Below, piece after piece: positions 1 through 64,000 of a stretch of 64,000 nucleotides of DNA. The position numbers and the translations under genes are program-made. The stretch is from Treponema sp. (lineage in GTDB: Bacteria; Spirochaetota; Spirochaetia; Treponematales; Breznakiellaceae). Position 1 is the first letter of the stretch. Every line of letters begins with the position of its first letter. A model generated the notes under the pieces. That model had not been told where the DNA came from. It saw only the letters and a list, made by a program, of their open reading frames with translations, and made no database searches. The stretch covers positions 905 to 64,904 of the forward strand of contig JAIRWM010000058.1 in assembly GCA_031268975.1 (NCBI GenBank), read 5' to 3'.

Positions 1-61
1 TAACCGCCAGGATCACAAGCGGCAAGAGCAGGATAATCCATCCATGTTTCAGTTTCATCAT
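1..61 (-). CDS. partial CDS (N-terminus only) of a membrane or secreted protein; the gene runs off the left edge
   Basis: On the minus strand, AGGAG (66-70) is followed by ATGATGATG (56-64). The translation MMKLKHGWIILLLPLVILAV... is a hydrophobic signal/TM segment. It is too short to name. Confidence 0.35.
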   Translation of the reverse strand, partial: MMKLKHGWIILLLPLVILAV

Positions 62-143
62 CATTCTCCTTATGGTAAATATCACAAGGTCCCCCTACAG
101 ATAAAACGTGTAGAGGATCCTTTTGTCGTTTCTGATGTCCCGG

Positions 144-1760
144 CTATGCCGGGGTAAAACGCAGTTCCGCCAGAGTGGACGCCTCCAGCCTGGCTCTGCA
201 CTTTTCGGCGGCCGCCGTCATGTTACAGCCGCAGTTTGGTCCGGACAAACAATCACCGGTAGCGGTTTTATGGGTTTTTTCAATAACGCCAAGCATCTGG
301 TGATACGGGATGATGGGGTCTATCCCGGCAATGGCCAGATCCGCATACAGGGGTGCGGTAACTGCCGCCCTGACGGTCCGGGTAATGCAGGGGAATTCCA
401 GCCCTCCGGATATGGGATCGCAGGGTATGCCAATATTGGCCTGGAGCGCCATGGACGCAGCGTTTTCAACCACCCTGCCGTCGCCGCCGCAAAGCCAGGC
501 CGCGGCCCCGGAAGCCATTGCGCAGCAGACGCCGCTTTCCCCAACGCAGCCAACTTCTCCGCTTGCGTTTGTGTGGGTAAACGCCAGCGCGCCCAGACCC
601 GCGGCGACTGCCAGGGACTCGACAAGCCGTTCATGGGAATATCCGTATTGTTCCCGTATCGCGTCCAGGGCCGAAAAAAGATACCCGCCACCGGTACCCA
701 TGGGGCCGGGCACTATCTTTACCCCCGGAATCTTCGCGTTGGTGGAAAGAGCGTGGCGGATGATATGACTTGTCAGACTGTCGCTGATGACGCGGCCTTT
801 TTGCGCATAACGGTCCCAGTATCTGCCGTATATCGGAAGAAGGTCTGTGTCCTTTGCATCTTCGTAGCCTATTTTTTCCAGGGAATGAATTTGATTATCC
901 AAAATGGAAGCAATATGTTCAAAAAAGTCCCATATTTCCCGCTCTGTCCATCCGGAGGAATTTTTTTCGTACGCTATGGCCGCATCGGCAAAGCTGATAC
1001 CCCGTTCATCCGCAGTCTGCCGCCATTCCTCCACTGTTGTAAAAAGCTGCGGCTGCTTATCCCTTCTGGTAACAACGGAGAGAAGGGCAGGCAGACGGTA
1101 CACGCGAAGACCCGGCGCACTGGCGGCAAGCGCGTCCAGCTCATTAAAGGGCATGTTTGAGGAAAACTCAAAACCATAACCGGCCTGCCCCCGGGGAGAA
1201 ACAGAAGACGAAAAACGCACAAAAGAAGAATCCCCGGAGGAAGAAAGTGATGCCGCCAGATTCTCCATATCCCGGAGAGAGAGACGGCCTTCTCTGTCTT
1301 CCAGAAACACCAGGTGGGTATCGGCCCGCCATGACAGCGCTATGCCGTTTATGCCGGAAACCAGGATCATGCCACCCCCGACAGATGAGGCGTTCATGGT
1401 ATACACCGTCCCCGCTGAATCTTCAACAACGATACGCTCTTCCGGGGTGCCGGTGTAATCGAACTCATAGGCTATTCCCTGCTGCCGCGCCAGAGCGTGC
1501 GCGTTAAAAAGCCGTTCATCATCCGGCAAAAAACCCTGAATCCCGCCCAAATATCCCCTATCGGACATAAAATTGACCAAAAACGCCAGGGGATGGGAAT
1601 TCCGATCAAACAGGAAACGTACCTTTTTGACATCGCCCCCGGCCAAAGCCCTGGCGGCGTTTCCAATGCGGGCCGGTCCGGCAAATCCACCTGCTGAACC
1701 GGGCTGCATGACGGGGCCGAAAACATCGTTGAAAAAATCGGGATACAGTGACACCGGCAT
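144..1760 (-). CDS. sdaA: iron-sulfur-dependent L-serine dehydratase-like protein, fused beta+alpha chain
   Basis: 538-aa ORF. The N-terminal FGPVMQPGSAGG resembles the IGPSSSHTVGP start of Fe-S serine dehydratases. The C-terminal half carries GEVGCVGESGVCCAMAS and PCDPISGGLEFPC, which are cluster and active-site motifs of the alpha domain. Confidence 0.75.
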   Translation of the reverse strand: MPVSLYPDFFNDVFGPVMQPGSAGGFAGPARIGNAARALAGGDVKKVRFLFDRNSHPLAFLVNFMSDRGYLGGIQGFLPDDERLFNAHALARQQGIAYEFDYTGTPEERIVVEDSAGTVYTMNASSVGGGMILVSGINGIALSWRADTHLVFLEDREGRLSLRDMENLAASLSSSGDSSFVRFSSSVSPRGQAGYGFEFSSNMPFNELDALAASAPGLRVYRLPALLSVVTRRDKQPQLFTTVEEWRQTADERGISFADAAIAYEKNSSGWTEREIWDFFEHIASILDNQIHSLEKIGYEDAKDTDLLPIYGRYWDRYAQKGRVISDSLTSHIIRHALSTNAKIPGVKIVPGPMGTGGGYLFSALDAIREQYGYSHERLVESLAVAAGLGALAFTHTNASGEVGCVGESGVCCAMASGAAAWLCGGDGRVVENAASMALQANIGIPCDPISGGLEFPCITRTVRAAVTAPLYADLAIAGIDPIIPYHQMLGVIEKTHKTATGDCLSGPNCGCNMTAAAEKCRARLEASTLAELRFTPA

Positions 1761-1777
1761 GACTTCTCCTTTTTCCC

Positions 1778-3148
1778 CTACTGGGTCTGGGTGGTGGACG
1801 CGATATTTCCCCTGCGGAAAATGCCGTCGTAAATATCTTCCATAAGCCGCAGTCCGCCATTGTACCCCGCATAGCTCCGGTTAATGATCACGCTGTTATT
1901 CACGGGGAGGCTTACATGAAGGGACAGGTTGCCGTTTTCCGCGGCAAGCTTGTCCTCCCAGCTGCTTCCCAGAATGATCGCCTTGTTGGAGCTTCCAAGC
2001 TTTTTCCGTATGTCTTTCTGGATAATGCCGCCGTCTGTCAAAAATAAAACCGTCTCGTTAAAATCGGAGGTCATATCGGTAAAAACCTTTTCTATGGCGC
2101 CGTATTTCCGGGGCGGAGGATCGTCGGTAATGTATATTCCTTTGGGGACAAAACCCATTTCATTAACCAAATAGCCGCCGAATCCGGCCGCGTAGGAACT
2201 GTCGGCAATGATGTATAACTCAAAGGGAATGTTGTTCCGGAAGTCCGCGAGAAAATCCGCAAGTGAAACAAAGTACGCGTAAAATCTTTTTTCTTCCTTG
2301 CGTATAACAGTCTCTACCCTGTTCTGATCCAATCCGGCAAAGACGCCTATTTCCCGCAGAACCCGGCTTGTCGCCTCGGCGCCGGAGGGCAGGTAGGGGA
2401 TGTGCAGATAGGGCGTTCCGTATTTGCTTTTCAGCAGTTCCACGGTTTCAACGCCAACCCAGGAAGAAAGCGCCAGATTGAACTGCGCATGGGGAATGGC
2501 CTTCCATTCCTCCACTCCCGCAGATTCGTTTCCAAAGAGGATGTTGACCTCAAGACCGACAGCTTCCAGGAGCCGTTTGATTTCTTCAAGGTCACTCCGC
2601 CAGAACGGATTCTGGCAGGGCACTACGGAAAATACGTTGACCAAGCCCTTTTTGGGACGGGCGTCAATGTCGCCGACAAAGCCTTCGATAATGCCCTTGA
2701 TTACCAGTTCATGGCCCAGATAATTGTTTCCCCTGAACCCGGCGGTTTCCACACCCACAATGGGGCGGCCCTGGAGGGCAAAGGTCGAAGCAACCTGCGC
2801 AACATCATCCCCGACAATTCCTGAGGTACAGCCCGAAAGCACTACAAACAAATCCCCCTTAAGAACCTTAAAAGCGCCCTCAATAAAGCGGGACAGTTTT
2901 TCCTCCCCGCCGAACACCACATCCTGCTCATTTGTGTTCGTGCAGCTTACCGTCCCGCCGCCGCCGTATCCTTCGCCCTGGAACCCCGCCCCGTACGAAG
3001 TAAAGGCAAACGTCTTTCCAACGCAGCCGGGACCGGAATGTACTATGGGCAGCGCTCTGGGAATTGCCAGCACCGTCTGCTGAGCCGCCAGGGCGCAGGA
3101 AAAGCGGGGCTGTTCGATGTATGTGGTCTTGTCCCTGTAGTCGATCAT
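1778..3148 (-). CDS. nitrogenase component-1-type oxidoreductase, beta-like (NifK/NifN-like) subunit
   Basis: The start was moved to the internal ATG at 3148, giving a TAACATG junction with the upstream gene. The sequence reads MIDYRDKTTYIEQPRFSCALAA..HSGPGC..LSGCTSGIVGDD, with Cys at NifK P-cluster-type positions. Overall the family resemblance is to Oxidored_nitro proteins. Confidence 0.8.
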   Translation of the reverse strand: MIDYRDKTTYIEQPRFSCALAAQQTVLAIPRALPIVHSGPGCVGKTFAFTSYGAGFQGEGYGGGGTVSCTNTNEQDVVFGGEEKLSRFIEGAFKVLKGDLFVVLSGCTSGIVGDDVAQVASTFALQGRPIVGVETAGFRGNNYLGHELVIKGIIEGFVGDIDARPKKGLVNVFSVVPCQNPFWRSDLEEIKRLLEAVGLEVNILFGNESAGVEEWKAIPHAQFNLALSSWVGVETVELLKSKYGTPYLHIPYLPSGAEATSRVLREIGVFAGLDQNRVETVIRKEEKRFYAYFVSLADFLADFRNNIPFELYIIADSSYAAGFGGYLVNEMGFVPKGIYITDDPPPRKYGAIEKVFTDMTSDFNETVLFLTDGGIIQKDIRKKLGSSNKAIILGSSWEDKLAAENGNLSLHVSLPVNNSVIINRSYAGYNGGLRLMEDIYDGIFRRGNIASTTQTQ

Positions 3149-3149
3149 G

Positions 3150-4652
3150 TTACAGTTCCCCGTCGTCAGTGTCGGCAGCGCTGTCACCACCGGTGTTTTT
3201 TTCGAAGAAAAACGGATCAGCCTGTTCCAGCCACCAGGTCGTATAGGGGCTTTCACAGTGGCGGGAGATATTCTCAAAAAGTTTTTTGGTCTTGAGTGCG
3301 TCAAGAAGCCGCTTCCCCAGCCGCACCAGGCCATCGTAGCCTGCGCTGATATTCACATCTCCGTCGTTCATTGTGGGGATTCCAAGCTTTGCCCCGGTAA
3401 TTGTCATGTTCATGTGCCGTACAATAAGAATATCCGGCCTGGCATCCTTGAGTAGCTTGAAAACCTGATACGGCTGTTTATTACACACCGAATAATTCCC
3501 TATCTCTCCCTTGGAGGCCACAAGGTTCCCCAGGCTGTCCAGGCTTTCCGTTCCGCCGTCGGTGGTCTGGTCGTGGTGCAGGGTTGTGATTCCCACCAGA
3601 TCAAGCCCCAGATCAAGGAGCATGTTGGCGATGCTGTGCGCATAAGAATCTCCCGCGAAAATATAAATTCGCTTTCCCTTTAATTGTTCCCTGACCTGCG
3701 TCAGCTCTTCATTCACCCGTTCATGTTCAGACTGAATAAGATCTTCAACAATCTCTTCCCGGCCGGTCAGCCGGGCGACTTCCCTGAGCCAGTTGTCGGT
3801 CCACTGCACGCCGAAAGGCGGCGGAGACTTGACTTCGGGAACTCCGTACTCCTGTTCAAGCGCCGCCGCGGGATACATTGCCAGCGTTTCACAGATATGG
3901 GTAGTACAGGCCGCCTCGGAAAGCTTTTCCAGGGTCTCCACATCCGCAAGCGGAACAACATAGTTTGCCCTGAGCCCCAGCTTTCCCAAGAGAGGGCCGA
4001 ATGTATCACTCCCCTCAAAATTGAATACATTGACAAGATCCGGTTGTTTTTTTACGGGAGCTTTCACAATCCGGGTAAGAATGCCGTGAAAGGCGGCGTC
4101 AAAACCCGATGACCATATTCTCGACTTGAACCCTTCGCAAAATACCGGGACAACCGGAATGCCCAATTCTTCCTGGAGTTCGTCGGCAACGCTTTCAATG
4201 TCATCTCCGACTATACCCGCGGCACAGGAAGAAAGCACAAATATCGCTGAAGGATCAAACCGTCGCTTTGCCTCATAAATCGTCGCCCGCAGTTTTTCCA
4301 GCCCGCCGTACACGGTGTCCTTTTCCTGAATATTTGTACTAAGCACGTGTACTTCCTGCGGTGGAAGACCCCTTGCCCTGGCAGATACATCCACGGTTAA
4401 ACTGGCCGCGCCGGCCCCGCTGCTGCATCCGATGGGCGCGTGATCTATTACCGCAGCGCCGCGTATAACATAGGTAAGAGTCTGCCCGCAGCCCTGGGAA
4501 CAGTCGCTGCACTGACCAAAGGAACGCTCTGTCAGAGTCAGCTGACGGTTCCGGGAGCGCTCACAGAGATCCTGACCGGTTCCATGGTAGGAAATAATCG
4601 ATTTAAGCCGCCGTTCCCTCACTTCGACTTCGGATAACTCAAGATTAACCAT
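3150..4652 (-). CDS. nitrogenase component-1-type oxidoreductase, alpha-like (NifD/NifE-like) subunit
   Basis: 500-aa ORF with a GGAGGG RBS. Motifs are CSDCSQGCGQ, HAPIGC, LSSCAAGIVGDDIE and THICETLAMY. These match NifD/NifE cluster-ligand contexts by eye. Confidence 0.8.
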   Translation of the reverse strand: MVNLELSEVEVRERRLKSIISYHGTGQDLCERSRNRQLTLTERSFGQCSDCSQGCGQTLTYVIRGAAVIDHAPIGCSSGAGAASLTVDVSARARGLPPQEVHVLSTNIQEKDTVYGGLEKLRATIYEAKRRFDPSAIFVLSSCAAGIVGDDIESVADELQEELGIPVVPVFCEGFKSRIWSSGFDAAFHGILTRIVKAPVKKQPDLVNVFNFEGSDTFGPLLGKLGLRANYVVPLADVETLEKLSEAACTTHICETLAMYPAAALEQEYGVPEVKSPPPFGVQWTDNWLREVARLTGREEIVEDLIQSEHERVNEELTQVREQLKGKRIYIFAGDSYAHSIANMLLDLGLDLVGITTLHHDQTTDGGTESLDSLGNLVASKGEIGNYSVCNKQPYQVFKLLKDARPDILIVRHMNMTITGAKLGIPTMNDGDVNISAGYDGLVRLGKRLLDALKTKKLFENISRHCESPYTTWWLEQADPFFFEKNTGGDSAADTDDGEL

Positions 4653-4672
4653 TCAATCCCTCCAATTGCCAT

Positions 4673-4740
4673 GGCTGTCCAGGAAGTTGGTGCGCAAACT
4701 TGCGTTTACGACCTCCCGGCCAGCCCTTGCTTTCATTCAA
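4673..4740 (-). promoter_or_regulatory. conserved extended hairpin in the 5' leader of the nitrogenase-like operon (copy 1 of 2)
   Basis: The minus-strand RNA is GCAAGGGCUGGCCGGGAGGUCGUAAACGCAAGUUUGCGCACCAACUUCCUGGACAGCC. It forms three stacked stems with a GCAA loop. A second copy at 30387-30454 is about 86% identical and its changes preserve pairing. Confidence 0.55.
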
Positions 4741-4817
4741 CGAACCGTTTCCGCAAATCATATCCCATCATGTTAAACAAAATCATATAATACATATATA
4801 ATTACTAGGATATATGA

Positions 4818-4846
4818 ACAATATCATAGTGTCAAAAAAGGGTCAA
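4818..4846 (-). promoter_or_regulatory. putative sigma70-type promoter (TTGACC-17-TATTGT) for the nitrogenase-like operon
   Basis: The hexamers were read on the minus strand in the AT-rich divergent region. Several alternative hexamer pairs exist nearby. Confidence 0.3.
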
Positions 4847-4920
4847 TATGATTTTCTCTGATCTTGCAATTATTCCCTATTTTTTATATAAAATTACTAT
4901 GAATTTTAAGGATATCGCGT

Positions 4921-6135
4921 ATGGACGAAAGTAATTTTGAAAAACTCGCCTCAATGGTGAAAGGCTTTACCGGCATCGAAAAAGACCGGGTTTCTCTTGG
5001 TTACCGGCCGGGTACCCAGCTTGTACGGGGATATTCGGGTATTGAAAGGGAAACCGGCGCAATCAGCGCGCCCATATACCTGAGCGTGCCGTATGTACAC
5101 CCTTCCTTTGACGAGTCGACCGGCTTCGGCTATGCCCGCTATGGCACTCCGACCAGGCTGGAACTGGAAAACACCATTGCCATGCTGGAACACGGATTAA
5201 AAGCCTGGGCCTTTTCCAGCGGCATGGCGGCAATTTCGATTCTGCTGAAACTTTTTGTCCCCGGGGATCATATCATTGTCTCCAACGATCTGTACGGAGG
5301 CACATACAGGCTCTTTACGACAATATACGGAAGATACGGCCTTGTTTTTACCTATGCGGATACAAGCAATCTTGAAGATGTCAAAAAGGAACTGCGCCGG
5401 GAAACAAAGGCTGTCTTTATTGAAACCCCTTCAAATCCCATGATGAACGTTACCGACATCAAGGCCGTGGCGGAACTGTGCAAAAACAACAACGCCCTGA
5501 CCATTGTGGACAACACCCTCCTGAGCCCGTATTTTCAGCGGCCCATTGATTTCGGCGCGGATATTGTGATACACAGCGGTACAAAATATCTGGGCGGCCA
5601 TAATGACATTATGTCGGGTTTTATCGTTATCGCCGACAAAACGTTGATTGAACCTTTTTTCACTTTTACCATGTCAGAGGGAGGAGTACTTCCCCCGTTT
5701 GACTGCTGGCTTACGCTGCGAAGCCTCAAGACACTCGGCCTGCGCATGGAAAAGCAGCAGGAAAACGCCCTGGGAATGGTTGACTTTCTCAAGAATCACA
5801 AAAAGGTGGAGAAGGTTTTCTATGTCGGGGACAGGGACCATCCCGGCCTTGAAATTTCCCGGCGGCAGACCAGCGGTTCAGGCGGCATGATTTCCTTTTA
5901 CCTGAAAGACAAAGAAGACGCCCGCGGCATTATCAACAAGCTTAAACTCATTCTTTTTGCGGAAAGCCTTGGCGGGACGGAAACCCTCCTCACTTATCCC
6001 GTCGTCCAGACCCACGGAGCAATCCCGGAGGAACTCCGCAGCATCGTCGGGGTAAACGAAAAACTTCTCCGCATATCTGCCGGTGTGGAGGATCCGGCGG
6101 ATCTGATCGAAGACCTGGATCAGGCTTTTACCTGA
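4921..6135 (+). CDS. Cys/Met-metabolism PLP-dependent enzyme (cystathionine gamma-synthase / beta-lyase / methionine gamma-lyase family)
   Basis: 404 aa. It has the SGTKYLGGHNDIMSG Schiff-base lysine motif and family-typical SNPMMNVTDI and ESLGGTETL segments. The RBS is AAGGA. Confidence 0.85.
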   Translation: MDESNFEKLASMVKGFTGIEKDRVSLGYRPGTQLVRGYSGIERETGAISAPIYLSVPYVHPSFDESTGFGYARYGTPTRLELENTIAMLEHGLKAWAFSSGMAAISILLKLFVPGDHIIVSNDLYGGTYRLFTTIYGRYGLVFTYADTSNLEDVKKELRRETKAVFIETPSNPMMNVTDIKAVAELCKNNNALTIVDNTLLSPYFQRPIDFGADIVIHSGTKYLGGHNDIMSGFIVIADKTLIEPFFTFTMSEGGVLPPFDCWLTLRSLKTLGLRMEKQQENALGMVDFLKNHKKVEKVFYVGDRDHPGLEISRRQTSGSGGMISFYLKDKEDARGIINKLKLILFAESLGGTETLLTYPVVQTHGAIPEELRSIVGVNEKLLRISAGVEDPADLIEDLDQAFT

Positions 6136-7396
6136 TTGCCGCAGCAGCTTCCTTTACCGCGTCGGTTACATAGTTGTAGGTCATAAAAACCCGTATACCC
6201 CGTTCAGCAAGCATCTCCCGTGGCGCTTCACCGATCCTCATGACGATTACCCCGGCACAGTCCCCTATGATTCCCGCAATGCCCCCAAAAAGCGCCTCGT
6301 GATCGCGGCATTCTGCGGGGCCAAAACAATATTGCGGGATATCCCGGCGCTCAAGCAGACTTACCCTGCCATCCTGATACTCGTATATATAGAAGCTGTG
6401 TGCATGCCCAAAGTGTTGATCCACCACATAGCCCCTGTTTGAAGCCACGGCAAACCGGAGCGCCTCCCCCTCCCCCGCGCCCGACGACTCCGCGGCAGAA
6501 CAGCCGGCAGCGGCCACGGAGGCTCTCTCTGAGGGGAAACCTTCGTCCAGGGTACGGGAAATGTCCTGATCCAGAGCGCCGACCGCATCGGCCCGGCACT
6601 GCCGGCAGTGATACATTTGAGGCAGAATCGCTTCGCACTTTCTCCGCGTCGCCATGATTTCCGCATTGCTGATCAGGGGAAGGTGCTCAAGCAGACTCCC
6701 CTTAACCGGAATAAGCTGCATAATATTGGAAAGATCCGCTCCCTTTTCCCGCGCCGCTTCCACAATTTTCGGGATGTGTCTGTCATTCAAACCCATAAGC
6801 ATGACAATGTTGATCTTGATAACCATGCCCAAAGCCTGCGCCCGGTCTATCCCTTCAAGCTGGCGCTCAAGCAGTATCTTCGCTCCCTCAAGACCGGTGT
6901 AGCGCCGTCCCTGAAAATGAACATAACGGTAAATCCGCCTCCCGATAGCCGGGTCCACGGCGTTTAGCGTTACCGTAACATGCGAGACCCCCAGGGCGGC
7001 AAGTTCATCCGCATACAGCGGCAGCAGCAGCCCGTTGGTGGAAATACAAAACGTCGCATCCGGTTCAGAGTCCCGAATCAGGGAAATGGTACCCCTGACC
7101 GCCGCAAAATTCGCCAAAGCGTCGCCCGGCCCGGCAATCCCTACTACATCGGGCTTTCCAATCCGTTCTTTTACCAAAAGATACCGGGCAAGAGCTTCTT
7201 CGGGACTGAGAATAGCCGTACTTACGCCGGGACGGCTTTCATTGGGACAGTCAAATTTGCGGACACAATAGTTGCACTGAATATTACAGCCCGGCGCCAC
7301 CGGAAGATGAATTCGGGTAAGTTTTCCTCCGCAGCCGGAAAAACAGGGGTGACGAATTGATTTAAGCAGGTTGACAGCCTTGACAGTATCCGGCAT
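6128..7396 (-). CDS. nifB: NifB-type radical SAM cofactor maturase with a C-terminal NifX/NafY-like domain
   Basis: It carries a CNIQCNYC (CX3CX2C) motif and GIAGPGDAL. The C-terminal ~100 aa (FAVASNRGYVVDQHFGHA...) looks like the dinitrogenase-cofactor-binding domain. The RBS is AGGAG. Its 3' end overlaps the convergent PLP gene by 8 bp. Confidence 0.85.
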   Translation of the reverse strand: MPDTVKAVNLLKSIRHPCFSGCGGKLTRIHLPVAPGCNIQCNYCVRKFDCPNESRPGVSTAILSPEEALARYLLVKERIGKPDVVGIAGPGDALANFAAVRGTISLIRDSEPDATFCISTNGLLLPLYADELAALGVSHVTVTLNAVDPAIGRRIYRYVHFQGRRYTGLEGAKILLERQLEGIDRAQALGMVIKINIVMLMGLNDRHIPKIVEAAREKGADLSNIMQLIPVKGSLLEHLPLISNAEIMATRRKCEAILPQMYHCRQCRADAVGALDQDISRTLDEGFPSERASVAAAGCSAAESSGAGEGEALRFAVASNRGYVVDQHFGHAHSFYIYEYQDGRVSLLERRDIPQYCFGPAECRDHEALFGGIAGIIGDCAGVIVMRIGEAPREMLAERGIRVFMTYNYVTDAVKEAAAAIR

Positions 7397-7422
7397 TATA
7401 ATACTCCTATAAATTGATAGGA

Positions 7423-7451
7423 ATACTATGTTTTAATCAAGATTTTGTCAA
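7423..7451 (-). promoter_or_regulatory. sigma70-type promoter TTGACA-17-TAGTAT upstream of nifB
   Basis: Canonical hexamers with 17-nt spacing lie about 25 nt upstream of the nifB RBS. Confidence 0.5.
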
Positions 7452-7458
7452 CACCACA

Positions 7459-7566
7459 CGTTGCATTGTCCATGAGGTTCGGTCTGTAGGGAAATTATGT
7501 AACTGTGGAGGTTTGTTACCATGCTGTCTAAATATAACATTTTTGAACCGCCCCGAGGGGTGGGGT
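7459..7566 (+). repeat. 108-nt dispersed element, copy A (inverted partner at 35668-35774)
   Basis: Hand alignment shows about 90% identity to the reverse complement of 35668-35774. It ends in the GC hairpin CCGCCCCGAGGGGYGG. It contains GGAGG followed by an ATG that opens a 48-aa ORF (7521-7667). Confidence 0.7.
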
Positions 7567-7746
7567 GGAGTGAGATGGAAGCGATTGTCGTTTCCGAATG
7601 GAACGGGAAAAGCCGTTTACAGAAACAGCCGGATAACGGACAAACCGGTCGCCGGGGGGAATATTAAGCTTCTTGCGGAATATCGCGTCCGCGAAAACGA
7701 ATTGACCTTTTGCGAATAACAGGAATACTGTTCAAGAGAGGCTCTT

Positions 7747-8229
7747 ATGACAGGAAAGACCATTCAGGAAATGATCCGCTTTTTTGGCGGGGACAAAAAG
7801 CGCATTGCGCACGCACTTAAAGTGTATGCCTGTGCCGGGACCATAGCGGAACTGGAAAACTGCACTGCCGAAGTAAAAAAGACGGTGATCCTCGCGGCCA
7901 TACTCCATGATGTCGGGATAAAAGTCGCCGAAGAAAAATATGGCTCGTGTACCATGCCGCAGCAAGAGGAAGAAGGGCCGCCGGTTGCGCGGGAAATTTT
8001 ACTCCGCCTTGGTAATGATCCGGCGTTGACAGATCGCGTCTGTTTTCTCATTGCCCATCATCACCATCCCGGCGCCGCCGAAGATCAGGATTTTCGGATA
8101 CTTCTGGAAGCGGATTTCATAGTTAACTTTGAGGAAGAAAACCTCCCCCTGTGTTTTCTGGAACAAACCGCGAAGGAACATTTTAGAACACAGAGCGGCC
8201 TGTCACTGTTACGCGCCATTTTTTTGTGA
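7747..8229 (+). CDS. HD-domain phosphohydrolase
   Basis: 160 aa with ILHDVGI and HHHHPG metal-binding motifs. Confidence 0.8.
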   Translation: MTGKTIQEMIRFFGGDKKRIAHALKVYACAGTIAELENCTAEVKKTVILAAILHDVGIKVAEEKYGSCTMPQQEEEGPPVAREILLRLGNDPALTDRVCFLIAHHHHPGAAEDQDFRILLEADFIVNFEEENLPLCFLEQTAKEHFRTQSGLSLLRAIFL

Positions 8230-8330
8230 ACCACTCGAAAAACACGAACAAATCCGATAGGAAGTCCAACGTACCGGTTCGTGCCGCCCGTGAGGCCGGT
8301 GGTTATATCATTAACGGTTTGTTTCCGCCG

Positions 8331-8375
8331 GAAAAAAACAAAAGCCGCCGGGCCGCGTGAGCGGTCGGGCGGCTT
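8331..8375 (-). terminator. Rho-independent terminator of groEL
   Basis: On the minus strand the stem AAGCCGCC..GGCGGCTT is followed by TTTGTTTTTTT, about 30 nt after the groEL stop. Confidence 0.7.
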
Positions 8376-8405
8376 GCCGTATTTACGGAGCTCCATGCGG
8401 ACTTT

Positions 8406-10133
<1,728 letters not shown>

Positions 10134-10152
10134 TTACCGGGTGATCGTCTAA

Positions 10153-10182
10153 ATAATACCAAAATTGCGCCAGAAAAGTCAA
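10153..10182 (-). promoter_or_regulatory. sigma70-type promoter TTGACT-18-TATTAT upstream of groEL
   Basis: The hexamers were read on the minus strand about 100 nt upstream of the groEL ATG. Confidence 0.5.
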
Positions 10183-10248
10183 TGCGCCTTGTTGTATTCT
10201 CACAGGTTTCCGCTTAAAGTAAGGGTTTCCGGAGGAGTTTAGGAGAAA

Positions 10249-11940
10249 ATGAAACAGCGGTATGTAATTGGTCTTGATTTTGGAACGAAGTCGGGCCGGG
10301 CCCTTCTGGTAGACGCCAAGACCGGCGAAACCGCCGCGCAGTCGGTGAAGGATTATGCACATGGGGTTATGGACCGGTTTTTGCCCGACGGAAAAACTGC
10401 GCTGGGCGCCGGCTGGGCGCTTCAGCATCCGAAAGACTACCTTGATACGCTGGAATATACCGTCCGTGAGGCGGTTTCCCTGGCCGGCATACCCGCCGGG
10501 GACATAATCGGTCTTTCCATAGACTTTACCGCGTGTACGATCCTTCCCATAGACGCGGCCCGAAGGCCGCTTTGTTTTCTCGAAAAATACAAAAACAGGC
10601 CCCACGCCTACGTCAAATTGTGGAAACATCACGCCGCGCTGCCGCAAACCAGCCGAATCAACGAAGTGTTGGCAGAAGAGGGCCTTATCGATCTTCCCCT
10701 GTACGGGGGAAAAGTGTCTTCGGAACTGTTTTTACCCAAAGTGATGCAAATCCTGGAAGAGGATCCGGAGATTTACCACTCGGCGGACGCCGTTCTTGAG
10801 GCTGCCGACTGGCTTACGCTTCTTCTTACCGGGGAAAACCGGCGTTCTTTCAGCATGGCTTCCTACAAGGCGATGTGGGACGGAGAGAAATACCCCTCCG
10901 CCCGGCTGCTTCGGGCATTTAATCCCGGTCTGGAGCATGTTGTGGAAGAAAAAATGGCCGCCGAAATAGTTCCCCTCGGCTCGAAAATCGGGGAATTAAA
11001 CGAAGAATGGGCCGGACGGCTGGGACTTCTTCCCGGAACGGCTGTGGGCGCCAGTATTATCGACGCCCACGCCGGACTTCCCGGCTGCGGCATCACAAAA
11101 CCGGGACAGATGATGCTTATCATCGGAACTTCCAGCGTACAGGCGGTGTTGAGCGAAAAGCCCTATTCCGGGAAAGGCGTTATGGGGGGAGTCAATGGGG
11201 GGATTATAGACGGATATTACGCCCTGGAATCCGGACTCGCCGGGGTAGGGGATATTTTTGAGTGGTTTGTCAGCAACGCCGTGCCGGAGCGGTATGGGGC
11301 GATGGCAAAAGCCGAAGGGAAAAGCCTGTTCCGTTTCCTGGGCGAAGCGGCCGCGAAAGGCAGACCGGGAAAAAGCGGACTTTTGGCCCTGGACTGGTGG
11401 AACGGCAATAAAACGCCGTTTGTGGACGCCGGCCTCTCCGGGGTTCTTGTGGGTTGCACCATGGCGACCCGGCCCGAAGACATATACCGGGCTCTTGTGG
11501 AAGCGACCGGCTTTGGGACCAGAATGATAATGGACACATTTGCGGAAGCGGGAGTGGAAATAGACGAAATTCGCGCCTGCGGCGGAATAGCGGAAAAAGA
11601 TCCGGCGCTGATGCAGATTTACGCGGACATTACCAACCGGGAAATAAAAGTCTCCGCCTCCGGCCAAACCGCCGCCCTGGGCGCCGCGATGTACGCGGCG
11701 ACAGCCGCCGGGGCGGAACGGGGCGGATACAGCCGGATCGCCGGCGCGGCGGCGGCCATGAGCCGCACCCGGGATCGGGCCTTTACGCCGAATCCGGACA
11801 ATGTGGCGCCATATTCGGCGCTGTACAGCCACTACCGGGAACTTTCCGCTTATTTCGGCGCAAACGGGATAATGAAAGAGCTAAAAGCCCTGAGCGGCGG
11901 CCAGGGAAGCGCTGACTTACTCACATCGAGAATAAATTAG
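10249..11940 (+). CDS. araB: FGGY-family sugar kinase, ribulokinase-like
   Basis: 563 aa. The N-terminus YVIGLDFGTKSGRALLVD..TGE parallels the AraB N-terminus along the full length. The RBS is GGAGAA. Confidence 0.85.
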   Translation: MKQRYVIGLDFGTKSGRALLVDAKTGETAAQSVKDYAHGVMDRFLPDGKTALGAGWALQHPKDYLDTLEYTVREAVSLAGIPAGDIIGLSIDFTACTILPIDAARRPLCFLEKYKNRPHAYVKLWKHHAALPQTSRINEVLAEEGLIDLPLYGGKVSSELFLPKVMQILEEDPEIYHSADAVLEAADWLTLLLTGENRRSFSMASYKAMWDGEKYPSARLLRAFNPGLEHVVEEKMAAEIVPLGSKIGELNEEWAGRLGLLPGTAVGASIIDAHAGLPGCGITKPGQMMLIIGTSSVQAVLSEKPYSGKGVMGGVNGGIIDGYYALESGLAGVGDIFEWFVSNAVPERYGAMAKAEGKSLFRFLGEAAAKGRPGKSGLLALDWWNGNKTPFVDAGLSGVLVGCTMATRPEDIYRALVEATGFGTRMIMDTFAEAGVEIDEIRACGGIAEKDPALMQIYADITNREIKVSASGQTAALGAAMYAATAAGAERGGYSRIAGAAAAMSRTRDRAFTPNPDNVAPYSALYSHYRELSAYFGANGIMKELKALSGGQGSADLLTSRIN

Positions 11941-12426
11941 TGCTTCTTTAATGTGGATTTTTCGCCGCTTTGAAAAAGCGCGGGGCTGTAAAGGAAGTAG
12001 AAAAAACAGTCGGTTTGGGGTGTCGGCATGACGATTTCTTGTCCTTGCAGACTGAGGCGCGGGGAATCCCGGTTTTGATCAAAAACCAACGAGCTCCCGC
12101 ATGTGTTGTCCCGCCTTCCCCGCAGCGGGGACAAAGCTATCCCCTCAATGAAAGCGGAGGGTATGTGCCGGGCGGTTCCGTTGGAATTCCGTCCGGCTCT
12201 TTTTTTCTCCGGTTCACGGCACATCCGGTTCTTTACGGGCTTTCCCGTGTCCGCCCGCCTTTACCGCTCCTTTGACCTGGTTATTTCTTTTACAGCCCCG
12301 GTATGGACCCCGCTTGCGAATAAATCAGCGTTTCTTAGCGCCCGTGGGAAAATGCCTGGCGTAAAAAGCCGGGGAAGCCGCACCGGAATCTTGCGGTCCC
12401 GCCGCGTTTTGTAGTACATTTACAAC

Positions 12427-12873
12427 ATGATAGCAATAGCATCCGATCATACCGGGGTAGCACTCAAAAAAGAAATTGCTGCCCTGTTGAAAGCGCTTGA
12501 CCGGCCCTGCCTTGACGTGGGTACGGACAGCGCTGAAAGTACCGATTATCCCGTTTGGGGTTACCGGGCCGCCAGGCTTGTGGCTTCCGGGGAATGCGAG
12601 CGGGCAATTGTCATATGCGGCACCGGGTTCGGGATTTCACTCGCCGCCAACAAGGTAAAAGGTATCCGATGTGTACTCTGTTCTGATTGTTATACGGCAA
12701 AGCTGTCCCGAATGCACAACAACACCAACATGCTTTCTCTGGGCGCCAGGGTTGTAGGGCCCGAGCTTGCGAAAATGATAGTTCAAATCTGGCTCGAAAC
12801 CCCCTTTGAAGGCGGCCGTCATCAAAAACGGCTGGACATGATTTCCGCCATTGAGGCGGGAAAAGAACCGTAA
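12427..12873 (+). CDS. rpiB: ribose-5-phosphate isomerase B / LacAB-family sugar-phosphate isomerase
   Basis: 148 aa, with MIAIASDHTGVALK..., CGTGFGISLAANK and a typical RpiB fold signature. Confidence 0.85.
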   Translation: MIAIASDHTGVALKKEIAALLKALDRPCLDVGTDSAESTDYPVWGYRAARLVASGECERAIVICGTGFGISLAANKVKGIRCVLCSDCYTAKLSRMHNNTNMLSLGARVVGPELAKMIVQIWLETPFEGGRHQKRLDMISAIEAGKEP

Positions 12874-13020
12874 GGGGGAGCGCGTTCCCTTGCAAACGAA
12901 AAGCCCTGAAGACACAGCGCCTGTGGCTGGGACAGGCGCGCAAACACGAAACTGACAGGGCCTGTCGGCAGGAAACGGCGCGAAGCAAGTTCGTACCATT
13001 TCCAGGGACACCCGCTAAGC

Positions 13021-13324
13021 AAACGCGCGCGAAACATTGAGCGCGTCTCCCAGTAGTGTCAACACGGCGTAGGCCCGGCAGAGGTAACGTTTTCCGGTAA
13101 AACCAGATGGCCGCCGCCTTCGCCGTTTCTCCGGGTGCGCCTGTTATTTCCTCCGGACGCTGTGTCTTCACCATATCCTGTTTCAAGGCAGTGTGCTCCC
13201 CGCCCGGAAAATGCGCGCGAAAAGTTGAGCGCGTCTTTCCGATGATGGCAACACGACATAGGCCCGGTAACCATAACAGTTCCCGGCACAAGCTAAAGGG
13301 CCGCCTACTTCGCATGCCGTTTCT
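13021..13324. repeat. two direct repeats of about 110-115 nt (13021-13130 and 13209-13324) in a 540-bp non-coding gap
   Basis: Each unit starts with the hairpin ACGCGC-N12-GCGCGT (or AUGCGC..GCGCGU) and shares ..CAACACG.C.TAGGCCCGG.. and ..GGCCGCC..CTTCGC..GCCGTTTCT. Identity is roughly 70% by eye. Confidence 0.5.
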
Positions 13325-13377
13325 GTCTGCGGGGTTTTCCGTCGGCAAATTCTGCCCAAAAAAACCTGAAAAAAAGC

Positions 13378-13406
13378 TTGACAACCGCAAAAACAGGGCG
13401 TACAAT
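13378..13406 (+). promoter_or_regulatory. sigma70 promoter TTGACA-17-TACAAT for the LacI-family regulator
   Basis: The -35 is perfect and the -10 near-perfect, with 17-nt spacing, about 48 nt upstream of the ATG at 13454. Confidence 0.6.
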
Positions 13407-13414
13407 GACTCAGG

Positions 13415-13434
13415 TTGGGTAAACCTTTACCCAA
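13415..13434. promoter_or_regulatory. candidate LacI-type operator, palindrome TTGGGTAAA-CC-TTTACCCAA
   Basis: This is a perfect 9-2-9 inverted repeat immediately downstream of the -10 box. Confidence 0.55.
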
Positions 13435-13453
13435 GAAAGGCGGTTTTGGGTAT

Positions 13454-14428
13454 ATGGCGTCAATTTCGATGAAGAAGGTGTCGGAACTAAGCGGCGTTTC
13501 AATAGCCACTGTGTCGAGGGTCATTAACAACAATGGTCGTTTTTCCAGGGCGACGCGGGATAATGTAGTCGCCGTTATAAAAGAACTGGGTTATACTCCG
13601 AATTTTATGGCCAGGGCGCTTCGTACAAACAAGACCAGAAACATCGGTGTCATCGTACCGGACATCACGAATGAATTCTTCGCAAAGCTTACCCTTTACA
13701 TTCAGCAGGCGCTTTTTGAGGAAAACTATTCCACCATCATTTACAATACCGACGAAAACAAAGACCTTGAAGAACGGCATATTCAGGCGTTGACGGCCCA
13801 GAGCGTAAGCGGAATTATTTTTATTTCCGGCGGCGGTTACAGCGTTAATATACCGGAAGTTCCGACCATTTTTCTCGACCGCAAGCCCCGGCTTAAAGAT
13901 AAAAACAATTACATCCAGATACGGACAGATCATTTTATGGGCGGATACAAGGCGGGTGAGCTTTTGCAAAAGCTTGGCTGTAAAAAGCCGGGAATTGTCA
14001 AAGGGCCGAAAATCTTTTCCCAGCAGGAACGGCTGCGGGGTTTTTTGGCGTCGTTTACGGGGAAAAAGTCTGATATTCCGGTAGTGGCTGTGGAAAAAGT
14101 TGATTATGACAGCGCCCACAATGTCCTGTCACAGATGCTGGGCAGGGGTCTCCACGGAGACGGTTATTTTTGTACAACAGACTGGATCGCCATGGGGGTT
14201 ATGCATGCTCTGGAGGAACGAAAAATAAAAATCCCCGAACAGGTAAAGCTTGTCGGTTTTGACGATATTTCCATCGCGGCCTGTTCGGGGCTTACTACAA
14301 TACATCAGGATATCAAGGGCATGGCGGAAACGGCGGCGTCTTTCATGCTGGACATTTTAAACGGAAGGGAAGTAGAAGAACGGGAATATGTTTTTGATTC
14401 CGTTATGGTAAGAAGGAAAACCGCCTGA
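13454..14428 (+). CDS. LacI-family transcriptional regulator
   Basis: It has an HTH segment (KKVSELSGVSIATVSRVINN) followed by a periplasmic-binding-like sugar domain. The start could equally be the ATG at 13469. Confidence 0.9.
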   Translation: MASISMKKVSELSGVSIATVSRVINNNGRFSRATRDNVVAVIKELGYTPNFMARALRTNKTRNIGVIVPDITNEFFAKLTLYIQQALFEENYSTIIYNTDENKDLEERHIQALTAQSVSGIIFISGGGYSVNIPEVPTIFLDRKPRLKDKNNYIQIRTDHFMGGYKAGELLQKLGCKKPGIVKGPKIFSQQERLRGFLASFTGKKSDIPVVAVEKVDYDSAHNVLSQMLGRGLHGDGYFCTTDWIAMGVMHALEERKIKIPEQVKLVGFDDISIAACSGLTTIHQDIKGMAETAASFMLDILNGREVEEREYVFDSVMVRRKTA

Positions 14429-14560
14429 CGGGCTTGTTCAATCGCAAACCCGGTTTGTGCGCAAGCCGGATTACTGGACAAGTCCATTGGCTTTTGTGAC
14501 AAAGGGGAATGTAGGTTCCCGGAAAATAAACAGGGCTAAAGAGCCCACGTGGAGGAAAAC

Positions 14561-15502
14561 ATGAAAAAGTGGTTTTTGGCAGTGATGTTCGTTTTTGCGG
14601 TGGTATCCCTGACTTTTGCCGGCCCCGGCGGGCAGTCATCCGGCCGCGCCGAGTACGCGGTGGTACTCAAGACGCTTGCTTCGCCTTTCTGGCGCGGAAT
14701 TCAGGAAGGGGTTCAATTAAAAGCCCAGGAGCTTGGGATTGCCGTGGATGTTTACGCGGCCAATTCGGAAGACGATATTGAAGGGCAGGTACAGCTCCTT
14801 GAAAACTGCATTTCGCAGGGTTATAAGGCAATCGGGGTTTCACCGATTTCTCCTGTTAATCTCAACGCGACCATTGCGCAGGCGACAAAAAAAGGCATCT
14901 ATGTGATCAACATTGATGAAATGGTTGATCGCGCCAATCTTCAATCACAAGGCGGAGCGGTTCAGGGTTTTGTGGCCACCGATAACGTGGCGGTCGGAAA
15001 CCTCGGCGCGGGTTACATTATTGAAAAACTGCCCGGCGGCGGAGAAGTTGCGATTATTGAGGGCATGGCCGGAAACAAATCCGGGGAAGACCGCAAAAAC
15101 GGGGCGACAGCCGCGTTCAGGGCCTCCAGCGGCTACAACATAGTGGCAAGCCAGGCGGCAAACTGGGATCGCACCATGGCTTACGATCTTGCGACCAGCC
15201 TTGTTACCCGGTTTCCCAACCTGAAAGGAATTTACTGCTGCAACGATACCATGGCAATGGGCGCACTTGAAGCCGTAAAACGTTCCGGCAAGGCCATCAT
15301 TGTTGTCGGAACCGACGGCAATGAAGACGCCGTCGCTTCAGTAAAGGCGGGTGAACTCGGCGCGACGGTCGCTCAGGATACGCACCTTATCGGCGGTATC
15401 GGCGTGGAAATGATGGTCAACGCCTACAAGAACAAGGTAAAGATAGACGCAAACACGGATGTTCCCTTTCAAGGAGCGAAGGCGCAGCTTGTAACCAGGT
15501 AA
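14561..15502 (+). CDS. CUT2 sugar ABC transporter substrate-binding protein (RbsB-like), system 1
   Basis: The signal peptide is MKKWFLAVMFVFAVVSLTFAG and the body is RbsB-like. The RBS is GGAGGA. Confidence 0.85.
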   Translation: MKKWFLAVMFVFAVVSLTFAGPGGQSSGRAEYAVVLKTLASPFWRGIQEGVQLKAQELGIAVDVYAANSEDDIEGQVQLLENCISQGYKAIGVSPISPVNLNATIAQATKKGIYVINIDEMVDRANLQSQGGAVQGFVATDNVAVGNLGAGYIIEKLPGGGEVAIIEGMAGNKSGEDRKNGATAAFRASSGYNIVASQAANWDRTMAYDLATSLVTRFPNLKGIYCCNDTMAMGALEAVKRSGKAIIVVGTDGNEDAVASVKAGELGATVAQDTHLIGGIGVEMMVNAYKNKVKIDANTDVPFQGAKAQLVTR

Positions 15503-15636
15503 GCTGAACGCGGGGCTGCCCGAAAAGCTGAACCCGCGGGAAGCGGTGATTAGCGTCAAGTTAATCAGTGCCGCCTTCGGTTAAAAACTTTCCGGACAGC
15601 CCCGCGGTTTTACCGGTATTTTTTCAGGAAAAGACT

Positions 15637-17202
15637 ATGCAGACGCTTATTGAAATGAAAAACATACGGAAAGAATTCCCGGGGGTTCTTGCCCTGAACG
15701 ATGTAAGTTTTGATGTACGCGGGGGCGAAGTCCATGTTTTATGCGGGGAAAACGGGGCCGGTAAATCAACGCTTATGAAAATTCTCAGCGGGGTATACCA
15801 GCCGTCCGCGGGTCAAATTATAATAAACGGAAAAGAATATCATTCCCTTACGCCCAGGGAATCGTCCGCCGCCGGAATCGGAATAATATATCAGGAACTC
15901 AGCGTAATCAACGAATTGTCAATCTGCGAAAATATTTTTATGGGCAGGCTTAAGGAAAAAAAGATACTTGGCGTTAATGTGGTAGATACAAAATACATGC
16001 GCTCCAGGACGGCGGAACTTTTGGATCGTATCGGGCTGCGCCGCAGACCCGAAACCGTTGTAGGCAGCCTTTCCATTTCGGAAAAGCAAATGGTGGAAAT
16101 AGCCAAAACTGTCGCGTTTGACGCGCGGGTTATTATAATGGACGAGCCGACTTCTTCCCTGACAGAAACAGAAGTAGAAAAACTGTTTGAAATTATCAGG
16201 CAGATGCAAAAAGAAGACCGCGGGCTTATTTATATTTCCCACAGGCTTTCGGAACTGAAAAAAGTGGGAAACCGGGTAACGGTGCTCAAAGACGGCTCTC
16301 ATGTCGGAACAAAAAACGTAGAGGATGTTACAGAGGATGATCTTATCACAATGATGGTCGGACGGAGTATTCAGGAACGCTTCAATACCGTTCCGGTTAT
16401 GCCCGGTTCCCCCATATTTGAAGTGAAGAATTTGACGCGCAGGGACAAAAAAGTCCGCGATGTAAGTTTTGATCTTTACGAAGGCGAAATACTTGGTTTT
16501 TCCGGCCTTGTCGGCGCGGGCCGCTCTGAACTGATGAACGCGGTTTACGGGGCGGAAAAAATTGAAAGCGGCGAAGTGTATATATGGGGAAAAAGGGCGG
16601 TGATAAAAAACACTTACGACGCGGTAAAAAACGGCATTGCCCTTTTAACGGAAAACAGGCGTGAAACCGGGTTTCTGAAAAATTTCTCCATAAGGGGCAA
16701 CATTTCCATTGCCAGTTATCTCAAAGCTTCGCATCTTGGCGGGCTTTTGGGATTAGTCAACAACAGCTTTGAAAAAAAACTGTCGGAAGAACAAAAAGAC
16801 GCGCTTAACATCAAGTGCGCCACGGTGGACCAAAATATAACAAGCCTTTCGGGTGGAAACCAGCAGAAGGTTATTCTTGGAAAATGGGTAGCCAGCAAGC
16901 CGGGTATCATTATTTTTGATGAGCCCACAAAGGGTATAGACGTAGGAACAAAATCTGAAATTTACCGGCTGCTCCGTTCTCTTGCGTCGGCAAAAATCGG
17001 CGTAATAATGGTTTCGTCGGAATTGCCGGAACTGCTTGCGCTGTGTGACAGAATCATTGTCTTTGCCAACGGACAGGTCAGCGCCGTATTTCCCATTGCG
17101 GAGGCAACAGAGGAAAAACTTTTACGGGCCGCCACCGGAGGGGAACCTTCCGCCCTGCGGGAGGCGGCGGCAGGTTTCAAAAACAAGGAGGCGGTAAAAT
17201 GA
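15637..17202 (+). CDS. sugar ABC transporter ATP-binding protein (duplicated ATPase, RbsA-like), system 1
   Basis: It has Walker A GENGAGKST, LSGGNQQK and two ABC cassettes. The start was set at MQTLIEMKNI. Confidence 0.9.
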   Translation: MQTLIEMKNIRKEFPGVLALNDVSFDVRGGEVHVLCGENGAGKSTLMKILSGVYQPSAGQIIINGKEYHSLTPRESSAAGIGIIYQELSVINELSICENIFMGRLKEKKILGVNVVDTKYMRSRTAELLDRIGLRRRPETVVGSLSISEKQMVEIAKTVAFDARVIIMDEPTSSLTETEVEKLFEIIRQMQKEDRGLIYISHRLSELKKVGNRVTVLKDGSHVGTKNVEDVTEDDLITMMVGRSIQERFNTVPVMPGSPIFEVKNLTRRDKKVRDVSFDLYEGEILGFSGLVGAGRSELMNAVYGAEKIESGEVYIWGKRAVIKNTYDAVKNGIALLTENRRETGFLKNFSIRGNISIASYLKASHLGGLLGLVNNSFEKKLSEEQKDALNIKCATVDQNITSLSGGNQQKVILGKWVASKPGIIIFDEPTKGIDVGTKSEIYRLLRSLASAKIGVIMVSSELPELLALCDRIIVFANGQVSAVFPIAEATEEKLLRAATGGEPSALREAAAGFKNKEAVK

Positions 17203-18176
17203 GCAAAAAAGACGGCGGATTAACGGGTTTCCAAATATTTTGGGATCGATACTCAACTGTGGCGATTATGGTTTTTATGGTTGTTGTTTTTGGGGCGCTG
17301 CGGCCCGGATCCTTCCTGAAGATTGACAATCTGATAAAAATTACCGAGCAGAGTTCGATCACCATTCTGCTGGCCTGCGGTGAATTCTTTGCCATACTGC
17401 TTGCCGGTATTGATCTTTCAGTTGGTTCCGTTATGGCCCTTTCCGGAGTTGTAACGGCGAAGTTTCTCGTGGCGGGCTTTAACCCCGTCATGGCCGTTCT
17501 GCTTGGAGTTGTGGTTTTGGGCGCACTCCTGGGCGCTTTTAACGGAACGCTCATCAATGTAACGCGCCTCCCGCCCTTTATAATAACGCTGGGTACCCAG
17601 CTTATTTTCCGGGGTCTTACCATGGTTGTTTCAAACAGACAGGCTGTTTCGGGCATTCCGGGAATTTATTCCCGGGTAATTGCCGGGCATACCCTTTTTG
17701 TCATTCCCAATCCGTTTATTATAGCGTTTGCCGTGGCGGCCGTTCTTACGTTTTTTTCGCTTAAAACAAAAGCGGGAAGAAACCTGTACGCCATCGGCGG
17801 AAATTCCCAGGCGGCCTGGTTTGCCGGAATACCCATCAGGCTGCATACGCTGGCCGCGTTTATCATATCGGGGATTTGTTCGGGCTTTGCCGGAATGGTC
17901 AATGTCGCGCGGCTTTCCGCGGCGGAACCAAACGCCGGTACCGGCTATGAGACATACGCCATAGCCGCCGTAATTATCGGTGGTACAAGCTTTTTCGGCG
18001 GACAGGGAGTTATTCCGAAAGTAGTTGTCGGCGGAATCATCATAGGGATAATCAACAACGGTCTTAATATGATGGGCCTTTCGTCGTTTTACCAGCAGAT
18101 TGCCATGGGTTCAATGATCATTGTTGCGGTAACGCTGGACCGGTTCTTCGGCGCAAGCAGCAAACTGGGGAGCTGA
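17199..18176 (+). CDS. sugar ABC transporter permease (RbsC-like), system 1
   Basis: It is a multi-TM protein with a 4-nt overlap to the ATPase stop and family-typical IGGTSFFGG. Confidence 0.85.
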   Translation: MSKKDGGLTGFQIFWDRYSTVAIMVFMVVVFGALRPGSFLKIDNLIKITEQSSITILLACGEFFAILLAGIDLSVGSVMALSGVVTAKFLVAGFNPVMAVLLGVVVLGALLGAFNGTLINVTRLPPFIITLGTQLIFRGLTMVVSNRQAVSGIPGIYSRVIAGHTLFVIPNPFIIAFAVAAVLTFFSLKTKAGRNLYAIGGNSQAAWFAGIPIRLHTLAAFIISGICSGFAGMVNVARLSAAEPNAGTGYETYAIAAVIIGGTSFFGGQGVIPKVVVGGIIIGIINNGLNMMGLSSFYQQIAMGSMIIVAVTLDRFFGASSKLGS

Positions 18177-18202
18177 TTTTTCATGTACAAAAGGGACGCG
18201 GC

Positions 18203-19108
18203 TTGAAAATACTTGGACTGGATATCGGGGGTACAAATGTACGGAGCGGTTTTTACGGCGACGACGACACGCTTTCCCGGTTTGCCGTACACAAAAGTTC
18301 CGAAATTTTGGCGGACAATGCCGCCGGAAGGCTTGTAGAGTATATAAAAAAACGCGCCGGCGAAGAACTTCCCGGCGCCGTTTCCGTTGGCGCCCCTTCA
18401 ACGGTGGACAGGGACAACAGGATCATTTATTCCACGCCAAATATTGCCGGCCTTAACAATGTTCCCATCGCGGAGTTTGTGGAATCATCCCTGCATATTC
18501 CCTGTTTTGTAAGCCGCGACGTATGCCTGCTTCTGCTTTACGACATGTACGACAACAACATTTCCCCGGAAGGTTTTACCCTGGGGTTTTACGCGGGTAC
18601 GGGGCTGGGGAACGCCATTGCCTACAACGGAAAACTTGTTACCGGCAGACACGGCGTCGCCGCCGAACTCGGGCATATTCCCGTTTTGGGCAAAGACGAT
18701 CTTTGCGGCTGCGGGAACCGGGGCTGTATTGAGCTGTACGCTTCGGGCAAGCGCCTCGCACAGATTAACGGGGAAAAGTATCCCGGTTTGGCCATAGGGG
18801 AAATGCTGGCCCGGCATTCTGATGATCCTGACATAAAGGAATTTGTCGACAATCTGGGCGCGGCTGTCGCGGTAGAAATAAACATCCTGGACCCGGAAAA
18901 CGTTATTTTGGGCGGCGGTGTGATCCTCTCCGACGGGTTTCCCAAAAAGGCCCTGGAACAGGCGATTCGCAAATATGCCCGCAAACCGTACCCCGAAAAA
19001 GGTCTCTCCTTTATCTATTCAAAGGAATCCCACGAAAACGGCGTTATCGGTGCGGCCATTTTTGCCCGCACAAAACTTTCCCAGGGGCGTTTTTCGGCTC
19101 TTGTATAA
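18203..19108 (+). CDS. ROK-family sugar kinase
   Basis: It has LGLDIGGTNVR and the zinc motif CGCGNRGCIELYASG. The start codon is TTG. Confidence 0.8.
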   Translation: MKILGLDIGGTNVRSGFYGDDDTLSRFAVHKSSEILADNAAGRLVEYIKKRAGEELPGAVSVGAPSTVDRDNRIIYSTPNIAGLNNVPIAEFVESSLHIPCFVSRDVCLLLLYDMYDNNISPEGFTLGFYAGTGLGNAIAYNGKLVTGRHGVAAELGHIPVLGKDDLCGCGNRGCIELYASGKRLAQINGEKYPGLAIGEMLARHSDDPDIKEFVDNLGAAVAVEINILDPENVILGGGVILSDGFPKKALEQAIRKYARKPYPEKGLSFIYSKESHENGVIGAAIFARTKLSQGRFSALV

Positions 19109-19178
19109 AAAACAGACCAAAAATCTTCTTGCGATATTCATATACGGGGTGATATAATCGTCTATCCGGAGGAAATGT

Positions 19179-20144
19179 ATGGGCCGTCTGCGTTCGCAGG
19201 TTTCAATTAACAGGACATTGCTGGAAAAAGGGACACTTTTCGCCGCTCTTGTCGTTTTTATCGTTATTTTTTCAGTCGCGTCGGGTGGAAAGTACGCCTC
19301 ACCCATAAATCTTATGAATATTCTTGTCGCCGCTTCCCTTACCGGAATTGTCGCAATCGGGATGACCTTTGTCATTCTGGGGGCGGGGATAGACTTGTCG
19401 GTTTCCGGAATAACGGTCCTAACGGGAATTTCCGGGGCGATGATGATGGATTCCGGGCTGAACTGGCTTTTTTCCTGTTTTTTGATGCTGATTCTCGGCT
19501 CGCTTATCGGGCTGGTAAACGGCCTTTCGATAACCAAGCTCAAGATGGTTCCTTTCGTTACCACAATGGCGATGATGAACATTACCCGGGGCATTGCCCG
19601 TACCCTGAGTAACGGCAAAACTATAACCCTTTCCGAGGAAGTTACCGTATTCGGCCTGGGCAGGCTTTTCGGCGTTATCCCCATTCCGATTGTGATGCTG
19701 GCGGTCAGCATGGTCGTGGGGTTCATCATCCTTCTCAAAACGACGTATGGCCGGGAAGTCTACGCGACGGGGGGCAACCAAAAGGCCGCCTGGCTTGCCG
19801 GGTTGAAATCCGACCGGATCATTATGCTGACCTACGCCGTCAGCGGTTTTTTTGCCGCCTTGGGGGCGGTGCTGGTTATTTCCCGGCTCCAGAGCGCCGC
19901 GCCGACGATGGGCCAGAACCTGGAGCTGGACTGTATCGCGGCCTGCGTGATCGGCGGTACGTCCTTGGTCGGCGGCGAAGGCGGCGTCGGCGGAACCCTG
20001 CTGGGGGCGATCCTCATCGCCATGATCAACAACGGGCTGAACATTACCGGGGTAACGCCGTTTATGCAGGAAATCGCGAAGGGCCTTATCATCTTTATCG
20101 TTATTGCCATCGACGCGGCAAAGCGTTCCCGCTGGCAGGTTTAG
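19179..20144 (+). CDS. sugar ABC transporter permease (RbsC-like), system 2
   Basis: It is a multi-TM protein with IGGTSLVGGEGG and a GGAGGA RBS. Confidence 0.85.
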   Translation: MGRLRSQVSINRTLLEKGTLFAALVVFIVIFSVASGGKYASPINLMNILVAASLTGIVAIGMTFVILGAGIDLSVSGITVLTGISGAMMMDSGLNWLFSCFLMLILGSLIGLVNGLSITKLKMVPFVTTMAMMNITRGIARTLSNGKTITLSEEVTVFGLGRLFGVIPIPIVMLAVSMVVGFIILLKTTYGREVYATGGNQKAAWLAGLKSDRIIMLTYAVSGFFAALGAVLVISRLQSAAPTMGQNLELDCIAACVIGGTSLVGGEGGVGGTLLGAILIAMINNGLNITGVTPFMQEIAKGLIIFIVIAIDAAKRSRWQV

Positions 20145-20204
20145 GGCGTCATTGGGGCCGCGTTGATGGCCCCGTAGATATAGCAAGAATTGGAGGAACG
20201 AAGT

Positions 20205-21296
20205 ATGAAAAAAGTTTTGGTTGTATTGTTCGCTTTGTCGATACTGGGGCTGCCCGTTTTCGCCGGTCCCGGCGCCCAGGGAAGCGGGGGCGCCGATGAT
20301 CCCGCGAAACCCCTGGTGATTAACGGCCGGCCGGCCAACGTCGTGTATCTTTCAAACGAGGCGTCTTCCGCGTGGCAGGTCGCGGGTACCGGATTCCTGA
20401 AAAATTTGATAGAACGGGCGGGCGGAAGGTGTACGATATTGACCGCGGATCTCCGGCCCGAACAGCAGGCGCAGCAGGCCCAGGATCTTCTGGTTACCAA
20501 GCCGGACGTGGTGGTGGTAAAGCCCGCCGATTCCGGGGCGATTGTGCCGGCGATCCGGCAGCTGAACCAGGCGGGGATTCCGGTCCTCTCCCTGGATGTC
20601 CGGCCCGATCCGGGATGCGAAACCTTCACCCATATCCAGTCGGACCAGCTCCAACTGGGCGGCCTCGGTGCGCAGTATCTTGCCGACGGGTTCCGCAAGG
20701 CGGGGAAAGTCGGCAGCGTTATCTCCATCATGGGCCAGCTGGAAATCGTTCTGGGCCGTGAGCGCCAGGCGGGCTTTGAAGCGGTAGCCGCGAAGAATTC
20801 CGATGTTCTGCGGATGCTGGATTACAAAGTCGAGGCAAAATGGACAAACGAAGGTGCTTACCAGGCGACAAAAGACGGCTTTACCCGGTATCCCAACGCC
20901 AACGCGATTTTCGTTATGTCCGATTGTATGCTCGTAGGGGTCTTGCAGGCCCTTAGGGAGATAGGCAAGTTGTACCCCGTGGGCGATCCCAGGCATGTCG
21001 CCATTGCCTCCATTGACGCCGATGAGAACGGCGTGAAGGCGATCAAAGACGGTTACCTTGACGTGGCGGTGGAACACAACGCCGCCCTGCATTCGGATAT
21101 CGGCGCGAGGGTTATCATTGATTTCCTGCACGGAAAAACCATCCCCAAGGAAATTATATTTGAACCTTTTGTGGTTGACACATCCAACGTGAACGATTCC
21201 GCCCGCTGGGGTGCGGCGGATCTCAAGGCCGTTGACAAATGGCCGCCGATGAAGCACGACCGCTATGTCAGCCAGTACAGCCAGACCGCGCTGTAG
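20205..21296 (+). CDS. sugar ABC transporter substrate-binding protein, system 2
   Basis: The signal peptide is MKKVLVVLFALSILGLPVFAG and the body has a periplasmic-binding fold. The RBS GGAGGA lies 7 nt upstream. Confidence 0.8.
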   Translation: MKKVLVVLFALSILGLPVFAGPGAQGSGGADDPAKPLVINGRPANVVYLSNEASSAWQVAGTGFLKNLIERAGGRCTILTADLRPEQQAQQAQDLLVTKPDVVVVKPADSGAIVPAIRQLNQAGIPVLSLDVRPDPGCETFTHIQSDQLQLGGLGAQYLADGFRKAGKVGSVISIMGQLEIVLGRERQAGFEAVAAKNSDVLRMLDYKVEAKWTNEGAYQATKDGFTRYPNANAIFVMSDCMLVGVLQALREIGKLYPVGDPRHVAIASIDADENGVKAIKDGYLDVAVEHNAALHSDIGARVIIDFLHGKTIPKEIIFEPFVVDTSNVNDSARWGAADLKAVDKWPPMKHDRYVSQYSQTAL

Positions 21297-21314
21297 CAGA
21301 CTTGTTCGGTAATC

Positions 21315-21358
21315 CGGTGGATTTTCCGGCAGGCTCCGGCCCGCCGGAAAATCCACCG
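21315..21358 (+). other. perfect 16-bp intercistronic hairpin between the SBP and ATPase genes
   Basis: The arms are CGGTGGATTTTCCGGC and GCCGGAAAATCCACCG, separated by 12 nt. No U-tract follows. Confidence 0.6.
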
Positions 21359-21390
21359 CGGAACATACCCGGAAAATTGTGGAAGGACGG

Positions 21391-22887
21391 ATGATGGAGT
21401 CAAAGCCAGTCGTTGAGGTTAAAAACATTACAAAGACATTCGGCGGAACCCGTGCGCTGGATGACGTTTCGATCGACATTTACCCCGGAGAAATCCATTC
21501 GTTTGTCGGCGTCAACGGGGCGGGGAAGTCCACACTGATGAAGATCCTTCTGGGGGTGTACGGCTATGACGGCGGCCGGATTCTTGTTAACGGGAAACCG
21601 GTGCACTTTCGCAGTCCCGAAGAGGCGATCTCCAACGGGGTGGCCATGGTGTATCAGGAACTGAACCTGTTCCCCAAATTAACTGTCTGCGAAAATATCC
21701 TTATGGGCCGGTTTATCAAAACGGGGTTTGGGCTGGTCGACAAAAAAGGGGGCCTTGCCAGGTGCCGGGAATTTCTTTCTTCCGTCGGAATTCCCCTTGA
21801 CGCGGCGGACTATGTGGATCAACTGAGCCTTGCCCGGAAACAACTGGTGGAAATCGCCAAATGCGTATATCAGCGTCCGAACATTCTTATTCTCGACGAG
21901 CCTTCTTCCAGCCTGTCTTACGACGAACAAAAAATACTCCACGACATTGTAAGAAACCTGAAAGAGCAGGGGCTTTCCATTTTATTTATCACCCACAAAA
22001 TGGAAGAACTGGAAGAGCTTTCCGACCGCATTACGATACTCAGGGACGGCAGAAAAATTTCCACGGGAGCTGCCTCTGAATATACCCTGGCCCGGATAAC
22101 CGAGGAAATGCTGGGCAAGAATGTCAATTTTGCAATTACTACGGATTTGTTTGACTATGCAAACGCCGAAGACTCACTTGACGTACAGAAACTGAATTAC
22201 GGGAAATTTGTGCGGAATGTCAGCTTCAGCCTGAAAAAGGGGGAGATTCTCGCCATTACCGGGCTTGTCGGCTGCGGCAAGAGTGAAGTGGCCCGCGCGC
22301 TTTTCGGCATATTCGGCGATACCGGGGGAGAGGTACGCGTCAATGGCAAAAAAGTGAATATCACCGGGCCTGTTGACGCCATCCGCAATTCCATCGCCTA
22401 TATGCCCATTTCCCGAAAAGAGGAAGGCATTTTTAGCAATTTTGATGTCACGCGAAATATATCTGTCGCCAGTCTGGATCGTTTTGGCTTTTTCATCAGA
22501 CACGCCCAGGAAACGGCCGTCGCTGAGGCGTGCCGGAACGATTTTAACATTAAGGTCGCCGGCATGAACGCCCTTATCGGGTCCTTGAGCGGCGGGAATC
22601 AGCAAAAAGCGGTGCTGGCCCGCTGGGTTTCCCGAAAGGGGCAGATACTGATACTCGATGAACCAACGCGGGGTATTGACGTTGGCGCCAAACGGGAAAT
22701 ATATATAAAGTTACGCCAGCTTTCAAAAGAAGGAATAAGCATACTGCTTGTCTCTTCCGAAATAGACGAGATCCTGGGCGTTGCCCACAGGATACTGGTA
22801 ATGAGAAACGGCGCTATCGGCGCGGAACTGTTTCCGTCTTCAACAACAGAAGCGGAAATTATGCAGTGTATGATGGCCCGAAACTGA
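21391..22887 (+). CDS. sugar ABC transporter ATP-binding protein (duplicated ATPase), system 2
   Basis: It has GVNGAGKST, LSGGNQQK and two cassettes. Confidence 0.9.
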   Translation: MMESKPVVEVKNITKTFGGTRALDDVSIDIYPGEIHSFVGVNGAGKSTLMKILLGVYGYDGGRILVNGKPVHFRSPEEAISNGVAMVYQELNLFPKLTVCENILMGRFIKTGFGLVDKKGGLARCREFLSSVGIPLDAADYVDQLSLARKQLVEIAKCVYQRPNILILDEPSSSLSYDEQKILHDIVRNLKEQGLSILFITHKMEELEELSDRITILRDGRKISTGAASEYTLARITEEMLGKNVNFAITTDLFDYANAEDSLDVQKLNYGKFVRNVSFSLKKGEILAITGLVGCGKSEVARALFGIFGDTGGEVRVNGKKVNITGPVDAIRNSIAYMPISRKEEGIFSNFDVTRNISVASLDRFGFFIRHAQETAVAEACRNDFNIKVAGMNALIGSLSGGNQQKAVLARWVSRKGQILILDEPTRGIDVGAKREIYIKLRQLSKEGISILLVSSEIDEILGVAHRILVMRNGAIGAELFPSSTTEAEIMQCMMARN

Positions 22888-22899
22888 CAGGAGAAAACC

Positions 22900-23529
22900 A
22901 TGATAAAACCGGTTACCGACGCGGCGTTTGAAAAATACGGGCTTGTCCTTGAAGGATACGATTTTTCAAGCCTGCTTGCAACACTTAACAAAACTACGGA
23001 ACAGCCCGCGGACAGAGTGCTGTATGTGGCCAGTGATCCCAAGCTTGAAGCGGAGCCGATTTTTGCCGATTTGCGGGACAGGGCTTTCGGCGGCATTCCC
23101 GTACAAGTCGGATATTGCAGCGGCGCCAACACAAAATTGAACTGTCTTGAATACCACAGGGGCAGTGAAGTCTGTGTTGCGGCCGACGACATTATTATGC
23201 TGCTGGCAAAACGGGAAGAGATAAAAAACTGGAGCATAGACACTTCCAAAGTGGAAGCGTTCCTTCTGCCAAGGGGCGCGGGAATCATTTACTGGGAAAC
23301 ATCCATGCACTACGCCCCCGCGAAAAAAGACGGCCTTTTCCGTAATATTATCGCGCTTCCCAGGGGCACGAATACCGAAAAGCCGGTCATTACGCCAAAA
23401 AACCGGGAAGATAAACTGCTGGCCGCCTGCAACAAATGGCTCCTCGCGCACCCCGATTCGGCCGAAGCCAAAACCCCTGGAATTCATGTGGGAATAACCG
23501 GGGAAAATATCGACGTGCGCGACCTGTAA
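22900..23529 (+). CDS. DUF4867-family protein (ureidoglycolate-lyase-like cupin fold)
   Basis: 209 aa. The pattern FEKYGLVLEGYDFSSLL...GYCSGANTKLNCLEYHRGSE matches my recollection of DUF4867 proteins. Confidence 0.6.
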   Translation: MIKPVTDAAFEKYGLVLEGYDFSSLLATLNKTTEQPADRVLYVASDPKLEAEPIFADLRDRAFGGIPVQVGYCSGANTKLNCLEYHRGSEVCVAADDIIMLLAKREEIKNWSIDTSKVEAFLLPRGAGIIYWETSMHYAPAKKDGLFRNIIALPRGTNTEKPVITPKNREDKLLAACNKWLLAHPDSAEAKTPGIHVGITGENIDVRDL

Positions 23530-23540
23530 CGGAGGAAAGT

Positions 23541-23864
23541 ATGGCCAAATATGCGTGGACCTGGAAAGTCAAACCAGAATGTGTGGAAGAATACGAAAAA
23601 ATGCATCTCAACCCTTGGCCCGAGATCATGAAAGCCCATTCTGAAGCGGGGTTCAAAAACTATTCGATTTTCCGGAACGGGACCCAGTTTTTTTATGTGC
23701 TGGAATGTGACGGGAATGTGGAAGAAGCCTTTGCCAAAATGGTAAACGATCCGGACTGTATTCGCTGGAATAACATTACCTCGAAAATGCTGGACGTAAG
23801 TCTGGAAAACGGGGATGTCAGTACCGGCGTTCAGTACTTAAAGGAAGTTTTCTTCCTTAAGTGA
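23541..23864 (+). CDS. L-rhamnose mutarotase-family protein
   Basis: 107 aa reading MAKYAWTWKVKPECVEEYEKMHLNPWPEIMKAH..NYSIF. The RBS is GGAGGAAAG, and the longer ORF extension was rejected. Confidence 0.75.
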   Translation: MAKYAWTWKVKPECVEEYEKMHLNPWPEIMKAHSEAGFKNYSIFRNGTQFFYVLECDGNVEEAFAKMVNDPDCIRWNNITSKMLDVSLENGDVSTGVQYLKEVFFLK

Positions 23865-23967
23865 GCCTCGCCGCCCGGCTAAACTTGGCCGGGAATATGA
23901 AAAGGTTTTAAGAGATAAGGAAAAAATAACCGCAACTTTTTGTGCCGCCCTGTGTCTGATCCACCTG

Positions 23968-24666
23968 ATGGGTGCCTTAAGGAACGTGGGTGTTTTCGGT
24001 GATTCGATATTGAAGGGAATTCAAATAGACACAGAAAACAAACGGTATTGTGTAAAAAACTATATCGATATTGAACAAATAAGCCAGAAACACTCGCTCG
24101 TTGTAAACAATTATTCCATTTTCGGCTGTACCATACGAAAGGGCGGCTTGATGCTGCAAAAACGTATTGATAATGGAAAGTCCTATGACATAGTTGTTAT
24201 GGAATACGGCGGAAACGACTGCGATTTTAACTGGAAAGAAATTGCAGATAATCCCGACGCCGAACATACGCCAAATACGCCTCTTGATGTTTTTTTTGCC
24301 ACTTATTGTCAAATTATCGGCATGCTCAAAAAATGTTTTATTGTTCCGGTTTTGACCAATTTGCCGCCGCTTGAACCGCAGCGGTTTTTTGACTGGTTTT
24401 GCAAAGGACTAAACAAGAATAACATCTTAAAATGGCTGGGGGGCATTAATACCATTTACCGGGCTCAGGAAACATACTCCAGAATGGTGGAAAAGATCGC
24501 CTTGAAAACAAAAACTCATTTGGTAGATTTGCGCAGCGCTTTTCTAAAGCACCGGCGGATCGAAGATTTATTGTGCGAAGACGGAACGCATCCAAATACC
24601 GCCGGGCAAAAAATAATTACAGAAACGTTTCTGGATTTTAAATTACAGAATATGGCGGTTGTATAA
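23968..24666 (+). CDS. SGNH/GDSL-family hydrolase
   Basis: It has the GDS block VGVFGDSILKG and the C-terminal DGTHPN (DxxH). The gene is visibly AT-rich. Confidence 0.75.
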   Translation: MGALRNVGVFGDSILKGIQIDTENKRYCVKNYIDIEQISQKHSLVVNNYSIFGCTIRKGGLMLQKRIDNGKSYDIVVMEYGGNDCDFNWKEIADNPDAEHTPNTPLDVFFATYCQIIGMLKKCFIVPVLTNLPPLEPQRFFDWFCKGLNKNNILKWLGGINTIYRAQETYSRMVEKIALKTKTHLVDLRSAFLKHRRIEDLLCEDGTHPNTAGQKIITETFLDFKLQNMAVV

Positions 24667-24670
24667 TAGA

Positions 24671-24700
24671 GTTGTTCAATAACTTCAGGTATTGAACAAC
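24671..24700. terminator. 11-bp perfect hairpin 5 nt after the SGNH stop (putative terminator)
   Basis: The arms are GTTGTTCAATA and TATTGAACAAC with an 8-nt loop. There is no clean U-tract on either strand. Confidence 0.4.
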
Positions 24701-24872
24701 TTCCACTAAAAAAACAGCAGATTTGGCGGATTTCTGCAAGAAATTCGTCAAATCTGCGAGACTTGTGAAACAACCAACCGGGTTGTTGAACAAGTCCAAT
24801 TCCTGCTTTCCAGACACCCTTTTTCTCTCCTTTAAACTTTTTCGACCCCGCGGTTAAAAACTCTTCCGCCGG

Positions 24873-25679
24873 TCAATTAGCGCCGCGTTTTCGCAGAATG
24901 GTTTCCGCGATTTCCGCGAATCCTTCCCCGCCTTCTTTTGACGCGGCAAAGGCCGGGAATGTTTTCATGTACGGGCAGTAACGGTTTACGTTTGCCACTC
25001 CGCAGGCCAGAGGGAAGCGGGCGAACATCGGCTCGTCGTTGGGCGAGTCGCCGGCGAACATCACCTGGCACAAATCACCGGCCCATCCAAAACGTTTTTT
25101 CAAAAATCGTTCCGACATGGAAAGCTTGTCGTATATGCCCATCCAAATGTTAACATGTATCGATGAAATTTTTGCCTGTGCGCCTTCTGCCCGGGCGATG
25201 GCCCGTACCTGTTCCGCCGTCTCAAGGGGGAGAACGGGCTCTTCTTCCGCAAAGTCCAGGGCAATGTCAAACATGCGGGCAAACTGATCTTTTGCGGGGC
25301 GTATTCCCGGCGTTTCGGCAAACGCGCGTTCTTTAATTCTGGTCAGTGCCGGATGATCGTTACGCAGCGCGGCGGGGTTAAACTCCTGCCGGAGAGCGGG
25401 GCGGGCCATGCCGCCGGAGCCCGGTTCTTCCCAAAACGCCAGGGCGCCGTTTTCGCCGATTACTCCATCTACGGGCCATTGGCGGGCAATTAAATCGCAC
25501 CAGCCGGCGGGGCGGCCTGTAACGGGGATAACCTTAAGCCCCGCGTCGTGAAGGTTCCACAGGGCGGTATATGCCGGGGCGGGGAGCTTTCCGTTTGTGG
25601 TAAGGGTGTCGTCTATATCCATCAGCACAAAACGTATGCCGGAAGCCTGCGCGGCGCTCATCTTTGCAAGGGGGTTCAT
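24873..25679 (-). CDS. HAD-IIB-family phosphatase
   Basis: It has the motif I sequence FVLMDIDDTLT and a later GDSPNDEPMF. The start overlaps the upstream stop (TAATG). Confidence 0.8.
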   Translation of the reverse strand: MNPLAKMSAAQASGIRFVLMDIDDTLTTNGKLPAPAYTALWNLHDAGLKVIPVTGRPAGWCDLIARQWPVDGVIGENGALAFWEEPGSGGMARPALRQEFNPAALRNDHPALTRIKERAFAETPGIRPAKDQFARMFDIALDFAEEEPVLPLETAEQVRAIARAEGAQAKISSIHVNIWMGIYDKLSMSERFLKKRFGWAGDLCQVMFAGDSPNDEPMFARFPLACGVANVNRYCPYMKTFPAFAASKEGGEGFAEIAETILRKRGAN

Positions 25680-26365
25680 TAAAACCGGTAAATTGATTCT
25701 GCGTCTCCTGTATCTATGAATACGATTTTGTTTTTATTCCCGTTGATTTCCGTTTCGAGAATCCTTTTAAAGGGAGTGTGTCCCACAATTTGATTACATC
25801 CTTCAAGGGGGTCCGCTTTAAGCGAACGGGGCCTGACCCAAATCGGGCTTTGTGTAACATTGTCGCCGTACATGTCTTCTCCGTTAAAGGCGAGAATCCC
25901 CCTGTCTTTGAGAAAAGCTCCGTTGATTTCTTCCGGGTTCGATGCCGAAATGGACGCGAGAAATGTTTTTGTTATCCCCGCGTGGGAAACGATATAATTG
26001 TCACCCGCGTCATAAACAACTTTAAGAAGGCCGATATTTTTTTCAAGGATCATGTTTATTTTTTCGTACCGGGATTCCTGAAAGCCTGAATAGTTGTCGG
26101 TTACGCCGTTCAGGTAATGATAATCGTGGTTGCCCAGACAGAGCTTTATTCTTTCATCGGCGCGGGCCGCTTTGCAGATCTCCAGAAAATTTTTGTATTG
26201 TTCGCGGAAACCGGCGGAAGGGTTATGACTGTCAAAGTAATCGCCGGTAAAATAAAAAGCGGTGTAATTTTCCTTAACGTAATGTTTCCAGAACGGTTTT
26301 CCGTGAATGTCGCCGATTGCCAAACGGCGCGGAGTGTCGATGCTTTGCATGGATAACGGTACCAT
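25679..26365 (-). CDS. calcineurin-like metallophosphoesterase
   Basis: It has the motifs GDIHGK, GDYFD and GNHD. It abuts the ilvB stop (TAAATG). Confidence 0.8.
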   Translation of the reverse strand: MVPLSMQSIDTPRRLAIGDIHGKPFWKHYVKENYTAFYFTGDYFDSHNPSAGFREQYKNFLEICKAARADERIKLCLGNHDYHYLNGVTDNYSGFQESRYEKINMILEKNIGLLKVVYDAGDNYIVSHAGITKTFLASISASNPEEINGAFLKDRGILAFNGEDMYGDNVTQSPIWVRPRSLKADPLEGCNQIVGHTPFKRILETEINGNKNKIVFIDTGDAESIYRF

Positions 26366-28078
26366 TTAGAGAATCTGTTCGTCCACGGGTCTGCCGCCGG
26401 GAACCATGGGGAGCACCATTTCGTTCCTGTCGATAACGGCTTCTACAAGCACAGCGCGGCTTTCCGCCAGATGAACCATGGCCTTGTCCAGCGCGGCGGT
26501 AAATTCGCCCGGCGTCTTTGCCCGAAACCCGCTGACTCCGTAAGCGTTTGCGAGGATTGGGAAATCCGGCGTTTCTCCAAGATCGGTTTCACAAAAGTTT
26601 CCGCCGCAGAACAATTTTTGCCATTGGCGGACCATGCCCAGGCCGCTGTTGTTTAAGAGCACAATCAGCAGGGGAATTTTGCGGGCGCTTACCGTTCCCA
26701 GTTCCGGGCTGTTCATCCGGAACGATCCGTCGCCGGTAAACAGAACTACCGGCCGCTCCGGGTTGGCGAGCTTTGCCCCAATGGCGGCGCCAAGGCCAAA
26801 GCCCATGGCGCCAAGGCCCCCCGGCGTAATAAACGACCTCGGCCCGAAAGCCGGATAATACCGGGCAGCCCACATTTGGTGCTGGCCCACATCTGTAACC
26901 GCGATCGCGCCGGGGCCGAGTTTTCCGGCGGTCTGTTTCACAATAAATTCGGGATGAAGAACCTGTCCTGTTTGTTTTTGCCGGGCGGGGATACCGGCTT
27001 TAAGCTTTTCAATTTCACCGTTCCACGCGGTCTTGACGGACGCGGGGAGCTTTTTTATAAGCGCGGCCAGGGTTTTTTTCAGATCTCCTATAATCCAAAA
27101 ATCCGATTGAATGTTTTTGTTGACTTCGGCGGGATCAATGTCCATGTGCAGAATTTTCGCGTTTCTGGCAAACCTGTCGGCACGGCTTGTAACCCTGTCG
27201 GAAAAACGCGAGCCGGCGGCGATAAGCAGGTCTGCCTTTTGCACGGCTTTGTTCGAGGCCGCCGTACCGTGCATGCCGATAAGCCCCGTACAAAGCCGGT
27301 AATCGCCGGGAACGGCCCCGATTCCCATTAAGCTCGTCGCCACCGGGGCGTTAAGCCGTTCCGCGAGTTCGGCCAGTTCTTTTGACGCCCCGGATATAAT
27401 GGCCCCGCCTCCCGCATAGATCATCGGGCGGGAAGATTCCAGAATCAGCTTTGCCGCTTTTTCAATGTCGCCGGAGTCAAAGGTTACCCTTTCGCCCCGT
27501 TCGGCAAGCCGCCTGGCCCGCTCTCCCTGTACGCCGCCCCGGCTCGAATCGGCGACACTTAGATACTCCGTTTCGGCGGCGCATATATCGGAGGGTATGT
27601 CGATAAGCACCGGGCCCGGTCTGCCGCTTTCCGCGACGATAAAAGCTTCGCGGATTACTTCCGCGAGTTCCTTGACATTTTTGACAATCCAGTTATGTTT
27701 GACAACGGGCATGGTTATACCGGCAATGTCCACTTCCTGAAAACTGTCTTTTCCCAAAAGATGAAGGGGCACGTTTCCGGTAATCGCTACCACCGGAGAA
27801 GAATCCATATAAGCGGCGGCGATGCCGGTAACAAGGTTTGTCGCTCCCGGCCCGGACGTGGCAATACACACGCCGGTTCTGCCGGAAGATCTGGCATAGC
27901 CGTCCGCGGCATGCACGGCGTGTTGTTCATGGCTTACAAGGATATGCCGTATCCTGTCCCGGTGTCTGTAAAGTTCATCATAAATTTTAAGCACAGATCC
28001 GCCGGGGATGCCGAAAACCGTATCAACGCCTTCTTCGACAAGGGCCTCAACCAGAATCCTCGCGCCTGAATACTTCAT
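26366..28078 (-). CDS. ilvB: acetolactate synthase large subunit (ThDP enzyme, biosynthetic type)
   Basis: 570 aa, with GARILVEALVEEGVDTVFGIPGG and the ThDP motif GDGSFRMN..NN. Confidence 0.9.
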   Translation of the reverse strand: MKYSGARILVEALVEEGVDTVFGIPGGSVLKIYDELYRHRDRIRHILVSHEQHAVHAADGYARSSGRTGVCIATSGPGATNLVTGIAAAYMDSSPVVAITGNVPLHLLGKDSFQEVDIAGITMPVVKHNWIVKNVKELAEVIREAFIVAESGRPGPVLIDIPSDICAAETEYLSVADSSRGGVQGERARRLAERGERVTFDSGDIEKAAKLILESSRPMIYAGGGAIISGASKELAELAERLNAPVATSLMGIGAVPGDYRLCTGLIGMHGTAASNKAVQKADLLIAAGSRFSDRVTSRADRFARNAKILHMDIDPAEVNKNIQSDFWIIGDLKKTLAALIKKLPASVKTAWNGEIEKLKAGIPARQKQTGQVLHPEFIVKQTAGKLGPGAIAVTDVGQHQMWAARYYPAFGPRSFITPGGLGAMGFGLGAAIGAKLANPERPVVLFTGDGSFRMNSPELGTVSARKIPLLIVLLNNSGLGMVRQWQKLFCGGNFCETDLGETPDFPILANAYGVSGFRAKTPGEFTAALDKAMVHLAESRAVLVEAVIDRNEMVLPMVPGGRPVDEQIL

Positions 28079-29742
28079 GGTCTGGACGCCTCCGGGCGGC
28101 GTCCGTTTTTCGGGCCGCTGTTCCGTTCAATGTCGCCAATCAGCTTACATTCAATGGAGTCCACCAGGGCGGAACGGCTCGCGTCAATAATGTCTTCGGA
28201 AACTCCGACCGTTGTCCACACTCTGGGGCCGTCTGTGGATTCAATAAGCACACGGACCTTGGCGGCGGTAGCCGCGCCGCCGTCTATAACCCGGACTTTG
28301 TAGTCTGTCAGGCGGACATGCTCCAGTTCCGGGTAAAAGCGGACAAGGGCCCTGCGGAGCGCACCGTCCAGGGCGTGTACCGGGCCGTTTCCCTCCGCGG
28401 CGGCAATCTCGTCCTGTCCGTCCACCCATACCTTTACCCATGCGTGGGAACAGGCGATGGATTCGCCGGTAGGATGTTCGCTCATCACCCTGTAGGCAAG
28501 TATCCTGAAAAGGCTCTTGTACCGGCCAAGCTCACGGCGGACAAGCAGATCAAAGCTGGCGACGGCCCCCTCGAAAGCCCAGCCGGCGGCTTCCAGCGAT
28601 TTCAGCTTTTCGGCCAGAATGTTTACCGCCGGATGTTCCCTGGTGATCGAAGGATCAATGCTCCTCATCCGATCCGCTATCGCGGAACGCCCCCCGACTT
28701 CGCTCATTAAAAGGCGGCGGTCGTTTCCCACAGAAACAGGATTAACGTGCTCAAAAGATTTTGGGGTTTTGAGCACTCCGTCACTGTGCATTCCCCCTTT
28801 GTGGGAAAACGCCGATGATCCTACATACGGCATTGTCGCCGGGATCGGCACATTCGCCGTTTCGGCGATACGTCTGGTTATTTCCGAAATACGCCTGAGC
28901 TTTCCTTCCGGCAGACATGTATACCCAAGCTTCAGTTCCAGACTGGGAATAAGGGAAGCCAGGCTCGTGTTGCCGCATCGTTCCCCAAAACCAACAACGG
29001 TTCCCTGCACATGCAGACAGCCGGACTGGACGGCGGCAAGGGTGTTGGCTATGGCAAGCCCAGCGTCGTTATGGGCGTGAATCCCCAGGCGGACATTCCA
29101 CGGCGCGGCGAGGGCGGCGGCCACGGCGGCACTGATGTCGCCGGGAAAAGAACCGCCGTTTGTGTCGCAAAGGACGATGCGGTCCGCCCCCGCCTGTGAA
29201 GCAGCGTTTACCGCGGCAATGGCATAGTCAGGACTTTCCTTCCAGCCGTCAAAAAAATGTTCCGCGTCAAAAAAAACGCTTTTCCCGCGGGATTTGAAAT
29301 ACGCGACGGTCTCAAAAATCATCGCAAGATTTTCTTCGGGACTTACCCGCAGAACCTCGCGTACATGAAAATTCCAGCTTTTGCCGAAAATCGTTACCGC
29401 CTCTGTTCCCGCCTCAAGCAGGCTGCGGATTTGGGGATCTTTTTCGGGGGAGCTGTCCGGTTTGCGGGTGGGCCCAAACGCGCAGAGCTTTGAGTTTTCC
29501 AGAGAAAGCCCTTTGGCGGCAAGGAAAAAATCGGCGTCTTTGGGATTACTGCCGGGGCTTCCCGCTTCGATCCACGCGACTCCCAGTTCGTCCAGTGCGT
29601 ACACAACGGCGATCTTGTCATGCGGGGAAAAATTTATCCCTTCGCCCTGTGCTCCGTCCCGCAGGGTTGTATCGAGAATTTCTATCCGCTTCGGGCCGCC
29701 GGTTTCCCCGCCGTCCGGATACAGGTTTATCATGGCGCTCAC
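28075..29742 (-). CDS. cimA: (R)-citramalate synthase / 2-isopropylmalate synthase family
   Basis: It has ILDTTLRDGAQGEG, HAHNDAGLAIANTLAAV and a C-terminal LeuA-type regulatory domain. It overlaps ilvB by 4 nt. Confidence 0.85.
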   Translation of the reverse strand: MSAMINLYPDGGETGGPKRIEILDTTLRDGAQGEGINFSPHDKIAVVYALDELGVAWIEAGSPGSNPKDADFFLAAKGLSLENSKLCAFGPTRKPDSSPEKDPQIRSLLEAGTEAVTIFGKSWNFHVREVLRVSPEENLAMIFETVAYFKSRGKSVFFDAEHFFDGWKESPDYAIAAVNAASQAGADRIVLCDTNGGSFPGDISAAVAAALAAPWNVRLGIHAHNDAGLAIANTLAAVQSGCLHVQGTVVGFGERCGNTSLASLIPSLELKLGYTCLPEGKLRRISEITRRIAETANVPIPATMPYVGSSAFSHKGGMHSDGVLKTPKSFEHVNPVSVGNDRRLLMSEVGGRSAIADRMRSIDPSITREHPAVNILAEKLKSLEAAGWAFEGAVASFDLLVRRELGRYKSLFRILAYRVMSEHPTGESIACSHAWVKVWVDGQDEIAAAEGNGPVHALDGALRRALVRFYPELEHVRLTDYKVRVIDGGAATAAKVRVLIESTDGPRVWTTVGVSEDIIDASRSALVDSIECKLIGDIERNSGPKNGRRPEASRP

Positions 29743-30371
29743 TCTTTCCCCGGTACGGCCGGGCAGGCGGCGTCTGCCAGCAGTTCCACCATCAACGCCA
29801 CCGTATTTTTAACGGTCTCAACGGACGGCCGCTTGAGAACCGCCAGGTGAAAAATTGCCGTCTCTATCAGTCCATAAAAAATATCATCAACCGTCCTGAC
29901 ATCGATTTTTTTTAGTTCCCCGGCTTTCATGCCGTCTATCACCATTGTGGCCAATATATGCCTGAGCTTGATTGTCCTCCGCCTCAGACGGGTATCGATA
30001 ATTTCAGAAGAAGCGGTAGACCTTGAAAGATACAGAAGATAATCAAGAATTACCTGAAGAAGCTTACCGTTTTCTTCCAGCGTTTGCAGGATAAGAAAAA
30101 CCGTTTCTTTAAGTTTTTCGGGATGAGAAAGCGCCGTGTTTTTCCGCACCCGGAGAATCTTGTCCTCGACCCTGCCTAAAAGCTGCTTGATGGAAAAGTT
30201 AAAAACTTCCCGTTTGTTGCGAAAGTAGATATACAGCGTTGTTCTTGTAATGCCGCAACGGTCGGCGATTTTTTGATACGTGGCGTTTTCGAATCCTTCT
30301 TCGACAAAAACATCCAGCGCTTTTTCAAGAATCTCCCTGCGCCGTTTTTCGTGTTCCACAACAATGGCCAT
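29739..30371 (-). CDS. TetR/AcrR-family transcriptional regulator
   Basis: The N-terminal HTH reads TYQKIADRCGITRTTLYIYFRNK. It overlaps cimA by 4 nt. Confidence 0.9.
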   Translation of the reverse strand: MAIVVEHEKRRREILEKALDVFVEEGFENATYQKIADRCGITRTTLYIYFRNKREVFNFSIKQLLGRVEDKILRVRKNTALSHPEKLKETVFLILQTLEENGKLLQVILDYLLYLSRSTASSEIIDTRLRRRTIKLRHILATMVIDGMKAGELKKIDVRTVDDIFYGLIETAIFHLAVLKRPSVETVKNTVALMVELLADAACPAVPGKE

Positions 30372-30386
30372 TTTTTACTCCGATGG

Positions 30387-30454
30387 GGGCCGACCAGGAA
30401 GTCGGTGCGCAAACTATGTTTGCGGCTTCCCGGCCAGCCCTTGCATTTTCTCCT
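30387..30454 (-). promoter_or_regulatory. conserved extended hairpin in the 5' leader of the TetR-cimA-ilvB operon (copy 2 of 2)
   Basis: The minus-strand RNA is GCAAGGGCUGGCCGGGAAGCCGCAAACAUAGUUUGCGCACCGACUUCCUGGUCGGCCC. It contains the perfect DNA palindrome CGCAAAC-TAT-GTTTGCG. Confidence 0.55.
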
Positions 30455-30486
30455 GTTTCGCTGAAACGGTACGAAAATGCCGCACT

Positions 30487-30528
30487 AAAGAAGCTGTCCG
30501 AACAAGTTTTTCAAACTTTTCGGACAGC
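30487..30528 (-). terminator. Rho-independent terminator of the THUMP methyltransferase gene
   Basis: On the minus strand the stem GCUGUCCGAA...UUCGGACAGC is followed by UUCUUU. Confidence 0.7.
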
Positions 30529-30561
30529 CCCGTTTTGGAACCGCCTTCGTTCTGTATTTTT

Positions 30562-31773
30562 TTAAAGGCGTCCATATTCATACAGGCACGCATTTACCGC
30601 CCCGCTTTTTATTTCCCGCACCGTGTCGGCTTTTTTTCCAAAATGGGATTCAAACCCCTGATGATCGCAGATAATATCAAGCTTCCATCCGGGAAAATTT
30701 TCCACTAAAACGGCCATATCCCGGTATCCGGCCTCCGCGGATTCCCCGTCGCCCAGACGGCGGCCATAAGGCGGGTTTGTGATGATAAAGCCCGGCTCGT
30801 CCAGTCCAGGCCGCGCTTTGGACATGGGAAAGACGCTGAAAACGGGGAGCGCGGCTCCCTGCTGCGGCGCGGCGCGGCTTAACTGAACGGCGCGGCCGGC
30901 GTTTGTCTTTGCCAGGGCGACGGCGTTTTCGTCGGCGTCACTGCCGCAAATGCGGATAGTCCGGCCAAAGTCCGCCTGGGCGGCATATTCCTTCCGCAGA
31001 TTTTCGGCAGTGCGCTTTTCCCCGATAGCCAGATCGTCCAGGGCGAAATTTCTGCCGATTCCCGGCGCCAGATTCCAGGCGTACATGGCCGCCTCAATGG
31101 CAATGGTACCGGAACCGCAAAGCGGATCGTACAGGGGGAATTTCCGCTTCCATCCGGAAAGCAGGATGATGGCCGCCGCCGTGGTTTCCCGCAGGGGAGC
31201 AATGCCGCCCTCACGGCGGTAACCCCGTTTAAAAAGCGGCTCCCCGGCAAGGTCAATCAAAAGCGATGCCCTGTCTTTTTCCATATACACGCGAAGCTCA
31301 GCCTGCTTTGCCGCGTACGCTTCGGGAAGTTTGTTTATGCCGTAACGGCCGCAAAGCTGGTCTGCCGCCGCCTTGTGTACCGCCGCCTGAATGCTTGTTT
31401 CGGCCCTGAGCGCGGATCGGTTCGTCCTGACCTTGCCCACATGAATCCCCATGTTCCTGGGGATAAAATCATCCCAGCGGACAGAACGGGCGCCGTCAAA
31501 CAGCGCGTCAAAATCCGGCGCGGGAAAAGAAGCCGCTTCAAGCAAAACCCTGTCGGCCGCCCGCAGCGAAAACAGGGCCCGGTACAATCCGGCAAGATCC
31601 GTCTTGAACCGGACCCTGCCGAAGGCGCTTTCAATAATAGTAAACACTCCCGGCGTGGGCGAAGGAGCGCCTTCGCCTTTTTTCGCGGTGAGTTTTTTCA
31701 GCTCATTGGAGACAACTTTTTCAGCGCCGACCGCACAAAGGGCCAGGGCAGTGTACTCTTTCATCGGCGCCAT
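30562..31773 (-). CDS. THUMP-domain class I SAM-dependent RNA methyltransferase (RlmL/YpsC-like)
   Basis: It has an N-terminal THUMP-like region, the SAM site DPLCGSGT and the catalytic NPPYG. Confidence 0.8.
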   Translation of the reverse strand: MAPMKEYTALALCAVGAEKVVSNELKKLTAKKGEGAPSPTPGVFTIIESAFGRVRFKTDLAGLYRALFSLRAADRVLLEAASFPAPDFDALFDGARSVRWDDFIPRNMGIHVGKVRTNRSALRAETSIQAAVHKAAADQLCGRYGINKLPEAYAAKQAELRVYMEKDRASLLIDLAGEPLFKRGYRREGGIAPLRETTAAAIILLSGWKRKFPLYDPLCGSGTIAIEAAMYAWNLAPGIGRNFALDDLAIGEKRTAENLRKEYAAQADFGRTIRICGSDADENAVALAKTNAGRAVQLSRAAPQQGAALPVFSVFPMSKARPGLDEPGFIITNPPYGRRLGDGESAEAGYRDMAVLVENFPGWKLDIICDHQGFESHFGKKADTVREIKSGAVNACLYEYGRL

Positions 31774-31791
31774 TATAACATATTCCGGGTG

Positions 31792-32799
31792 TTACGGACA
31801 GCGGATGTATGTAAGCTCGTGTTTATTGTGATACAGATGGACAACCCGCGAACCGTCAAGGGCGGCAAAACGCCGGGGCGTATCGAAATCCGCGGTTTCC
31901 GGGCTGCCCTGCATCTTTATCGTACATACATAATTTTCGCAAAGACCCGATGCGAGCCATTTTTCCACCCATTCAAAAAGCCGGGAAGGATAACAGGCGG
32001 CATCACAAAAAAGCCAGTCGATCCTGCCGATATGCCGGGGCTCGAGGGTAAAAGCGTCATGTCTGATAAAGTCTACCCCGTCCATGTCGGTTATCCGCTG
32101 TTCCAGGGGAGAACGGTCTACGGCGGTTACCTTCGCGCCAAGTTTTGCCAGCGCCCAGGTCCAGCCTCCGGGACTGGCCCCGGCGTCAAGGCAAACACTG
32201 CCGGCCACAGGCCGCCGCCGCAGCAGAGTAAGGGCTTCCCACAGTTTAAGATACGCCCTGCTCGGGGGCCCTTCCCTGTCTTCCTCGAATTCGATAATCC
32301 CGCCGGGAAACGGGCTCGCGCATTCCGCGCTGGCCAAAAGGGTATGATCGTCCAGTAGTGTCCAGGCTCCCATTGGGACGTCCGGCAAAAGCCAGGGAAA
32401 GCCCCTCGGCTTTCCGGACAGCGGCGGAAGCTTTTCGGCGATAAGCTTTCCCCGCCGGAACCGGGTAAAAAGCGACGGCGCCCAATTCCGCTGTATGTCC
32501 CTGAGAATGGAAGCCGCACCGGCAATAGAGCCAAATTCCCTGATAAAGGGTTTTTGCCAGACATTGCGCCGCCAGAAAACCGGGCGCGGCCCCGTGGCGG
32601 CGGACACGGCCGGGACAGCGGAGGCAGACGCAGCTGGCCCCGTGGCGGCGAGCGCGGCCGGGACAAAGTAAAAAGGGCCGTACCGTGTCCAAAGCCCGCC
32701 GGGGGCTCCTCCGGCCGGGGCCGAACCAAGTTCTTTTTCAAGGTGATCTTCAAAACCGGGGACCGGTTCATATATGAGCCCGTCAAGGCTCCCTGTCAT
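31792..32799 (-). CDS. rlmM: RlmM-like 2'-O-ribose rRNA methyltransferase
   Basis: CLDAGASPGGWTWALAKLGAKVTAVD...WLFCDAACYP parallels E. coli RlmM VDLGACPGGWTYQL...WMVCDMVEKP. Confidence 0.7.
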   Translation of the reverse strand: MTGSLDGLIYEPVPGFEDHLEKELGSAPAGGAPGGLWTRYGPFYFVPAALAATGPAASASAVPAVSAATGPRPVFWRRNVWQKPFIREFGSIAGAASILRDIQRNWAPSLFTRFRRGKLIAEKLPPLSGKPRGFPWLLPDVPMGAWTLLDDHTLLASAECASPFPGGIIEFEEDREGPPSRAYLKLWEALTLLRRRPVAGSVCLDAGASPGGWTWALAKLGAKVTAVDRSPLEQRITDMDGVDFIRHDAFTLEPRHIGRIDWLFCDAACYPSRLFEWVEKWLASGLCENYVCTIKMQGSPETADFDTPRRFAALDGSRVVHLYHNKHELTYIRCP

Positions 32800-33137
32800 G
32801 CGGAACGCCAGGAAAGATAGTCTACATAACGCTGAAAGGTTTTTCCCCTGGGAGATTCCACAATATCAAAGCCGATGTCGCAGGAATAGTCCGCCGCGTG
32901 AACCCATTTGCACTCCACCACAAGATCAAAGCTGCCTATGCCGGAATTTTCTTCGGGTAATATGAGCATTTTATATTTCGCCCTGACGTCAATTTCGGGA
33001 CGCATGGTACATTCAATGCAGCAGCCGGTTATGCTGAGGTCTTTCAAAAGTGCGTCCCCCGAAAAGGCCCCCTGGATCTGCGCCCTGGCTATGGAAGGGT
33101 ATCTTCTGTTTTTGCGTTTATCTGAAACTGGAGACAT
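32796..33137 (-). CDS. PilZ-domain protein (candidate c-di-GMP receptor)
   Basis: 113 aa with RKNRR (RxxxR) and DLSITG (DxSxxG). It overlaps the rlmM-like start by 4 nt. Confidence 0.7.
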   Translation of the reverse strand: MSPVSDKRKNRRYPSIARAQIQGAFSGDALLKDLSITGCCIECTMRPEIDVRAKYKMLILPEENSGIGSFDLVVECKWVHAADYSCDIGFDIVESPRGKTFQRYVDYLSWRSA

Positions 33138-33206
33138 ACTTCAAGTATGATTCAGGTTTCTGTTTTCGTCTATACATTTTTTTCACTTTTTGGTAAATTG
33201 GCAGGC

Positions 33207-33815
33207 ATGACAGCAACAAAGAGAAACCCCGGCGAAAGAATCGCGGAACTCTGTAAAACGTACTCGATAAGCAGAGAAACCCTGGCCGAACGGAGCGGAC
33301 TTGATCCGGAGCTGATACGGCGCATTGAAGAAGAGGAACACATTCCCGATCTGGCGCCGCTGCTCAAAATATCCCGCGCTCTGGGGGTGCGGCTTGGCAC
33401 CCTGCTGGATGACCACGAAGAACTCGGCCCGGTCATTACCCGGAAAGGACAAGCGTCAGACACGGCCCGTTTTATCACCGGCAATCCTGCCGACGGCAGC
33501 CGCGCTGCCGGCAGCGGAAGCCGCGACGCCGCCGGTAAGGGACATTATTTCCACGCACTGGCGGCAGACAAGGGCAGCCGGCACATGGAGCCCTTTATTG
33601 TCGACATGGAACACGACGAAGATCAGCCAAAATCTTCCCACGAAGGCGAAGAATTTATCTATATTCTTGAAGGCACAATCAAAGTGGAGTACGGAAAAGA
33701 CAGCTACACGGTAAACACCGGAGATTCCATTTATTACGATTCCATTGTGCCCCACCGGGTTTTTTCCTCGGGCGGTGCGGCCAGGATACTGGCGGTAATC
33801 TACACTCCTGCATAA
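33207..33815 (+). CDS. XRE-family HTH regulator with a C-terminal cupin domain
   Basis: The HTH reads IAELCKTYSISRETLAERSGL. The cupin signature is HEGEEFIYILEGT...GDSIYYDS..PH. Confidence 0.8.
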   Translation: MTATKRNPGERIAELCKTYSISRETLAERSGLDPELIRRIEEEEHIPDLAPLLKISRALGVRLGTLLDDHEELGPVITRKGQASDTARFITGNPADGSRAAGSGSRDAAGKGHYFHALAADKGSRHMEPFIVDMEHDEDQPKSSHEGEEFIYILEGTIKVEYGKDSYTVNTGDSIYYDSIVPHRVFSSGGAARILAVIYTPA

Positions 33816-33882
33816 GGGAACCATCATGACGACACAAAATTCGCGCGGCCGCGCCGTACAGCCGGACAGGAGATAAAGCCGT

Positions 33883-35529
33883 ATGACATACCTGGAAACA
33901 ACACTCGGCTCCCTCTTGCGGCAAAAAGCCCGACAAGCGCCGGATCGGGACTTTATCGTTTATTCGGACCGGAACCTCCGCTGGACTTATGGGGAATTTG
34001 ACAAGCGGGTTGATGATCTTGCCCGCGGGCTGCTTGCGATGGGGCTGAAAAAAGGCGACCATGTCGGCTGCTGGGCCACAAATGTGCCCGACTGGAACGT
34101 TCTGCTTTTTGCCACAGCCCGGGCCGGGATGATCTTTGTTACAATAAACACCGGTTACAAGCTGCACGAACTGGAATACCTGATAAAACAGTCCGACCTG
34201 AAATGCCTGTTTTTGATAGACGGCTGGCGGGACTCCGATTACGTGTCCATGGTGTATGAACTGGTCCCCGAACTCAAAACATGCCAGCGCGGTCATCTGG
34301 AGTCAAAAAAATTTCCTTTCCTTGAAAGCGTCGTCTACATTGGACAGCAAAAGCACCGGGGCATGTACAGCATGAACGAGGTTCTGCTTTTGGGGCAGCA
34401 TACCCCGGAAATCGACATCCTCAAAATAGAAGCGGAATGTGACACAAACGATGTCGTCAACATGCAGTACACGTCCGGGACAACAGGCTTCCCCAAGGGG
34501 GTCATGCTTACCCACCGGAATATCCTTAACAATGGCCTCGGCATCGGCGACAACCAGCGTTTTACGGAACAGGACATTGTCTGCCTGCCCGTGCCGATGT
34601 TTCACTGCTTCGGCCTCGTACTTGGAATGATGGCTGTTATTACCCACGGAGCGGCGGCGGCGCTGGTTGAATGGTTCGATCCGCTGTTGGTACTCGCTAC
34701 CATTCAGAAAGAAAAATGTACCTCGGTGTACGGCGTTCCCACAATGTTTATCGCCGAACTGAATCATCCCATGTTCAAGATGTTTGATCTTTCAAGCCTT
34801 CGCACGGGAATTATGGCGGGCTCCCCCTGCCCCATTGAAACCATGCGCCAGGTCATCGACCTGATGCACATGAAGGAAGTAACCATTTGTTACGGCCTTA
34901 CAGAATCTTCGCCGGTAATGACCCAGACCCGCTATGACGACACGATTGAAGTCAAGGTAGAAACCGTGGGACGCGCCCTTCCGGGGGTAGAGGTCACCAT
35001 ACGCAACCCGGAAACAAACGAAGAATGTCCGGTGGGAGGTCACGGCGAATTCTGCTGCCGGGGCTACAATACGATGAAAGGCTATTACAAAATGCCTGAA
35101 GAAACAGCCAAATGCATTGACAAAACCGGCTGGCTCCATTCCGGAGATCTGGGCGTCAAAGACGAAAACGGCAACTTCCGGGTTACCGGACGGATCAAAG
35201 ACATGATCATCCGGGGAGGCGAAAACGTTTACCCAAAAGAAATCGAAGATTTTCTCTACACCATGCCGGGAATCAAAGACGTGCAGATCATCGGCGTCCC
35301 CAGCGAAAAATACGGCGAAGAAGTCAGCGCCTTTATCATCCTGCATCCCGGTGTTTCGGTGACCGAAGACGATGTGCGGGATTATTGCCGGGGCCGCATA
35401 AGCCGCTTTAAAATCCCCCGGTATGTGTTTTTCACGGACGGCTTCCCCCTTACATCTTCCGGCAAAATACAAAAGTACCTCCTGCGGGAAGAAGGCTCCA
35501 GGCGTATAGCGGCATCCGCGACGACTTGA
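33883..35529 (+). CDS. AMP-dependent acyl-CoA synthetase/ligase
   Basis: It has the AMP-binding motif [12 protein letters not shown], then [10 protein letters not shown] and GWLHSGD. The RBS is AGGAGA. Confidence 0.9.
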
Positions 35530-35667
35530 CACCTTTCCCCGCAGGGGTCCAGGGCGGACCCCGGGAGTTTGCGGAATATCCTCCGGGTGTACCAGGCGCT
35601 GTCTGTAAGTTGTTGTGCGCAAGTTTAGTATTTTTGTTTGCCTCTTTCATTCGCAGTGGGGTTTGAT

Positions 35668-35774
35668 ACCCCGCCCCTCGGGGCGGTTCAAAAATGTTAT
35701 ATTTAGATAGCATAGTAACAAACCCTACCGTTAAATAATTTCCTTGCAGACCGAACCTCGTGGACGATGCAACG
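35668..35774 (-). repeat. 108-nt dispersed element, copy B (inverted partner of 7459-7566)
   Basis: Its reverse complement aligns to 7459-7566 with about 11 differences. It lies in a repeat-rich 480-bp gap. Confidence 0.7.
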
Positions 35775-36007
35775 CTTACAAGATACCTCGCCCGGAGGAG
35801 CGAGGAGGTTCATTTTTGTTAGGCGGCATTAACCGCGCATTTATTTCATTCGTGGCGGGGGTTTAATACCCCGGAGCTCCGTTCCGCAAAGGCTCACTAA
35901 TCTTTCTGTTAACACATCCTGTGCATTGCTGTCCTTGGACTGTCCAGAGAAATATACGCCATGGCCTTGTCATGAGCCGTGAAAAAACAGTACAATTAAA
36001 GGGTACA

Positions 36008-38727
<2,720 letters not shown>

Positions 38728-38749
38728 CACCCGCCAGGTTGCAATTACC

Positions 38750-38794
38750 GCAGTTCCCCGCCGCCGGCCAAACGGTTCGCCGGCGGGGAACTGC
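38750..38794. terminator. 14-bp GC-rich hairpin between convergent eno and radA (putative bidirectional terminator)
   Basis: The arms are GCAGTTCCCCGCCG and CGGCGGGGAACTGC, separated by 17 nt. There is no U-tract. Confidence 0.45.
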
Positions 38795-38840
38795 GTACAA
38801 ACCGGCGGACAGCCGGCAGCGGGCTCTGCTCCGCGGAGGC

Positions 38841-40193
38841 TCATTTCCCGAACAACGATGTTACCGCTTTCTTTAGCGAATCCACGGCGTCCTGAGAATT
38901 CCCGGCGGCGGCGCTTTTTGGGCCGAGGAAACGCCCGAAGCCCAAATCGGCTGAGGTTTTTATCCGGCTTTCAAGGCGTCTGACCGGCAATACTTCGCCG
39001 GCCAGGGAAAGTTCGCCGGCTATGGCGGTTTTTGCCGGAACGGGTATGCCGGTTCGCGCCGAGTAGATCGCCGCGGCCAGGGCAAGTTCCACGCCGACTT
39101 CGGTTATGCGCATCCCCCCGGCGACATTGACGTACAGGTCCTGGTCGGAAAGCCTTAAGGAAAGATGCTTTTCCAGGGCGGCTGCGACACGGGACGCCCT
39201 GGACGAGTCAATGGAACCGGAAAACACGCGGCTGATGGAACCCTTTGCCGGAACCGTCAGCGCCTGTATCTCAACAAGCAGTGTCCTCGATCCTTCAAGA
39301 ACTGCCGCCGTGGCGATGCCCGGGGGAATTTCGCCTTCCCGGCGGGTTAGAAAAAGCAGAGACGGATCGGCGACAATGGCAAGACCTTTTTCGCCCATGG
39401 TGAATATGCCTATTTCATCAACAGAACCGAAACGGTTTTTAGTCGCCCGCAAAAACCGGCAGTCTCCCATTCCGCCTTCGCCGCTTTGCTCAAAGTACAG
39501 CACCGTATCCACCATGTGTTCAATGGTTTTCGGTCCGGATATAATCCCGTCCTTGGTAACATGGGCGGCAAGAAACAGGGCCGCGTCGTGTTCCTTGACC
39601 CAGGAAATCAGCTCGTAAGAGCAGAACTTCATCTGATTTACCGTACCCGGCGCGGGACCGGCCTCGTCACAATGAAGGGTCTGAACCGAGTCTGCCAGCA
39701 CGAGGACGGGCTTGACGCTTTCCAGTACCGTGGTAATGTCGTCAAGTCTGCCGGTACAGCAAACTTCAATGTGCCCCGGAGGTTCCCGCAGCCCAAGCCG
39801 GCCGGCCCGCATTCGTATCTGACCGGCGCTTTCTTCCCCGGTAATGTACAAAATCCGGCCCCTGGTTTCCGCGCCGGCCGCGATCTGGAGAAGCAGGGTG
39901 GATTTGCCGATACCCGGTTCACCTCCCAACAGTACCGCCGACCTTTTCATGATTCCCCCGCCCAAAACCCGGTCCAGCTCGGTAAGCCCGCTGCCGACAC
40001 GTTTACCTTCCTGGGGATCTATCGACGCAAGAGGAACAGAGCGGGGCCCGCCGCGCCGCCCTTCCCGGGGACTGCCGGCGGCGGCTGTTTCCGCAAGGGT
40101 ATTCCATTCCCCGCACTCAGGACATTTACCCAGCCACTTGGGCTCTTCATGGCCGCAGGAGGTACACCGGTACAGGGTTCTTTCTTTCTTCAT
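38841..40193 (-). CDS. radA: DNA repair protein RadA
   Basis: It has the zinc finger CTSCGHE..CPECGEW, Walker A GGEPGIGKST and a Lon-like C-terminal domain. Confidence 0.95.
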   Translation of the reverse strand: MKKERTLYRCTSCGHEEPKWLGKCPECGEWNTLAETAAAGSPREGRRGGPRSVPLASIDPQEGKRVGSGLTELDRVLGGGIMKRSAVLLGGEPGIGKSTLLLQIAAGAETRGRILYITGEESAGQIRMRAGRLGLREPPGHIEVCCTGRLDDITTVLESVKPVLVLADSVQTLHCDEAGPAPGTVNQMKFCSYELISWVKEHDAALFLAAHVTKDGIISGPKTIEHMVDTVLYFEQSGEGGMGDCRFLRATKNRFGSVDEIGIFTMGEKGLAIVADPSLLFLTRREGEIPPGIATAAVLEGSRTLLVEIQALTVPAKGSISRVFSGSIDSSRASRVAAALEKHLSLRLSDQDLYVNVAGGMRITEVGVELALAAAIYSARTGIPVPAKTAIAGELSLAGEVLPVRRLESRIKTSADLGFGRFLGPKSAAAGNSQDAVDSLKKAVTSLFGK

Positions 40194-40196
40194 CGG

Positions 40197-40664
40197 TTAG
40201 TCGATGGTAAGAGACAGCCAGAATGTTCCGGTTTCGAAAATCGTGAACGGAATACACAAAAGCCTTGTTCTTTCTTCCGGAATAACAATATAGTGGGCTT
40301 TCCCCCTGACAACAGTGGGAAGGGAAATGATTATCCTGAACATATCTTCCAGATTTTTTTTGACATTCCCGGCGATAATGTTTACAATTTCGCCGATTGC
40401 GTCGACAATGTCGACTTCGGGCAGGTCTCCCGCTCCGGCAATCGGACTCAGGCGGCCCGCTATTTTTGCCGCGATATCGGATTTCATGGAAATGGCAACA
40501 AGACCCTTTACTTCGCCGGTCAAGGCGATAACTCCGGAAATGTCCCAGTCAAGGAAAGCTTCTTTTTTGATAAAATACGCGCGGCCGGGGACTATCTCAC
40601 AGCCCAACAGATCTTTGAAGACAGATTTACTTACCTGAACAAACGGTTGGATATACTGTTCCAT
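40197..40664 (-). CDS. cheX: CheX-like chemotaxis phosphatase
   Basis: MEQYIQPFVQVSKSVFKDLLG...ISGVIALTGEVKGLVAISM resembles the CheC/CheX family. The stop lies 3 nt before the radA ATG. Confidence 0.7.
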   Translation of the reverse strand: MEQYIQPFVQVSKSVFKDLLGCEIVPGRAYFIKKEAFLDWDISGVIALTGEVKGLVAISMKSDIAAKIAGRLSPIAGAGDLPEVDIVDAIGEIVNIIAGNVKKNLEDMFRIIISLPTVVRGKAHYIVIPEERTRLLCIPFTIFETGTFWLSLTID

Positions 40665-40774
40665 GACATCCTGACACCCCAGCATAGTACATGACATTCA
40701 TTTTTGCAAGAGCACATACGCCGGCACCGGCGGGAACGCATCCCCGGGATTGTACCGGCAGGGCTGCTCCGGCT

Positions 40775-40808
40775 GTGCCTCCCGGACACGGGGCTGTCCG
40801 GGAGGCAC
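40775..40808 (-). terminator. 13-bp GC hairpin immediately after the htpG stop (terminator-like, no U-tract)
   Basis: On the minus strand the stem is GUGCCUCCCGGAC...GUCCGGGAGGCAC. Confidence 0.35.
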
Positions 40809-40813
40809 GGGCT

Positions 40814-42769
40814 TTAGTCCGAGGCCGCTTCCCGGACCCCATTGTCCCTGACCGACAGAAGGCGGTTTAACCGTTTTACAAAATCCGCCGGATCTTTGAG
40901 TTTGATGCCCTCCACAAGCAGAGCCTGGTCAAGCAGAACCCCGGCAGTATCGGCGATCCGGCCTTCATCGTCAGTGTCTTTGAGGGCGGCGACAATGGGA
41001 TGTTCACCGTTTACCTCGAGTATGGGTTTGACATCGGGCATGTCGCCTTGTCCCATGGCTTTAAGCATTTGGGCCATCTGTATGGACGGATCGTTTTCAT
41101 CGGCGACGATACAGGAAGGCGAGTCGTGCAGGCGGCGGGAAAGCTTTACATCCTTCACGCGGTCCCCAAGGGCTTTTTTGATTTTTTCGATGACAGGCTT
41201 TGCCTGTTTTTCCGCCTGTTTGTCCTGTTTTTCGCCCAGTTCTTCGTCCGCCCCGGAGCGGTTAACCGCTTTAAGATCCCAGGATTTTGTTTCCATTTTG
41301 CCGCCGGTTCCCGGCAGTTCCCTGCGATAACTGTGAAGGGACGGAATTACAATGTCGTCAATTTCATCATCCATAACAAGGACTTCAATGTCCTTTGCCC
41401 GGTAGGCTTCCAGCAAGGGAGAGGCGCGCAGTGTTTTTTCGTCGCCCCCGGTAATGTAGTAAATATTTTTCTGATCGGCTTTCATCCGGGTAATGTAATC
41501 GGCAAAGCTTGTCCAGCCTTCTACGGCGGTGCTTTTAAAACGTACCAGTTCCTGCAGGGCATCGCGGTTCGCAAAATCCTGGTACAGCCCTTCTTTAAGG
41601 GGCCGGTTAAATTCCTTGGTAAACGTTTCCCACTTTTCCCTGTCTTTATCAGAACCGGAAGCGTTATCTGCCAGTGTTTTAAATTCGCCCAGCAGCTTCT
41701 TTACCGAAGCGTTTTTTATGTTCACGAGTATCTTGTTCTGCTGAAGAATTTCCCGGCTTACGTTAAGCGGAAGATCTTCTGAATCGATCACCCCACGGAC
41801 AAAACGGAGGTATGTCGGCATAAGCTCCTTGTCATCATCGGTAATAAACACCCGCTTGACATAAAGCTTGACACCCGGCTTGTAATCCACATTGTACATG
41901 TCAAAAGGCGCCTTTGAGGGAATATAAAACAGCGTCGAATATTCCATGGTTCCTTCTGCCTTTGTATGGACATAGTGAAGCGGGGCTTCTGTATCGTGAC
42001 CAAGCTGCTTGTAGAATTCGGCATAGTCTTCTTCTTTCAGTTCCGCTTTTGCCCGCCGCCAAATCGCCTGGCCGGAATTGATCCTGTCCGTTTTGGTCTT
42101 GCTGCCTTTTTCTTTGCCTTTGTCGTCGTATTCTTTTTCATCGTAAGTCAGATAGATGGGAAAGGCTACGTGGTTTGAGTACCGTTTGATAATATCTTCG
42201 ATGGACCAGCGGTTGGCGTATTCCGTTCCCTCTTCTGTAAGGTGGAGCAGCACTTCCGTACCCTGTTCCCTGCCGGCGGTTTCCAGCTTTTCGACAGTGT
42301 AACTGTCTTTCCCTTCGCTGGACCATTTCCAGGCAGCCTCTTCGCCGGCTTTGCGGCTTATCACCTCAATGCGATCGGCGACCATAAAGGCTGAGTAAAA
42401 CCCGACGCCGAACTGGCCTATCAGGTTGGAATCTTTTTTCGCGTCGGCCCCGAGTTTTTCAAGAAAAGCCTTTGTCCCCGACCGGGCTATGGTTCCCAGA
42501 GATTCTTCCAGATCCGCTTCGTTCATCCCGATCCCGTTGTCTTTTACCGTTAAGGTCTTTTCGTTCTTGTTAAAGCTGATGTCGACGCGGGGCTCGAAGC
42601 TGATTGATTTATAGGCGTCATCGGCGACGGTAAGATATTTGAGCTTGTCCAGCGCGTCGGAAGCGTTGGACACAAGCTCCCGCAGAAAAATTTCCCGGTT
42701 TGAATAAAGGGAATGAATGATAAGGTGAAGCAGTTGGCTTACTTCCGTCTGGAACTGGTGTTGTGCCAT
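40814..42769 (-). CDS. htpG: molecular chaperone HtpG (Hsp90)
   Basis: It starts FQTEVSQLLHLIIHSLYSNREIFLRELVSNASDALDK and also has GQFGVGFYSAF. Confidence 0.95.
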   Translation of the reverse strand: MAQHQFQTEVSQLLHLIIHSLYSNREIFLRELVSNASDALDKLKYLTVADDAYKSISFEPRVDISFNKNEKTLTVKDNGIGMNEADLEESLGTIARSGTKAFLEKLGADAKKDSNLIGQFGVGFYSAFMVADRIEVISRKAGEEAAWKWSSEGKDSYTVEKLETAGREQGTEVLLHLTEEGTEYANRWSIEDIIKRYSNHVAFPIYLTYDEKEYDDKGKEKGSKTKTDRINSGQAIWRRAKAELKEEDYAEFYKQLGHDTEAPLHYVHTKAEGTMEYSTLFYIPSKAPFDMYNVDYKPGVKLYVKRVFITDDDKELMPTYLRFVRGVIDSEDLPLNVSREILQQNKILVNIKNASVKKLLGEFKTLADNASGSDKDREKWETFTKEFNRPLKEGLYQDFANRDALQELVRFKSTAVEGWTSFADYITRMKADQKNIYYITGGDEKTLRASPLLEAYRAKDIEVLVMDDEIDDIVIPSLHSYRRELPGTGGKMETKSWDLKAVNRSGADEELGEKQDKQAEKQAKPVIEKIKKALGDRVKDVKLSRRLHDSPSCIVADENDPSIQMAQMLKAMGQGDMPDVKPILEVNGEHPIVAALKDTDDEGRIADTAGVLLDQALLVEGIKLKDPADFVKRLNRLLSVRDNGVREAASD

Positions 42770-42995
42770 AATGAGACTCCCTCGTTACTTTGTTTAGTCC
42801 ATAATATACAAAAAAAACTCCCTGTAGGCAAGCTCCTTTAGAAGTATTTCCGCTTGTATTTTTCCCCACCCCGGCCATAATTCAGGATATGCAGGCAAGC
42901 GTTGATATACCCGATATGACCGCCGGATGCAGCTTCCGCCCGAAGTACCGGCAGACGGAGCAAACAGGGGCGGGGTATGTACCCCACAGACGGAA

Positions 42996-43886
42996 TCAAA
43001 TAAGTTTCATATTTTGCAGAACGGCCCGCACCCCCGGTTTTTCTTCAGCGTTCAGTTGCTCCGGTTTTTCACGCAGCCATTCCCTGGTTCCGCCCATTAG
43101 ACTCATGGCGTATTTAATGGAATGAATAACTTTCCCGTTTGAAACCCGGATAATCTCCATAAGATCAAAAATCCACCGCTGGACATCCAAAACTTTTGCA
43201 TATTCTTTGGACAATACGGCCTTGTACATCTCCACATATGGTTTCGGGTCAATGTTTGAAAGTCCCGAGACAACAGCATCCGCGCCTGCCATAAACGATG
43301 CAGCATACAAACTGTCGTCGCCCTGTATCCATTTGAAAACATTACCCTTTTTTTCCAATATCCCGCGGGAAAAATTCTGGAAGCTGCCGGTACTGTCCTT
43401 GATTCCGGCAATTTTTTTATTTTGGGCAAGGTAATTTCTCACCTCAAACGTAACAAGGTTAGAAGTATGCTGAACAATGTCGTATATAATAATGGGAACG
43501 CTGCTGTTCCGGGCGATTGTTTCGTAATGGGCAATTATTGTTTCGTTTGACTGTCTGTAATAAAACGGCGGAACAATGACAAGATAGTCCGCCCCCGCTT
43601 TTTGAAAAGCGTCTATTTCTTCCAATACCTGGCCGGTTGAAGGACGAAGACTCGCTGCGCATACAAACTGATTGTCTGTTTTTCGCTGAATAGCGAGCTT
43701 TATCATCTGTGTTATTTCTCCGGTTGACAGATACGGACCCTCTCCAGTGGTTCCCGCAATAAAAAAACCATTCACATCAGCTTTCGAAAGGCGCTCAATC
43801 ATGGCGGAAAACGCCGCTTCGTCAAATGCTCCTGAATCGTTAAACGGCGTAATAACTGCGGGAATAATACCGCATAGCTCTTTCAT
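42996..43886 (-). CDS. DapA/NAL-family class I aldolase (dihydrodipicolinate synthase / N-acetylneuraminate lyase-like)
   Basis: It has IIPAVITPF, AGTTGEG and the Schiff-base Lys in IAGIKDSTG. The gene is AT-rich. Confidence 0.8.
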   Translation of the reverse strand: MKELCGIIPAVITPFNDSGAFDEAAFSAMIERLSKADVNGFFIAGTTGEGPYLSTGEITQMIKLAIQRKTDNQFVCAASLRPSTGQVLEEIDAFQKAGADYLVIVPPFYYRQSNETIIAHYETIARNSSVPIIIYDIVQHTSNLVTFEVRNYLAQNKKIAGIKDSTGSFQNFSRGILEKKGNVFKWIQGDDSLYAASFMAGADAVVSGLSNIDPKPYVEMYKAVLSKEYAKVLDVQRWIFDLMEIIRVSNGKVIHSIKYAMSLMGGTREWLREKPEQLNAEEKPGVRAVLQNMKLI

Positions 43887-43938
43887 ATTTTCAAAAACTC
43901 CTTTTTTTCATGACATTGCGTGATATTAGCATAACATA

Positions 43939-43950
43939 TGACATATGTCA
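43939..43950. promoter_or_regulatory. candidate GntR operator, perfect palindrome TGACATATGTCA (site 1)
   Basis: It lies in the divergent region between the DapA-like gene and gntR. An identical 12-mer recurs at 44947-44958. Confidence 0.55.
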
Positions 43951-44014
43951 ACACAATGCAATCTCTCATAAACATTTCTGTAGACAGATGCGGCTCGGTG
44001 ATAAAATATGTTCT

Positions 44015-44026
44015 TGACACCTGTCA
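44015..44026. promoter_or_regulatory. related half-site pair TGACA-CC-TGTCA (site 2), overlapping a TTGACA hexamer
   Basis: It has the same TGACA/TGTCA arms, about 80 nt upstream of the gntR start. Confidence 0.4.
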
Positions 44027-44103
44027 GCCATAAGTACAACAATATGCCCCTGTGACCTTCCTTATAGCCGGGATTTTTGATACTATTCCTGCAGGGAAAC
44101 ACC

Positions 44104-44832
44104 ATGATGGAAATTCGGGAAACAATACAGCCTCTTGAACGTGTCAATATGCCCCAGCGGGTCAGCGAGCTGATCCGTGATTATATCAGTAAAAACAAGC
44201 TCAAGGCAGGTGACAAGTTGCCGGCCGAAAAAGCGCTTGCTGAGATGTTTAATATTGGGAGCAGATCCGTCAGGGAAGGTCTTAAACTGCTGCAGGCCCG
44301 CGGGTTTCTCGAGATTCAACAGGGAAAAGGGATTTTTGTCGCGGCGCGATGGCTTCATGTTTACATACAAACCTTGACGAATTCTCTGGACATGGACAAC
44401 AACAACGTTAATTTGCTGGTACAGCTTATGGATGTACGCAAACTGCTTGAAACGGCGATTGTCAAGCAGTTTGCGATGTGTCCGCTTGCGGAAAAGCTTG
44501 ATGCAATTTCCGGGAATCTTCAAAAGCAAAAAGAAGCCTGCGTACAAAAAAACGTAAAACTTTTTAACTCGCTGGACGTAGAATTTCACCGTCTTATTGT
44601 CGACAGTGTCAACAATACCATCCTTTCAAGCCTGTACCGGGGACTCATGGATCTGCTGTTTGTATCGTTCCAGAAAACGCTGAACACCCCGGAATTTCTT
44701 AACGAATCATACGGTCTCCATTTGAAAATCTTTAACGCAATTAAAGAAAAAAAGCCGGATCGTGCGTTCGAGCTCATGTCAAAACAAATAGACATTTCCA
44801 AAAAGAAGCTGCAAAAGCTCATCTCCGTCTGA
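44104..44832 (+). CDS. GntR/FadR-family transcriptional regulator
   Basis: It has a winged HTH (PAEKALAEMFNIGSRSVREGLKLLQARG) and an FCD-type C-terminal domain. Confidence 0.85.
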   Translation: MMEIRETIQPLERVNMPQRVSELIRDYISKNKLKAGDKLPAEKALAEMFNIGSRSVREGLKLLQARGFLEIQQGKGIFVAARWLHVYIQTLTNSLDMDNNNVNLLVQLMDVRKLLETAIVKQFAMCPLAEKLDAISGNLQKQKEACVQKNVKLFNSLDVEFHRLIVDSVNNTILSSLYRGLMDLLFVSFQKTLNTPEFLNESYGLHLKIFNAIKEKKPDRAFELMSKQIDISKKKLQKLISV

Positions 44833-44945
44833 CAGGTCTCCCTGAAATGATTTCGCGGGCTTCTTTTGCCCCGCCGTTGTTTGTTCCAACATTCAGCCAT
44901 CAGGAAATTTAGCCTTTTTCAGGGAAAGAAAAATTAAAAATAAGT

Positions 44946-44975
44946 CTTGACATATGTCATAAGATGGGATTATCA
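44946..44975 (+). promoter_or_regulatory. sigma70 promoter TTGACA-18-TATCAT, with the TGACATATGTCA operator (site 3, 44947-44958) over the -35
   Basis: The hexamers and palindrome were read directly, about 40 nt upstream of the SBP ATG. Confidence 0.55.
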
Positions 44976-45012
44976 TACATCTAATTTCACATACCCAAAG
45001 GAGAAGAAAAGA

Positions 45013-45834
45013 ATGAAAAGAAAAACTCCGGTACTTTTTGTTGTCTGTATTTTTGCGGTACTTGTAAGTTGCGGAAATTCGGCGGCGGCCGCAAATAGCG
45101 CAGGTGGTCCGCAGGATTCCCTGCAAAGAATCCTGAAGGACGGAAAACTGATTATTGCGACGGATTTGACGGCGGTACCCATTCAGTTTAAGGATGCCCA
45201 GGGGAAGCCTGCCGGCCTTATTGTTGAAATGATGGAACTTGCCGGACAGGAACTGGGGGTAACGGTGGAATGGCAGGATATGGCCTGGGAAAGCCTTATT
45301 CCTTCCCTTACCGAAGGCAAAGTTGACATGATCGCCGCGAATATGTCCATAAATCTTAACCGGACAAAAACCCTGCGCTTTTCCAGTCCATATATGTTCA
45401 CCGGCGTTTTTGTTATGGCCAGGAAAGACAGCGGATTTACCAGTTGGAAGCAGGTTTTGGAAAAGAAAACCCTGGCCGCGACTATGGGTTCTTCCCATTC
45501 CGCATACCTTATGGAAAAATACGATTACGAGCCCAGACAGTATGAAAGCGCCCCGGAATGGATTGCCGAGTTGAAAAGCGGAAGAATTGATGGCGTTATG
45601 GATGATGAGCTTTTGCTTCTGGAAATGGTAAAACAGAATTCCGAATTCACCGTCCTTCCCGACGCGGTCCGGCCTGATGTATACGGCCTGGCGTTCAGGC
45701 AGGGTATTGCCGAAGACAACCTTGTAAACTGGTTCAACTGGTTTATGACCTGGGAAAAACTCAATGGCACATATGGCGATATTTACAAAAAATACGTCGG
45801 CAAAGACTGGGAACCACATCCCATTATCCAGTAA
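45013..45834 (+). CDS. amino-acid ABC transporter substrate-binding lipoprotein
   Basis: The signal and lipobox read MKRKTPVLFVVCIFAVLVSCG. The body is a family-3 SBP fold (IATDLTAVPIQFKD). Confidence 0.85.
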   Translation: MKRKTPVLFVVCIFAVLVSCGNSAAAANSAGGPQDSLQRILKDGKLIIATDLTAVPIQFKDAQGKPAGLIVEMMELAGQELGVTVEWQDMAWESLIPSLTEGKVDMIAANMSINLNRTKTLRFSSPYMFTGVFVMARKDSGFTSWKQVLEKKTLAATMGSSHSAYLMEKYDYEPRQYESAPEWIAELKSGRIDGVMDDELLLLEMVKQNSEFTVLPDAVRPDVYGLAFRQGIAEDNLVNWFNWFMTWEKLNGTYGDIYKKYVGKDWEPHPIIQ

Positions 45835-45920
45835 TTCTCCGTAACGTGGTAAAAAACTGCCCTGTGGGTTTTTAAAATTCGCCGGGCAGTTTCGCTGATA
45901 AATGTGTAAGGCAGGCTGGA

Positions 45921-46667
45921 ATGGAGAAGACTGAACCGGTAAAAATTACCGATCTAAGTTTCAGATACGGGAACACACAGGTGATAAGCCATTTAAACTT
46001 GACTGTAGAAGAAGGTGACATACTTGTTATTTGCGGTCCCAGCGGTTCTGGAAAAAGCACCCTTTTGCGCTGCATCAACCAGCTGGAACACAGCCATCAG
46101 GGCAGTGTTAAAGTTTTCGGCCGTGAGGTATCCGGTTACAAGCGCAGCAGAAAAACCCTGATTGAAGTAAGAAAGCGCTGTGGAATGGTGTTTCAACATT
46201 TTGATTTGTTCCCCCATCTAACAGTTTTGCAAAACATCTGCATCGGTCCGGTTAAAGTCAGAAGGGAGAACAGCCAAATAGCGCTTCAAAGGGCCAAAAA
46301 GCTGCTTGAAATGGTTGGGCTGTCAAATAAATACGATACGTATCCTGAGCAGCTTTCGGGCGGACAAAAACAGCGGGTCGCGATAGCCAGGGCTCTTGCA
46401 ATGGAGCCGGAAATAATGTTGTTTGACGAACCTACGTCCGCCCTCGATCCTGAAATGATCAAGGAAGTTCTGGAAGTGATGAAAGCCCTGGTGTTTCAAG
46501 GGATGACAATGATAATTGTAACGCATGAAATGGGCTTTGCCCGGGAAGTTGCAACCAAGGTTTGTTTTTTGGAGCACGGCGAGATTCTTGAATTGTCCGG
46601 CAGGGATCAATTCTTCCGGAATCCGTCAAGTGAACGGGCAAAGGAATTCCTGAAAAAAATCCTATAA
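45921..46667 (+). CDS. amino-acid ABC transporter ATP-binding protein (GlnQ-like)
   Basis: It has GPSGSGKST, LSGGQKQRVAIARAL and FDEPTSALD. Confidence 0.92.
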   Translation: MEKTEPVKITDLSFRYGNTQVISHLNLTVEEGDILVICGPSGSGKSTLLRCINQLEHSHQGSVKVFGREVSGYKRSRKTLIEVRKRCGMVFQHFDLFPHLTVLQNICIGPVKVRRENSQIALQRAKKLLEMVGLSNKYDTYPEQLSGGQKQRVAIARALAMEPEIMLFDEPTSALDPEMIKEVLEVMKALVFQGMTMIIVTHEMGFAREVATKVCFLEHGEILELSGRDQFFRNPSSERAKEFLKKIL

Positions 46668-46698
46668 GGGGTCTGTAAAGGTTTTTTGGGGGGTAATC

Positions 46699-47349
46699 GT
46701 GCAGCTGTATATTATACTAAAATTCATGCCTGATTTTCTGAAGGCGACTGTTGAAACACTCAAAATCGCGATACTAAGCGGTTTTTTTGCCCTCATTCTC
46801 GGAATACTTCTGGCCTCGGTCTATCAGCTTAAAACAAAGCCTTTAAATTTTTTGATAAACCTTTACACGAGCATTGTACGGGGAACGCCCCTTTTGGTAC
46901 AGCTTTACTTTGTTTACTACGGACTTTCCAACATCGGCATTATGGTTGATTCGTATACGGGCGCCATTGCGGCGTTTACTTTTAATACCGGCGCCTATAT
47001 GGCGGAAATTTTCCGCGGCGGCCTTGAAGGCATTGACAAGGGACAGTTTAATGCGGCGTATTCTCTGGGAATGTCCTGGACTGCCTGTTTACGTAACATT
47101 ATTTTTCCGCAGGTGCTTCAGCGGATTATTTCGCCGCTTCTCACCCAGCTTGCGTACCTTATCAAAGACACCAGCCTTGCGGCTGTTTTGGTTATTCGGG
47201 AGCTGACATACACATATCGTCATTTGGCATCGAACACATACCGGTCATTTGAGGCGCTCGTTCCGCCAATGATTATCTATTTTGGCCTGTATGTGATCTT
47301 TCGTCTGGCGAGCATTTGCTTCGCGGCGAAGAAGGGAGGAAAAGCGTAG
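46699..47349 (+). CDS. amino-acid ABC transporter permease (HisM/GlnP-like)
   Basis: It has the EAA-like loop (AYSLGMSW...IIFPQ) and 5 TM segments. The start codon is GTG. Confidence 0.85.
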   Translation: MQLYIILKFMPDFLKATVETLKIAILSGFFALILGILLASVYQLKTKPLNFLINLYTSIVRGTPLLVQLYFVYYGLSNIGIMVDSYTGAIAAFTFNTGAYMAEIFRGGLEGIDKGQFNAAYSLGMSWTACLRNIIFPQVLQRIISPLLTQLAYLIKDTSLAAVLVIRELTYTYRHLASNTYRSFEALVPPMIIYFGLYVIFRLASICFAAKKGGKA

Positions 47350-47350
47350 C

Positions 47351-48007
47351 ATGTTTTTACAGGATATACCGCTGTTACTTCAAGTAACCCGGTTGTTGCA
47401 GGCGTTTTTGATAAACCTCTCAATTCTGCCGCCGGTTCTTTTGATAAGCATGATTGCCGGTTTCTTTTTTTCGACAATCCGGTTTTATAAGATTCCTGTT
47501 GTTTCACAGTTCCTGTTTTTTGCGTCAGAAATCATCCGGGGTTCCCCGTTTCTTTTGCTGATCTATGCGGCGTTTTTTATACTTCCCCTGGCGGGTATTT
47601 CCCTTTCACCTTTTGGAACGGGTGTCTGCGTTCTTTCCGTAACAGGGGCGGTGCTGATGTCCGAAGTATTGCTCAGCGGCCTTAAAACAATCAGCAAGGG
47701 TCAACATTATGCGGCTGACGCCCTGGGGATGAGTTTCCTGCAAAAAATGAGGTATATTATTGCTCCCCAGATGATCAAGCTTACCCTTCCTTCAATTGTG
47801 GGACAGATTGTCATGACAATCAAAGATACCTCAATCGTATCGTTGGTAGGACTGGCGGAAGTGGTCAGAACAGCCAAGCAGATTTCGCAGCTGACACTGA
47901 ATACCTTCCTGGGTTATACGATAGTCGGCATTTTCTTTTTTATAGTTTGCTATCCGCTTATTCTGCTGTCAAAACGGCTTGAAAAGCGGCTTAGCACATC
48001 TTCTTAA
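47351..48007 (+). CDS. amino-acid ABC transporter permease (second subunit)
   Basis: It has ADALGMSFLQKMRYIIAPQ and a GGAGG RBS. The ATG lies 1 nt after the upstream stop. Confidence 0.85.
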   Translation: MFLQDIPLLLQVTRLLQAFLINLSILPPVLLISMIAGFFFSTIRFYKIPVVSQFLFFASEIIRGSPFLLLIYAAFFILPLAGISLSPFGTGVCVLSVTGAVLMSEVLLSGLKTISKGQHYAADALGMSFLQKMRYIIAPQMIKLTLPSIVGQIVMTIKDTSIVSLVGLAEVVRTAKQISQLTLNTFLGYTIVGIFFFIVCYPLILLSKRLEKRLSTSS

Positions 48008-48034
48008 TTCCTTAAATATCAAGTGGAGCGAAAA

Positions 48035-49216
48035 ATGCGCAGAAAAAAGGAAATATTCGCCAGTGACAGGCTTAATTGGTTTTTACCCGATGGATTCGGC
48101 TTTATCCGTAACATGAAGCTTACGCCGCCGGAGAATTATGCGGACTATATTGATCTATCCATCGGTGCTCCCAACAGAGCAACTCCAAAAGAAATCATTG
48201 ATCGTTTTGTTCAGGACGTGTATGTGGAAAAATATCATACGTATCCGCCCCAGTTTGGCGCTCCGGAACTGTGCGGCGCGGTTGCAAAATGGTACAAAAG
48301 GCGATTTTCGGTAAGTGTAAATCCCAATGCGGAGGTTCTTGTTACCATTGGCATAAAGGAAGCAATCTTCAATACGATGCACGCACTGGTGAATCCCGGT
48401 GAAACAGTTATTATTCCCGACCCCGGATACCCCACTTATTTCGAGGCAGGTGGTTTTTGCGGCGCCAAACTGGTAACATATAACAGCAACACGGAACAGG
48501 AATGTGTCCTGGAAGAAATCAAAAACCTTTCAAAACTGTATGACCCAAGCTACGTTATGGTTAACTATCCTTCCAATCCGACCGGACGCCTTGTAAGCGA
48601 TAATTTTTATACAAAACTTTCGGCGCTTTCCAGAGAATATAATTTTGTCGTATTAAGCGATCTGGCGTACTCCGAAATTGCCTTTGACAACCAAAAGGCA
48701 GGCAGTTATCTTTTTGGCAACGGCGGAACCCGGATGGCGCTGGAATACTTCGCTTTTTCCAAAACATACAACATGGCTGGCTGGCGGGTAGGGGCTATTG
48801 TAGCGGAACATGATATTCTTGAGGCGATAAAGCTTTACAAGTCCAAAATCGATTCCAACGTGTTTTATCCCATTCAGCTGGCCGCAGCGTTTGCGCTGGA
48901 AAATGTCGAAGACGCTTTTTACAGGGAATTGGCGGCTATGTATCAGGAACGGCGGAATATTTTATGCGATGGCCTTAAAGCCGCCGGCTTATCATTCACC
49001 CAGCCCGGCGGGGCGATGTACGCGTGGGTAAAGGCGCCCGACGGCTGGGATACCTGGGCCTTTACTCAGCATATGTACGACACATACGGCATAGTCGGCG
49101 TACCCGGCAACGCCTACGGGCGCAACGGAATAGGCTACATTCGGCTGGGACTGGTACAGGAAGCGGAGATCATGACTATCGCGGCCGACCGGCTAAAAAA
49201 AGACGGGTGGGTATAA
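48035..49216 (+). CDS. class I/II PLP-dependent aminotransferase
   Basis: It has NYPSNPTG and the PLP lysine context FSKTYNMAGWRVG. Confidence 0.85.
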   Translation: MRRKKEIFASDRLNWFLPDGFGFIRNMKLTPPENYADYIDLSIGAPNRATPKEIIDRFVQDVYVEKYHTYPPQFGAPELCGAVAKWYKRRFSVSVNPNAEVLVTIGIKEAIFNTMHALVNPGETVIIPDPGYPTYFEAGGFCGAKLVTYNSNTEQECVLEEIKNLSKLYDPSYVMVNYPSNPTGRLVSDNFYTKLSALSREYNFVVLSDLAYSEIAFDNQKAGSYLFGNGGTRMALEYFAFSKTYNMAGWRVGAIVAEHDILEAIKLYKSKIDSNVFYPIQLAAAFALENVEDAFYRELAAMYQERRNILCDGLKAAGLSFTQPGGAMYAWVKAPDGWDTWAFTQHMYDTYGIVGVPGNAYGRNGIGYIRLGLVQEAEIMTIAADRLKKDGWV

Positions 49217-49327
49217 AATTTAGAACTCCGCCCCTATCATGGCGGTCGTATACTGACGGGGCTGTACCGTGATCTTTTCCTGGACAGCGAAAGCGGCAGG
49301 GCGCCGGGCACCAGACGGATTCCGGGC

Positions 49328-50134
49328 CTATAGCGAATCCCGGCTCAGAGGACTCCCTATCCAGATGCCTTCTCCCAGATAATCTATCCGCTTGCCGTCA
49401 ATAAGTATTTGCACGTCCTTGACGGTACCGAATTCGGTGGCTGTCCACACTATCTGGCGCAGCTGGCCGGCATATCCCTCTATGCCGTATGTGTTAAAGA
49501 GAAAATCCTCGCTAAAGTCGACATACGCGGTAGTGCCCCGGACCGAAGCGCCGAGAATTCTAACATTCTCCGGTATCAGCGAAAGAAGGCTGCGTTTTGA
49601 CTCTTCCCCCGACGGCCCCTTTATAACCGCCTCCAGCGCGTCCCGCATCGGCGAATCACTGGACGGCAGACTGCGTTCTACCTTCGCGGCGACAAGGCCG
49701 CCGTCGTTGTCGAGCCGTATCAGGTATACCTGCCGCTTTACTGTTTTGTCCCGCTGTAGAGGCACCGCGGCGGCCCCGGTCCGGGAAACAGCCGGCTGTC
49801 CGCCGGGTTCGTCCGCCGCCGTTTGGGGCGGTTCCGCCGGGGAAGCTTCGGTGCCCCCCGGCGGGGCGTTCTGCAAGGCGCCCTGATCCGGCGCCTCTTC
49901 CGGGGAAGCTTCTCCCTGCGGGCCGGAAGACGTCACCGTACCGGTATTGTTTAAAAGCCCGCCAAGAACAGCAAGCCCGTCCCTGATTTTTTCACGGTTT
50001 ATTACAAAAAGAAGAATTATTCCGATTAAAAACGCCAGCCAGAAAAGAAGCCAACCGAAACCGGAACTTCGGGTCTTCGCGGTCTTGGTCTTATTATTTC
50101 CCGAAGCAGCCACGGTAACAGTGTACCGTATCAT
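49328..50134 (-). CDS. GerMN-domain protein with an N-terminal TM anchor and a Pro/Ala/Glu-rich linker
   Basis: The C-terminal ~170 aa (VYLIRLDNDG...MRDALEAVIKGP...TAYVDFSEDF...ILIDGKRIDYLGEG) is GerMN-like. The start is uncertain: the ATG at 50134 directly abuts AGGAGG, and the ORF-track start at 50194 is TTG inside a terminator tail. Confidence 0.65.
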   Translation of the reverse strand: MIRYTVTVAASGNNKTKTAKTRSSGFGWLLFWLAFLIGIILLFVINREKIRDGLAVLGGLLNNTGTVTSSGPQGEASPEEAPDQGALQNAPPGGTEASPAEPPQTAADEPGGQPAVSRTGAAAVPLQRDKTVKRQVYLIRLDNDGGLVAAKVERSLPSSDSPMRDALEAVIKGPSGEESKRSLLSLIPENVRILGASVRGTTAYVDFSEDFLFNTYGIEGYAGQLRQIVWTATEFGTVKDVQILIDGKRIDYLGEGIWIGSPLSRDSL

Positions 50135-50192
50135 CCTCCTGCGGTCAACTGCTCGGCGCGCCGCAGCAAACAACGCGGATGCATGTTCCCGC

Positions 50193-50224
50193 AAAACAAA
50201 AAACCCCGCCGTAACCCGGCGGGG
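50193..50224 (-). terminator. Rho-independent terminator of the sugar ABC operon
   Basis: On the minus strand the stem is CCCCGCCG-GGUUA-CGGCGGGG, followed by UUUUUUGUUUU. Confidence 0.85.
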
Positions 50225-50329
50225 CTCATCTAACTTTCTGCCGGAAGCAGCGATGATTTACCCGCGGCGAATGAAACCCCGCCCGGTGAGGCAGGTGGAT
50301 TCCACCGCGGACGAACCGGCGCTTCCTCC

Positions 50330-51328
50330 CTAGAACGAAGACTCGGGATTGTAATACTGATTCACGTTGCTCTTGTCCACCAGGCCGGAAGGAATAACAA
50401 CGGAAACGGGCGCACTGGCGGTGTGGAAAGCGTCGCTTTTCGCGCCGGTCGCCACATCAACCGCATACTGGATTCCGTCGCTGATCATCGAGGGATGATA
50501 CAGCGTGGTCGCCCGTACGAGAGGATCGCCGTCTATGATCATCTTGTAAACAACCTTGCTTCCCGCGCCGCCGATCAAAACCTTAATATCAGTCCGGCCG
50601 GATTCCCGAATCGCCTGGTATACGCCGGTAAGGACGTCGTCGTCCTGGCAGAATACTGCATCAATTTTGGGATAGCGCTGAAGAAACGCTTCCATGATCC
50701 GCAGCCCGTCCTGCACAGACCAGTTGGCAAATTCGTACCTGTTCTGGCCGAGCAGGTTTCTTAACGACGGTTCCTTGTTCATCTCGGCAAAGAAAGCGTC
50801 CATTCGTTCAGTATCGATAACGACCGGCATACCGCCCATTGCTACGTAGTTGGTAAGCCCTTCCTTTTTCATCGTCGCCGCAAGCCATTTACCGCTTTCC
50901 CGGCCCAGACCGGCGTTGTCTCCCGCGAGGTTTACATACCCGAAGTTTGTATCGGTAAGGCCACGGTCTACAACGATAATTTTAACGCCCCTGTCGTGAA
51001 GCTGCTTTACGGGAGCAGTAAGGGGAGCCGATTCATGGGGAAGAATGACCAGATAGTTCATACCCCAGGAAGCGAGATTTTCCACATCGCTGACCTGCTG
51101 GGTGGCGTTGGCCGAATGGACTACCCGGAACTGAATCTTGCTGCCGGCGGTTTCCTTAATCTGTTCTACCGCATAATCGGCCCACCAGCCAATACCGCCG
51201 GTCCAGCCATGATCCGCGGTGGGGACGGCGATACCGATTTTCGCCGTCCCGCTCTGACTCGACGGTCCCGCGAACACCGATCCGCAGACCATCAAGGCAA
51301 CGAGTAAAACCAAACAAAGTTTTTTCAT
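50330..51328 (-). CDS. sugar ABC transporter substrate-binding protein, system 3
   Basis: The signal peptide is MKKLCLVLLVALMVCGSVFAG. The RBS is GGAGGAAAAG. Confidence 0.85.
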   Translation of the reverse strand: MKKLCLVLLVALMVCGSVFAGPSSQSGTAKIGIAVPTADHGWTGGIGWWADYAVEQIKETAGSKIQFRVVHSANATQQVSDVENLASWGMNYLVILPHESAPLTAPVKQLHDRGVKIIVVDRGLTDTNFGYVNLAGDNAGLGRESGKWLAATMKKEGLTNYVAMGGMPVVIDTERMDAFFAEMNKEPSLRNLLGQNRYEFANWSVQDGLRIMEAFLQRYPKIDAVFCQDDDVLTGVYQAIRESGRTDIKVLIGGAGSKVVYKMIIDGDPLVRATTLYHPSMISDGIQYAVDVATGAKSDAFHTASAPVSVVIPSGLVDKSNVNQYYNPESSF

Positions 51329-51350
51329 TTCTCTTTTCCTCCGTAACTGC

Positions 51351-52322
51351 TTATTGTTTTTTATATTGCAGCAATACAGCCGCAATAATGACTAACCCTT
51401 TTGCCGCCTGCTGCAGGAATGATGATACGCCGCCCATAAGAAGCATATTGTTGATCATCCCCAGCATTACCGCCCCCATAAGTGTCCCGATAACAGAACC
51501 CTTGCCCCCTGTCATGGATGTCCCGCCTATCACCACTGCCGCTATCGCGTCCAGTTCGTACCCATTGCCGTCCCCGGAAGAATGAATACAGTTAATCCGC
51601 GAAGACCACAACAGGGCGGAAACCGCCACGGTCAACCCGGTAATAACATAGGGAATAAGTTTTATCAGGTTGATGTTGATCGCCGAATAACGGGCTACCT
51701 GTTCATTGGCGCCAACGGCGCAGATATACCGGCCAAAACGGGTGTTGTTGAGGAACAGGTGCAGAATAACGGTAAGGGCGATAAACACCCACACGGGTAC
51801 CGGTATCCACAAAAACTCTGCGGGGCCAAAACGGGGATACACAGTGCTTATTGAAAGAATATTCGCCGCCCCGGAAAAATACTGGATAAGGGAACGGAAA
51901 ATCGCCATGGTTCCCAACGTTGCGATAAACGGGGCCATGCGTCCGGCGGTCACCATAAAGCCGTTGACAAAACCGCAGACACAGCCAAACACAAGGCAGA
52001 ACAAAACGGCAATAACCGTTCCCGTCACAGAATTCGGGGGAAAGCAGTTCAGCAGGAAAATACTGATTCCCCCGGTAAAGGCCATCATGGAACCGACGGA
52101 AAGGTCAATGCCTCCCGATATAATAATCAGCGTCATTCCCAAACCGATAATCCCCGTATAGGAAGACTGTTTGACAATGTTGACAAGATTTCCGGGATTC
52201 AAAAAACTCAAGACCCCGCCGGATCCGCCGCCGGCAAACGATATTATCATGGCAAGAACAAAGAGGAATATAAACCCCAAACCGGTGGAATGTTCACTCC
52301 ATTTGAATTTTTGTTGATTCAT
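51351..52322 (-). CDS. sugar ABC transporter permease, system 3
   Basis: It is a multi-TM protein with IGGTSMTGGKGS. Confidence 0.85.
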   Translation of the reverse strand: MNQQKFKWSEHSTGLGFIFLFVLAMIISFAGGGSGGVLSFLNPGNLVNIVKQSSYTGIIGLGMTLIIISGGIDLSVGSMMAFTGGISIFLLNCFPPNSVTGTVIAVLFCLVFGCVCGFVNGFMVTAGRMAPFIATLGTMAIFRSLIQYFSGAANILSISTVYPRFGPAEFLWIPVPVWVFIALTVILHLFLNNTRFGRYICAVGANEQVARYSAININLIKLIPYVITGLTVAVSALLWSSRINCIHSSGDGNGYELDAIAAVVIGGTSMTGGKGSVIGTLMGAVMLGMINNMLLMGGVSSFLQQAAKGLVIIAAVLLQYKKQ

Positions 52323-53833
52323 CAGTTTAACCCCTTGATGCCGGTGGCATGAAACATAATATCTTCTTCGTTGATATGATCCGCCTCAAGGCAGCCGGTA
52401 ATCTTTCCTTCACGCATGACATACACACGGCTGCACAAACCGATTACTTCTTCCAGTTCAGAAGAGATAACAATACAGGAAATGCCTCTTTCCGCCAATT
52501 GATGGATAAACTCGTAAATTTCATGCTTTGCGTTAACGTCAATGCCGCGGGTCGGTTCGTCCAGGATAAGTATCTGCGGATCGGTATCAAGCCACCGGGA
52601 AAGGTATACTTTCTGCTGATTCCCCCCGGACAGGTAGCGCAGATGCATCTTATGCGAGGCCGCCGCGATTCTGAAAGACTTTACATATTCCGCGGTTTTA
52701 AGTTCCTCGGCCTTTCCGTCAATAAGGATTCCTTTAAGATATTCCTTGAGTGAAATAAGGGTAATGTTCTGGGGCAGATTAAAACCCTGAACAATGCCTT
52801 TGCCCTGTCTGTCTTCGCTCAGGTATGCAAGCTTGTACCGCAGTGCGTCGGCGGGCTTTTTTATGTGAACGGTCTTTCCGTTGACGGCAATGGTTCCGCC
52901 CTGTACATGCCGCAGTCCCATAACCGATTCCGCCAGCTCGGTACGGCCGGAACCCACAAGGCCCGCGAAACCAAGAATTTCGCCGCCCCGCAGAGAGAAG
53001 GAAATATCCTCAAAAAGTTCCTTGACGGAAAGGTTTTTTACTTCGAGAACTTCCGTCCCCTGCGGACGGGGAATTTTGGGGGGAAATATTTTGGTAAAAT
53101 CCTTGCGGCCCACCATTTTCCTGGCAATGTCCTCTTCGTTGACATCGGATATTTCGTCAATGCTGATAAGGACGCCGTCGCGAAGCACGGTTACCCGGTC
53201 ACAGATCGCCTTAATCTCGTTGAGCTTGTGGGACACAAAAATAATCGTAACGCCCTGGGAACGCAGTTCCCCCATCAGAGAGAACAGGGTTTCTGTTTCC
53301 CGTGTCGTAAGGGTCGTTGTCGGCTCGTCCATAATCAGAATGCGGGCGCGAAGCATTAAAGCCTTGGAAATTTCCACCATCTGCTTTTCCGCCACACTCA
53401 GACTGCTGACAAGCTGGTTCACACCGACGGGCATTTTCAGGTCTTCAAGCTGTTTCGCCGAAAGTTCCCGCATTTTTTGTTTGTCAAGCAGCCCCGAACC
53501 AAGCCGTATTTCGTTGCCCAAAAAAATATTTTCAAATACGGCCAGGGTGTTTATCAGGTTGAATTCCTGCGGCACAATGGCAATGCCAAGCGATTTTGCG
53601 GCAATGTAATCGGAAATCGAGACGGGTTTGCCGTCAAGCTTGAGAACTCCGGCGGAGCTCTGGTAAATACCGCTGATAATTTTTATCAGCGTCGACTTGC
53701 CCGCGCCGTTTTCCCCAATGAGCCCCATGATCTCTCCCCGGCGTATATCGACGGACACATCGCTCAATACCGCAACGCCGGAGAATTCTTTTGTGACATG
53801 CTCAATGGATAAAACGGTTTCCCGCACTGCCAT
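52322..53833 (-). CDS. sugar ABC transporter ATP-binding protein (duplicated ATPase), system 3
   Basis: It has GENGAGKST and LSGGNQQK. It shares 1-nt overlaps with both neighbours. Confidence 0.9.
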   Translation of the reverse strand: MAVRETVLSIEHVTKEFSGVAVLSDVSVDIRRGEIMGLIGENGAGKSTLIKIISGIYQSSAGVLKLDGKPVSISDYIAAKSLGIAIVPQEFNLINTLAVFENIFLGNEIRLGSGLLDKQKMRELSAKQLEDLKMPVGVNQLVSSLSVAEKQMVEISKALMLRARILIMDEPTTTLTTRETETLFSLMGELRSQGVTIIFVSHKLNEIKAICDRVTVLRDGVLISIDEISDVNEEDIARKMVGRKDFTKIFPPKIPRPQGTEVLEVKNLSVKELFEDISFSLRGGEILGFAGLVGSGRTELAESVMGLRHVQGGTIAVNGKTVHIKKPADALRYKLAYLSEDRQGKGIVQGFNLPQNITLISLKEYLKGILIDGKAEELKTAEYVKSFRIAAASHKMHLRYLSGGNQQKVYLSRWLDTDPQILILDEPTRGIDVNAKHEIYEFIHQLAERGISCIVISSELEEVIGLCSRVYVMREGKITGCLEADHINEEDIMFHATGIKGLN

Positions 53834-54825
53834 TATGATGATTTCAACGCGTCGTCAAATGCCACATTTGAAGGGGCAAAATCCGCTTTCCGCACGAACT
53901 CACAGGCTTCTTTCGCGCCGTATTCCCGTTCCATGCCGGAATCTTCCCATTCAACGGAAAGCGGGCCCTGGTAGTTCATTACATTAAGCTCCCGGACAAT
54001 GTTCTCAAAGTCCACATCGCCGTGTCCCAGCGACCGGAAATTCCAGCCGCGCCGGGTATCGCCGAATGTAATATGCGAACCGAGAATGCCGGCTCTGCCG
54101 TCCAGCGTAACCGCGGCATCTTTCATATGCACATGGTATACCTGTTTGGAAAAATCGCGCAGGAATATATGGGGAGTAACTCCCTGCCATACAAGGTGCG
54201 ACGGATCAAAATTAAAGCCCAGCGTTGGCCGGTATTTGAATTCTTCCAGAAGCCGCTGTGCGCTGTAATAATCAAAGGCGATTTCCGTCGGATGAACTTC
54301 AAGCGCGAACTTAATTCCATGTTTGTCAAATTCGTCGAATACCGGCGTCCACAACTTTACAATTTCCTTGAAGCCGTCGTCAACCATTTTGTCGGTTGTT
54401 TGGGGGAACGAATACCACATTCCCCAAATCGGGGAACCCATAAAGCCGGTAACCACTTTGACGCCAAGGTTTTTGGCGGCCAGCGGCGCGTACTTCATGT
54501 ATTCAATGCCCCAGGCGCGGATCTTGTCGCTCTGCCCCGCCAGCGCGGAAGGCGCGAACCCGTCCAGCCGGGGATCCCACTTGTCCCCGACACACTGGCC
54601 GACAAGGTGCGTGCCGATTGCCCATGTTTTAAGGCCGTTTTTCGCCAGAATATCCAGGCGGCCTTTTGCATACGCGGGATCCTGAGCGGCCTTTTTAAGA
54701 TCCAGATGATCGCCCCAGCAGGCGATTTCCAGGCCGTCATATCCAAAAGACTTTGCCTTGGCGCAGATGGTTTCAAAGGGCAAATCCGCCCATTGTCCCG
54801 TAAAAAGTGTAACCGGTCGTGACAT
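53833..54825 (-). CDS. xylose-isomerase-like TIM-barrel sugar(-phosphate) isomerase/epimerase
   Basis: 330 aa with AP_endonuc_2-type features (GYDGLEIACWGDH..., FALEVHP, VHMKD). Confidence 0.75.
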   Translation of the reverse strand: MSRPVTLFTGQWADLPFETICAKAKSFGYDGLEIACWGDHLDLKKAAQDPAYAKGRLDILAKNGLKTWAIGTHLVGQCVGDKWDPRLDGFAPSALAGQSDKIRAWGIEYMKYAPLAAKNLGVKVVTGFMGSPIWGMWYSFPQTTDKMVDDGFKEIVKLWTPVFDEFDKHGIKFALEVHPTEIAFDYYSAQRLLEEFKYRPTLGFNFDPSHLVWQGVTPHIFLRDFSKQVYHVHMKDAAVTLDGRAGILGSHITFGDTRRGWNFRSLGHGDVDFENIVRELNVMNYQGPLSVEWEDSGMEREYGAKEACEFVRKADFAPSNVAFDDALKSS

Positions 54826-54834
54826 GGTATCCTC

Positions 54835-56007
54835 CTAAAAATTAACCCACACAGCTCCCTTTTGGGAGCTTTCCACACATTTGCCGATAAACGTAACGCC
54901 GTTTATACCGTCTTCAATATTGGGAAAATCCAAATCGTCTTCTGCAAGGCTTTCTCCGGCTTTTGTTTTAAGCAGGGCGCCCGCGAAGGTTTTGTAAATA
55001 TTGCCCATCGCCTCAAAATACCCCTCAGGATGCCCGGAAGGGATGCGGGAAAGGGACTGCGCCCGCGGGTAAAAAACGTCGCGGCCCCGGGAGAGGGTTG
55101 TGATGGGCTTACCCAGCAGCGATATCCTGAGGTAGTTCGGATCTTCCACGCGCCATTCAATGCCGCCTTTTGTTCCAAAAACGCGGAACTTAAGACCGTT
55201 ATCGTTGCCCATCGCTATTTGGCTTGACCAGTACACGCCCTTTGCGCCGTTTGTATACTCAAGCATAATTGTAGCATTATCGTCCAGAACGCGGCCGGGG
55301 CCTATTTTATCAAGCCGGGCCAATAGGGACTTGATTTTAAGCCCCGTTACATACGAGACCATGTTTTCGATATGGGATCCTATATCGCCGACGCAGTTCG
55401 ACTTGCCGGCGCGCTGCGGATCGGTACGCCATTCGGCCTGTTTGCTGCCTTCTTTTTCCTGGGGGGTGATAAGCCAGTCCTGGGGATATTCGCCGTTAAC
55501 GTAAAGAATATCGCCGATTTCTCCCCTGCGTATCATTTCCCTGGCGTGCTTGACGGCGGGGAAACCCGTGTACGTATACGTAACACCGAACAGGAGCCCA
55601 TTTTTTTTGGCAAGTTCCGCCAGCTCTTTCGCTTCCTGCACTTCAAAGCACAGGGGTTTGTCGCAGACAACATGAATCCCCTGGTTAAGAAACGCTTTTG
55701 CCGCCGGATAATGGCTTGCGTTGGGCGTTACAATGACGACAAAATCAATTTTGTCGGATCGTCTGCCTTCCGCGGCGGCCATATCGTCGAATGTTTTGTA
55801 CAGCCGGTCTTCGGGTATCCCCAGACTTTTTCCTGTCGCCAGCGTGTTGTCCCAGGAACGGGAAAAACATCCCGCCGCGATAACAGACATGCCGTCGAGG
55901 GCTATGGATTTACGATGAACGTCCCCGATAAAGGCGCCCGGGCCGCCGCCGACCATGCCATAACGGAGCTTTCCGGTGATGCCGGAATCAGAACTTCCTT
56001 CTATCAT
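54835..56007 (-). CDS. Gfo/Idh/MocA-family NAD(P)-dependent oxidoreductase
   Basis: It has the Rossmann motif YGMVGGGPGAFIG and then VVCDKP. The RBS is GGAGGA. Confidence 0.85.
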   Translation of the reverse strand: MIEGSSDSGITGKLRYGMVGGGPGAFIGDVHRKSIALDGMSVIAAGCFSRSWDNTLATGKSLGIPEDRLYKTFDDMAAAEGRRSDKIDFVVIVTPNASHYPAAKAFLNQGIHVVCDKPLCFEVQEAKELAELAKKNGLLFGVTYTYTGFPAVKHAREMIRRGEIGDILYVNGEYPQDWLITPQEKEGSKQAEWRTDPQRAGKSNCVGDIGSHIENMVSYVTGLKIKSLLARLDKIGPGRVLDDNATIMLEYTNGAKGVYWSSQIAMGNDNGLKFRVFGTKGGIEWRVEDPNYLRISLLGKPITTLSRGRDVFYPRAQSLSRIPSGHPEGYFEAMGNIYKTFAGALLKTKAGESLAEDDLDFPNIEDGINGVTFIGKCVESSQKGAVWVNF

Positions 56008-56145
56008 TTCTTGTCCTCCAAAATTTTACGCTCGATAAGTTTTTTTCTTCCGGGTTTTTGGCCTGACTTACAGTATTATACCCTGTTTTGCCGTTTTGGG
56101 CAAGAAGATCTTGTTATTTTGAGCGGGTTCTTTTTAAACTGGGTG

Positions 56146-57198
56146 ATGGATCCGTATTTATCCTGTATGCTGTGTCCCCGGCGCTGTGGAGTAAACCGCC
56201 GGGGGGATGCGCCTTCCGGAGGGGGGTTGGTTTCCGCTCGGGGCCCGGCGGACGATGTCGGGGGAATATGCGGGGAAACGGCGGCGTTGCATCTCGCCTG
56301 CGCCTCCATACACCGGGGCGAAGAGCCTCCGATAACGGGGATAGGCGGCTCAGGCGCCATTTTTGTAAGCGGCTGCAATCTGGGTTGTGTATTTTGCCAG
56401 AATCACCAGATATCCCGCCGTTTCCCGGACAGGCGGATGGCGTACGGCGCCGGCGTTACCGCGCGGGAATTTGCCCGGATTTGCCGGGCCCTCAAGGAAC
56501 GGGGCGCGGAAAACATCAACATCGTTACCGGCAGCCACGCCGTCCCCGTCCTGGCGGAATACCTGAAAACGGCGTTCACCGGGCCCGGGGATGCCCTGCC
56601 GGTATTGTGGAATTCTTCCGCCTATGAACTTCCCCAAACCCTGGAGCTTCTGTCCGGCATTGTGGATGCATTCCTCCCTGACCTGAAAACCCTGGACAGC
56701 GGCCTTTCTTCCCGGTTTTTCCGGGCCCCGGATTACCCACAGACCGCAAAAACGGCAATCCTGAAAATGCTGGACATGATGAAAAACCGCGCAACGGCTT
56801 CCGTAGCGGCTTCCCCGGCGGGGACCGGCGGCGGCCTACCGGCGGTCATTGTCCGTCATCTGGTTCTGCCGGGTTTTCTTGAGTCAACCCGGAATGTTCT
56901 GTACTGGTTCGCGGAAAACTGCGCGGGAATACGGGGCGTGGAACTTTCCCTTATGTTCCAGTATACTCCTGTACCGGCAGGAGCCGCCGCGCATTTGCCG
57001 CCGGGCCCGCCCGGTACGGTAAGCGGAGATGAGTACGACACCGTACTTGGCTGGCTTTCGGAATACGGGATTGAAGACGGCTACTGTCAGGAACCTGTTC
57101 CGGACAGCGCCGGCTGGCTCCCGGATTTTGAAAAGGCCAATCCGTTTCCTTCGGAGCTTTCTCTCCCGGTATGGCACTGGCGGGAGGGTTTTCTGTGA
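56146..57198 (+). CDS. PflX/YjjW-like radical SAM protein
   Basis: It has CNLGCVFC (CX3CX2C) and an N-terminal CMLCPRRCGVNR. The start was set at the ATG at 56146, because the 258-aa upstream extension of the ORF is antisense to the oxidoreductase gene. Confidence 0.8.
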   Translation: MDPYLSCMLCPRRCGVNRRGDAPSGGGLVSARGPADDVGGICGETAALHLACASIHRGEEPPITGIGGSGAIFVSGCNLGCVFCQNHQISRRFPDRRMAYGAGVTAREFARICRALKERGAENINIVTGSHAVPVLAEYLKTAFTGPGDALPVLWNSSAYELPQTLELLSGIVDAFLPDLKTLDSGLSSRFFRAPDYPQTAKTAILKMLDMMKNRATASVAASPAGTGGGLPAVIVRHLVLPGFLESTRNVLYWFAENCAGIRGVELSLMFQYTPVPAGAAAHLPPGPPGTVSGDEYDTVLGWLSEYGIEDGYCQEPVPDSAGWLPDFEKANPFPSELSLPVWHWREGFL

Positions 57199-57223
57199 AA
57201 TACCCCCGTGGTATAGTTATGCC

Positions 57224-58261
57224 ATGTATAAAAGGGAAATTCTTGAACCCGCCCTGTCCCCGGTAAAAGACGGGACATTCGTCGAGGGAACATGGAACAG
57301 GGCATTCAGGGATGTCGATCTTCTCGGCACACACAAGCCGTACAGCATACCCCTGCCGCGCTGGGCCCGCGAGGGCAGGCTCAAGGAATGGGAATCGTTT
57401 GTTGTTCAAAATAACCGCTATCATCTTGACGCGTTCCTTGCCAACCTGAAATACTTCCGCATCGCCCAACTGGTGTTGTACGACAAGGAAAGCGGGGAAC
57501 GGTTCCGGTTCCGCAAAATACTCCCCTTAAGCGGCTGGAGGCTGCCCCGGAACCTTTACAACGACTCCATCGACTCCCGGTCTCAGCGCTTTTTTTTCAG
57601 GATACACAACTGGCTTGACGCCGAAACCATCAGAATTGACATCGATGTAGAAGCCCGGAGAAAAAGGCCGGCCTTTACCTGCCAGCTTACCTTTAACGCC
57701 GCTTCGGTTCCCCAGGTAACCGCCTGGCGCCGGAACGACCTGCCGTTTTATACCTACAAGATCGTTTCATCTGTCAGCGGGGACATGGTTTGGAACGGAA
57801 AACATATCGTATTCCGGCCGGAAGAAACCTCGGGCTTTTTCCGGGACAACAAAGGTTTTTGCCGTTACCTGTCGTCGTTCCTGTGGTGTACCGCCGCGGG
57901 AATTGACGAAAACAACCGCCACTACGGATTCAGCCTTGTCGGACAAAGCGCCGGGAATTCCTCGAAAAACAACGAAAACGCGTTCTGGATCGGCGGAAAA
58001 ACAACGCCGCTGCCCCCGGTACGCATCACCATGCCCAACGGCATCGGTGAAAGCTGGGTAATACAGGATCTTGAAGGCATGGTCGATCTGAGCTTTAGCC
58101 CCCGGGTTAAAGTCCGCAGCGCGTTTAATTTTCTTGTATTCAGCGCGGATTATCAAACGCCCCTTGGACATTTTTCCGGATTCCTGTTAAATTCAGAGGG
58201 AGAGCGCATCCAGATACGCGGCCTTTGGGGGCTTGGGGAAAAGCTCTCGTTGCGGGTATAG
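57224..58261 (+). CDS. DUF2804-family protein
   Basis: 345 aa. The pattern RLKEWESFVVQNNRYHLDAFLANLKY matches the KEWDYY... core that I recall for DUF2804. Confidence 0.55.
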   Translation: MYKREILEPALSPVKDGTFVEGTWNRAFRDVDLLGTHKPYSIPLPRWAREGRLKEWESFVVQNNRYHLDAFLANLKYFRIAQLVLYDKESGERFRFRKILPLSGWRLPRNLYNDSIDSRSQRFFFRIHNWLDAETIRIDIDVEARRKRPAFTCQLTFNAASVPQVTAWRRNDLPFYTYKIVSSVSGDMVWNGKHIVFRPEETSGFFRDNKGFCRYLSSFLWCTAAGIDENNRHYGFSLVGQSAGNSSKNNENAFWIGGKTTPLPPVRITMPNGIGESWVIQDLEGMVDLSFSPRVKVRSAFNFLVFSADYQTPLGHFSGFLLNSEGERIQIRGLWGLGEKLSLRV

Positions 58262-58263
58262 AC

Positions 58264-60441
58264 ATGGCGAAAAAAACCAAGGCGATATACGCCCCCGGTG
58301 AACTTTCAAAAGTCAGGGGAAAGCTGGGTAATCTGAACGACTCGGAAGCCAAACGCATGGCCCGGATTCTCGGCGGCGAAGTCGGTTATGAGCGGTCGGA
58401 AGTCCAGGAAGATGCCCGGCACAGGAAACAAGTACGCCACGAAACAGTAGAAGTCGCCGTCGGAGACAGAAAGCCTTTCCGCAGGGTAGAAACGGCGGGA
58501 GCGGACAGCGCGGCTCCGGGCAGCGCACAGCGAAAAATTGCCCGCAGAAGGGACAACGATCCTGTAGACGATCCGTCGGTCCCCGTCAAGGCCAGTTACT
58601 GGGAACGGGTCCGAATGGACAAGTACATGGGCCAGCCTGAGTTCGAAATAAAGTCATCCGGACAGGTACTGTTTTCCATGCTGTCCATCCTGAACGATCC
58701 TCCGGATATGGTAAGCCCGGTTTTTGTAAACCGCAGAATGAACAACTATTACAAACGTATTGAACTTTTGGTAACCTCAATGCGGTCCCTGCTGCCCCGC
58801 AACAACCTTAAACGGAACGAAAAACTGAAAAAAGCGTCTCCGTTCGCGTTTGCCGTTCTTGACACAATCCGGTACTGGAACATAGACCAGATTTCCAGCA
58901 GCCTGTCGAAGATACAGGCTCATCCCCGGAACGCAAAAGTTCAGGATTTCCAGGATATCCTCAGGGACATTTACAGGCCGCTTTTTATCCTTGAAAAACT
59001 CGACGTGGAAACCCACATTAAAGGATCGTTCAAACTTCTTTATAAAATTCTTTACCTGGAAAATCCGGGCGAAGCGAAAACAAAGTATCAGGAACTTATA
59101 CGAAACGCCCTTGTATCCTATGGACTGATACACCGGGATATCCGCTTTCAGCTTTACCCCATGCTCCTTAAACTGCTTTCAAACTGCTGGATACCGTATG
59201 AATCCTTTTTCGTGGAACGGAAAAACCGCATCAGGGCGCTCCTCCAGGTAACCGAAAAAAACAGAATCAGCCCCAACATGGGGAACGCCGCGGAAGCAGA
59301 AGAAGCCGCGCAGGAAGCCGAAGAGAACGGGGAATCCGGAGAACAGGGAGAGTCCGGAGAGCCTGGAGAGCCCGGCAAGAATGAAGACGGCGTTGAAACT
59401 GTGGAAGTGTTTGACGAAAGCGACATGGACGAACCGCTTACCGAAGAAGAGCGGATCAAACGGCAGTACGGCGAGACGGAGAAAAAAGCCGTAGACCGGG
59501 GACTGTCCACCCTGGAAGCTCTGTTCCCAAAAGCCGGCTGGGAACGCATCCGCGTCTATCCCGATTTTTATCCCTATTTTTCCGATGTTTTCCACTTCAA
59601 AAAAGGCTTTGAGCTTGTTGCCCCTACAGATCCGCTCCAGCAAATTGTGATACTGATGCGCATCCTTGAAGAACTGTTCTTTGGGCTTCGTTATGTGATT
59701 TTCGGCGTAATCATGGGTCCGGACGGCAGCCCGGAACGCATTGACGATTCAATCGGCAGAATTATAAATGAGTGGCAGAAAAATACCGAAACAAGCCTTG
59801 ACAAGGAATACCTTCCCCGGCTGGATGAATATTGCCGCCTTCTGGAAAATACAGCCGAATCCAGAACCAGCAATTACGCCAAACGGCTGCTCAATGAACT
59901 GCATTGGATAAAGCGTCTGTATTTTCTTCCGTATTACAAGTTTGAATCGATTATGCCGCCGCCGTTCCAGAAGAACGCCATTACCGCGGTGTATCCGGAA
60001 ATACGGCTGCTCCGCAAATACCTTACCGCCGTTGCCACCGGAATTGATCAGGGGATCAAACGCGGCGGCATGGAAAAACACGCACCCTGTGACGGCATAG
60101 ACAACCCCTGGGATTCCTATATTTTTCAGGTGCCCAATCCCCTTTCAATCCGCCTTGATGCCCTGCTTTCTCCCAAAAGACGGAACAACGCGTCGCTGAT
60201 TTTTTTCACACTCGCGGTTACGGTACTACTGGATCACCTTGTCAACAACGAAGACAGCTGGGCCTACAGCCATAAGGCGGAGTTCCTGTTTCGCAGCGAA
60301 AACGGCGAAGGAGTGCGGCCCTTGTTCGGGGTGGAAACAAAGATCGACACCGAAGCCATTTTCAGGCAAGTGTTAAAAAAGCGGACGGCGGCCGCGGCCC
60401 TGGCTGCCGCGGAAGCGAAAGCCTCGGAAATCAACGTTTAA
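58264..60441 (+). CDS. 725-aa hypothetical protein with a central acidic low-complexity linker
   Basis: The ATG lies 2 nt after the DUF2804 stop. I recognise no motif in it. The ORF is long and has the same codon style as its neighbours. Confidence 0.7.
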   Translation: MAKKTKAIYAPGELSKVRGKLGNLNDSEAKRMARILGGEVGYERSEVQEDARHRKQVRHETVEVAVGDRKPFRRVETAGADSAAPGSAQRKIARRRDNDPVDDPSVPVKASYWERVRMDKYMGQPEFEIKSSGQVLFSMLSILNDPPDMVSPVFVNRRMNNYYKRIELLVTSMRSLLPRNNLKRNEKLKKASPFAFAVLDTIRYWNIDQISSSLSKIQAHPRNAKVQDFQDILRDIYRPLFILEKLDVETHIKGSFKLLYKILYLENPGEAKTKYQELIRNALVSYGLIHRDIRFQLYPMLLKLLSNCWIPYESFFVERKNRIRALLQVTEKNRISPNMGNAAEAEEAAQEAEENGESGEQGESGEPGEPGKNEDGVETVEVFDESDMDEPLTEEERIKRQYGETEKKAVDRGLSTLEALFPKAGWERIRVYPDFYPYFSDVFHFKKGFELVAPTDPLQQIVILMRILEELFFGLRYVIFGVIMGPDGSPERIDDSIGRIINEWQKNTETSLDKEYLPRLDEYCRLLENTAESRTSNYAKRLLNELHWIKRLYFLPYYKFESIMPPPFQKNAITAVYPEIRLLRKYLTAVATGIDQGIKRGGMEKHAPCDGIDNPWDSYIFQVPNPLSIRLDALLSPKRRNNASLIFFTLAVTVLLDHLVNNEDSWAYSHKAEFLFRSENGEGVRPLFGVETKIDTEAIFRQVLKKRTAAAALAAAEAKASEINV

Positions 60442-60463
60442 CCGGGGCGCGTTATCAGACCGG

Positions 60464-60857
60464 TTAAAATCGCCGCGCTATACTAAAACTTACATCCGCG
60501 GTTTCCAAAACATTTAATTTTCCGCTGTTTTTGATGTAAAACAAAAAATTACTTTCAAGGATAATATTCATAGACCATAATTTCCCGTGATTTCCCAATG
60601 CCAGCTTTGGCCGCATTTGCGGTGAAAAACAAATACTCCCGTCATCATAACTTATTCCAAGACCCGGAGTAATAACGCCCATTATAGTATTCCAGATTCC
60701 CCTCAATATAAAATTTATCCAGGCAATATTTTAATCCCAGGTCAAATGTCATTGCCATGTTTTCGTTCATCACAATAACCAGCGGCAGGGTAATACCATA
60801 AGCCGCGGAATTCTTTTTCACTTTTCCAGTGTACGTTTTATTTGCGGCGTTGTTCAA
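60464..60857 (-). pseudogene. frameshifted, N-terminally truncated outer-membrane beta-barrel gene remnant
   Basis: Two overlapping ORFs lie in different frames (60645-60857 and 60464-60706). Both have alternating beta-strand-like sequence and the second ends ...DVSFSIARRF with a terminal Phe. There is no signal peptide, and a stop codon lies directly upstream. The region is AT-rich. Confidence 0.5.
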
Positions 60858-60880
60858 TAAGTTCTACCGCGGACTGTCTG

Positions 60881-62278
60881 CTATTGACCGATATCCCGCC
60901 GGTATGCCATTCCTTCAAATGTTACGGCATCCAGGGCGCTGTAGGCTTTTTTCCGGGCTTCTTCCGCGCTGGCGCCGTATGCCGAAACGGCAAGGACCCG
61001 GCCGCCTGAAGTCCGCAGCCCCGAGCCGCCGGGCCCCCCGGGGCCGCGGACGGCGCCGGCGGCAAAGAGGACGGCGCCGGTTTTCGCAAACGCCGCTTCG
61101 TTGAAGGCGATTGCGCTGCCCTTGTGGTATTCGCCGGGGTAGCCTTTGGCCACCGCCACCGGCGCGCAAACCGCGCCCGGTTTCCATTCAAGGGGAAACG
61201 AGTCAAGGCTGCCGTCCGCAATGGACAGGCACAGTTCCGCAAAATCCGATTTCATCAACGGAAGCACTGCCTGGGTTTCGGGGTCGCCCAGGCGGACATT
61301 GTATTCAAGAAGATAGCATGTTTCGTCTTTTATCATCAGACCGAAAAAAATAAAACCCCGGTAGTCAAAGCCTTCTGCCTGTATGCCTTTCAGGGTTGGG
61401 GCGAGAACCGCCTTTTCGAAATCCCGGCGGGCCGTGGCGGAAAAATCGGGCGCCGGAGCAATGGCCCCCATGCCGCCGGTATTGGGGCCCTGGTTGTTGT
61501 CAAAGCGACGTTTGTGATCCCTGGCCGATACGAAGGGCAGTATGCAGCCGCCTTTGCCCCGGCCGGAAGATGCCGCGCGGCCCCCGGACACGCTGACCGC
61601 GGCAAGAACCGATACTTCGCGGCCTTCGATAAACTCTTCAACAACAAGCGTTTTTCCTGCGCCTCCCAGCGATCCTTCCCCCATAAAGGAAACGATGGTG
61701 TCCGCCGCTTCTTTCGGATCGGAAGTGATGACAACTCCCTTTCCCGCCGCAAGTCCGTCGGCCTTGATCACAAGGGGCGGAATGTCCCCGCCGCCTTTAG
61801 CTGCGGACGGTAGGCTGTTTTTTTTGCCGCCAGCCTTCTCCCGGCCGAAATGGCGCTTTGCCGCGTCGAGCGCTTCTTTCATATCGGTAAAGGTATATGA
61901 TTTTGCCGTCCGTACCCCGTACGTTTCCATAAACGATTTTGCGTAAGCTTTGCTTGATTCGAGCATGGCTCCTTTTTTTTCAGGACCCACGATGGGAAGC
62001 CCCGCTTCGTTAAACATGTCCGCGATACCGGAGGCGAGGGGAACTTCGGGGCCGACTATGGTCAGATCGATTTTTTCTTTTTTGGCATACCGGATAAGGG
62101 CTTCCTGAACTTCTTTTTCCTCAGGCCCCCTGCCAAAAAGGTCCACATTCTCGCAGCCTCCTCCCGCTGTTCCGCCATTGCCGGGCGCGGCATACACTTT
62201 CCGCACCCTGGGAGACTGTAACAATTTCCAGACCATGGCGTGTTCCCGCCCGCCGGAACCGATAACCAGCACTTTCAT
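60881..62278 (-). CDS. purD: phosphoribosylamine-glycine ligase
   Basis: It has MKVLVIGSGGREHAMVWKL, IKADGLAAGKGV and DHKR. Confidence 0.93.
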   Translation of the reverse strand: MKVLVIGSGGREHAMVWKLLQSPRVRKVYAAPGNGGTAGGGCENVDLFGRGPEEKEVQEALIRYAKKEKIDLTIVGPEVPLASGIADMFNEAGLPIVGPEKKGAMLESSKAYAKSFMETYGVRTAKSYTFTDMKEALDAAKRHFGREKAGGKKNSLPSAAKGGGDIPPLVIKADGLAAGKGVVITSDPKEAADTIVSFMGEGSLGGAGKTLVVEEFIEGREVSVLAAVSVSGGRAASSGRGKGGCILPFVSARDHKRRFDNNQGPNTGGMGAIAPAPDFSATARRDFEKAVLAPTLKGIQAEGFDYRGFIFFGLMIKDETCYLLEYNVRLGDPETQAVLPLMKSDFAELCLSIADGSLDSFPLEWKPGAVCAPVAVAKGYPGEYHKGSAIAFNEAAFAKTGAVLFAAGAVRGPGGPGGSGLRTSGGRVLAVSAYGASAEEARKKAYSALDAVTFEGMAYRRDIGQ

Positions 62279-62329
62279 GGCGACAGTATACAACTTACCC
62301 CGGCAGAAAATCTATGACGCACAATCGCG

Positions 62330-63970
62330 CTAATGCTTAAAATGCCGGGTTCCGGTAAACACCATGGCAATGCCGTGTTTGTCGCAGGCTTCGATTGATT
62401 CGCTGTCCCGCATGGATCCGCCCGGCTGGATGATCGACCTAATCCCCGCGGCGGCGGCGGATTCCACGACATCGGCAAAGGGGAAAAACGCGTCGGAAGC
62501 CAGCACCCGCGCGGGCGCGGCGTCCGTGAACGGCCCTGTTCCGCCGCCGGCTGCCGCGGCCTTGAGCGCCGAGGACGCGCGGGCAAGAGCCTGTTCCGCC
62601 GCCCAGATGCGGTTTGTCTGCCCGCCGCCTATACCACAGGCGGCCCTGTCTTTTACAACAACAATGGCGTTGCTTTTTACAAACATCACCGCCCGCAGGC
62701 CGAAGATCATATCGGCAATGTCGGCGGCATCCGGGGAAGCCTTTGTAACCACATCCCACTTTTCAAGAAGCTTTCTGTCGGCATCCTGAACAAGCAGCCC
62801 GCCGTCAACGGCAATACATTCGGTTTTATCCGACGGAGCGCGGCGGGACTTCATTATCCTGAGGTTTTTTTTCTTTTTCAGAATTTCAAGGGCTTGCGGA
62901 TCATAATCCGGAGCTGCCACAATTTCCAGAAAAAGACCGGAAAGTTTTGCCGCCGCCGCCGCGTCAACCATTGCCGTGAACGCCACAATGCCCCCGAAGA
63001 TCGACACCGGATCGCAGGCATAAGCTTTTTCGTAAGCTTCCGGCAGCGTCGAACCCAGCGCCACGCCGCAGGGCGTATTGTGTTTCACCGCCACACAGCA
63101 GACCTGTCCGGCCTGTTCAGACAGCCCCAGCCGGACAAGATCCGCGCTGCCGGAAGCTTCCTGTCCACCCAGACCAAAGGCGCAGGCGGTTTTCCAGGCA
63201 AGATCAAGATCGCGGATGTTGTTGTAACCAAGTTCCTTTCCGTTTAGCTGCTCCATTCCCGCCAGGGCGCCGGGCCTGTCTGCCGAAAGATACAGCGCCG
63301 CGCTCTGGTGGCCGTTTTCCCCATACCGAAGACTCTGCCCCTTTTTAAGAGACAGCGGCCAGAAAGCGGGATAGCCGGCCGGATTATCAAGCTCCAAGAG
63401 ATAGCGGGCAATGGCCGCGTCATAGGCGGACGTCAGGTCGAAGACCTTTCCCGCCAGACGTTTTCTTAATTCGGCGGAAACGGAATTGGTCTCAAGACCG
63501 GAAATCACTTCAGGATAATCTTCCGAATCTGTAAGGACGATCACATCACGGTAATTCTTCGCCGCCGAACGGAGCATTGCGGGGCCGCCTATGTCGATAA
63601 ATTCAACCGTCTCTTCCAGAGAAAGCCCGGCCTGGACTTTTTCAAAAAACGGATAGAGATTCACACAGACAAGATCGATGGTTCCCAGTCCCAGCCTATC
63701 CAGCGTTTCCATGTGGGCGCGAAGATCCCGCCGGGCAAGAAGCCCCGCGTGAATCGCCGGATGCAGGGTTTTGACCCGGCCGTCAAGACACTCGGGAAAT
63801 CCCGTTACAGAAGAAACATCCGTTACGGGGATTTTATTTTCGCCAAGGTATTTTGCCGTTCCACCGGTGGAAAGGATTTCCCAGCCATCGCCGGAAGCCC
63901 CGGAAAGATACGACGCCAGGGCGGAAACTCCCGATTTATCATATACGCTTATCAAAGCCCGCTTTTTCAC
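62330..63970 (-). CDS. purH: bifunctional AICAR transformylase / IMP cyclohydrolase
   Basis: It has KRALISVYDKSG, GRVKTLHP and a C-terminal RHFKH. The start is taken as the GTG at 63970, 5 nt after AAAGGAG. The ORF is open to the window edge at 64000. Confidence 0.9.
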   Translation of the reverse strand: MKKRALISVYDKSGVSALASYLSGASGDGWEILSTGGTAKYLGENKIPVTDVSSVTGFPECLDGRVKTLHPAIHAGLLARRDLRAHMETLDRLGLGTIDLVCVNLYPFFEKVQAGLSLEETVEFIDIGGPAMLRSAAKNYRDVIVLTDSEDYPEVISGLETNSVSAELRKRLAGKVFDLTSAYDAAIARYLLELDNPAGYPAFWPLSLKKGQSLRYGENGHQSAALYLSADRPGALAGMEQLNGKELGYNNIRDLDLAWKTACAFGLGGQEASGSADLVRLGLSEQAGQVCCVAVKHNTPCGVALGSTLPEAYEKAYACDPVSIFGGIVAFTAMVDAAAAAKLSGLFLEIVAAPDYDPQALEILKKKKNLRIMKSRRAPSDKTECIAVDGGLLVQDADRKLLEKWDVVTKASPDAADIADMIFGLRAVMFVKSNAIVVVKDRAACGIGGGQTNRIWAAEQALARASSALKAAAAGGGTGPFTDAAPARVLASDAFFPFADVVESAAAAGIRSIIQPGGSMRDSESIEACDKHGIAMVFTGTRHFKH

Positions 63971-64000
63971 TGTCACTCCTTTTCGTCCGGCCGCAAACAT

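Follow-up and report, generated by a model that had tools for sequence, protein, structure and literature searches.

A Mar-type nitrogenase-like operon of a gut Treponema, most likely involved in sulfur acquisition from an imported organosulfur compound

Introduction

Genes of two nitrogenase-like component-1 chains, D and K, and a gene of NifB were found among genes of sulfur amino-acid metabolism in a stretch of 64,000 nucleotides from Treponema sp. (the window), with no gene for a NifH-type reductase. This raises the questions of which reaction the locus serves and whether it is complete. We consider it quite probable that a Mar-type (methylthio-alkane reductase-type) nitrogenase-like system for sulfur acquisition is encoded here. 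The window, and probably the MAG contig too, ends inside the D–K operon, so that only part of the locus is seen. Most likely, this gut-spirochaete operon would free sulfur from an imported organosulfur compound.

All open reading frames and motifs that the original prediction, made from the letters alone, had described between positions 144 and 7396 are present where it placed them (Table 1).

Table 1. Features of the locus in window coordinates
Feature	Position	Strand	Evidence
Next operon gene, 5' end, cut at the window edge	1..64	-	MMMKLKHGWIILLLPLVILAV vs N-terminus of SBP_bac_3 protein of locus L006
Fused beta+alpha [4Fe-4S] serine-dehydratase-family protein, 538 aa	144..1760	-	PF03313
MarK-like beta chain, 456 aa	1778..3148	-	410.8 bits to 9D9U_C
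MarD-like alpha chain, 500 aa	3150..4652	-	464.6 bits to 9FMG_A
Divergent intergenic region, AT-rich, promoter-like sites both ways	4653..4920	.	consensus matches
Cys/Met-metabolism PLP enzyme, 404 aa	4921..6135	+	PF01053
NifB/MarB-type radical-SAM cofactor maturase with fused NifX-like domain, 422 aa	6128..7396	-	TIGR01290
Sigma-70-like promoter match 5' of NifB	7423..7451	-	TTGACA-17-TAGTAT, 10/12 matches

Phylogenetic position of the D/K pair

The D and K chains match PF00148 (E 5e-74 and 2e-56, respectively), with scores that fall well short of all NCBIfam equivalog cut-offs; the highest-scoring model, nifE, gives 168 bits where 505 are required. In phmmer searches of the PDB, the best scores of D with MarD and of K with R. 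rubrum MarK compare with 127.8 bits for NifD and 78 bits for the next family, respectively. Foldseek placed the Mar structures 9FMG_A (E 9.6e-40, TM 0.72/0.76) and 9D9U at the top for the D chain, followed by NifD (E 2.6e-22). Identity of the D chain is 46% to R. rubrum MarD, 23% to NifD and 22% to NifE. Identification of the pair as NifDK or NifEN was rejected on these identities and on the scores far below the equivalog cut-offs.

In a neighbor-joining tree with 200 bootstraps, the D chain belongs to a clade (94%) of gut, rumen and termite Clostridia and Treponema, sister to canonical Mar (100%), the two being joined with 90% support. True Mar orthologues of Firmicutes are 73–81% identical to R. 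rubrum MarD. The D/K pair is of the Mar type, in a clade sister to canonical methylthio-alkane reductase, and is not a canonical orthologue. The original prediction had named MarBHDK as background and did not recognize the pair as its homologue. The K start is coupled to the D stop codon, as it had proposed, in a TAA-C-ATG junction.

Metal-cluster ligands and the active-site pocket

All six P-cluster cysteines are retained, C51, C76 and C143 in the D chain and C18, C42 and C107 in the K chain, the latter aligned with those of MarK and NifK; three such cysteines per chain had been predicted. In 9FMG, the structure of the R. rubrum MarDK2H2 complex, the cluster is ligated by Cys270 and His429, and Arg428–His429 of MarD was proposed as a hallmark of Mar (PMC12552129). 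Their counterparts in the D chain are C254 (the original prediction had named a cofactor cysteine in THICETLAMY) and R412–H413 (LIVRHMN). The pair thus keeps the Cys and Arg-His residues by which MarD holds its NifB-made [Fe8S9C] cluster. The absence of a cofactor histidine, also predicted, holds only at the position of NifD His442, since the Mar-type H413 is present; the proposed likeness to NifE at this site is not supported, R412–H413 being Mar-specific. W180, F184 and H359 are conserved too, and all of these ligands and residues of the D chain (C51, C76, C143, C254, R412, H413, W180, F184, H359) are invariant in 13 family members. The supposed extra cluster CSDCSQGC is reduced to two clade-specific cysteines, C48 and C55, the middle one, C51, being equivalent to MarD Cys66, the first P-cluster ligand.

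Seven pocket and channel residues common to all five canonical Mar sequences tabulated, M70, C73, Q74, Y98, I101, H194 and F374, are replaced in the D chain by C, T, L, A, T, I and L. The positions M70, C73, Y98 and I101 are proposed determinants of substrate choice between Mar1 and Mar2 (preprint 10.64898/2026.08.20.746119).

Continuation of the operon and the Fe protein

The operon continues from K into the dehydratase-like gene, with AGGAG and an ATG 17 nt after the K stop codon. Past this gene only 143 bases are left, which contain a ribosome-binding site (AAGGAG) and the start of an ORF for a signal peptide. Its translation, MMMKLKHGWIILLLPLVILAV, resembles how the first SBP_bac_3 protein of the orthologous locus L006 begins, MKLKHWKFALLL, and from this match a solute-binding protein of family 3 (cystine-type) is predicted, with its signal peptide encoded at positions 1–64. 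The D–K–dehydratase-like–SBP operon runs off at position 1. Of the continuation proposed in the original prediction, the Fe-S serine-dehydratase-like gene was found, and a complete membrane protein was not: only the incomplete signal-peptide ORF follows.

In L006, whose D chain is 86% identical, the genes of D, K and the dehydratase-like protein are followed by three SBP_bac_3 genes, two permease genes, an ATPase gene and nifH; positions 5334–6197 of L006 match PF00497. The same order, with nifH last, was found in L087 (dehydratase-like protein 80% identical), and the order of L006 recurs in Caproiciproducens. In L006 and L087, some 5 kb separate the dehydratase-like gene from nifH downstream. 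The NifH of L006 scores 415 bits with Fer4_NifH and 450 bits with TIGR01287 (cut-off 394). With 449.5 bits to bona fide clostridial NifH and 282.7 bits to MarH, the Fe protein encoded in the orthologous operons resembles the former more, and could serve a true nitrogenase too.

The window itself contains no NifH-like ORF (best tblastn match of A. vinelandii NifH, E 0.32) and no GKGGIGKS motif, as had been stated. The reading of this as a missing or replaced reductase is not supported: the operon is cut at the window start, and, judging by the orthologues, the absence would be an artefact of the window edge, the partner gene being predicted beyond the left edge as the last gene of the operon. 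Of the two possibilities named originally, a partner encoded elsewhere is the one favoured by orthologous operons that end in nifH.

Sulfur metabolism in the neighbourhoods of relatives

In 83 neighbourhoods of D/K genes, the window included, genes for CysK-like PALP (35 loci), NMT1-type solute-binding proteins (29), Cys/Met PLP enzymes (26) and Rrf2 (9) are enriched. Genes of MetE/MTHFR occur in the Caproiciproducens neighbourhood, and pTS2 of T. saccharophilum carries the order OAH sulfhydrylase-cysK-rSAM-NifX-nifH adjoining two DK pairs. A sulfur-assimilation reading of the locus is supported because the neighbourhoods of relatives are rich in Cys/Met genes. No nifENVX or regulator genes were found in the gene context, as predicted, and genes of sulfur amino-acid metabolism are present instead. 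The core of the original prediction, a cofactor-bearing nitrogenase-like reductase that does not fix nitrogen and its tie to organosulfur or amino-acid metabolism, is supported by the Mar-type pair with P-cluster and L-cluster-type ligands, and by relatives among genes for CysK-like and Cys/Met PLP enzymes, Rrf2 and cystine- or sulfonate-type ABC transporters.

The transporter of the orthologous operons is best matched by models of the cystine ABC system: TcyN (314 bits), its permease and its solute-binding protein. All these scores are below the equivalog cut-offs, and cystine-type denotes a family-level match only. We take this importer to be comparable with the TcyJKLMN-type cystine/S-methylcysteine ABC importer of B. 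subtilis, given that it has more than one SBP_bac_3 gene together with two permeases and a single ATPase.

The dehydratase-like protein matches PF03313 (SDH_alpha family, E 5e-31) and scores 104 bits with TIGR00718 (cut-off 243); in the alignment it retains the three cluster cysteines of Legionella SdaA (4RQO). It is a divergent paralogue and may act as a lyase that carries out beta-elimination on an amino acid of the Ser/Cys type. Only 14 of the 82 related loci carry its gene, and the family is also found in sulfur amino-acid clusters without Mar-like genes; therefore, it is loosely linked to the reductase chemistry.

In the proposed pathway, the Fe protein would hydrolyze ATP and electrons would pass to the P-cluster and on to the L-type cluster, where a C–S bond of the imported compound would be reductively cleaved. 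The thiol or sulfide set free may enter Met/Cys synthesis via the adjoining Cys/Met PLP enzyme. More speculatively, the amino-acid moiety might be processed through beta-elimination by the [4Fe-4S] dehydratase-like enzyme. The transporter family and the pocket residues are the basis for the substrate: a cystine-type importer and the replacement of all seven canonical residues would favour, again more speculatively, an S-substituted amino acid over DMS or methylthioethanol.

Alternative interpretations

It is unlikely that the pair is a canonical Mar orthologue, converting DMS, ethyl methyl sulfide or 2-methylthioethanol to methanethiol and methane, ethane or ethylene. Mar is indeed the closest characterized enzyme, all metal-cluster ligands and counterparts of W195, F199 and H375 are retained, a PLP enzyme of sulfhydrylase type adjoins D, as in Mar pathways, and functional MAR was predicted in Clostridia and Negativicutes (PMC13474568). 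However, 46% identity and a separate bootstrapped clade contrast with the 73–81% of Firmicutes orthologues, and the seven replaced residues include the four proposed to set Mar1/Mar2 substrate choice; by our reasoning, volatile sulfides diffuse in, so that an amino-acid-type importer would be superfluous.

A D/K enzyme that lost or replaced its NifH-type partner, being reductase-independent or alternatively reduced, is very improbable, despite the lack of nifH in 64 kb and within 10 kb in 14 of the 32 relatives' loci that extend 9 kb or more both ways. The window ends too near the dehydratase-like gene, both closest loci with downstream sequence have nifH as the last operon gene, in the complete records of T. 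saccharophilum pTS2 and R. palustris one B/H pair lies 5–12 kb from its DK pairs, and Mar activity needs MarH (PMC13474568). Least credible is a NifEN-like scaffold or maturase, or a part of a true nitrogen-fixation system located elsewhere in the genome, to which the best NCBIfam model of the alpha chain (nifE), a NifB above its own cut-off and the NifH-type Fe protein of orthologues might point. Its nifE score is far too low, identity to NifE/NifD is half that to MarD, NifD and NifE have no Arg-His loop, and the genes around are those of sulfur amino-acid metabolism, without nifENVX or a regulator.

Comparison with known systems

Among known systems, R. rubrum MarBHDK (Group IV-C) is the best match of both chains in sequence and fold, and shares the six P-cluster cysteines, Cys270, Arg428–His429, W195, F199, H375 and a NifB-type maturase in the locus; sulfur acquisition feeding Met synthesis via a PLP enzyme is the putative common role. 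The window differs in its sister-clade position at 46% identity, the seven replaced residues, the extra C48 and C55, and the NifX domain of NifB, which R. rubrum MarB lacks; the gene order of the window with its orthologues is B ... D-K-lyase-ABC-H versus BHDK, and the Fe protein of the orthologous operons is of the NifH rather than the MarH type.

Mar2 (marKD2/marHB2) and NflDK3 of R. palustris, likened to the window pair by description only, are likewise Mar paralogues with altered channel residues, and their substrates are different or unknown (preprint 10.64898/2026.08.20.746119). Kilobases of DNA separate their DK pairs from the shared H and B genes, and the DK pairs are surrounded by genes of sulfur metabolism and transport, although in these proteobacterial loci methionine or sulfonate transporters adjoin, not a cystine-type ABC system with a dehydratase-like lyase. 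NflDK3, 52–56% identical to MarDK1, was inactive on the volatile sulfur compounds tested (preprint 10.64898/2026.08.20.746119); the window pair stands at 46% to R. rubrum MarD.

Isethionate reductase IsrBHDK (Group IV-F) is also a nitrogenase-like B/H/D/K system, which cleaves a C–S bond for sulfur assimilation and is co-expressed with ABC importers. IsrDK has only four of six P-cluster cysteines and no equivalents of Cys270 and His429 (PMC13474568), unlike the window chains, which retain all of these. With NifDK and NifEN the pair shares the fold, the positions of P-cluster ligands and cofactor cysteine, and a NifB-derived cluster; it differs in the missing histidine at NifD 442, the replacement of the conserved Gly424 region by an Arg-His loop, 22–23% identity, scores far under the equivalog cut-offs, and the absence of nifENV.

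NifB, the PLP enzyme and promoter-like sites

NifB, encoded 1.5 kb upstream of the D/K pair, probably by a monocistronic gene, is full-length, as predicted, with matches to TIGR01290 (398.5 bits, cut-off 343.65), PF04055 and, in its NifX-like tail, PF02579; it scores 257.6 bits with the structure 6Y1X. Of 83 neighbourhoods, counting the window, 40 have a NifB homologue near D/K; by tblastn the count is 40 of 82 relatives' loci. The PLP enzyme, predicted as a Cys/Met enzyme, matches Cys_Met_Meta_PP (E 2e-133), the family of cystathionine gamma-synthases, sulfhydrylases and lyases, and reaches no NCBIfam equivalog cut-off. Its gene is divergently upstream of D in the orthologous loci L005 and L007 as well, and L007 has the NifB/divergent PLP arrangement of the window.

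No Rfam riboswitch was found in the divergent intergenic region, which contains promoter-like sites for the D–K operon (4835–4807, minus strand, TTGACA-17-TATCCT) and for the PLP gene (4774–4802, plus strand, TAAACA-17-TATAAT). The sigma70 site announced for nifB is present as a consensus match only, and sites of this kind are about twice as frequent as expected from shuffling (12 found versus 6.0 +/- 2.7).

Gene organization of the locus

The window encodes a MarD-like alpha chain (D) and a MarK-like beta chain (K), a component-1 pair, followed by a gene of the [4Fe-4S] serine-dehydratase family (dehydratase-like gene); nifB and the gene of a Cys/Met PLP enzyme are encoded nearby. All genes and motifs quoted in the original prediction were borne out by the ORF list and translations. 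The stop codon of D meets the start codon of K in the junction TAA-C-ATG, and the dehydratase-like gene starts 17 nt past the K stop, with AGGAG in between. NifB passes the equivalog model TIGR01290 (398.5 bits, cut-off 343.65), contains the radical-SAM motif CxxxCxxC as CNIQCNYC and matches PF04055 and the NifX-like domain PF02579. The PLP gene and nifB are convergent, and their ends overlap by 8 bases (6128-6135), which leaves no space for a terminator between them. No Rfam match indicating riboswitch or T-box control was found in positions 1-12000 of the window at E <= 1.

Coordinates of the genes of the window and of related loci (L-handles denote loci fetched from other genomes)
Feature	Sequence	Positions	Strand	Basis
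D-like chain	window	3150-4652	-	ORF list and translation
K-like chain	window	1778-3148	-	ORF list and translation
Serine-dehydratase-like gene	window	144-1760	-	ORF list and translation
NifB	window	6128-7396	-	ORF list and translation
Cys/Met PLP enzyme	window	4921-6135	+	ORF list and translation
Gene pair resembling a branched-chain amino-acid operon	window	26366-29742	-	
HMGL-like gene	window	28075-29742		
Second polar-amino-acid-type ABC system and aminotransferase	window	44077-49216		
Class I/II aminotransferase	window	48023-49216		
NifH-type Fe protein ending a Mar-like operon	L006	10470-11327		
NifH-type Fe protein ending a Mar-like operon	L087	7662-8519		
NifH-type Fe protein ending a Mar-like operon	L001	18306-19154		
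Dehydratase-like gene, locus without nitrogenase-like genes	L085 (Sporolactobacillus terrae)	10001-11611		
Dehydratase-like gene, locus without nitrogenase-like genes	L086	10001-11620		
Plasmid locus with two D/K pairs	L088 (T. saccharophilum pTS2)	328485-347481		

The remaining genes of the window are of the housekeeping type, namely, genes for GroEL, a sugar kinase, transporters, LeuA/IlvB-type proteins, HtpG and RadA. The HMGL-like gene was considered as a candidate nifV and rejected: its LeuA_dimer domain and TPP-enzyme neighbour indicate the LeuA/CimA type, and it does not speak for homocitrate. This protein, which contains a homocitrate-synthase-type D2 domain, adjoins an acetolactate-synthase-type TPP enzyme, and the pair has the appearance of an operon for branched-chain amino acids. 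A second ABC system of the polar-amino-acid type (ATPase, two permeases) precedes a class I/II aminotransferase; a GntR/FCD regulator is encoded just upstream, with an ORF pair lacking a Pfam match between it and the transporter. The aminotransferase was rejected as a member of the PatB-like family present in Mar-like neighbourhoods of the relatives, with which it shares only 20% identity.

Relationship to methylthio-alkane reductases

Both component-1 chains strongly match PF00148, but none of the NCBIfam equivalog cut-offs is even approached (D against nifE, 168 bits with a cut-off of 505; D against nifD, 133 with 654; K against nifK, 42 with 427). Among all PDB sequences, D scores 464.6 bits against 9FMG_A and 9D9U_A and 127.8 against the best NifD, while K scores 410.8 bits against 9D9U_C and 78 against the next family. 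[quoted passage not shown] The identity of D is 46% to R. rubrum MarD, 23% to NifD and 22% to NifE. The fold ranking agrees in order (9FMG_A, E 9.6e-40; NifD, E 2.6e-22); it comes from a mediocre AlphaFold model of D (pLDDT 68, 13-sequence alignment), which served for this ranking only and not for the placement of residues.

A neighbour-joining tree (Kimura distance, 200 bootstraps) was built from known references (none of them from IV-D, IV-E, NflDK3, Nfa, Isr or CfbD) and from the matches of an exhaustive search, each 50%-identity cluster being represented, with NifD/E/K/N from a Sinorhizobium plasmid as outgroups. In this tree, D of the window groups with sequences of Clostridia and Treponema from gut, rumen and termites (94% bootstrap), and the canonical Mar clade (100%) is its sister, the two being joined at 90%. 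Nesting within NifDK or NifEN, the alternative raised with the original prediction, was thus not found, D lying on the Mar side, and scores, identity and tree together rule out a NifDK or NifEN identity of the pair. In the same comparisons, the pair also lies outside the clade of characterised Mar enzymes. With R. rubrum MarD as the query, true Mar orthologues were recovered at 73-90% identity, among them sequences of Heliobacteria, Pelosinus, Clostridium and Thermoanaerobacterium; those in Firmicutes share 73-81% identity with R. rubrum MarD. The clade of the window is large: of the candidates scored, 597 matched at E <= 1e-10, and identity was no lower than 54% in any of the best 120. The closest relatives of the D protein among the best 80 loci of a genome scan are encoded in MAGs of termite-gut Spirochaetaceae, the nearest being 88% identical.

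At many loci of rumen Treponema and Negativicutes (L003 1-36, L062/L070/L071/L072, L059 and L064), a second, more distant component-1 pair was found within 10 kb of the Mar-like pair, and multiple nitrogenase-like paralogues per genome seem to be common in these anaerobes.

Metal-cluster ligands and substrate channel

All six P-cluster cysteines are retained, three per chain: C51, C76 and C143 of D align with C66, C91 and C158 of MarD, and C18, C42 and C107 of K align with cysteines of MarK and NifK. The [Fe8S9C] cluster of MarD is coordinated by Cys270 and His429, and Arg428 lies beside His429 on the Mar-specific Loop I; this histidine was overlooked in earlier sequence analysis because it is not at the position of NifD His442 (PMC12552129). 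In D, the stretch equivalent to His442 reads IPTMNDGD, without a histidine at that position, and C254 and R412-H413 (LIVRHMN) align exactly with MarD Cys270 and Arg428-His429. The original prediction of a chain lacking the cofactor histidine and carrying a NifE-like asparagine therefore describes the site correctly in NifD coordinates only; as a conclusion it does not stand, since the Mar-specific pair is present. Residues W180, F184 and H359, corresponding to W195, F199 and H375 of MarD, are also retained. C51, C76, C143, C254, R412-H413, W180, F184 and H359 are invariant in the 13-member family alignment, and the reading of D/K as decayed paralogues, likewise raised at the outset, is ruled out because the ligands are invariant across the clade.

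Seven active-site and channel residues, M70, C73, Q74, Y98, I101, H194 and F374, are identical in all five canonical Mar sequences tabulated, and all are replaced in D of the window (C55, T58, L59, A83, T86, I179 and L358, respectively). Four of these positions, M70, C73, Y98 and I101, are channel positions by which Mar1 and Mar2 of R. palustris are proposed to differ in substrate range (preprint 10.64898/2026.08.20.746119). Additional cysteines, C48 and C55, flank the first P-cluster ligand of D (QC48SDC51SQGC55), and the clade motif is QCSDCxxxC, in which C48 is invariant and C55 nearly invariant. Canonical MarD has glycine at the position of C48, and C55 occupies the channel position of Met70.

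Fe protein

No NifH-type gene was found in the 64-kb window by tblastn with A. vinelandii NifH or by a P-loop motif scan. The 80 best relative loci from the genome scan were fetched, and the window proteins and one NifH were mapped onto each. The closest relative with downstream sequence, locus L006 (D 86% identical), contains a single tightly packed operon of D, K and the dehydratase-like gene, followed by three SBP_bac_3 genes, two permeases, an ABC ATPase and, finally, NifH. The latter protein (285 aa) scores 415 bits against Fer4_NifH and 450 bits against TIGR01287, above the cut-off of 394. The same gene order, with NifH last, was found in locus L087 (dehydratase-like protein 80% identical) and in Caproiciproducens sp. 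NJN-50, while locus L007 (86% identical) matches the upstream part of the window, with NifB and the divergent PLP gene.

In the window, the dehydratase-like gene is followed by only 143 bases, in which there are a ribosome-binding site and the start of an ORF, MMMKLKHGWIILLLPLVILAV, which matches the signal peptide of the first substrate-binding protein of L006. Accordingly, the Fe-protein gene would lie some 5 kb outside the window, past position 1. As the source contig exceeds the window by 2 kb at most, this gene is probably located on another contig of the MAG. The proposed D/K pair without a reductase is very probably an artefact of the edge, since the orthologous operons of L006 and L087 end in NifH beyond it, and false findings of a missing partner can arise in this way at window or contig edges.

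A distance between DK and H is common across the clade generally: among the 32 loci that extend 9 kb or more to either side, NifH lies within 10 kb in 18 and is absent within 10 kb in 14. On plasmid pTS2 of T. saccharophilum, one rSAM-NifX-nifH set lies 5-12 kb from two DK pairs, and in R. palustris H/B are likewise kilobases from the DK pairs (preprint 10.64898/2026.08.20.746119). In canonical Mar systems, a dedicated ATP-dependent Fe protein (MarH) and MarB are encoded with D/K; here, the maturase is encoded in the window, and an Fe protein at the end of the orthologous operons. The Fe protein of the orthologous operon scores 449.5 bits against bona fide C. pasteurianum NifH and 282.7 against R. 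rubrum MarH; being much nearer NifH than MarH, it indicates that the clade differs from canonical Mar in the reductase lineage too.

Gene neighbourhoods and the dehydratase-like protein

Clustering of 83 neighbourhoods (82 related loci and the window) revealed the following genes next to D/K: NifX-like (58 of 83), NifH (43), NifB (40), SBP_bac_3 (40), CysK-like PALP (35), NMT1-type SBP (29), Cys/Met PLP enzyme (26), class I/II aminotransferase-fold protein (18), dehydratase-like protein (15), Rrf2 regulator (9) and LysR regulator (8). The cluster of Caproiciproducens has as flanking genes those for MetE and MTHFR, for an additional two Cys/Met PLP enzymes and for an Rrf2 regulator. For the transporter of the orthologous operon, cystine ABC systems are the best models, with scores below the equivalog cut-offs.

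The dehydratase-like protein scores far below the cut-offs of the SdaA equivalogs (sda_alpha, 104 bits against 243; sda_mono, 77 against 345), and the three cluster cysteines in the alpha domain of the Legionella L-serine dehydratase (4RQO) are retained in the alignment. Its membership in the iron-sulfur dehydratase family is real. Genes of this family (about 535 aa) also occur in loci without nitrogenase-like genes, where their neighbours encode an ABC transporter with SBP_bac_3, a peptidase of the M20 family and enzymes of the Cys/Met PLP and PALP types. Because of these sulfur-gene contexts, serine is a doubtful substrate, and the family seems to represent not a serine dehydratase but a sulfur-amino-acid enzyme, and a module that stands by itself.

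Predicted function and significance

Mar enzymes convert thioethers to methanethiol and a hydrocarbon in a reaction dependent on ATP and reductant. To our knowledge, they are the only non-nitrogenase proteins with the NifB-made [Fe8S9C] cluster, and those studied are exclusively proteobacterial. The function of Mar is ATP-driven reductive C-S cleavage for sulfur acquisition (PMC13474568), and D/K of the window clade would act in the same way, which is supported jointly by the gene context, the cystine-type transporter and the dehydratase-like module. Since the importer is of the amino-acid type and channel residues are replaced (Tyr98 to Ala, Ile101 to Thr), the predicted substrate is an S-substituted amino acid and not a volatile sulfide. 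It is possible, though on balance doubtful, that the reductase of this clade acts on a substrate class of its own, namely, S-substituted amino acids (such as S-methylcysteine, methionine or thioethers of the lanthionine/cystathionine type) taken up by cystine-type ABC import, and that its partners are an Fe protein of the NifH type instead of the MarH type and, in some members, a dehydratase-like [4Fe-4S] lyase. In that case, the role of many "nifH" genes in gut Clostridia and Treponema would be to scavenge sulfur and not to fix N2, and small hydrocarbons in guts could have these bacteria as a non-archaeal source. In nifH marker surveys of communities from gut, rumen and termites, the Fe proteins of such sulfur operons, which pass the NifH equivalog model, would be counted as diazotroph genes.

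Earlier work has described the Mar family, the structure of the enzyme and paralogues of altered specificity (PMC12552129; PMC13474568; preprint 10.64898/2026.08.20.746119). Functional MAR has been considered likely in Clostridia, Fibrobacter and Negativicutes (PMC13474568), which fits the 73-81%-identical orthologues found here and not the clade of the window. In the literature searched, nothing specific was found on the gut clade, on Group IV-D/IV-E or on a nitrogenase-like enzyme acting on S-amino acids, and no paper there treats a link of the gut clade with the dehydratase-like gene or with an importer of the cystine type. The sister clade to which the locus of the window belongs is large and uncharacterised, occurs in anaerobes of gut, rumen and termites, and is distinct in substrate pocket, amino-acid-type importer and NifH-type Fe protein. 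Some members have been cultured (Caproiciproducens, Kineothrix, Butyrivibrio, Treponema saccharophilum and T. bryantii), so the substrate of the clade is directly testable.

The 382-kb plasmid pTS2 of the cultured T. saccharophilum contains genes for OAH sulfhydrylase, cysK, rSAM-NifX-nifH and a LysR regulator, followed by two differing D/K pairs. One D is 50% identical to D of the window; the other is more distant (34%), with K before D. Between the pairs lie an ABC transporter and a GNAT gene; a CRISPR-Cas locus of type I-C is adjacent to them.

Follow-up and report, generated by a model that had tools for sequence, protein, structure and literature searches.

Three consecutive genes in a 64,000-nt stretch of DNA from a termite-gut Treponema of the family Breznakiellaceae (hereafter the window) raise the question of whether a PflX-type radical SAM enzyme, a DUF2804 protein and a large protein of 725 aa work together. 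The original prediction for this locus took the combination of a radical SAM enzyme and two uncharacterised proteins to be one modification or biosynthetic system. Our analysis does not bear this out: from genome to genome the three genes fail to stay together, and the gene for the radical SAM enzyme is probably a syntenic neighbour that stands outside the conserved module. The speculative combination of a radical SAM enzyme with two unknowns is narrowed to a testable two-gene module, consisting of the DUF2804 gene and the large gene and conserved across Treponematales. DUF2804, on which there is essentially no literature, gains its first conserved partner.

The three genes and their products

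The three open reading frames are real genes, for each of which hundreds of homologues are found. The labels originally attached to them (PflX-like radical SAM, DUF2804 and unknown large protein) hold (Table 1), as do the gaps of 25 and 2 nt between them, the second of which reads TAG-AC-ATG at 58259-58266; this spacing makes the proposed joint transcript plausible. In agreement with the divergent arrangement described earlier, the upstream neighbour on the minus strand (54835-56007), part of a sugar operon led by a Gfo/Idh/MocA gene, is separated by 138 bp from the radical SAM gene. The intergenic region holds one sigma-70-like match, which is on the minus strand and is a predicted promoter only. 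None of the three proteins matched a PADLOC anti-phage defence model or rose above any cut-off in an NCBIfam scan, and single-sequence searches of the PDB with all three returned nothing usable.

Table 1. Coordinates of the genes, motifs and protein segments at the locus (positions in the window)
Feature	Position	Strand	Length	Remarks
Divergent intergenic region	56008-56145		138 bp	Between minus-strand sugar operon and radical SAM gene; presumed promoter region
Radical SAM gene	56146-57198	+	350 aa	Pfam PF04055 Radical_SAM, 33.1 bits (cut-off 29.5)
N-terminal Cys motif CMLCPRRC	56164-56187	+	residues 7-14	C7, C10, C14; from translation
Radical SAM [4Fe-4S] motif CNLGCVFC	56374-56397	+	residues 77-84	C77-x3-C81-x2-C84; from translation
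DUF2804 gene	57224-58261	+	345 aa	PF10974; upstream member of the pair
Large gene	58264-60441	+	725 aa	Downstream member of the pair
Conserved N-terminal motif	58264-58404	+	residues 1-47	PGEL..R..LG....EA.R.A..LGGEVG.E; family hallmark; pLDDT 70-84
Basic disordered segment	58405-58560	+	residues 48-99	pLDDT <50 at 48-86; length varies (alignment A1)
All-alpha domain A	58561-59283	+	residues ~100-340	pLDDT 95-98
Acidic Glu/Gly/Pro-rich disordered linker	59284-59439	+	residues ~341-392	pLDDT <50 at 354-388
Domain B, alpha-helical with small beta elements	59440-60438	+	residues ~393-725	pLDDT 88-98

Both cysteine motifs claimed for the radical SAM protein are present in its translation, and the CxxxCxxC motif together with the Pfam score places it in the radical SAM superfamily. 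The gene call in our collection (P0273) is 253 aa long and begins past the Fe-S motif; the full 350-aa reading is backed by homologues, and close ones bear the JGI name 'putative pyruvate formate lyase activating enzyme' (K04070-type). The protein resembles PflX-type proteins (COG1313/K04070) in carrying an N-terminal CxxCxxxC before CxxxCxxC and in its length of ~300-350 aa, but a Gly/Ala-rich insert that follows its first Cys motif sets it apart from them. Judged by sequence, CMLCPRRC may hold an auxiliary cluster or a zinc site. The protein is 61-70% identical to its closest relatives, which makes it more diverged than its two neighbours, at 80-82% identity to theirs. We know of no substrate for the PflX family, a search of the literature on PflX and COG1313 found nothing on function, and a neighbour in one genome says little about what a member of this family acts on.

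PflA-type activases have the radical SAM fold in common with the protein and match it weakly around the cluster loop. Assignment to the glycyl-radical activases was rejected (TIGR02493 (PFLA), 13.8 bits against a cut-off of 231.75; TIGR02494 (PFLE_PFLC), 15.2 against 174.35), the weak activase matches being centred on the CNLGCVFC stretch. So was assignment to the AmmeMemoRadiSam enzymes (TIGR04337, 22.5 bits against 220), where the match is confined to the cluster loop at residues 74-92. As had been noted, no glycyl-radical enzyme lies nearby within the window. Elsewhere in the genome two are encoded, one on contig C121 and one on C182, and each has an activase-like gene of its own in the vicinity: on C182 this gene overlaps the stop of its glycyl-radical enzyme, and on C121 it is found on the opposite strand at a distance of ~2 kb. 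Both activase-like genes carry a GPGxR...C.L.C.WC.NPE motif.

The DUF2804 protein matches PF10974 at 133.2 bits (cut-off 26.9) over model positions 37-335 of 339, and all 28 aligned orthologues match this family too; a Pfam scan of the 28 revealed no second family at E up to 10. No relatives were found in the PDB, profile search included. To our knowledge, no member of DUF2804 has a known function. The same genome encodes a second DUF2804 paralogue (contig C161), from which the paired subfamily is distinct at 23% identity. The literature on DUF2804 and PF10974 yielded nothing on function, with one incidental mention (PMC8151288).

Conservation of gene order

The trio did not withstand the comparison of co-occurrence and synteny that the original prediction had named as a check, and the DUF2804 gene and the large gene emerged instead as a deeply conserved pair. 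Of 75 informative loci in Breznakiellaceae, 61 have DUF2804 immediately upstream of the large gene, a pattern that takes 3 changes on the tree. The same holds, with gaps of 2-90 nt, for 28 of 28 genomes with the large gene in a high-quality sample from Breznakiellaceae and Treponemataceae; between these families the proteins of the pair are 23-29% identical. DUF2804 occupies this position in a third family, f5, as well. One Breznakiellaceae clade (L016-L023) has lost DUF2804 and still has the radical SAM gene beside the large gene, and because a T. denticola-like genus keeps DUF2804 without the large protein, the pair is not obligatory.

The radical SAM gene follows a different pattern. Of 301 Spirochaetota genomes, 183 have it and 46 have the large protein. 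The radical SAM gene occurs in one copy per genome and adjoins the pair at 26 of the 69 informative loci in Breznakiellaceae, an adjacency that takes no fewer than 10 changes on the tree. The full trio was found in 18 loci, all from one family; with co-localisation limited in this way, the three genes do not make up a conserved three-gene radical SAM system. In another genome of the same genus (G001) and in five more, the radical SAM gene is on a different contig from the pair, and complete genomes show a distance of 0.2-1.8 Mb between them. The same upstream context occurs with the radical SAM gene at one locus and without it at four others. Elsewhere its neighbours are dciA or dnaA, or malQ together with a GH13-like gene. 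A small acidic ORF of ~135 aa, which precedes the gene in Treponemataceae, was considered as a dedicated partner and set aside, as it is not detectable in this genome. Proximity to the replication origin was likewise dropped as a clue, the positions in complete genomes being inconsistent.

The large protein and its GGDEF-fused relatives

The basic N-terminus, two helical halves and acidic linker that had been read from the sequence recur in the AlphaFold2 model of the 725-aa protein, which was built on a 110-sequence alignment (pLDDT 87.5); a first model from a shallow alignment of 13 sequences (pLDDT 45.9) was discarded. Across the 110 sequences, G12, L14, G22, E28, L36, G37, G38, G41 and E43 of the N-terminal motif are nearly invariant, and no second copy of this motif was found in the genome. 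The acidic linker, by comparison, varies among relatives in both length and sequence. Domains A and B are not the product of a detectable internal duplication (hhalign probability 0.6%).

The proposed Pfam search recovered the Radical_SAM and DUF2804 families (the latter at 133 bits) and gave no match for the large protein. For the latter, a profile search of the PDB gave nothing usable, and Foldseek of the good model against PDB and BFVD gave no match below E 0.06, with query-normalised TM-scores of at most 0.14. The family, for which we collected 848 homologues and, in another search, 330 representative clusters, is restricted to spirochaetes and absent from Pfam and NCBIfam. A confident predicted structure without a PDB or BFVD match makes the protein worth considering for structural studies and for work on c-di-GMP binding.

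The large protein might have proved to be a known housekeeping factor; it is not one, but stands alone as a relative of the module found at the N-terminus of GGDEF proteins in spirochaetes. Two proteins with a degenerate GGDEF domain, P0156 and P0157, match it over the whole length (E ~1e-128, profile), and a third protein of this form, L105, matches the profile at E 1.4e-157. In L106, L107 and L108, which have a canonical GGDEF domain with an RxxD I-site, the N-terminal regions match the family profile (A2, with E-values at Z=1e6) at 1.8e-24, 1.7e-12 and 2.1e-13, respectively. The window protein (P0003), the seed of this profile, belongs to the family so defined. Its homology to these proteins of the same phylum covers the N-terminal motif, domain A and domain B; in the fused relatives the alignment runs over both domains and the GGDEF domain follows domain B. 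In the window protein, the C-terminus coincides with the point at which GGDEF starts in its relatives. The protein has no match to PF00990 and, lacking a GGDEF domain, therefore cannot make c-di-GMP. Unlike the GGDEF-fused forms, it is paired with DUF2804. The class-level relatives are found in an operon that encodes an HDOD/HD protein, a protein of the metallo-beta-lactamase fold and a large protein with degenerate GGDEF. Apparent paralogues of domain B in this genome turned out to be ordinary GGDEF proteins, matched because of GGDEF columns in the sub-alignment. The large protein gains an evolutionary link to c-di-GMP signalling enzymes.

A proposed two-gene module and competing readings

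We lean, with some reserve, towards the explanation that the pair is a two-gene operon for a signalling or adaptor module of diguanylate-cyclase descent, next to which the radical SAM gene is an independent neighbour. This explanation draws on the conservation of gene order, the domain architecture, the homology to GGDEF proteins and the absence of a known fold. The functional unit would consist of DUF2804 followed by a cytoplasmic protein of ~700 aa, the two being probably translationally coupled across the 2-nt gap. The large protein would descend from the module (N-terminal motif, domain A, linker and domain B) that precedes GGDEF in other Spirochaetota; Treponematales would have lost the GGDEF output, after which the module became fixed beside DUF2804. 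We infer that the two proteins interact physically and act jointly as a signalling or adaptor complex, in which ligand binding or catalysis may fall to DUF2804 and sensing or scaffolding to the helical protein. It is solely the domain fusions of distant relatives that suggest a signalling role. The radical SAM enzyme presumably acts independently of the pair. The ancestral Breznakiellaceae order would have been dnaA-dnaN-recF-dciA-rSAM, then DUF2804-large, then metH, and it is because of this order that the radical SAM gene would lie upstream here, maybe co-transcribed with the pair yet not a required partner.

That the three genes nevertheless form an operon for a common purpose in termite-gut treponemes, with the PflX-type enzyme modifying DUF2804 or the large protein or else making or altering a small molecule that they bind, strikes us as unlikely. 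The tight spacing on a single strand fits such a system, and so does the presence of the trio in all major Breznakiellaceae subclades, for which it is probably ancestral. The trio also occurs behind at least four different upstream contexts, possibly a sign that linkage is selected for to some degree; in the clade without DUF2804 the radical SAM gene is still next to the large gene, and two families (f4 and f6) lack both of these genes. However, the adjacency was lost at least ten times, with the radical SAM gene persisting in one copy at another place in the genome; the two never adjoin in sampled Treponemataceae or in f5, families that conserve the pair; and the radical SAM family, which is four times as widespread as the large protein, has recurrent neighbours of its own. 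We give still less credence to a combined scheme, in which an undescribed spirochaete-specific signalling complex, having arisen from a cyclase by loss of GGDEF and having no solved relative for either fold of the pair, has one partner modified by a co-transcribed PflX-type enzyme in termite-gut treponemes; if true, PflX, a large orphan family, would have its first substrate.

A metabolic role for the pair, with DUF2804 converting or carrying a hydrophobic substrate, the helical protein serving as its scaffold or regulator and no link to c-di-GMP left, also appears improbable to us. Pseudomonas aeruginosa has a DUF2804 gene, PA3342, that GliR induces 15-fold along with genes of glycerolipid metabolism (PMC8151288); the DUF2804 protein of the window is a full-length match to this Pfam family (PF10974). 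The invariant polar residues N250, N252, D282, E284 and D288 of DUF2804 could form an active site, and a 3-hydroxyisobutyrate-dehydrogenase-like gene overlaps the DUF2804 start at five loci, including that of Breznakiella homolactica. Against this, the sole informative relatives of the large protein are GGDEF proteins in HDOD-containing operons, few of its conserved polar residues point to catalysis, and no consistently linked metabolic gene was seen at the pair loci. Finally, all four neighbour combinations (both genes, DUF2804 only, radical SAM only and neither) occur inside one 14-member clade, as might be expected if the three genes were functionally unrelated and each adjacency were neutral synteny. 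We consider this very improbable: the adjacency of DUF2804 and the large gene across three families at ~25% identity, and in 28 of 28 sampled genomes, goes far beyond neutral expectation.

Layout and identity of the three genes

The three co-directional genes are separated by 25 nt and then by 2 nt (TAG-AC-ATG), and a 138-bp intergenic region divides them from the divergent minus-strand sugar operon; ORF coordinates confirm the arrangement originally predicted (see the table). The cysteine motifs and radical SAM label of that prediction likewise hold, since translation places CMLCPRRC at residues 7–14 and CNLGCVFC at residues 77–84 of the radical SAM (rSAM) protein, which scores above the Pfam Radical_SAM threshold (33.1 bits versus 29.5). 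The second protein is a full-length DUF2804 (Pfam, 133 bits), as proposed, and the 725-aa large protein has no match in Pfam or NCBIfam. Named relatives assign the window to Breznakiellaceae, among the treponemes of termite guts; they include termite-gut Treponema sp. MAGs, Breznakiella homolactica, Leadbettera azotonutricia and Treponema primitia.

Coordinates of features at the locus, in the large protein and in related loci (L) or contigs of the window's genome (C)
Feature	Location	Arrangement	Basis
rSAM gene	56146-57198	co-directional ORF	Pfam Radical_SAM
DUF2804 gene	57224-58261	same strand as rSAM	full-length DUF2804 match
Large gene	58264-60441	same strand as rSAM	no Pfam/NCBIfam match
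Conserved N-terminal motif	large protein residues 1-47		AlphaFold2 layout
Basic disordered stretch		between N-terminal motif and domain A	AlphaFold2 layout
Domain A, all-alpha	large protein residues ~100-340		AlphaFold2 layout
Acidic disordered linker		between domains A and B	AlphaFold2 layout
Domain B	large protein residues ~393-725		AlphaFold2 layout
Dehydrogenase-like gene	L046:5984-6949; also L031, L043, L045, L048	overlaps DUF2804 start
Small acidic ORF	L097:7119-7526(-), L099:7272-7688(-), L101:7472-7960(-)	upstream of rSAM
Glycyl-radical enzyme regions	C121:15734-21087; C182:2222-5526	genome contigs

The rSAM gene call in the protein collection is only 253 aa long (P0273, 72% of the query), begins past the CxxxCxxC motif and misses window positions 56146-56436. 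Since homologues of 300–370 aa span the whole 350-aa reading, the deposited annotation probably cuts off the N-terminus. An AT-rich 440-bp gap (60442-60880) separates the large gene from purD; its sole ORF encodes 80 aa on the minus strand (60464-60706), and a simple scan of the gap revealed no sequence that would convincingly terminate the large gene.

Conservation of gene order

The original prediction was that the rSAM enzyme and the two uncharacterised proteins constitute a single modification or biosynthetic system. We tested the trio as a unit in 41 relatives' genomes, in 80 named loci with flanks, on a tree of 79 large proteins and in 301 high-quality Spirochaetota genomes. Among the 41 genomes, DUF2804 adjoins the large gene in about 22, representing three families, and just seven have the rSAM gene alongside; in a same-genus genome it is on a different contig, though the contig carrying the pair extends 8 kb upstream. 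DUF2804 immediately precedes the large gene in 62 of the 80 loci; 18 loci hold the full trio, 36 the pair without an rSAM gene, and in eight (L016–L023) the rSAM gene directly adjoins the large gene without DUF2804. On the tree, DUF2804 adjacency (61 of 75 informative loci) requires three changes and rSAM adjacency (26 of 69) at least ten.

The large protein is found in 46 of the 301 genomes and the rSAM family in 183. Treponemataceae never have the rSAM gene near the pair; in genome G268 the pair is at 94–97 kb and the rSAM gene at 717 kb, and the corresponding positions in G258 are 0.24 Mb and 2.07 Mb. DUF2804 is directly upstream in all 28 sampled Breznakiellaceae and Treponemataceae genomes having the large gene, at just 23–29% identity with the window protein. 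The two genes need not occur together: a clade of Breznakiellaceae has lost DUF2804 (a loss also seen in genome G022), and a genus with 2.8-Mb complete genomes retains DUF2804 without the large protein. The three genes thus do not stay together across genomes; the deeply conserved unit is the pair, and the evidence supports the trio interpretation only in part.

Since rSAM adjacency is seen in all major subclades of the large-protein tree, the trio was probably present in the ancestor of Breznakiellaceae and has since come apart repeatedly. The genes dnaA-dnaN-recF-dciA lie upstream in eight or nine trio loci and metH is convergent downstream in 27 loci, which suggests the ancestral order dnaA-dnaN-recF-dciA-rSAM-DUF2804-large-metH. 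In several termite-gut Treponema MAGs (L026, L030, L032, L039–L041, about 1000-7000) the trio is directly behind dnaA-dnaN-recF-dciA and so adjoins the replication origin cluster. Searched with dnaA, dnaN and recF queries, the 93%-complete assembly from which the window comes gave no match.

The radical SAM gene in other contexts

Where adjacency has been lost, the rSAM gene is single-copy, adjoining dciA in one genome (G012) and dnaA in another (G007); it is upstream of malQ (GH77) in G331, G017, G020 and Treponemataceae. An upstream context of c15, an ABC-transporter ATPase gene and c17 is shared by L077, where the rSAM gene is present, and by L055, L057, L058 and L079, where it is missing. 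Two glycyl-radical enzymes, of 816 and 801 aa, are present in the window's genome, and each has an activase-like radical SAM gene of its own nearby; the one on C182 overlaps the enzyme's stop codon. Against glycyl-radical activase and AmmeMemoRadiSam models our rSAM protein scored far under the cut-offs. At this locus, descent is the best explanation for the linkage of the rSAM gene to the pair.

The malQ product is a 4-alpha-glucanotransferase, and its gene is downstream of rSAM in several Breznakiellaceae and Treponemataceae genomes (loci L096 (7371-13134), L114, L115, L100, L097 and L101), joined in L096 (G331) and in the Treponemataceae loci L097, L100 and L101 by a GH13-like protein of ~1200 aa. 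The rSAM gene of Treponemataceae is directly preceded by a small acidic ORF (~135 aa) that has no Pfam match. Copies from two genera share 27% identity (E 8e-14), and its product is a candidate for the real partner or substrate of the rSAM enzyme; a search of the window's genome did not detect it.

The large protein and the proposed role of the pair

With a 13-sequence alignment AlphaFold2 gave the large protein a pLDDT of 45.9; an alignment of 110 diverse representatives, used instead, gave 87.5, and 532 residues reached at least 90. The model matches the expected layout of a basic N-terminal part, helical halves and an acidic linker. Domains A and B showed no detectable relationship to each other, Foldseek against PDB and BFVD returned nothing at E < 0.06, and profile searches of PDB sequences gave no match; the fold is confidently predicted and unmatched in PDB and BFVD.

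Two proteins (P0156, P0157) align with the large protein end to end (E ~1e-128) and terminate in a degenerate GGDEF (diguanylate cyclase) domain. In distant proteins from other Spirochaetota families, the N-terminal 550–670 residues match the large-protein family profile and a canonical GGDEF domain follows, with a recognisable RxxD I-site in two (L107, L108). Judged by homology, the evolutionary link to GGDEF proteins is clear, and these longer homologues indicate that the window protein is the free-standing form of an N-terminal module, specific to spirochaetes, of diguanylate cyclases. Genes for class-level relatives whose GGDEF domain is degenerate follow those for an HDOD/HD protein and a metallo-beta-lactamase-fold protein in one operon arrangement, and in another they follow parB and the gene before it, probably parA; unlike the window protein, these relatives have no DUF2804 neighbour. 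The former operon spans L105:5370-12782 and recurs in L094 and L095, where thyX is convergent downstream.

On the observed gene order and homologies, we infer that the pair is a bicistronic unit, probably translationally coupled, whose two cytoplasmic products would act together, the helical large protein, inherited from a c-di-GMP enzyme, as sensor or scaffold, and DUF2804 as the partner that binds a ligand or performs catalysis. That all three genes form one system is improbable given the patchy rSAM adjacency and its absence from Treponemataceae, but keeps some weight because the arrangement, present in every major subclade, probably dates back to the ancestor of the family and has persisted in several contexts. 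As a less likely alternative, the pair may be metabolic, as suggested by the Pseudomonas aeruginosa DUF2804 gene, whose GliR-dependent induction accompanies that of glycerolipid genes (PMC8151288), and by the dehydrogenase gene overlapping the DUF2804 start codon in five loci.

That gene, 3-hydroxyisobutyrate-dehydrogenase-like (NAD_binding_2 and NAD_binding_11), replaces rSAM in Breznakiella homolactica and four MAGs. The window's genome also carries a second, divergent DUF2804 paralogue (23% identity; C161:412-1832, minus strand) with a gene for a QueD-like 6-carboxytetrahydropterin synthase downstream of it, and most relatives likewise have two DUF2804 genes.
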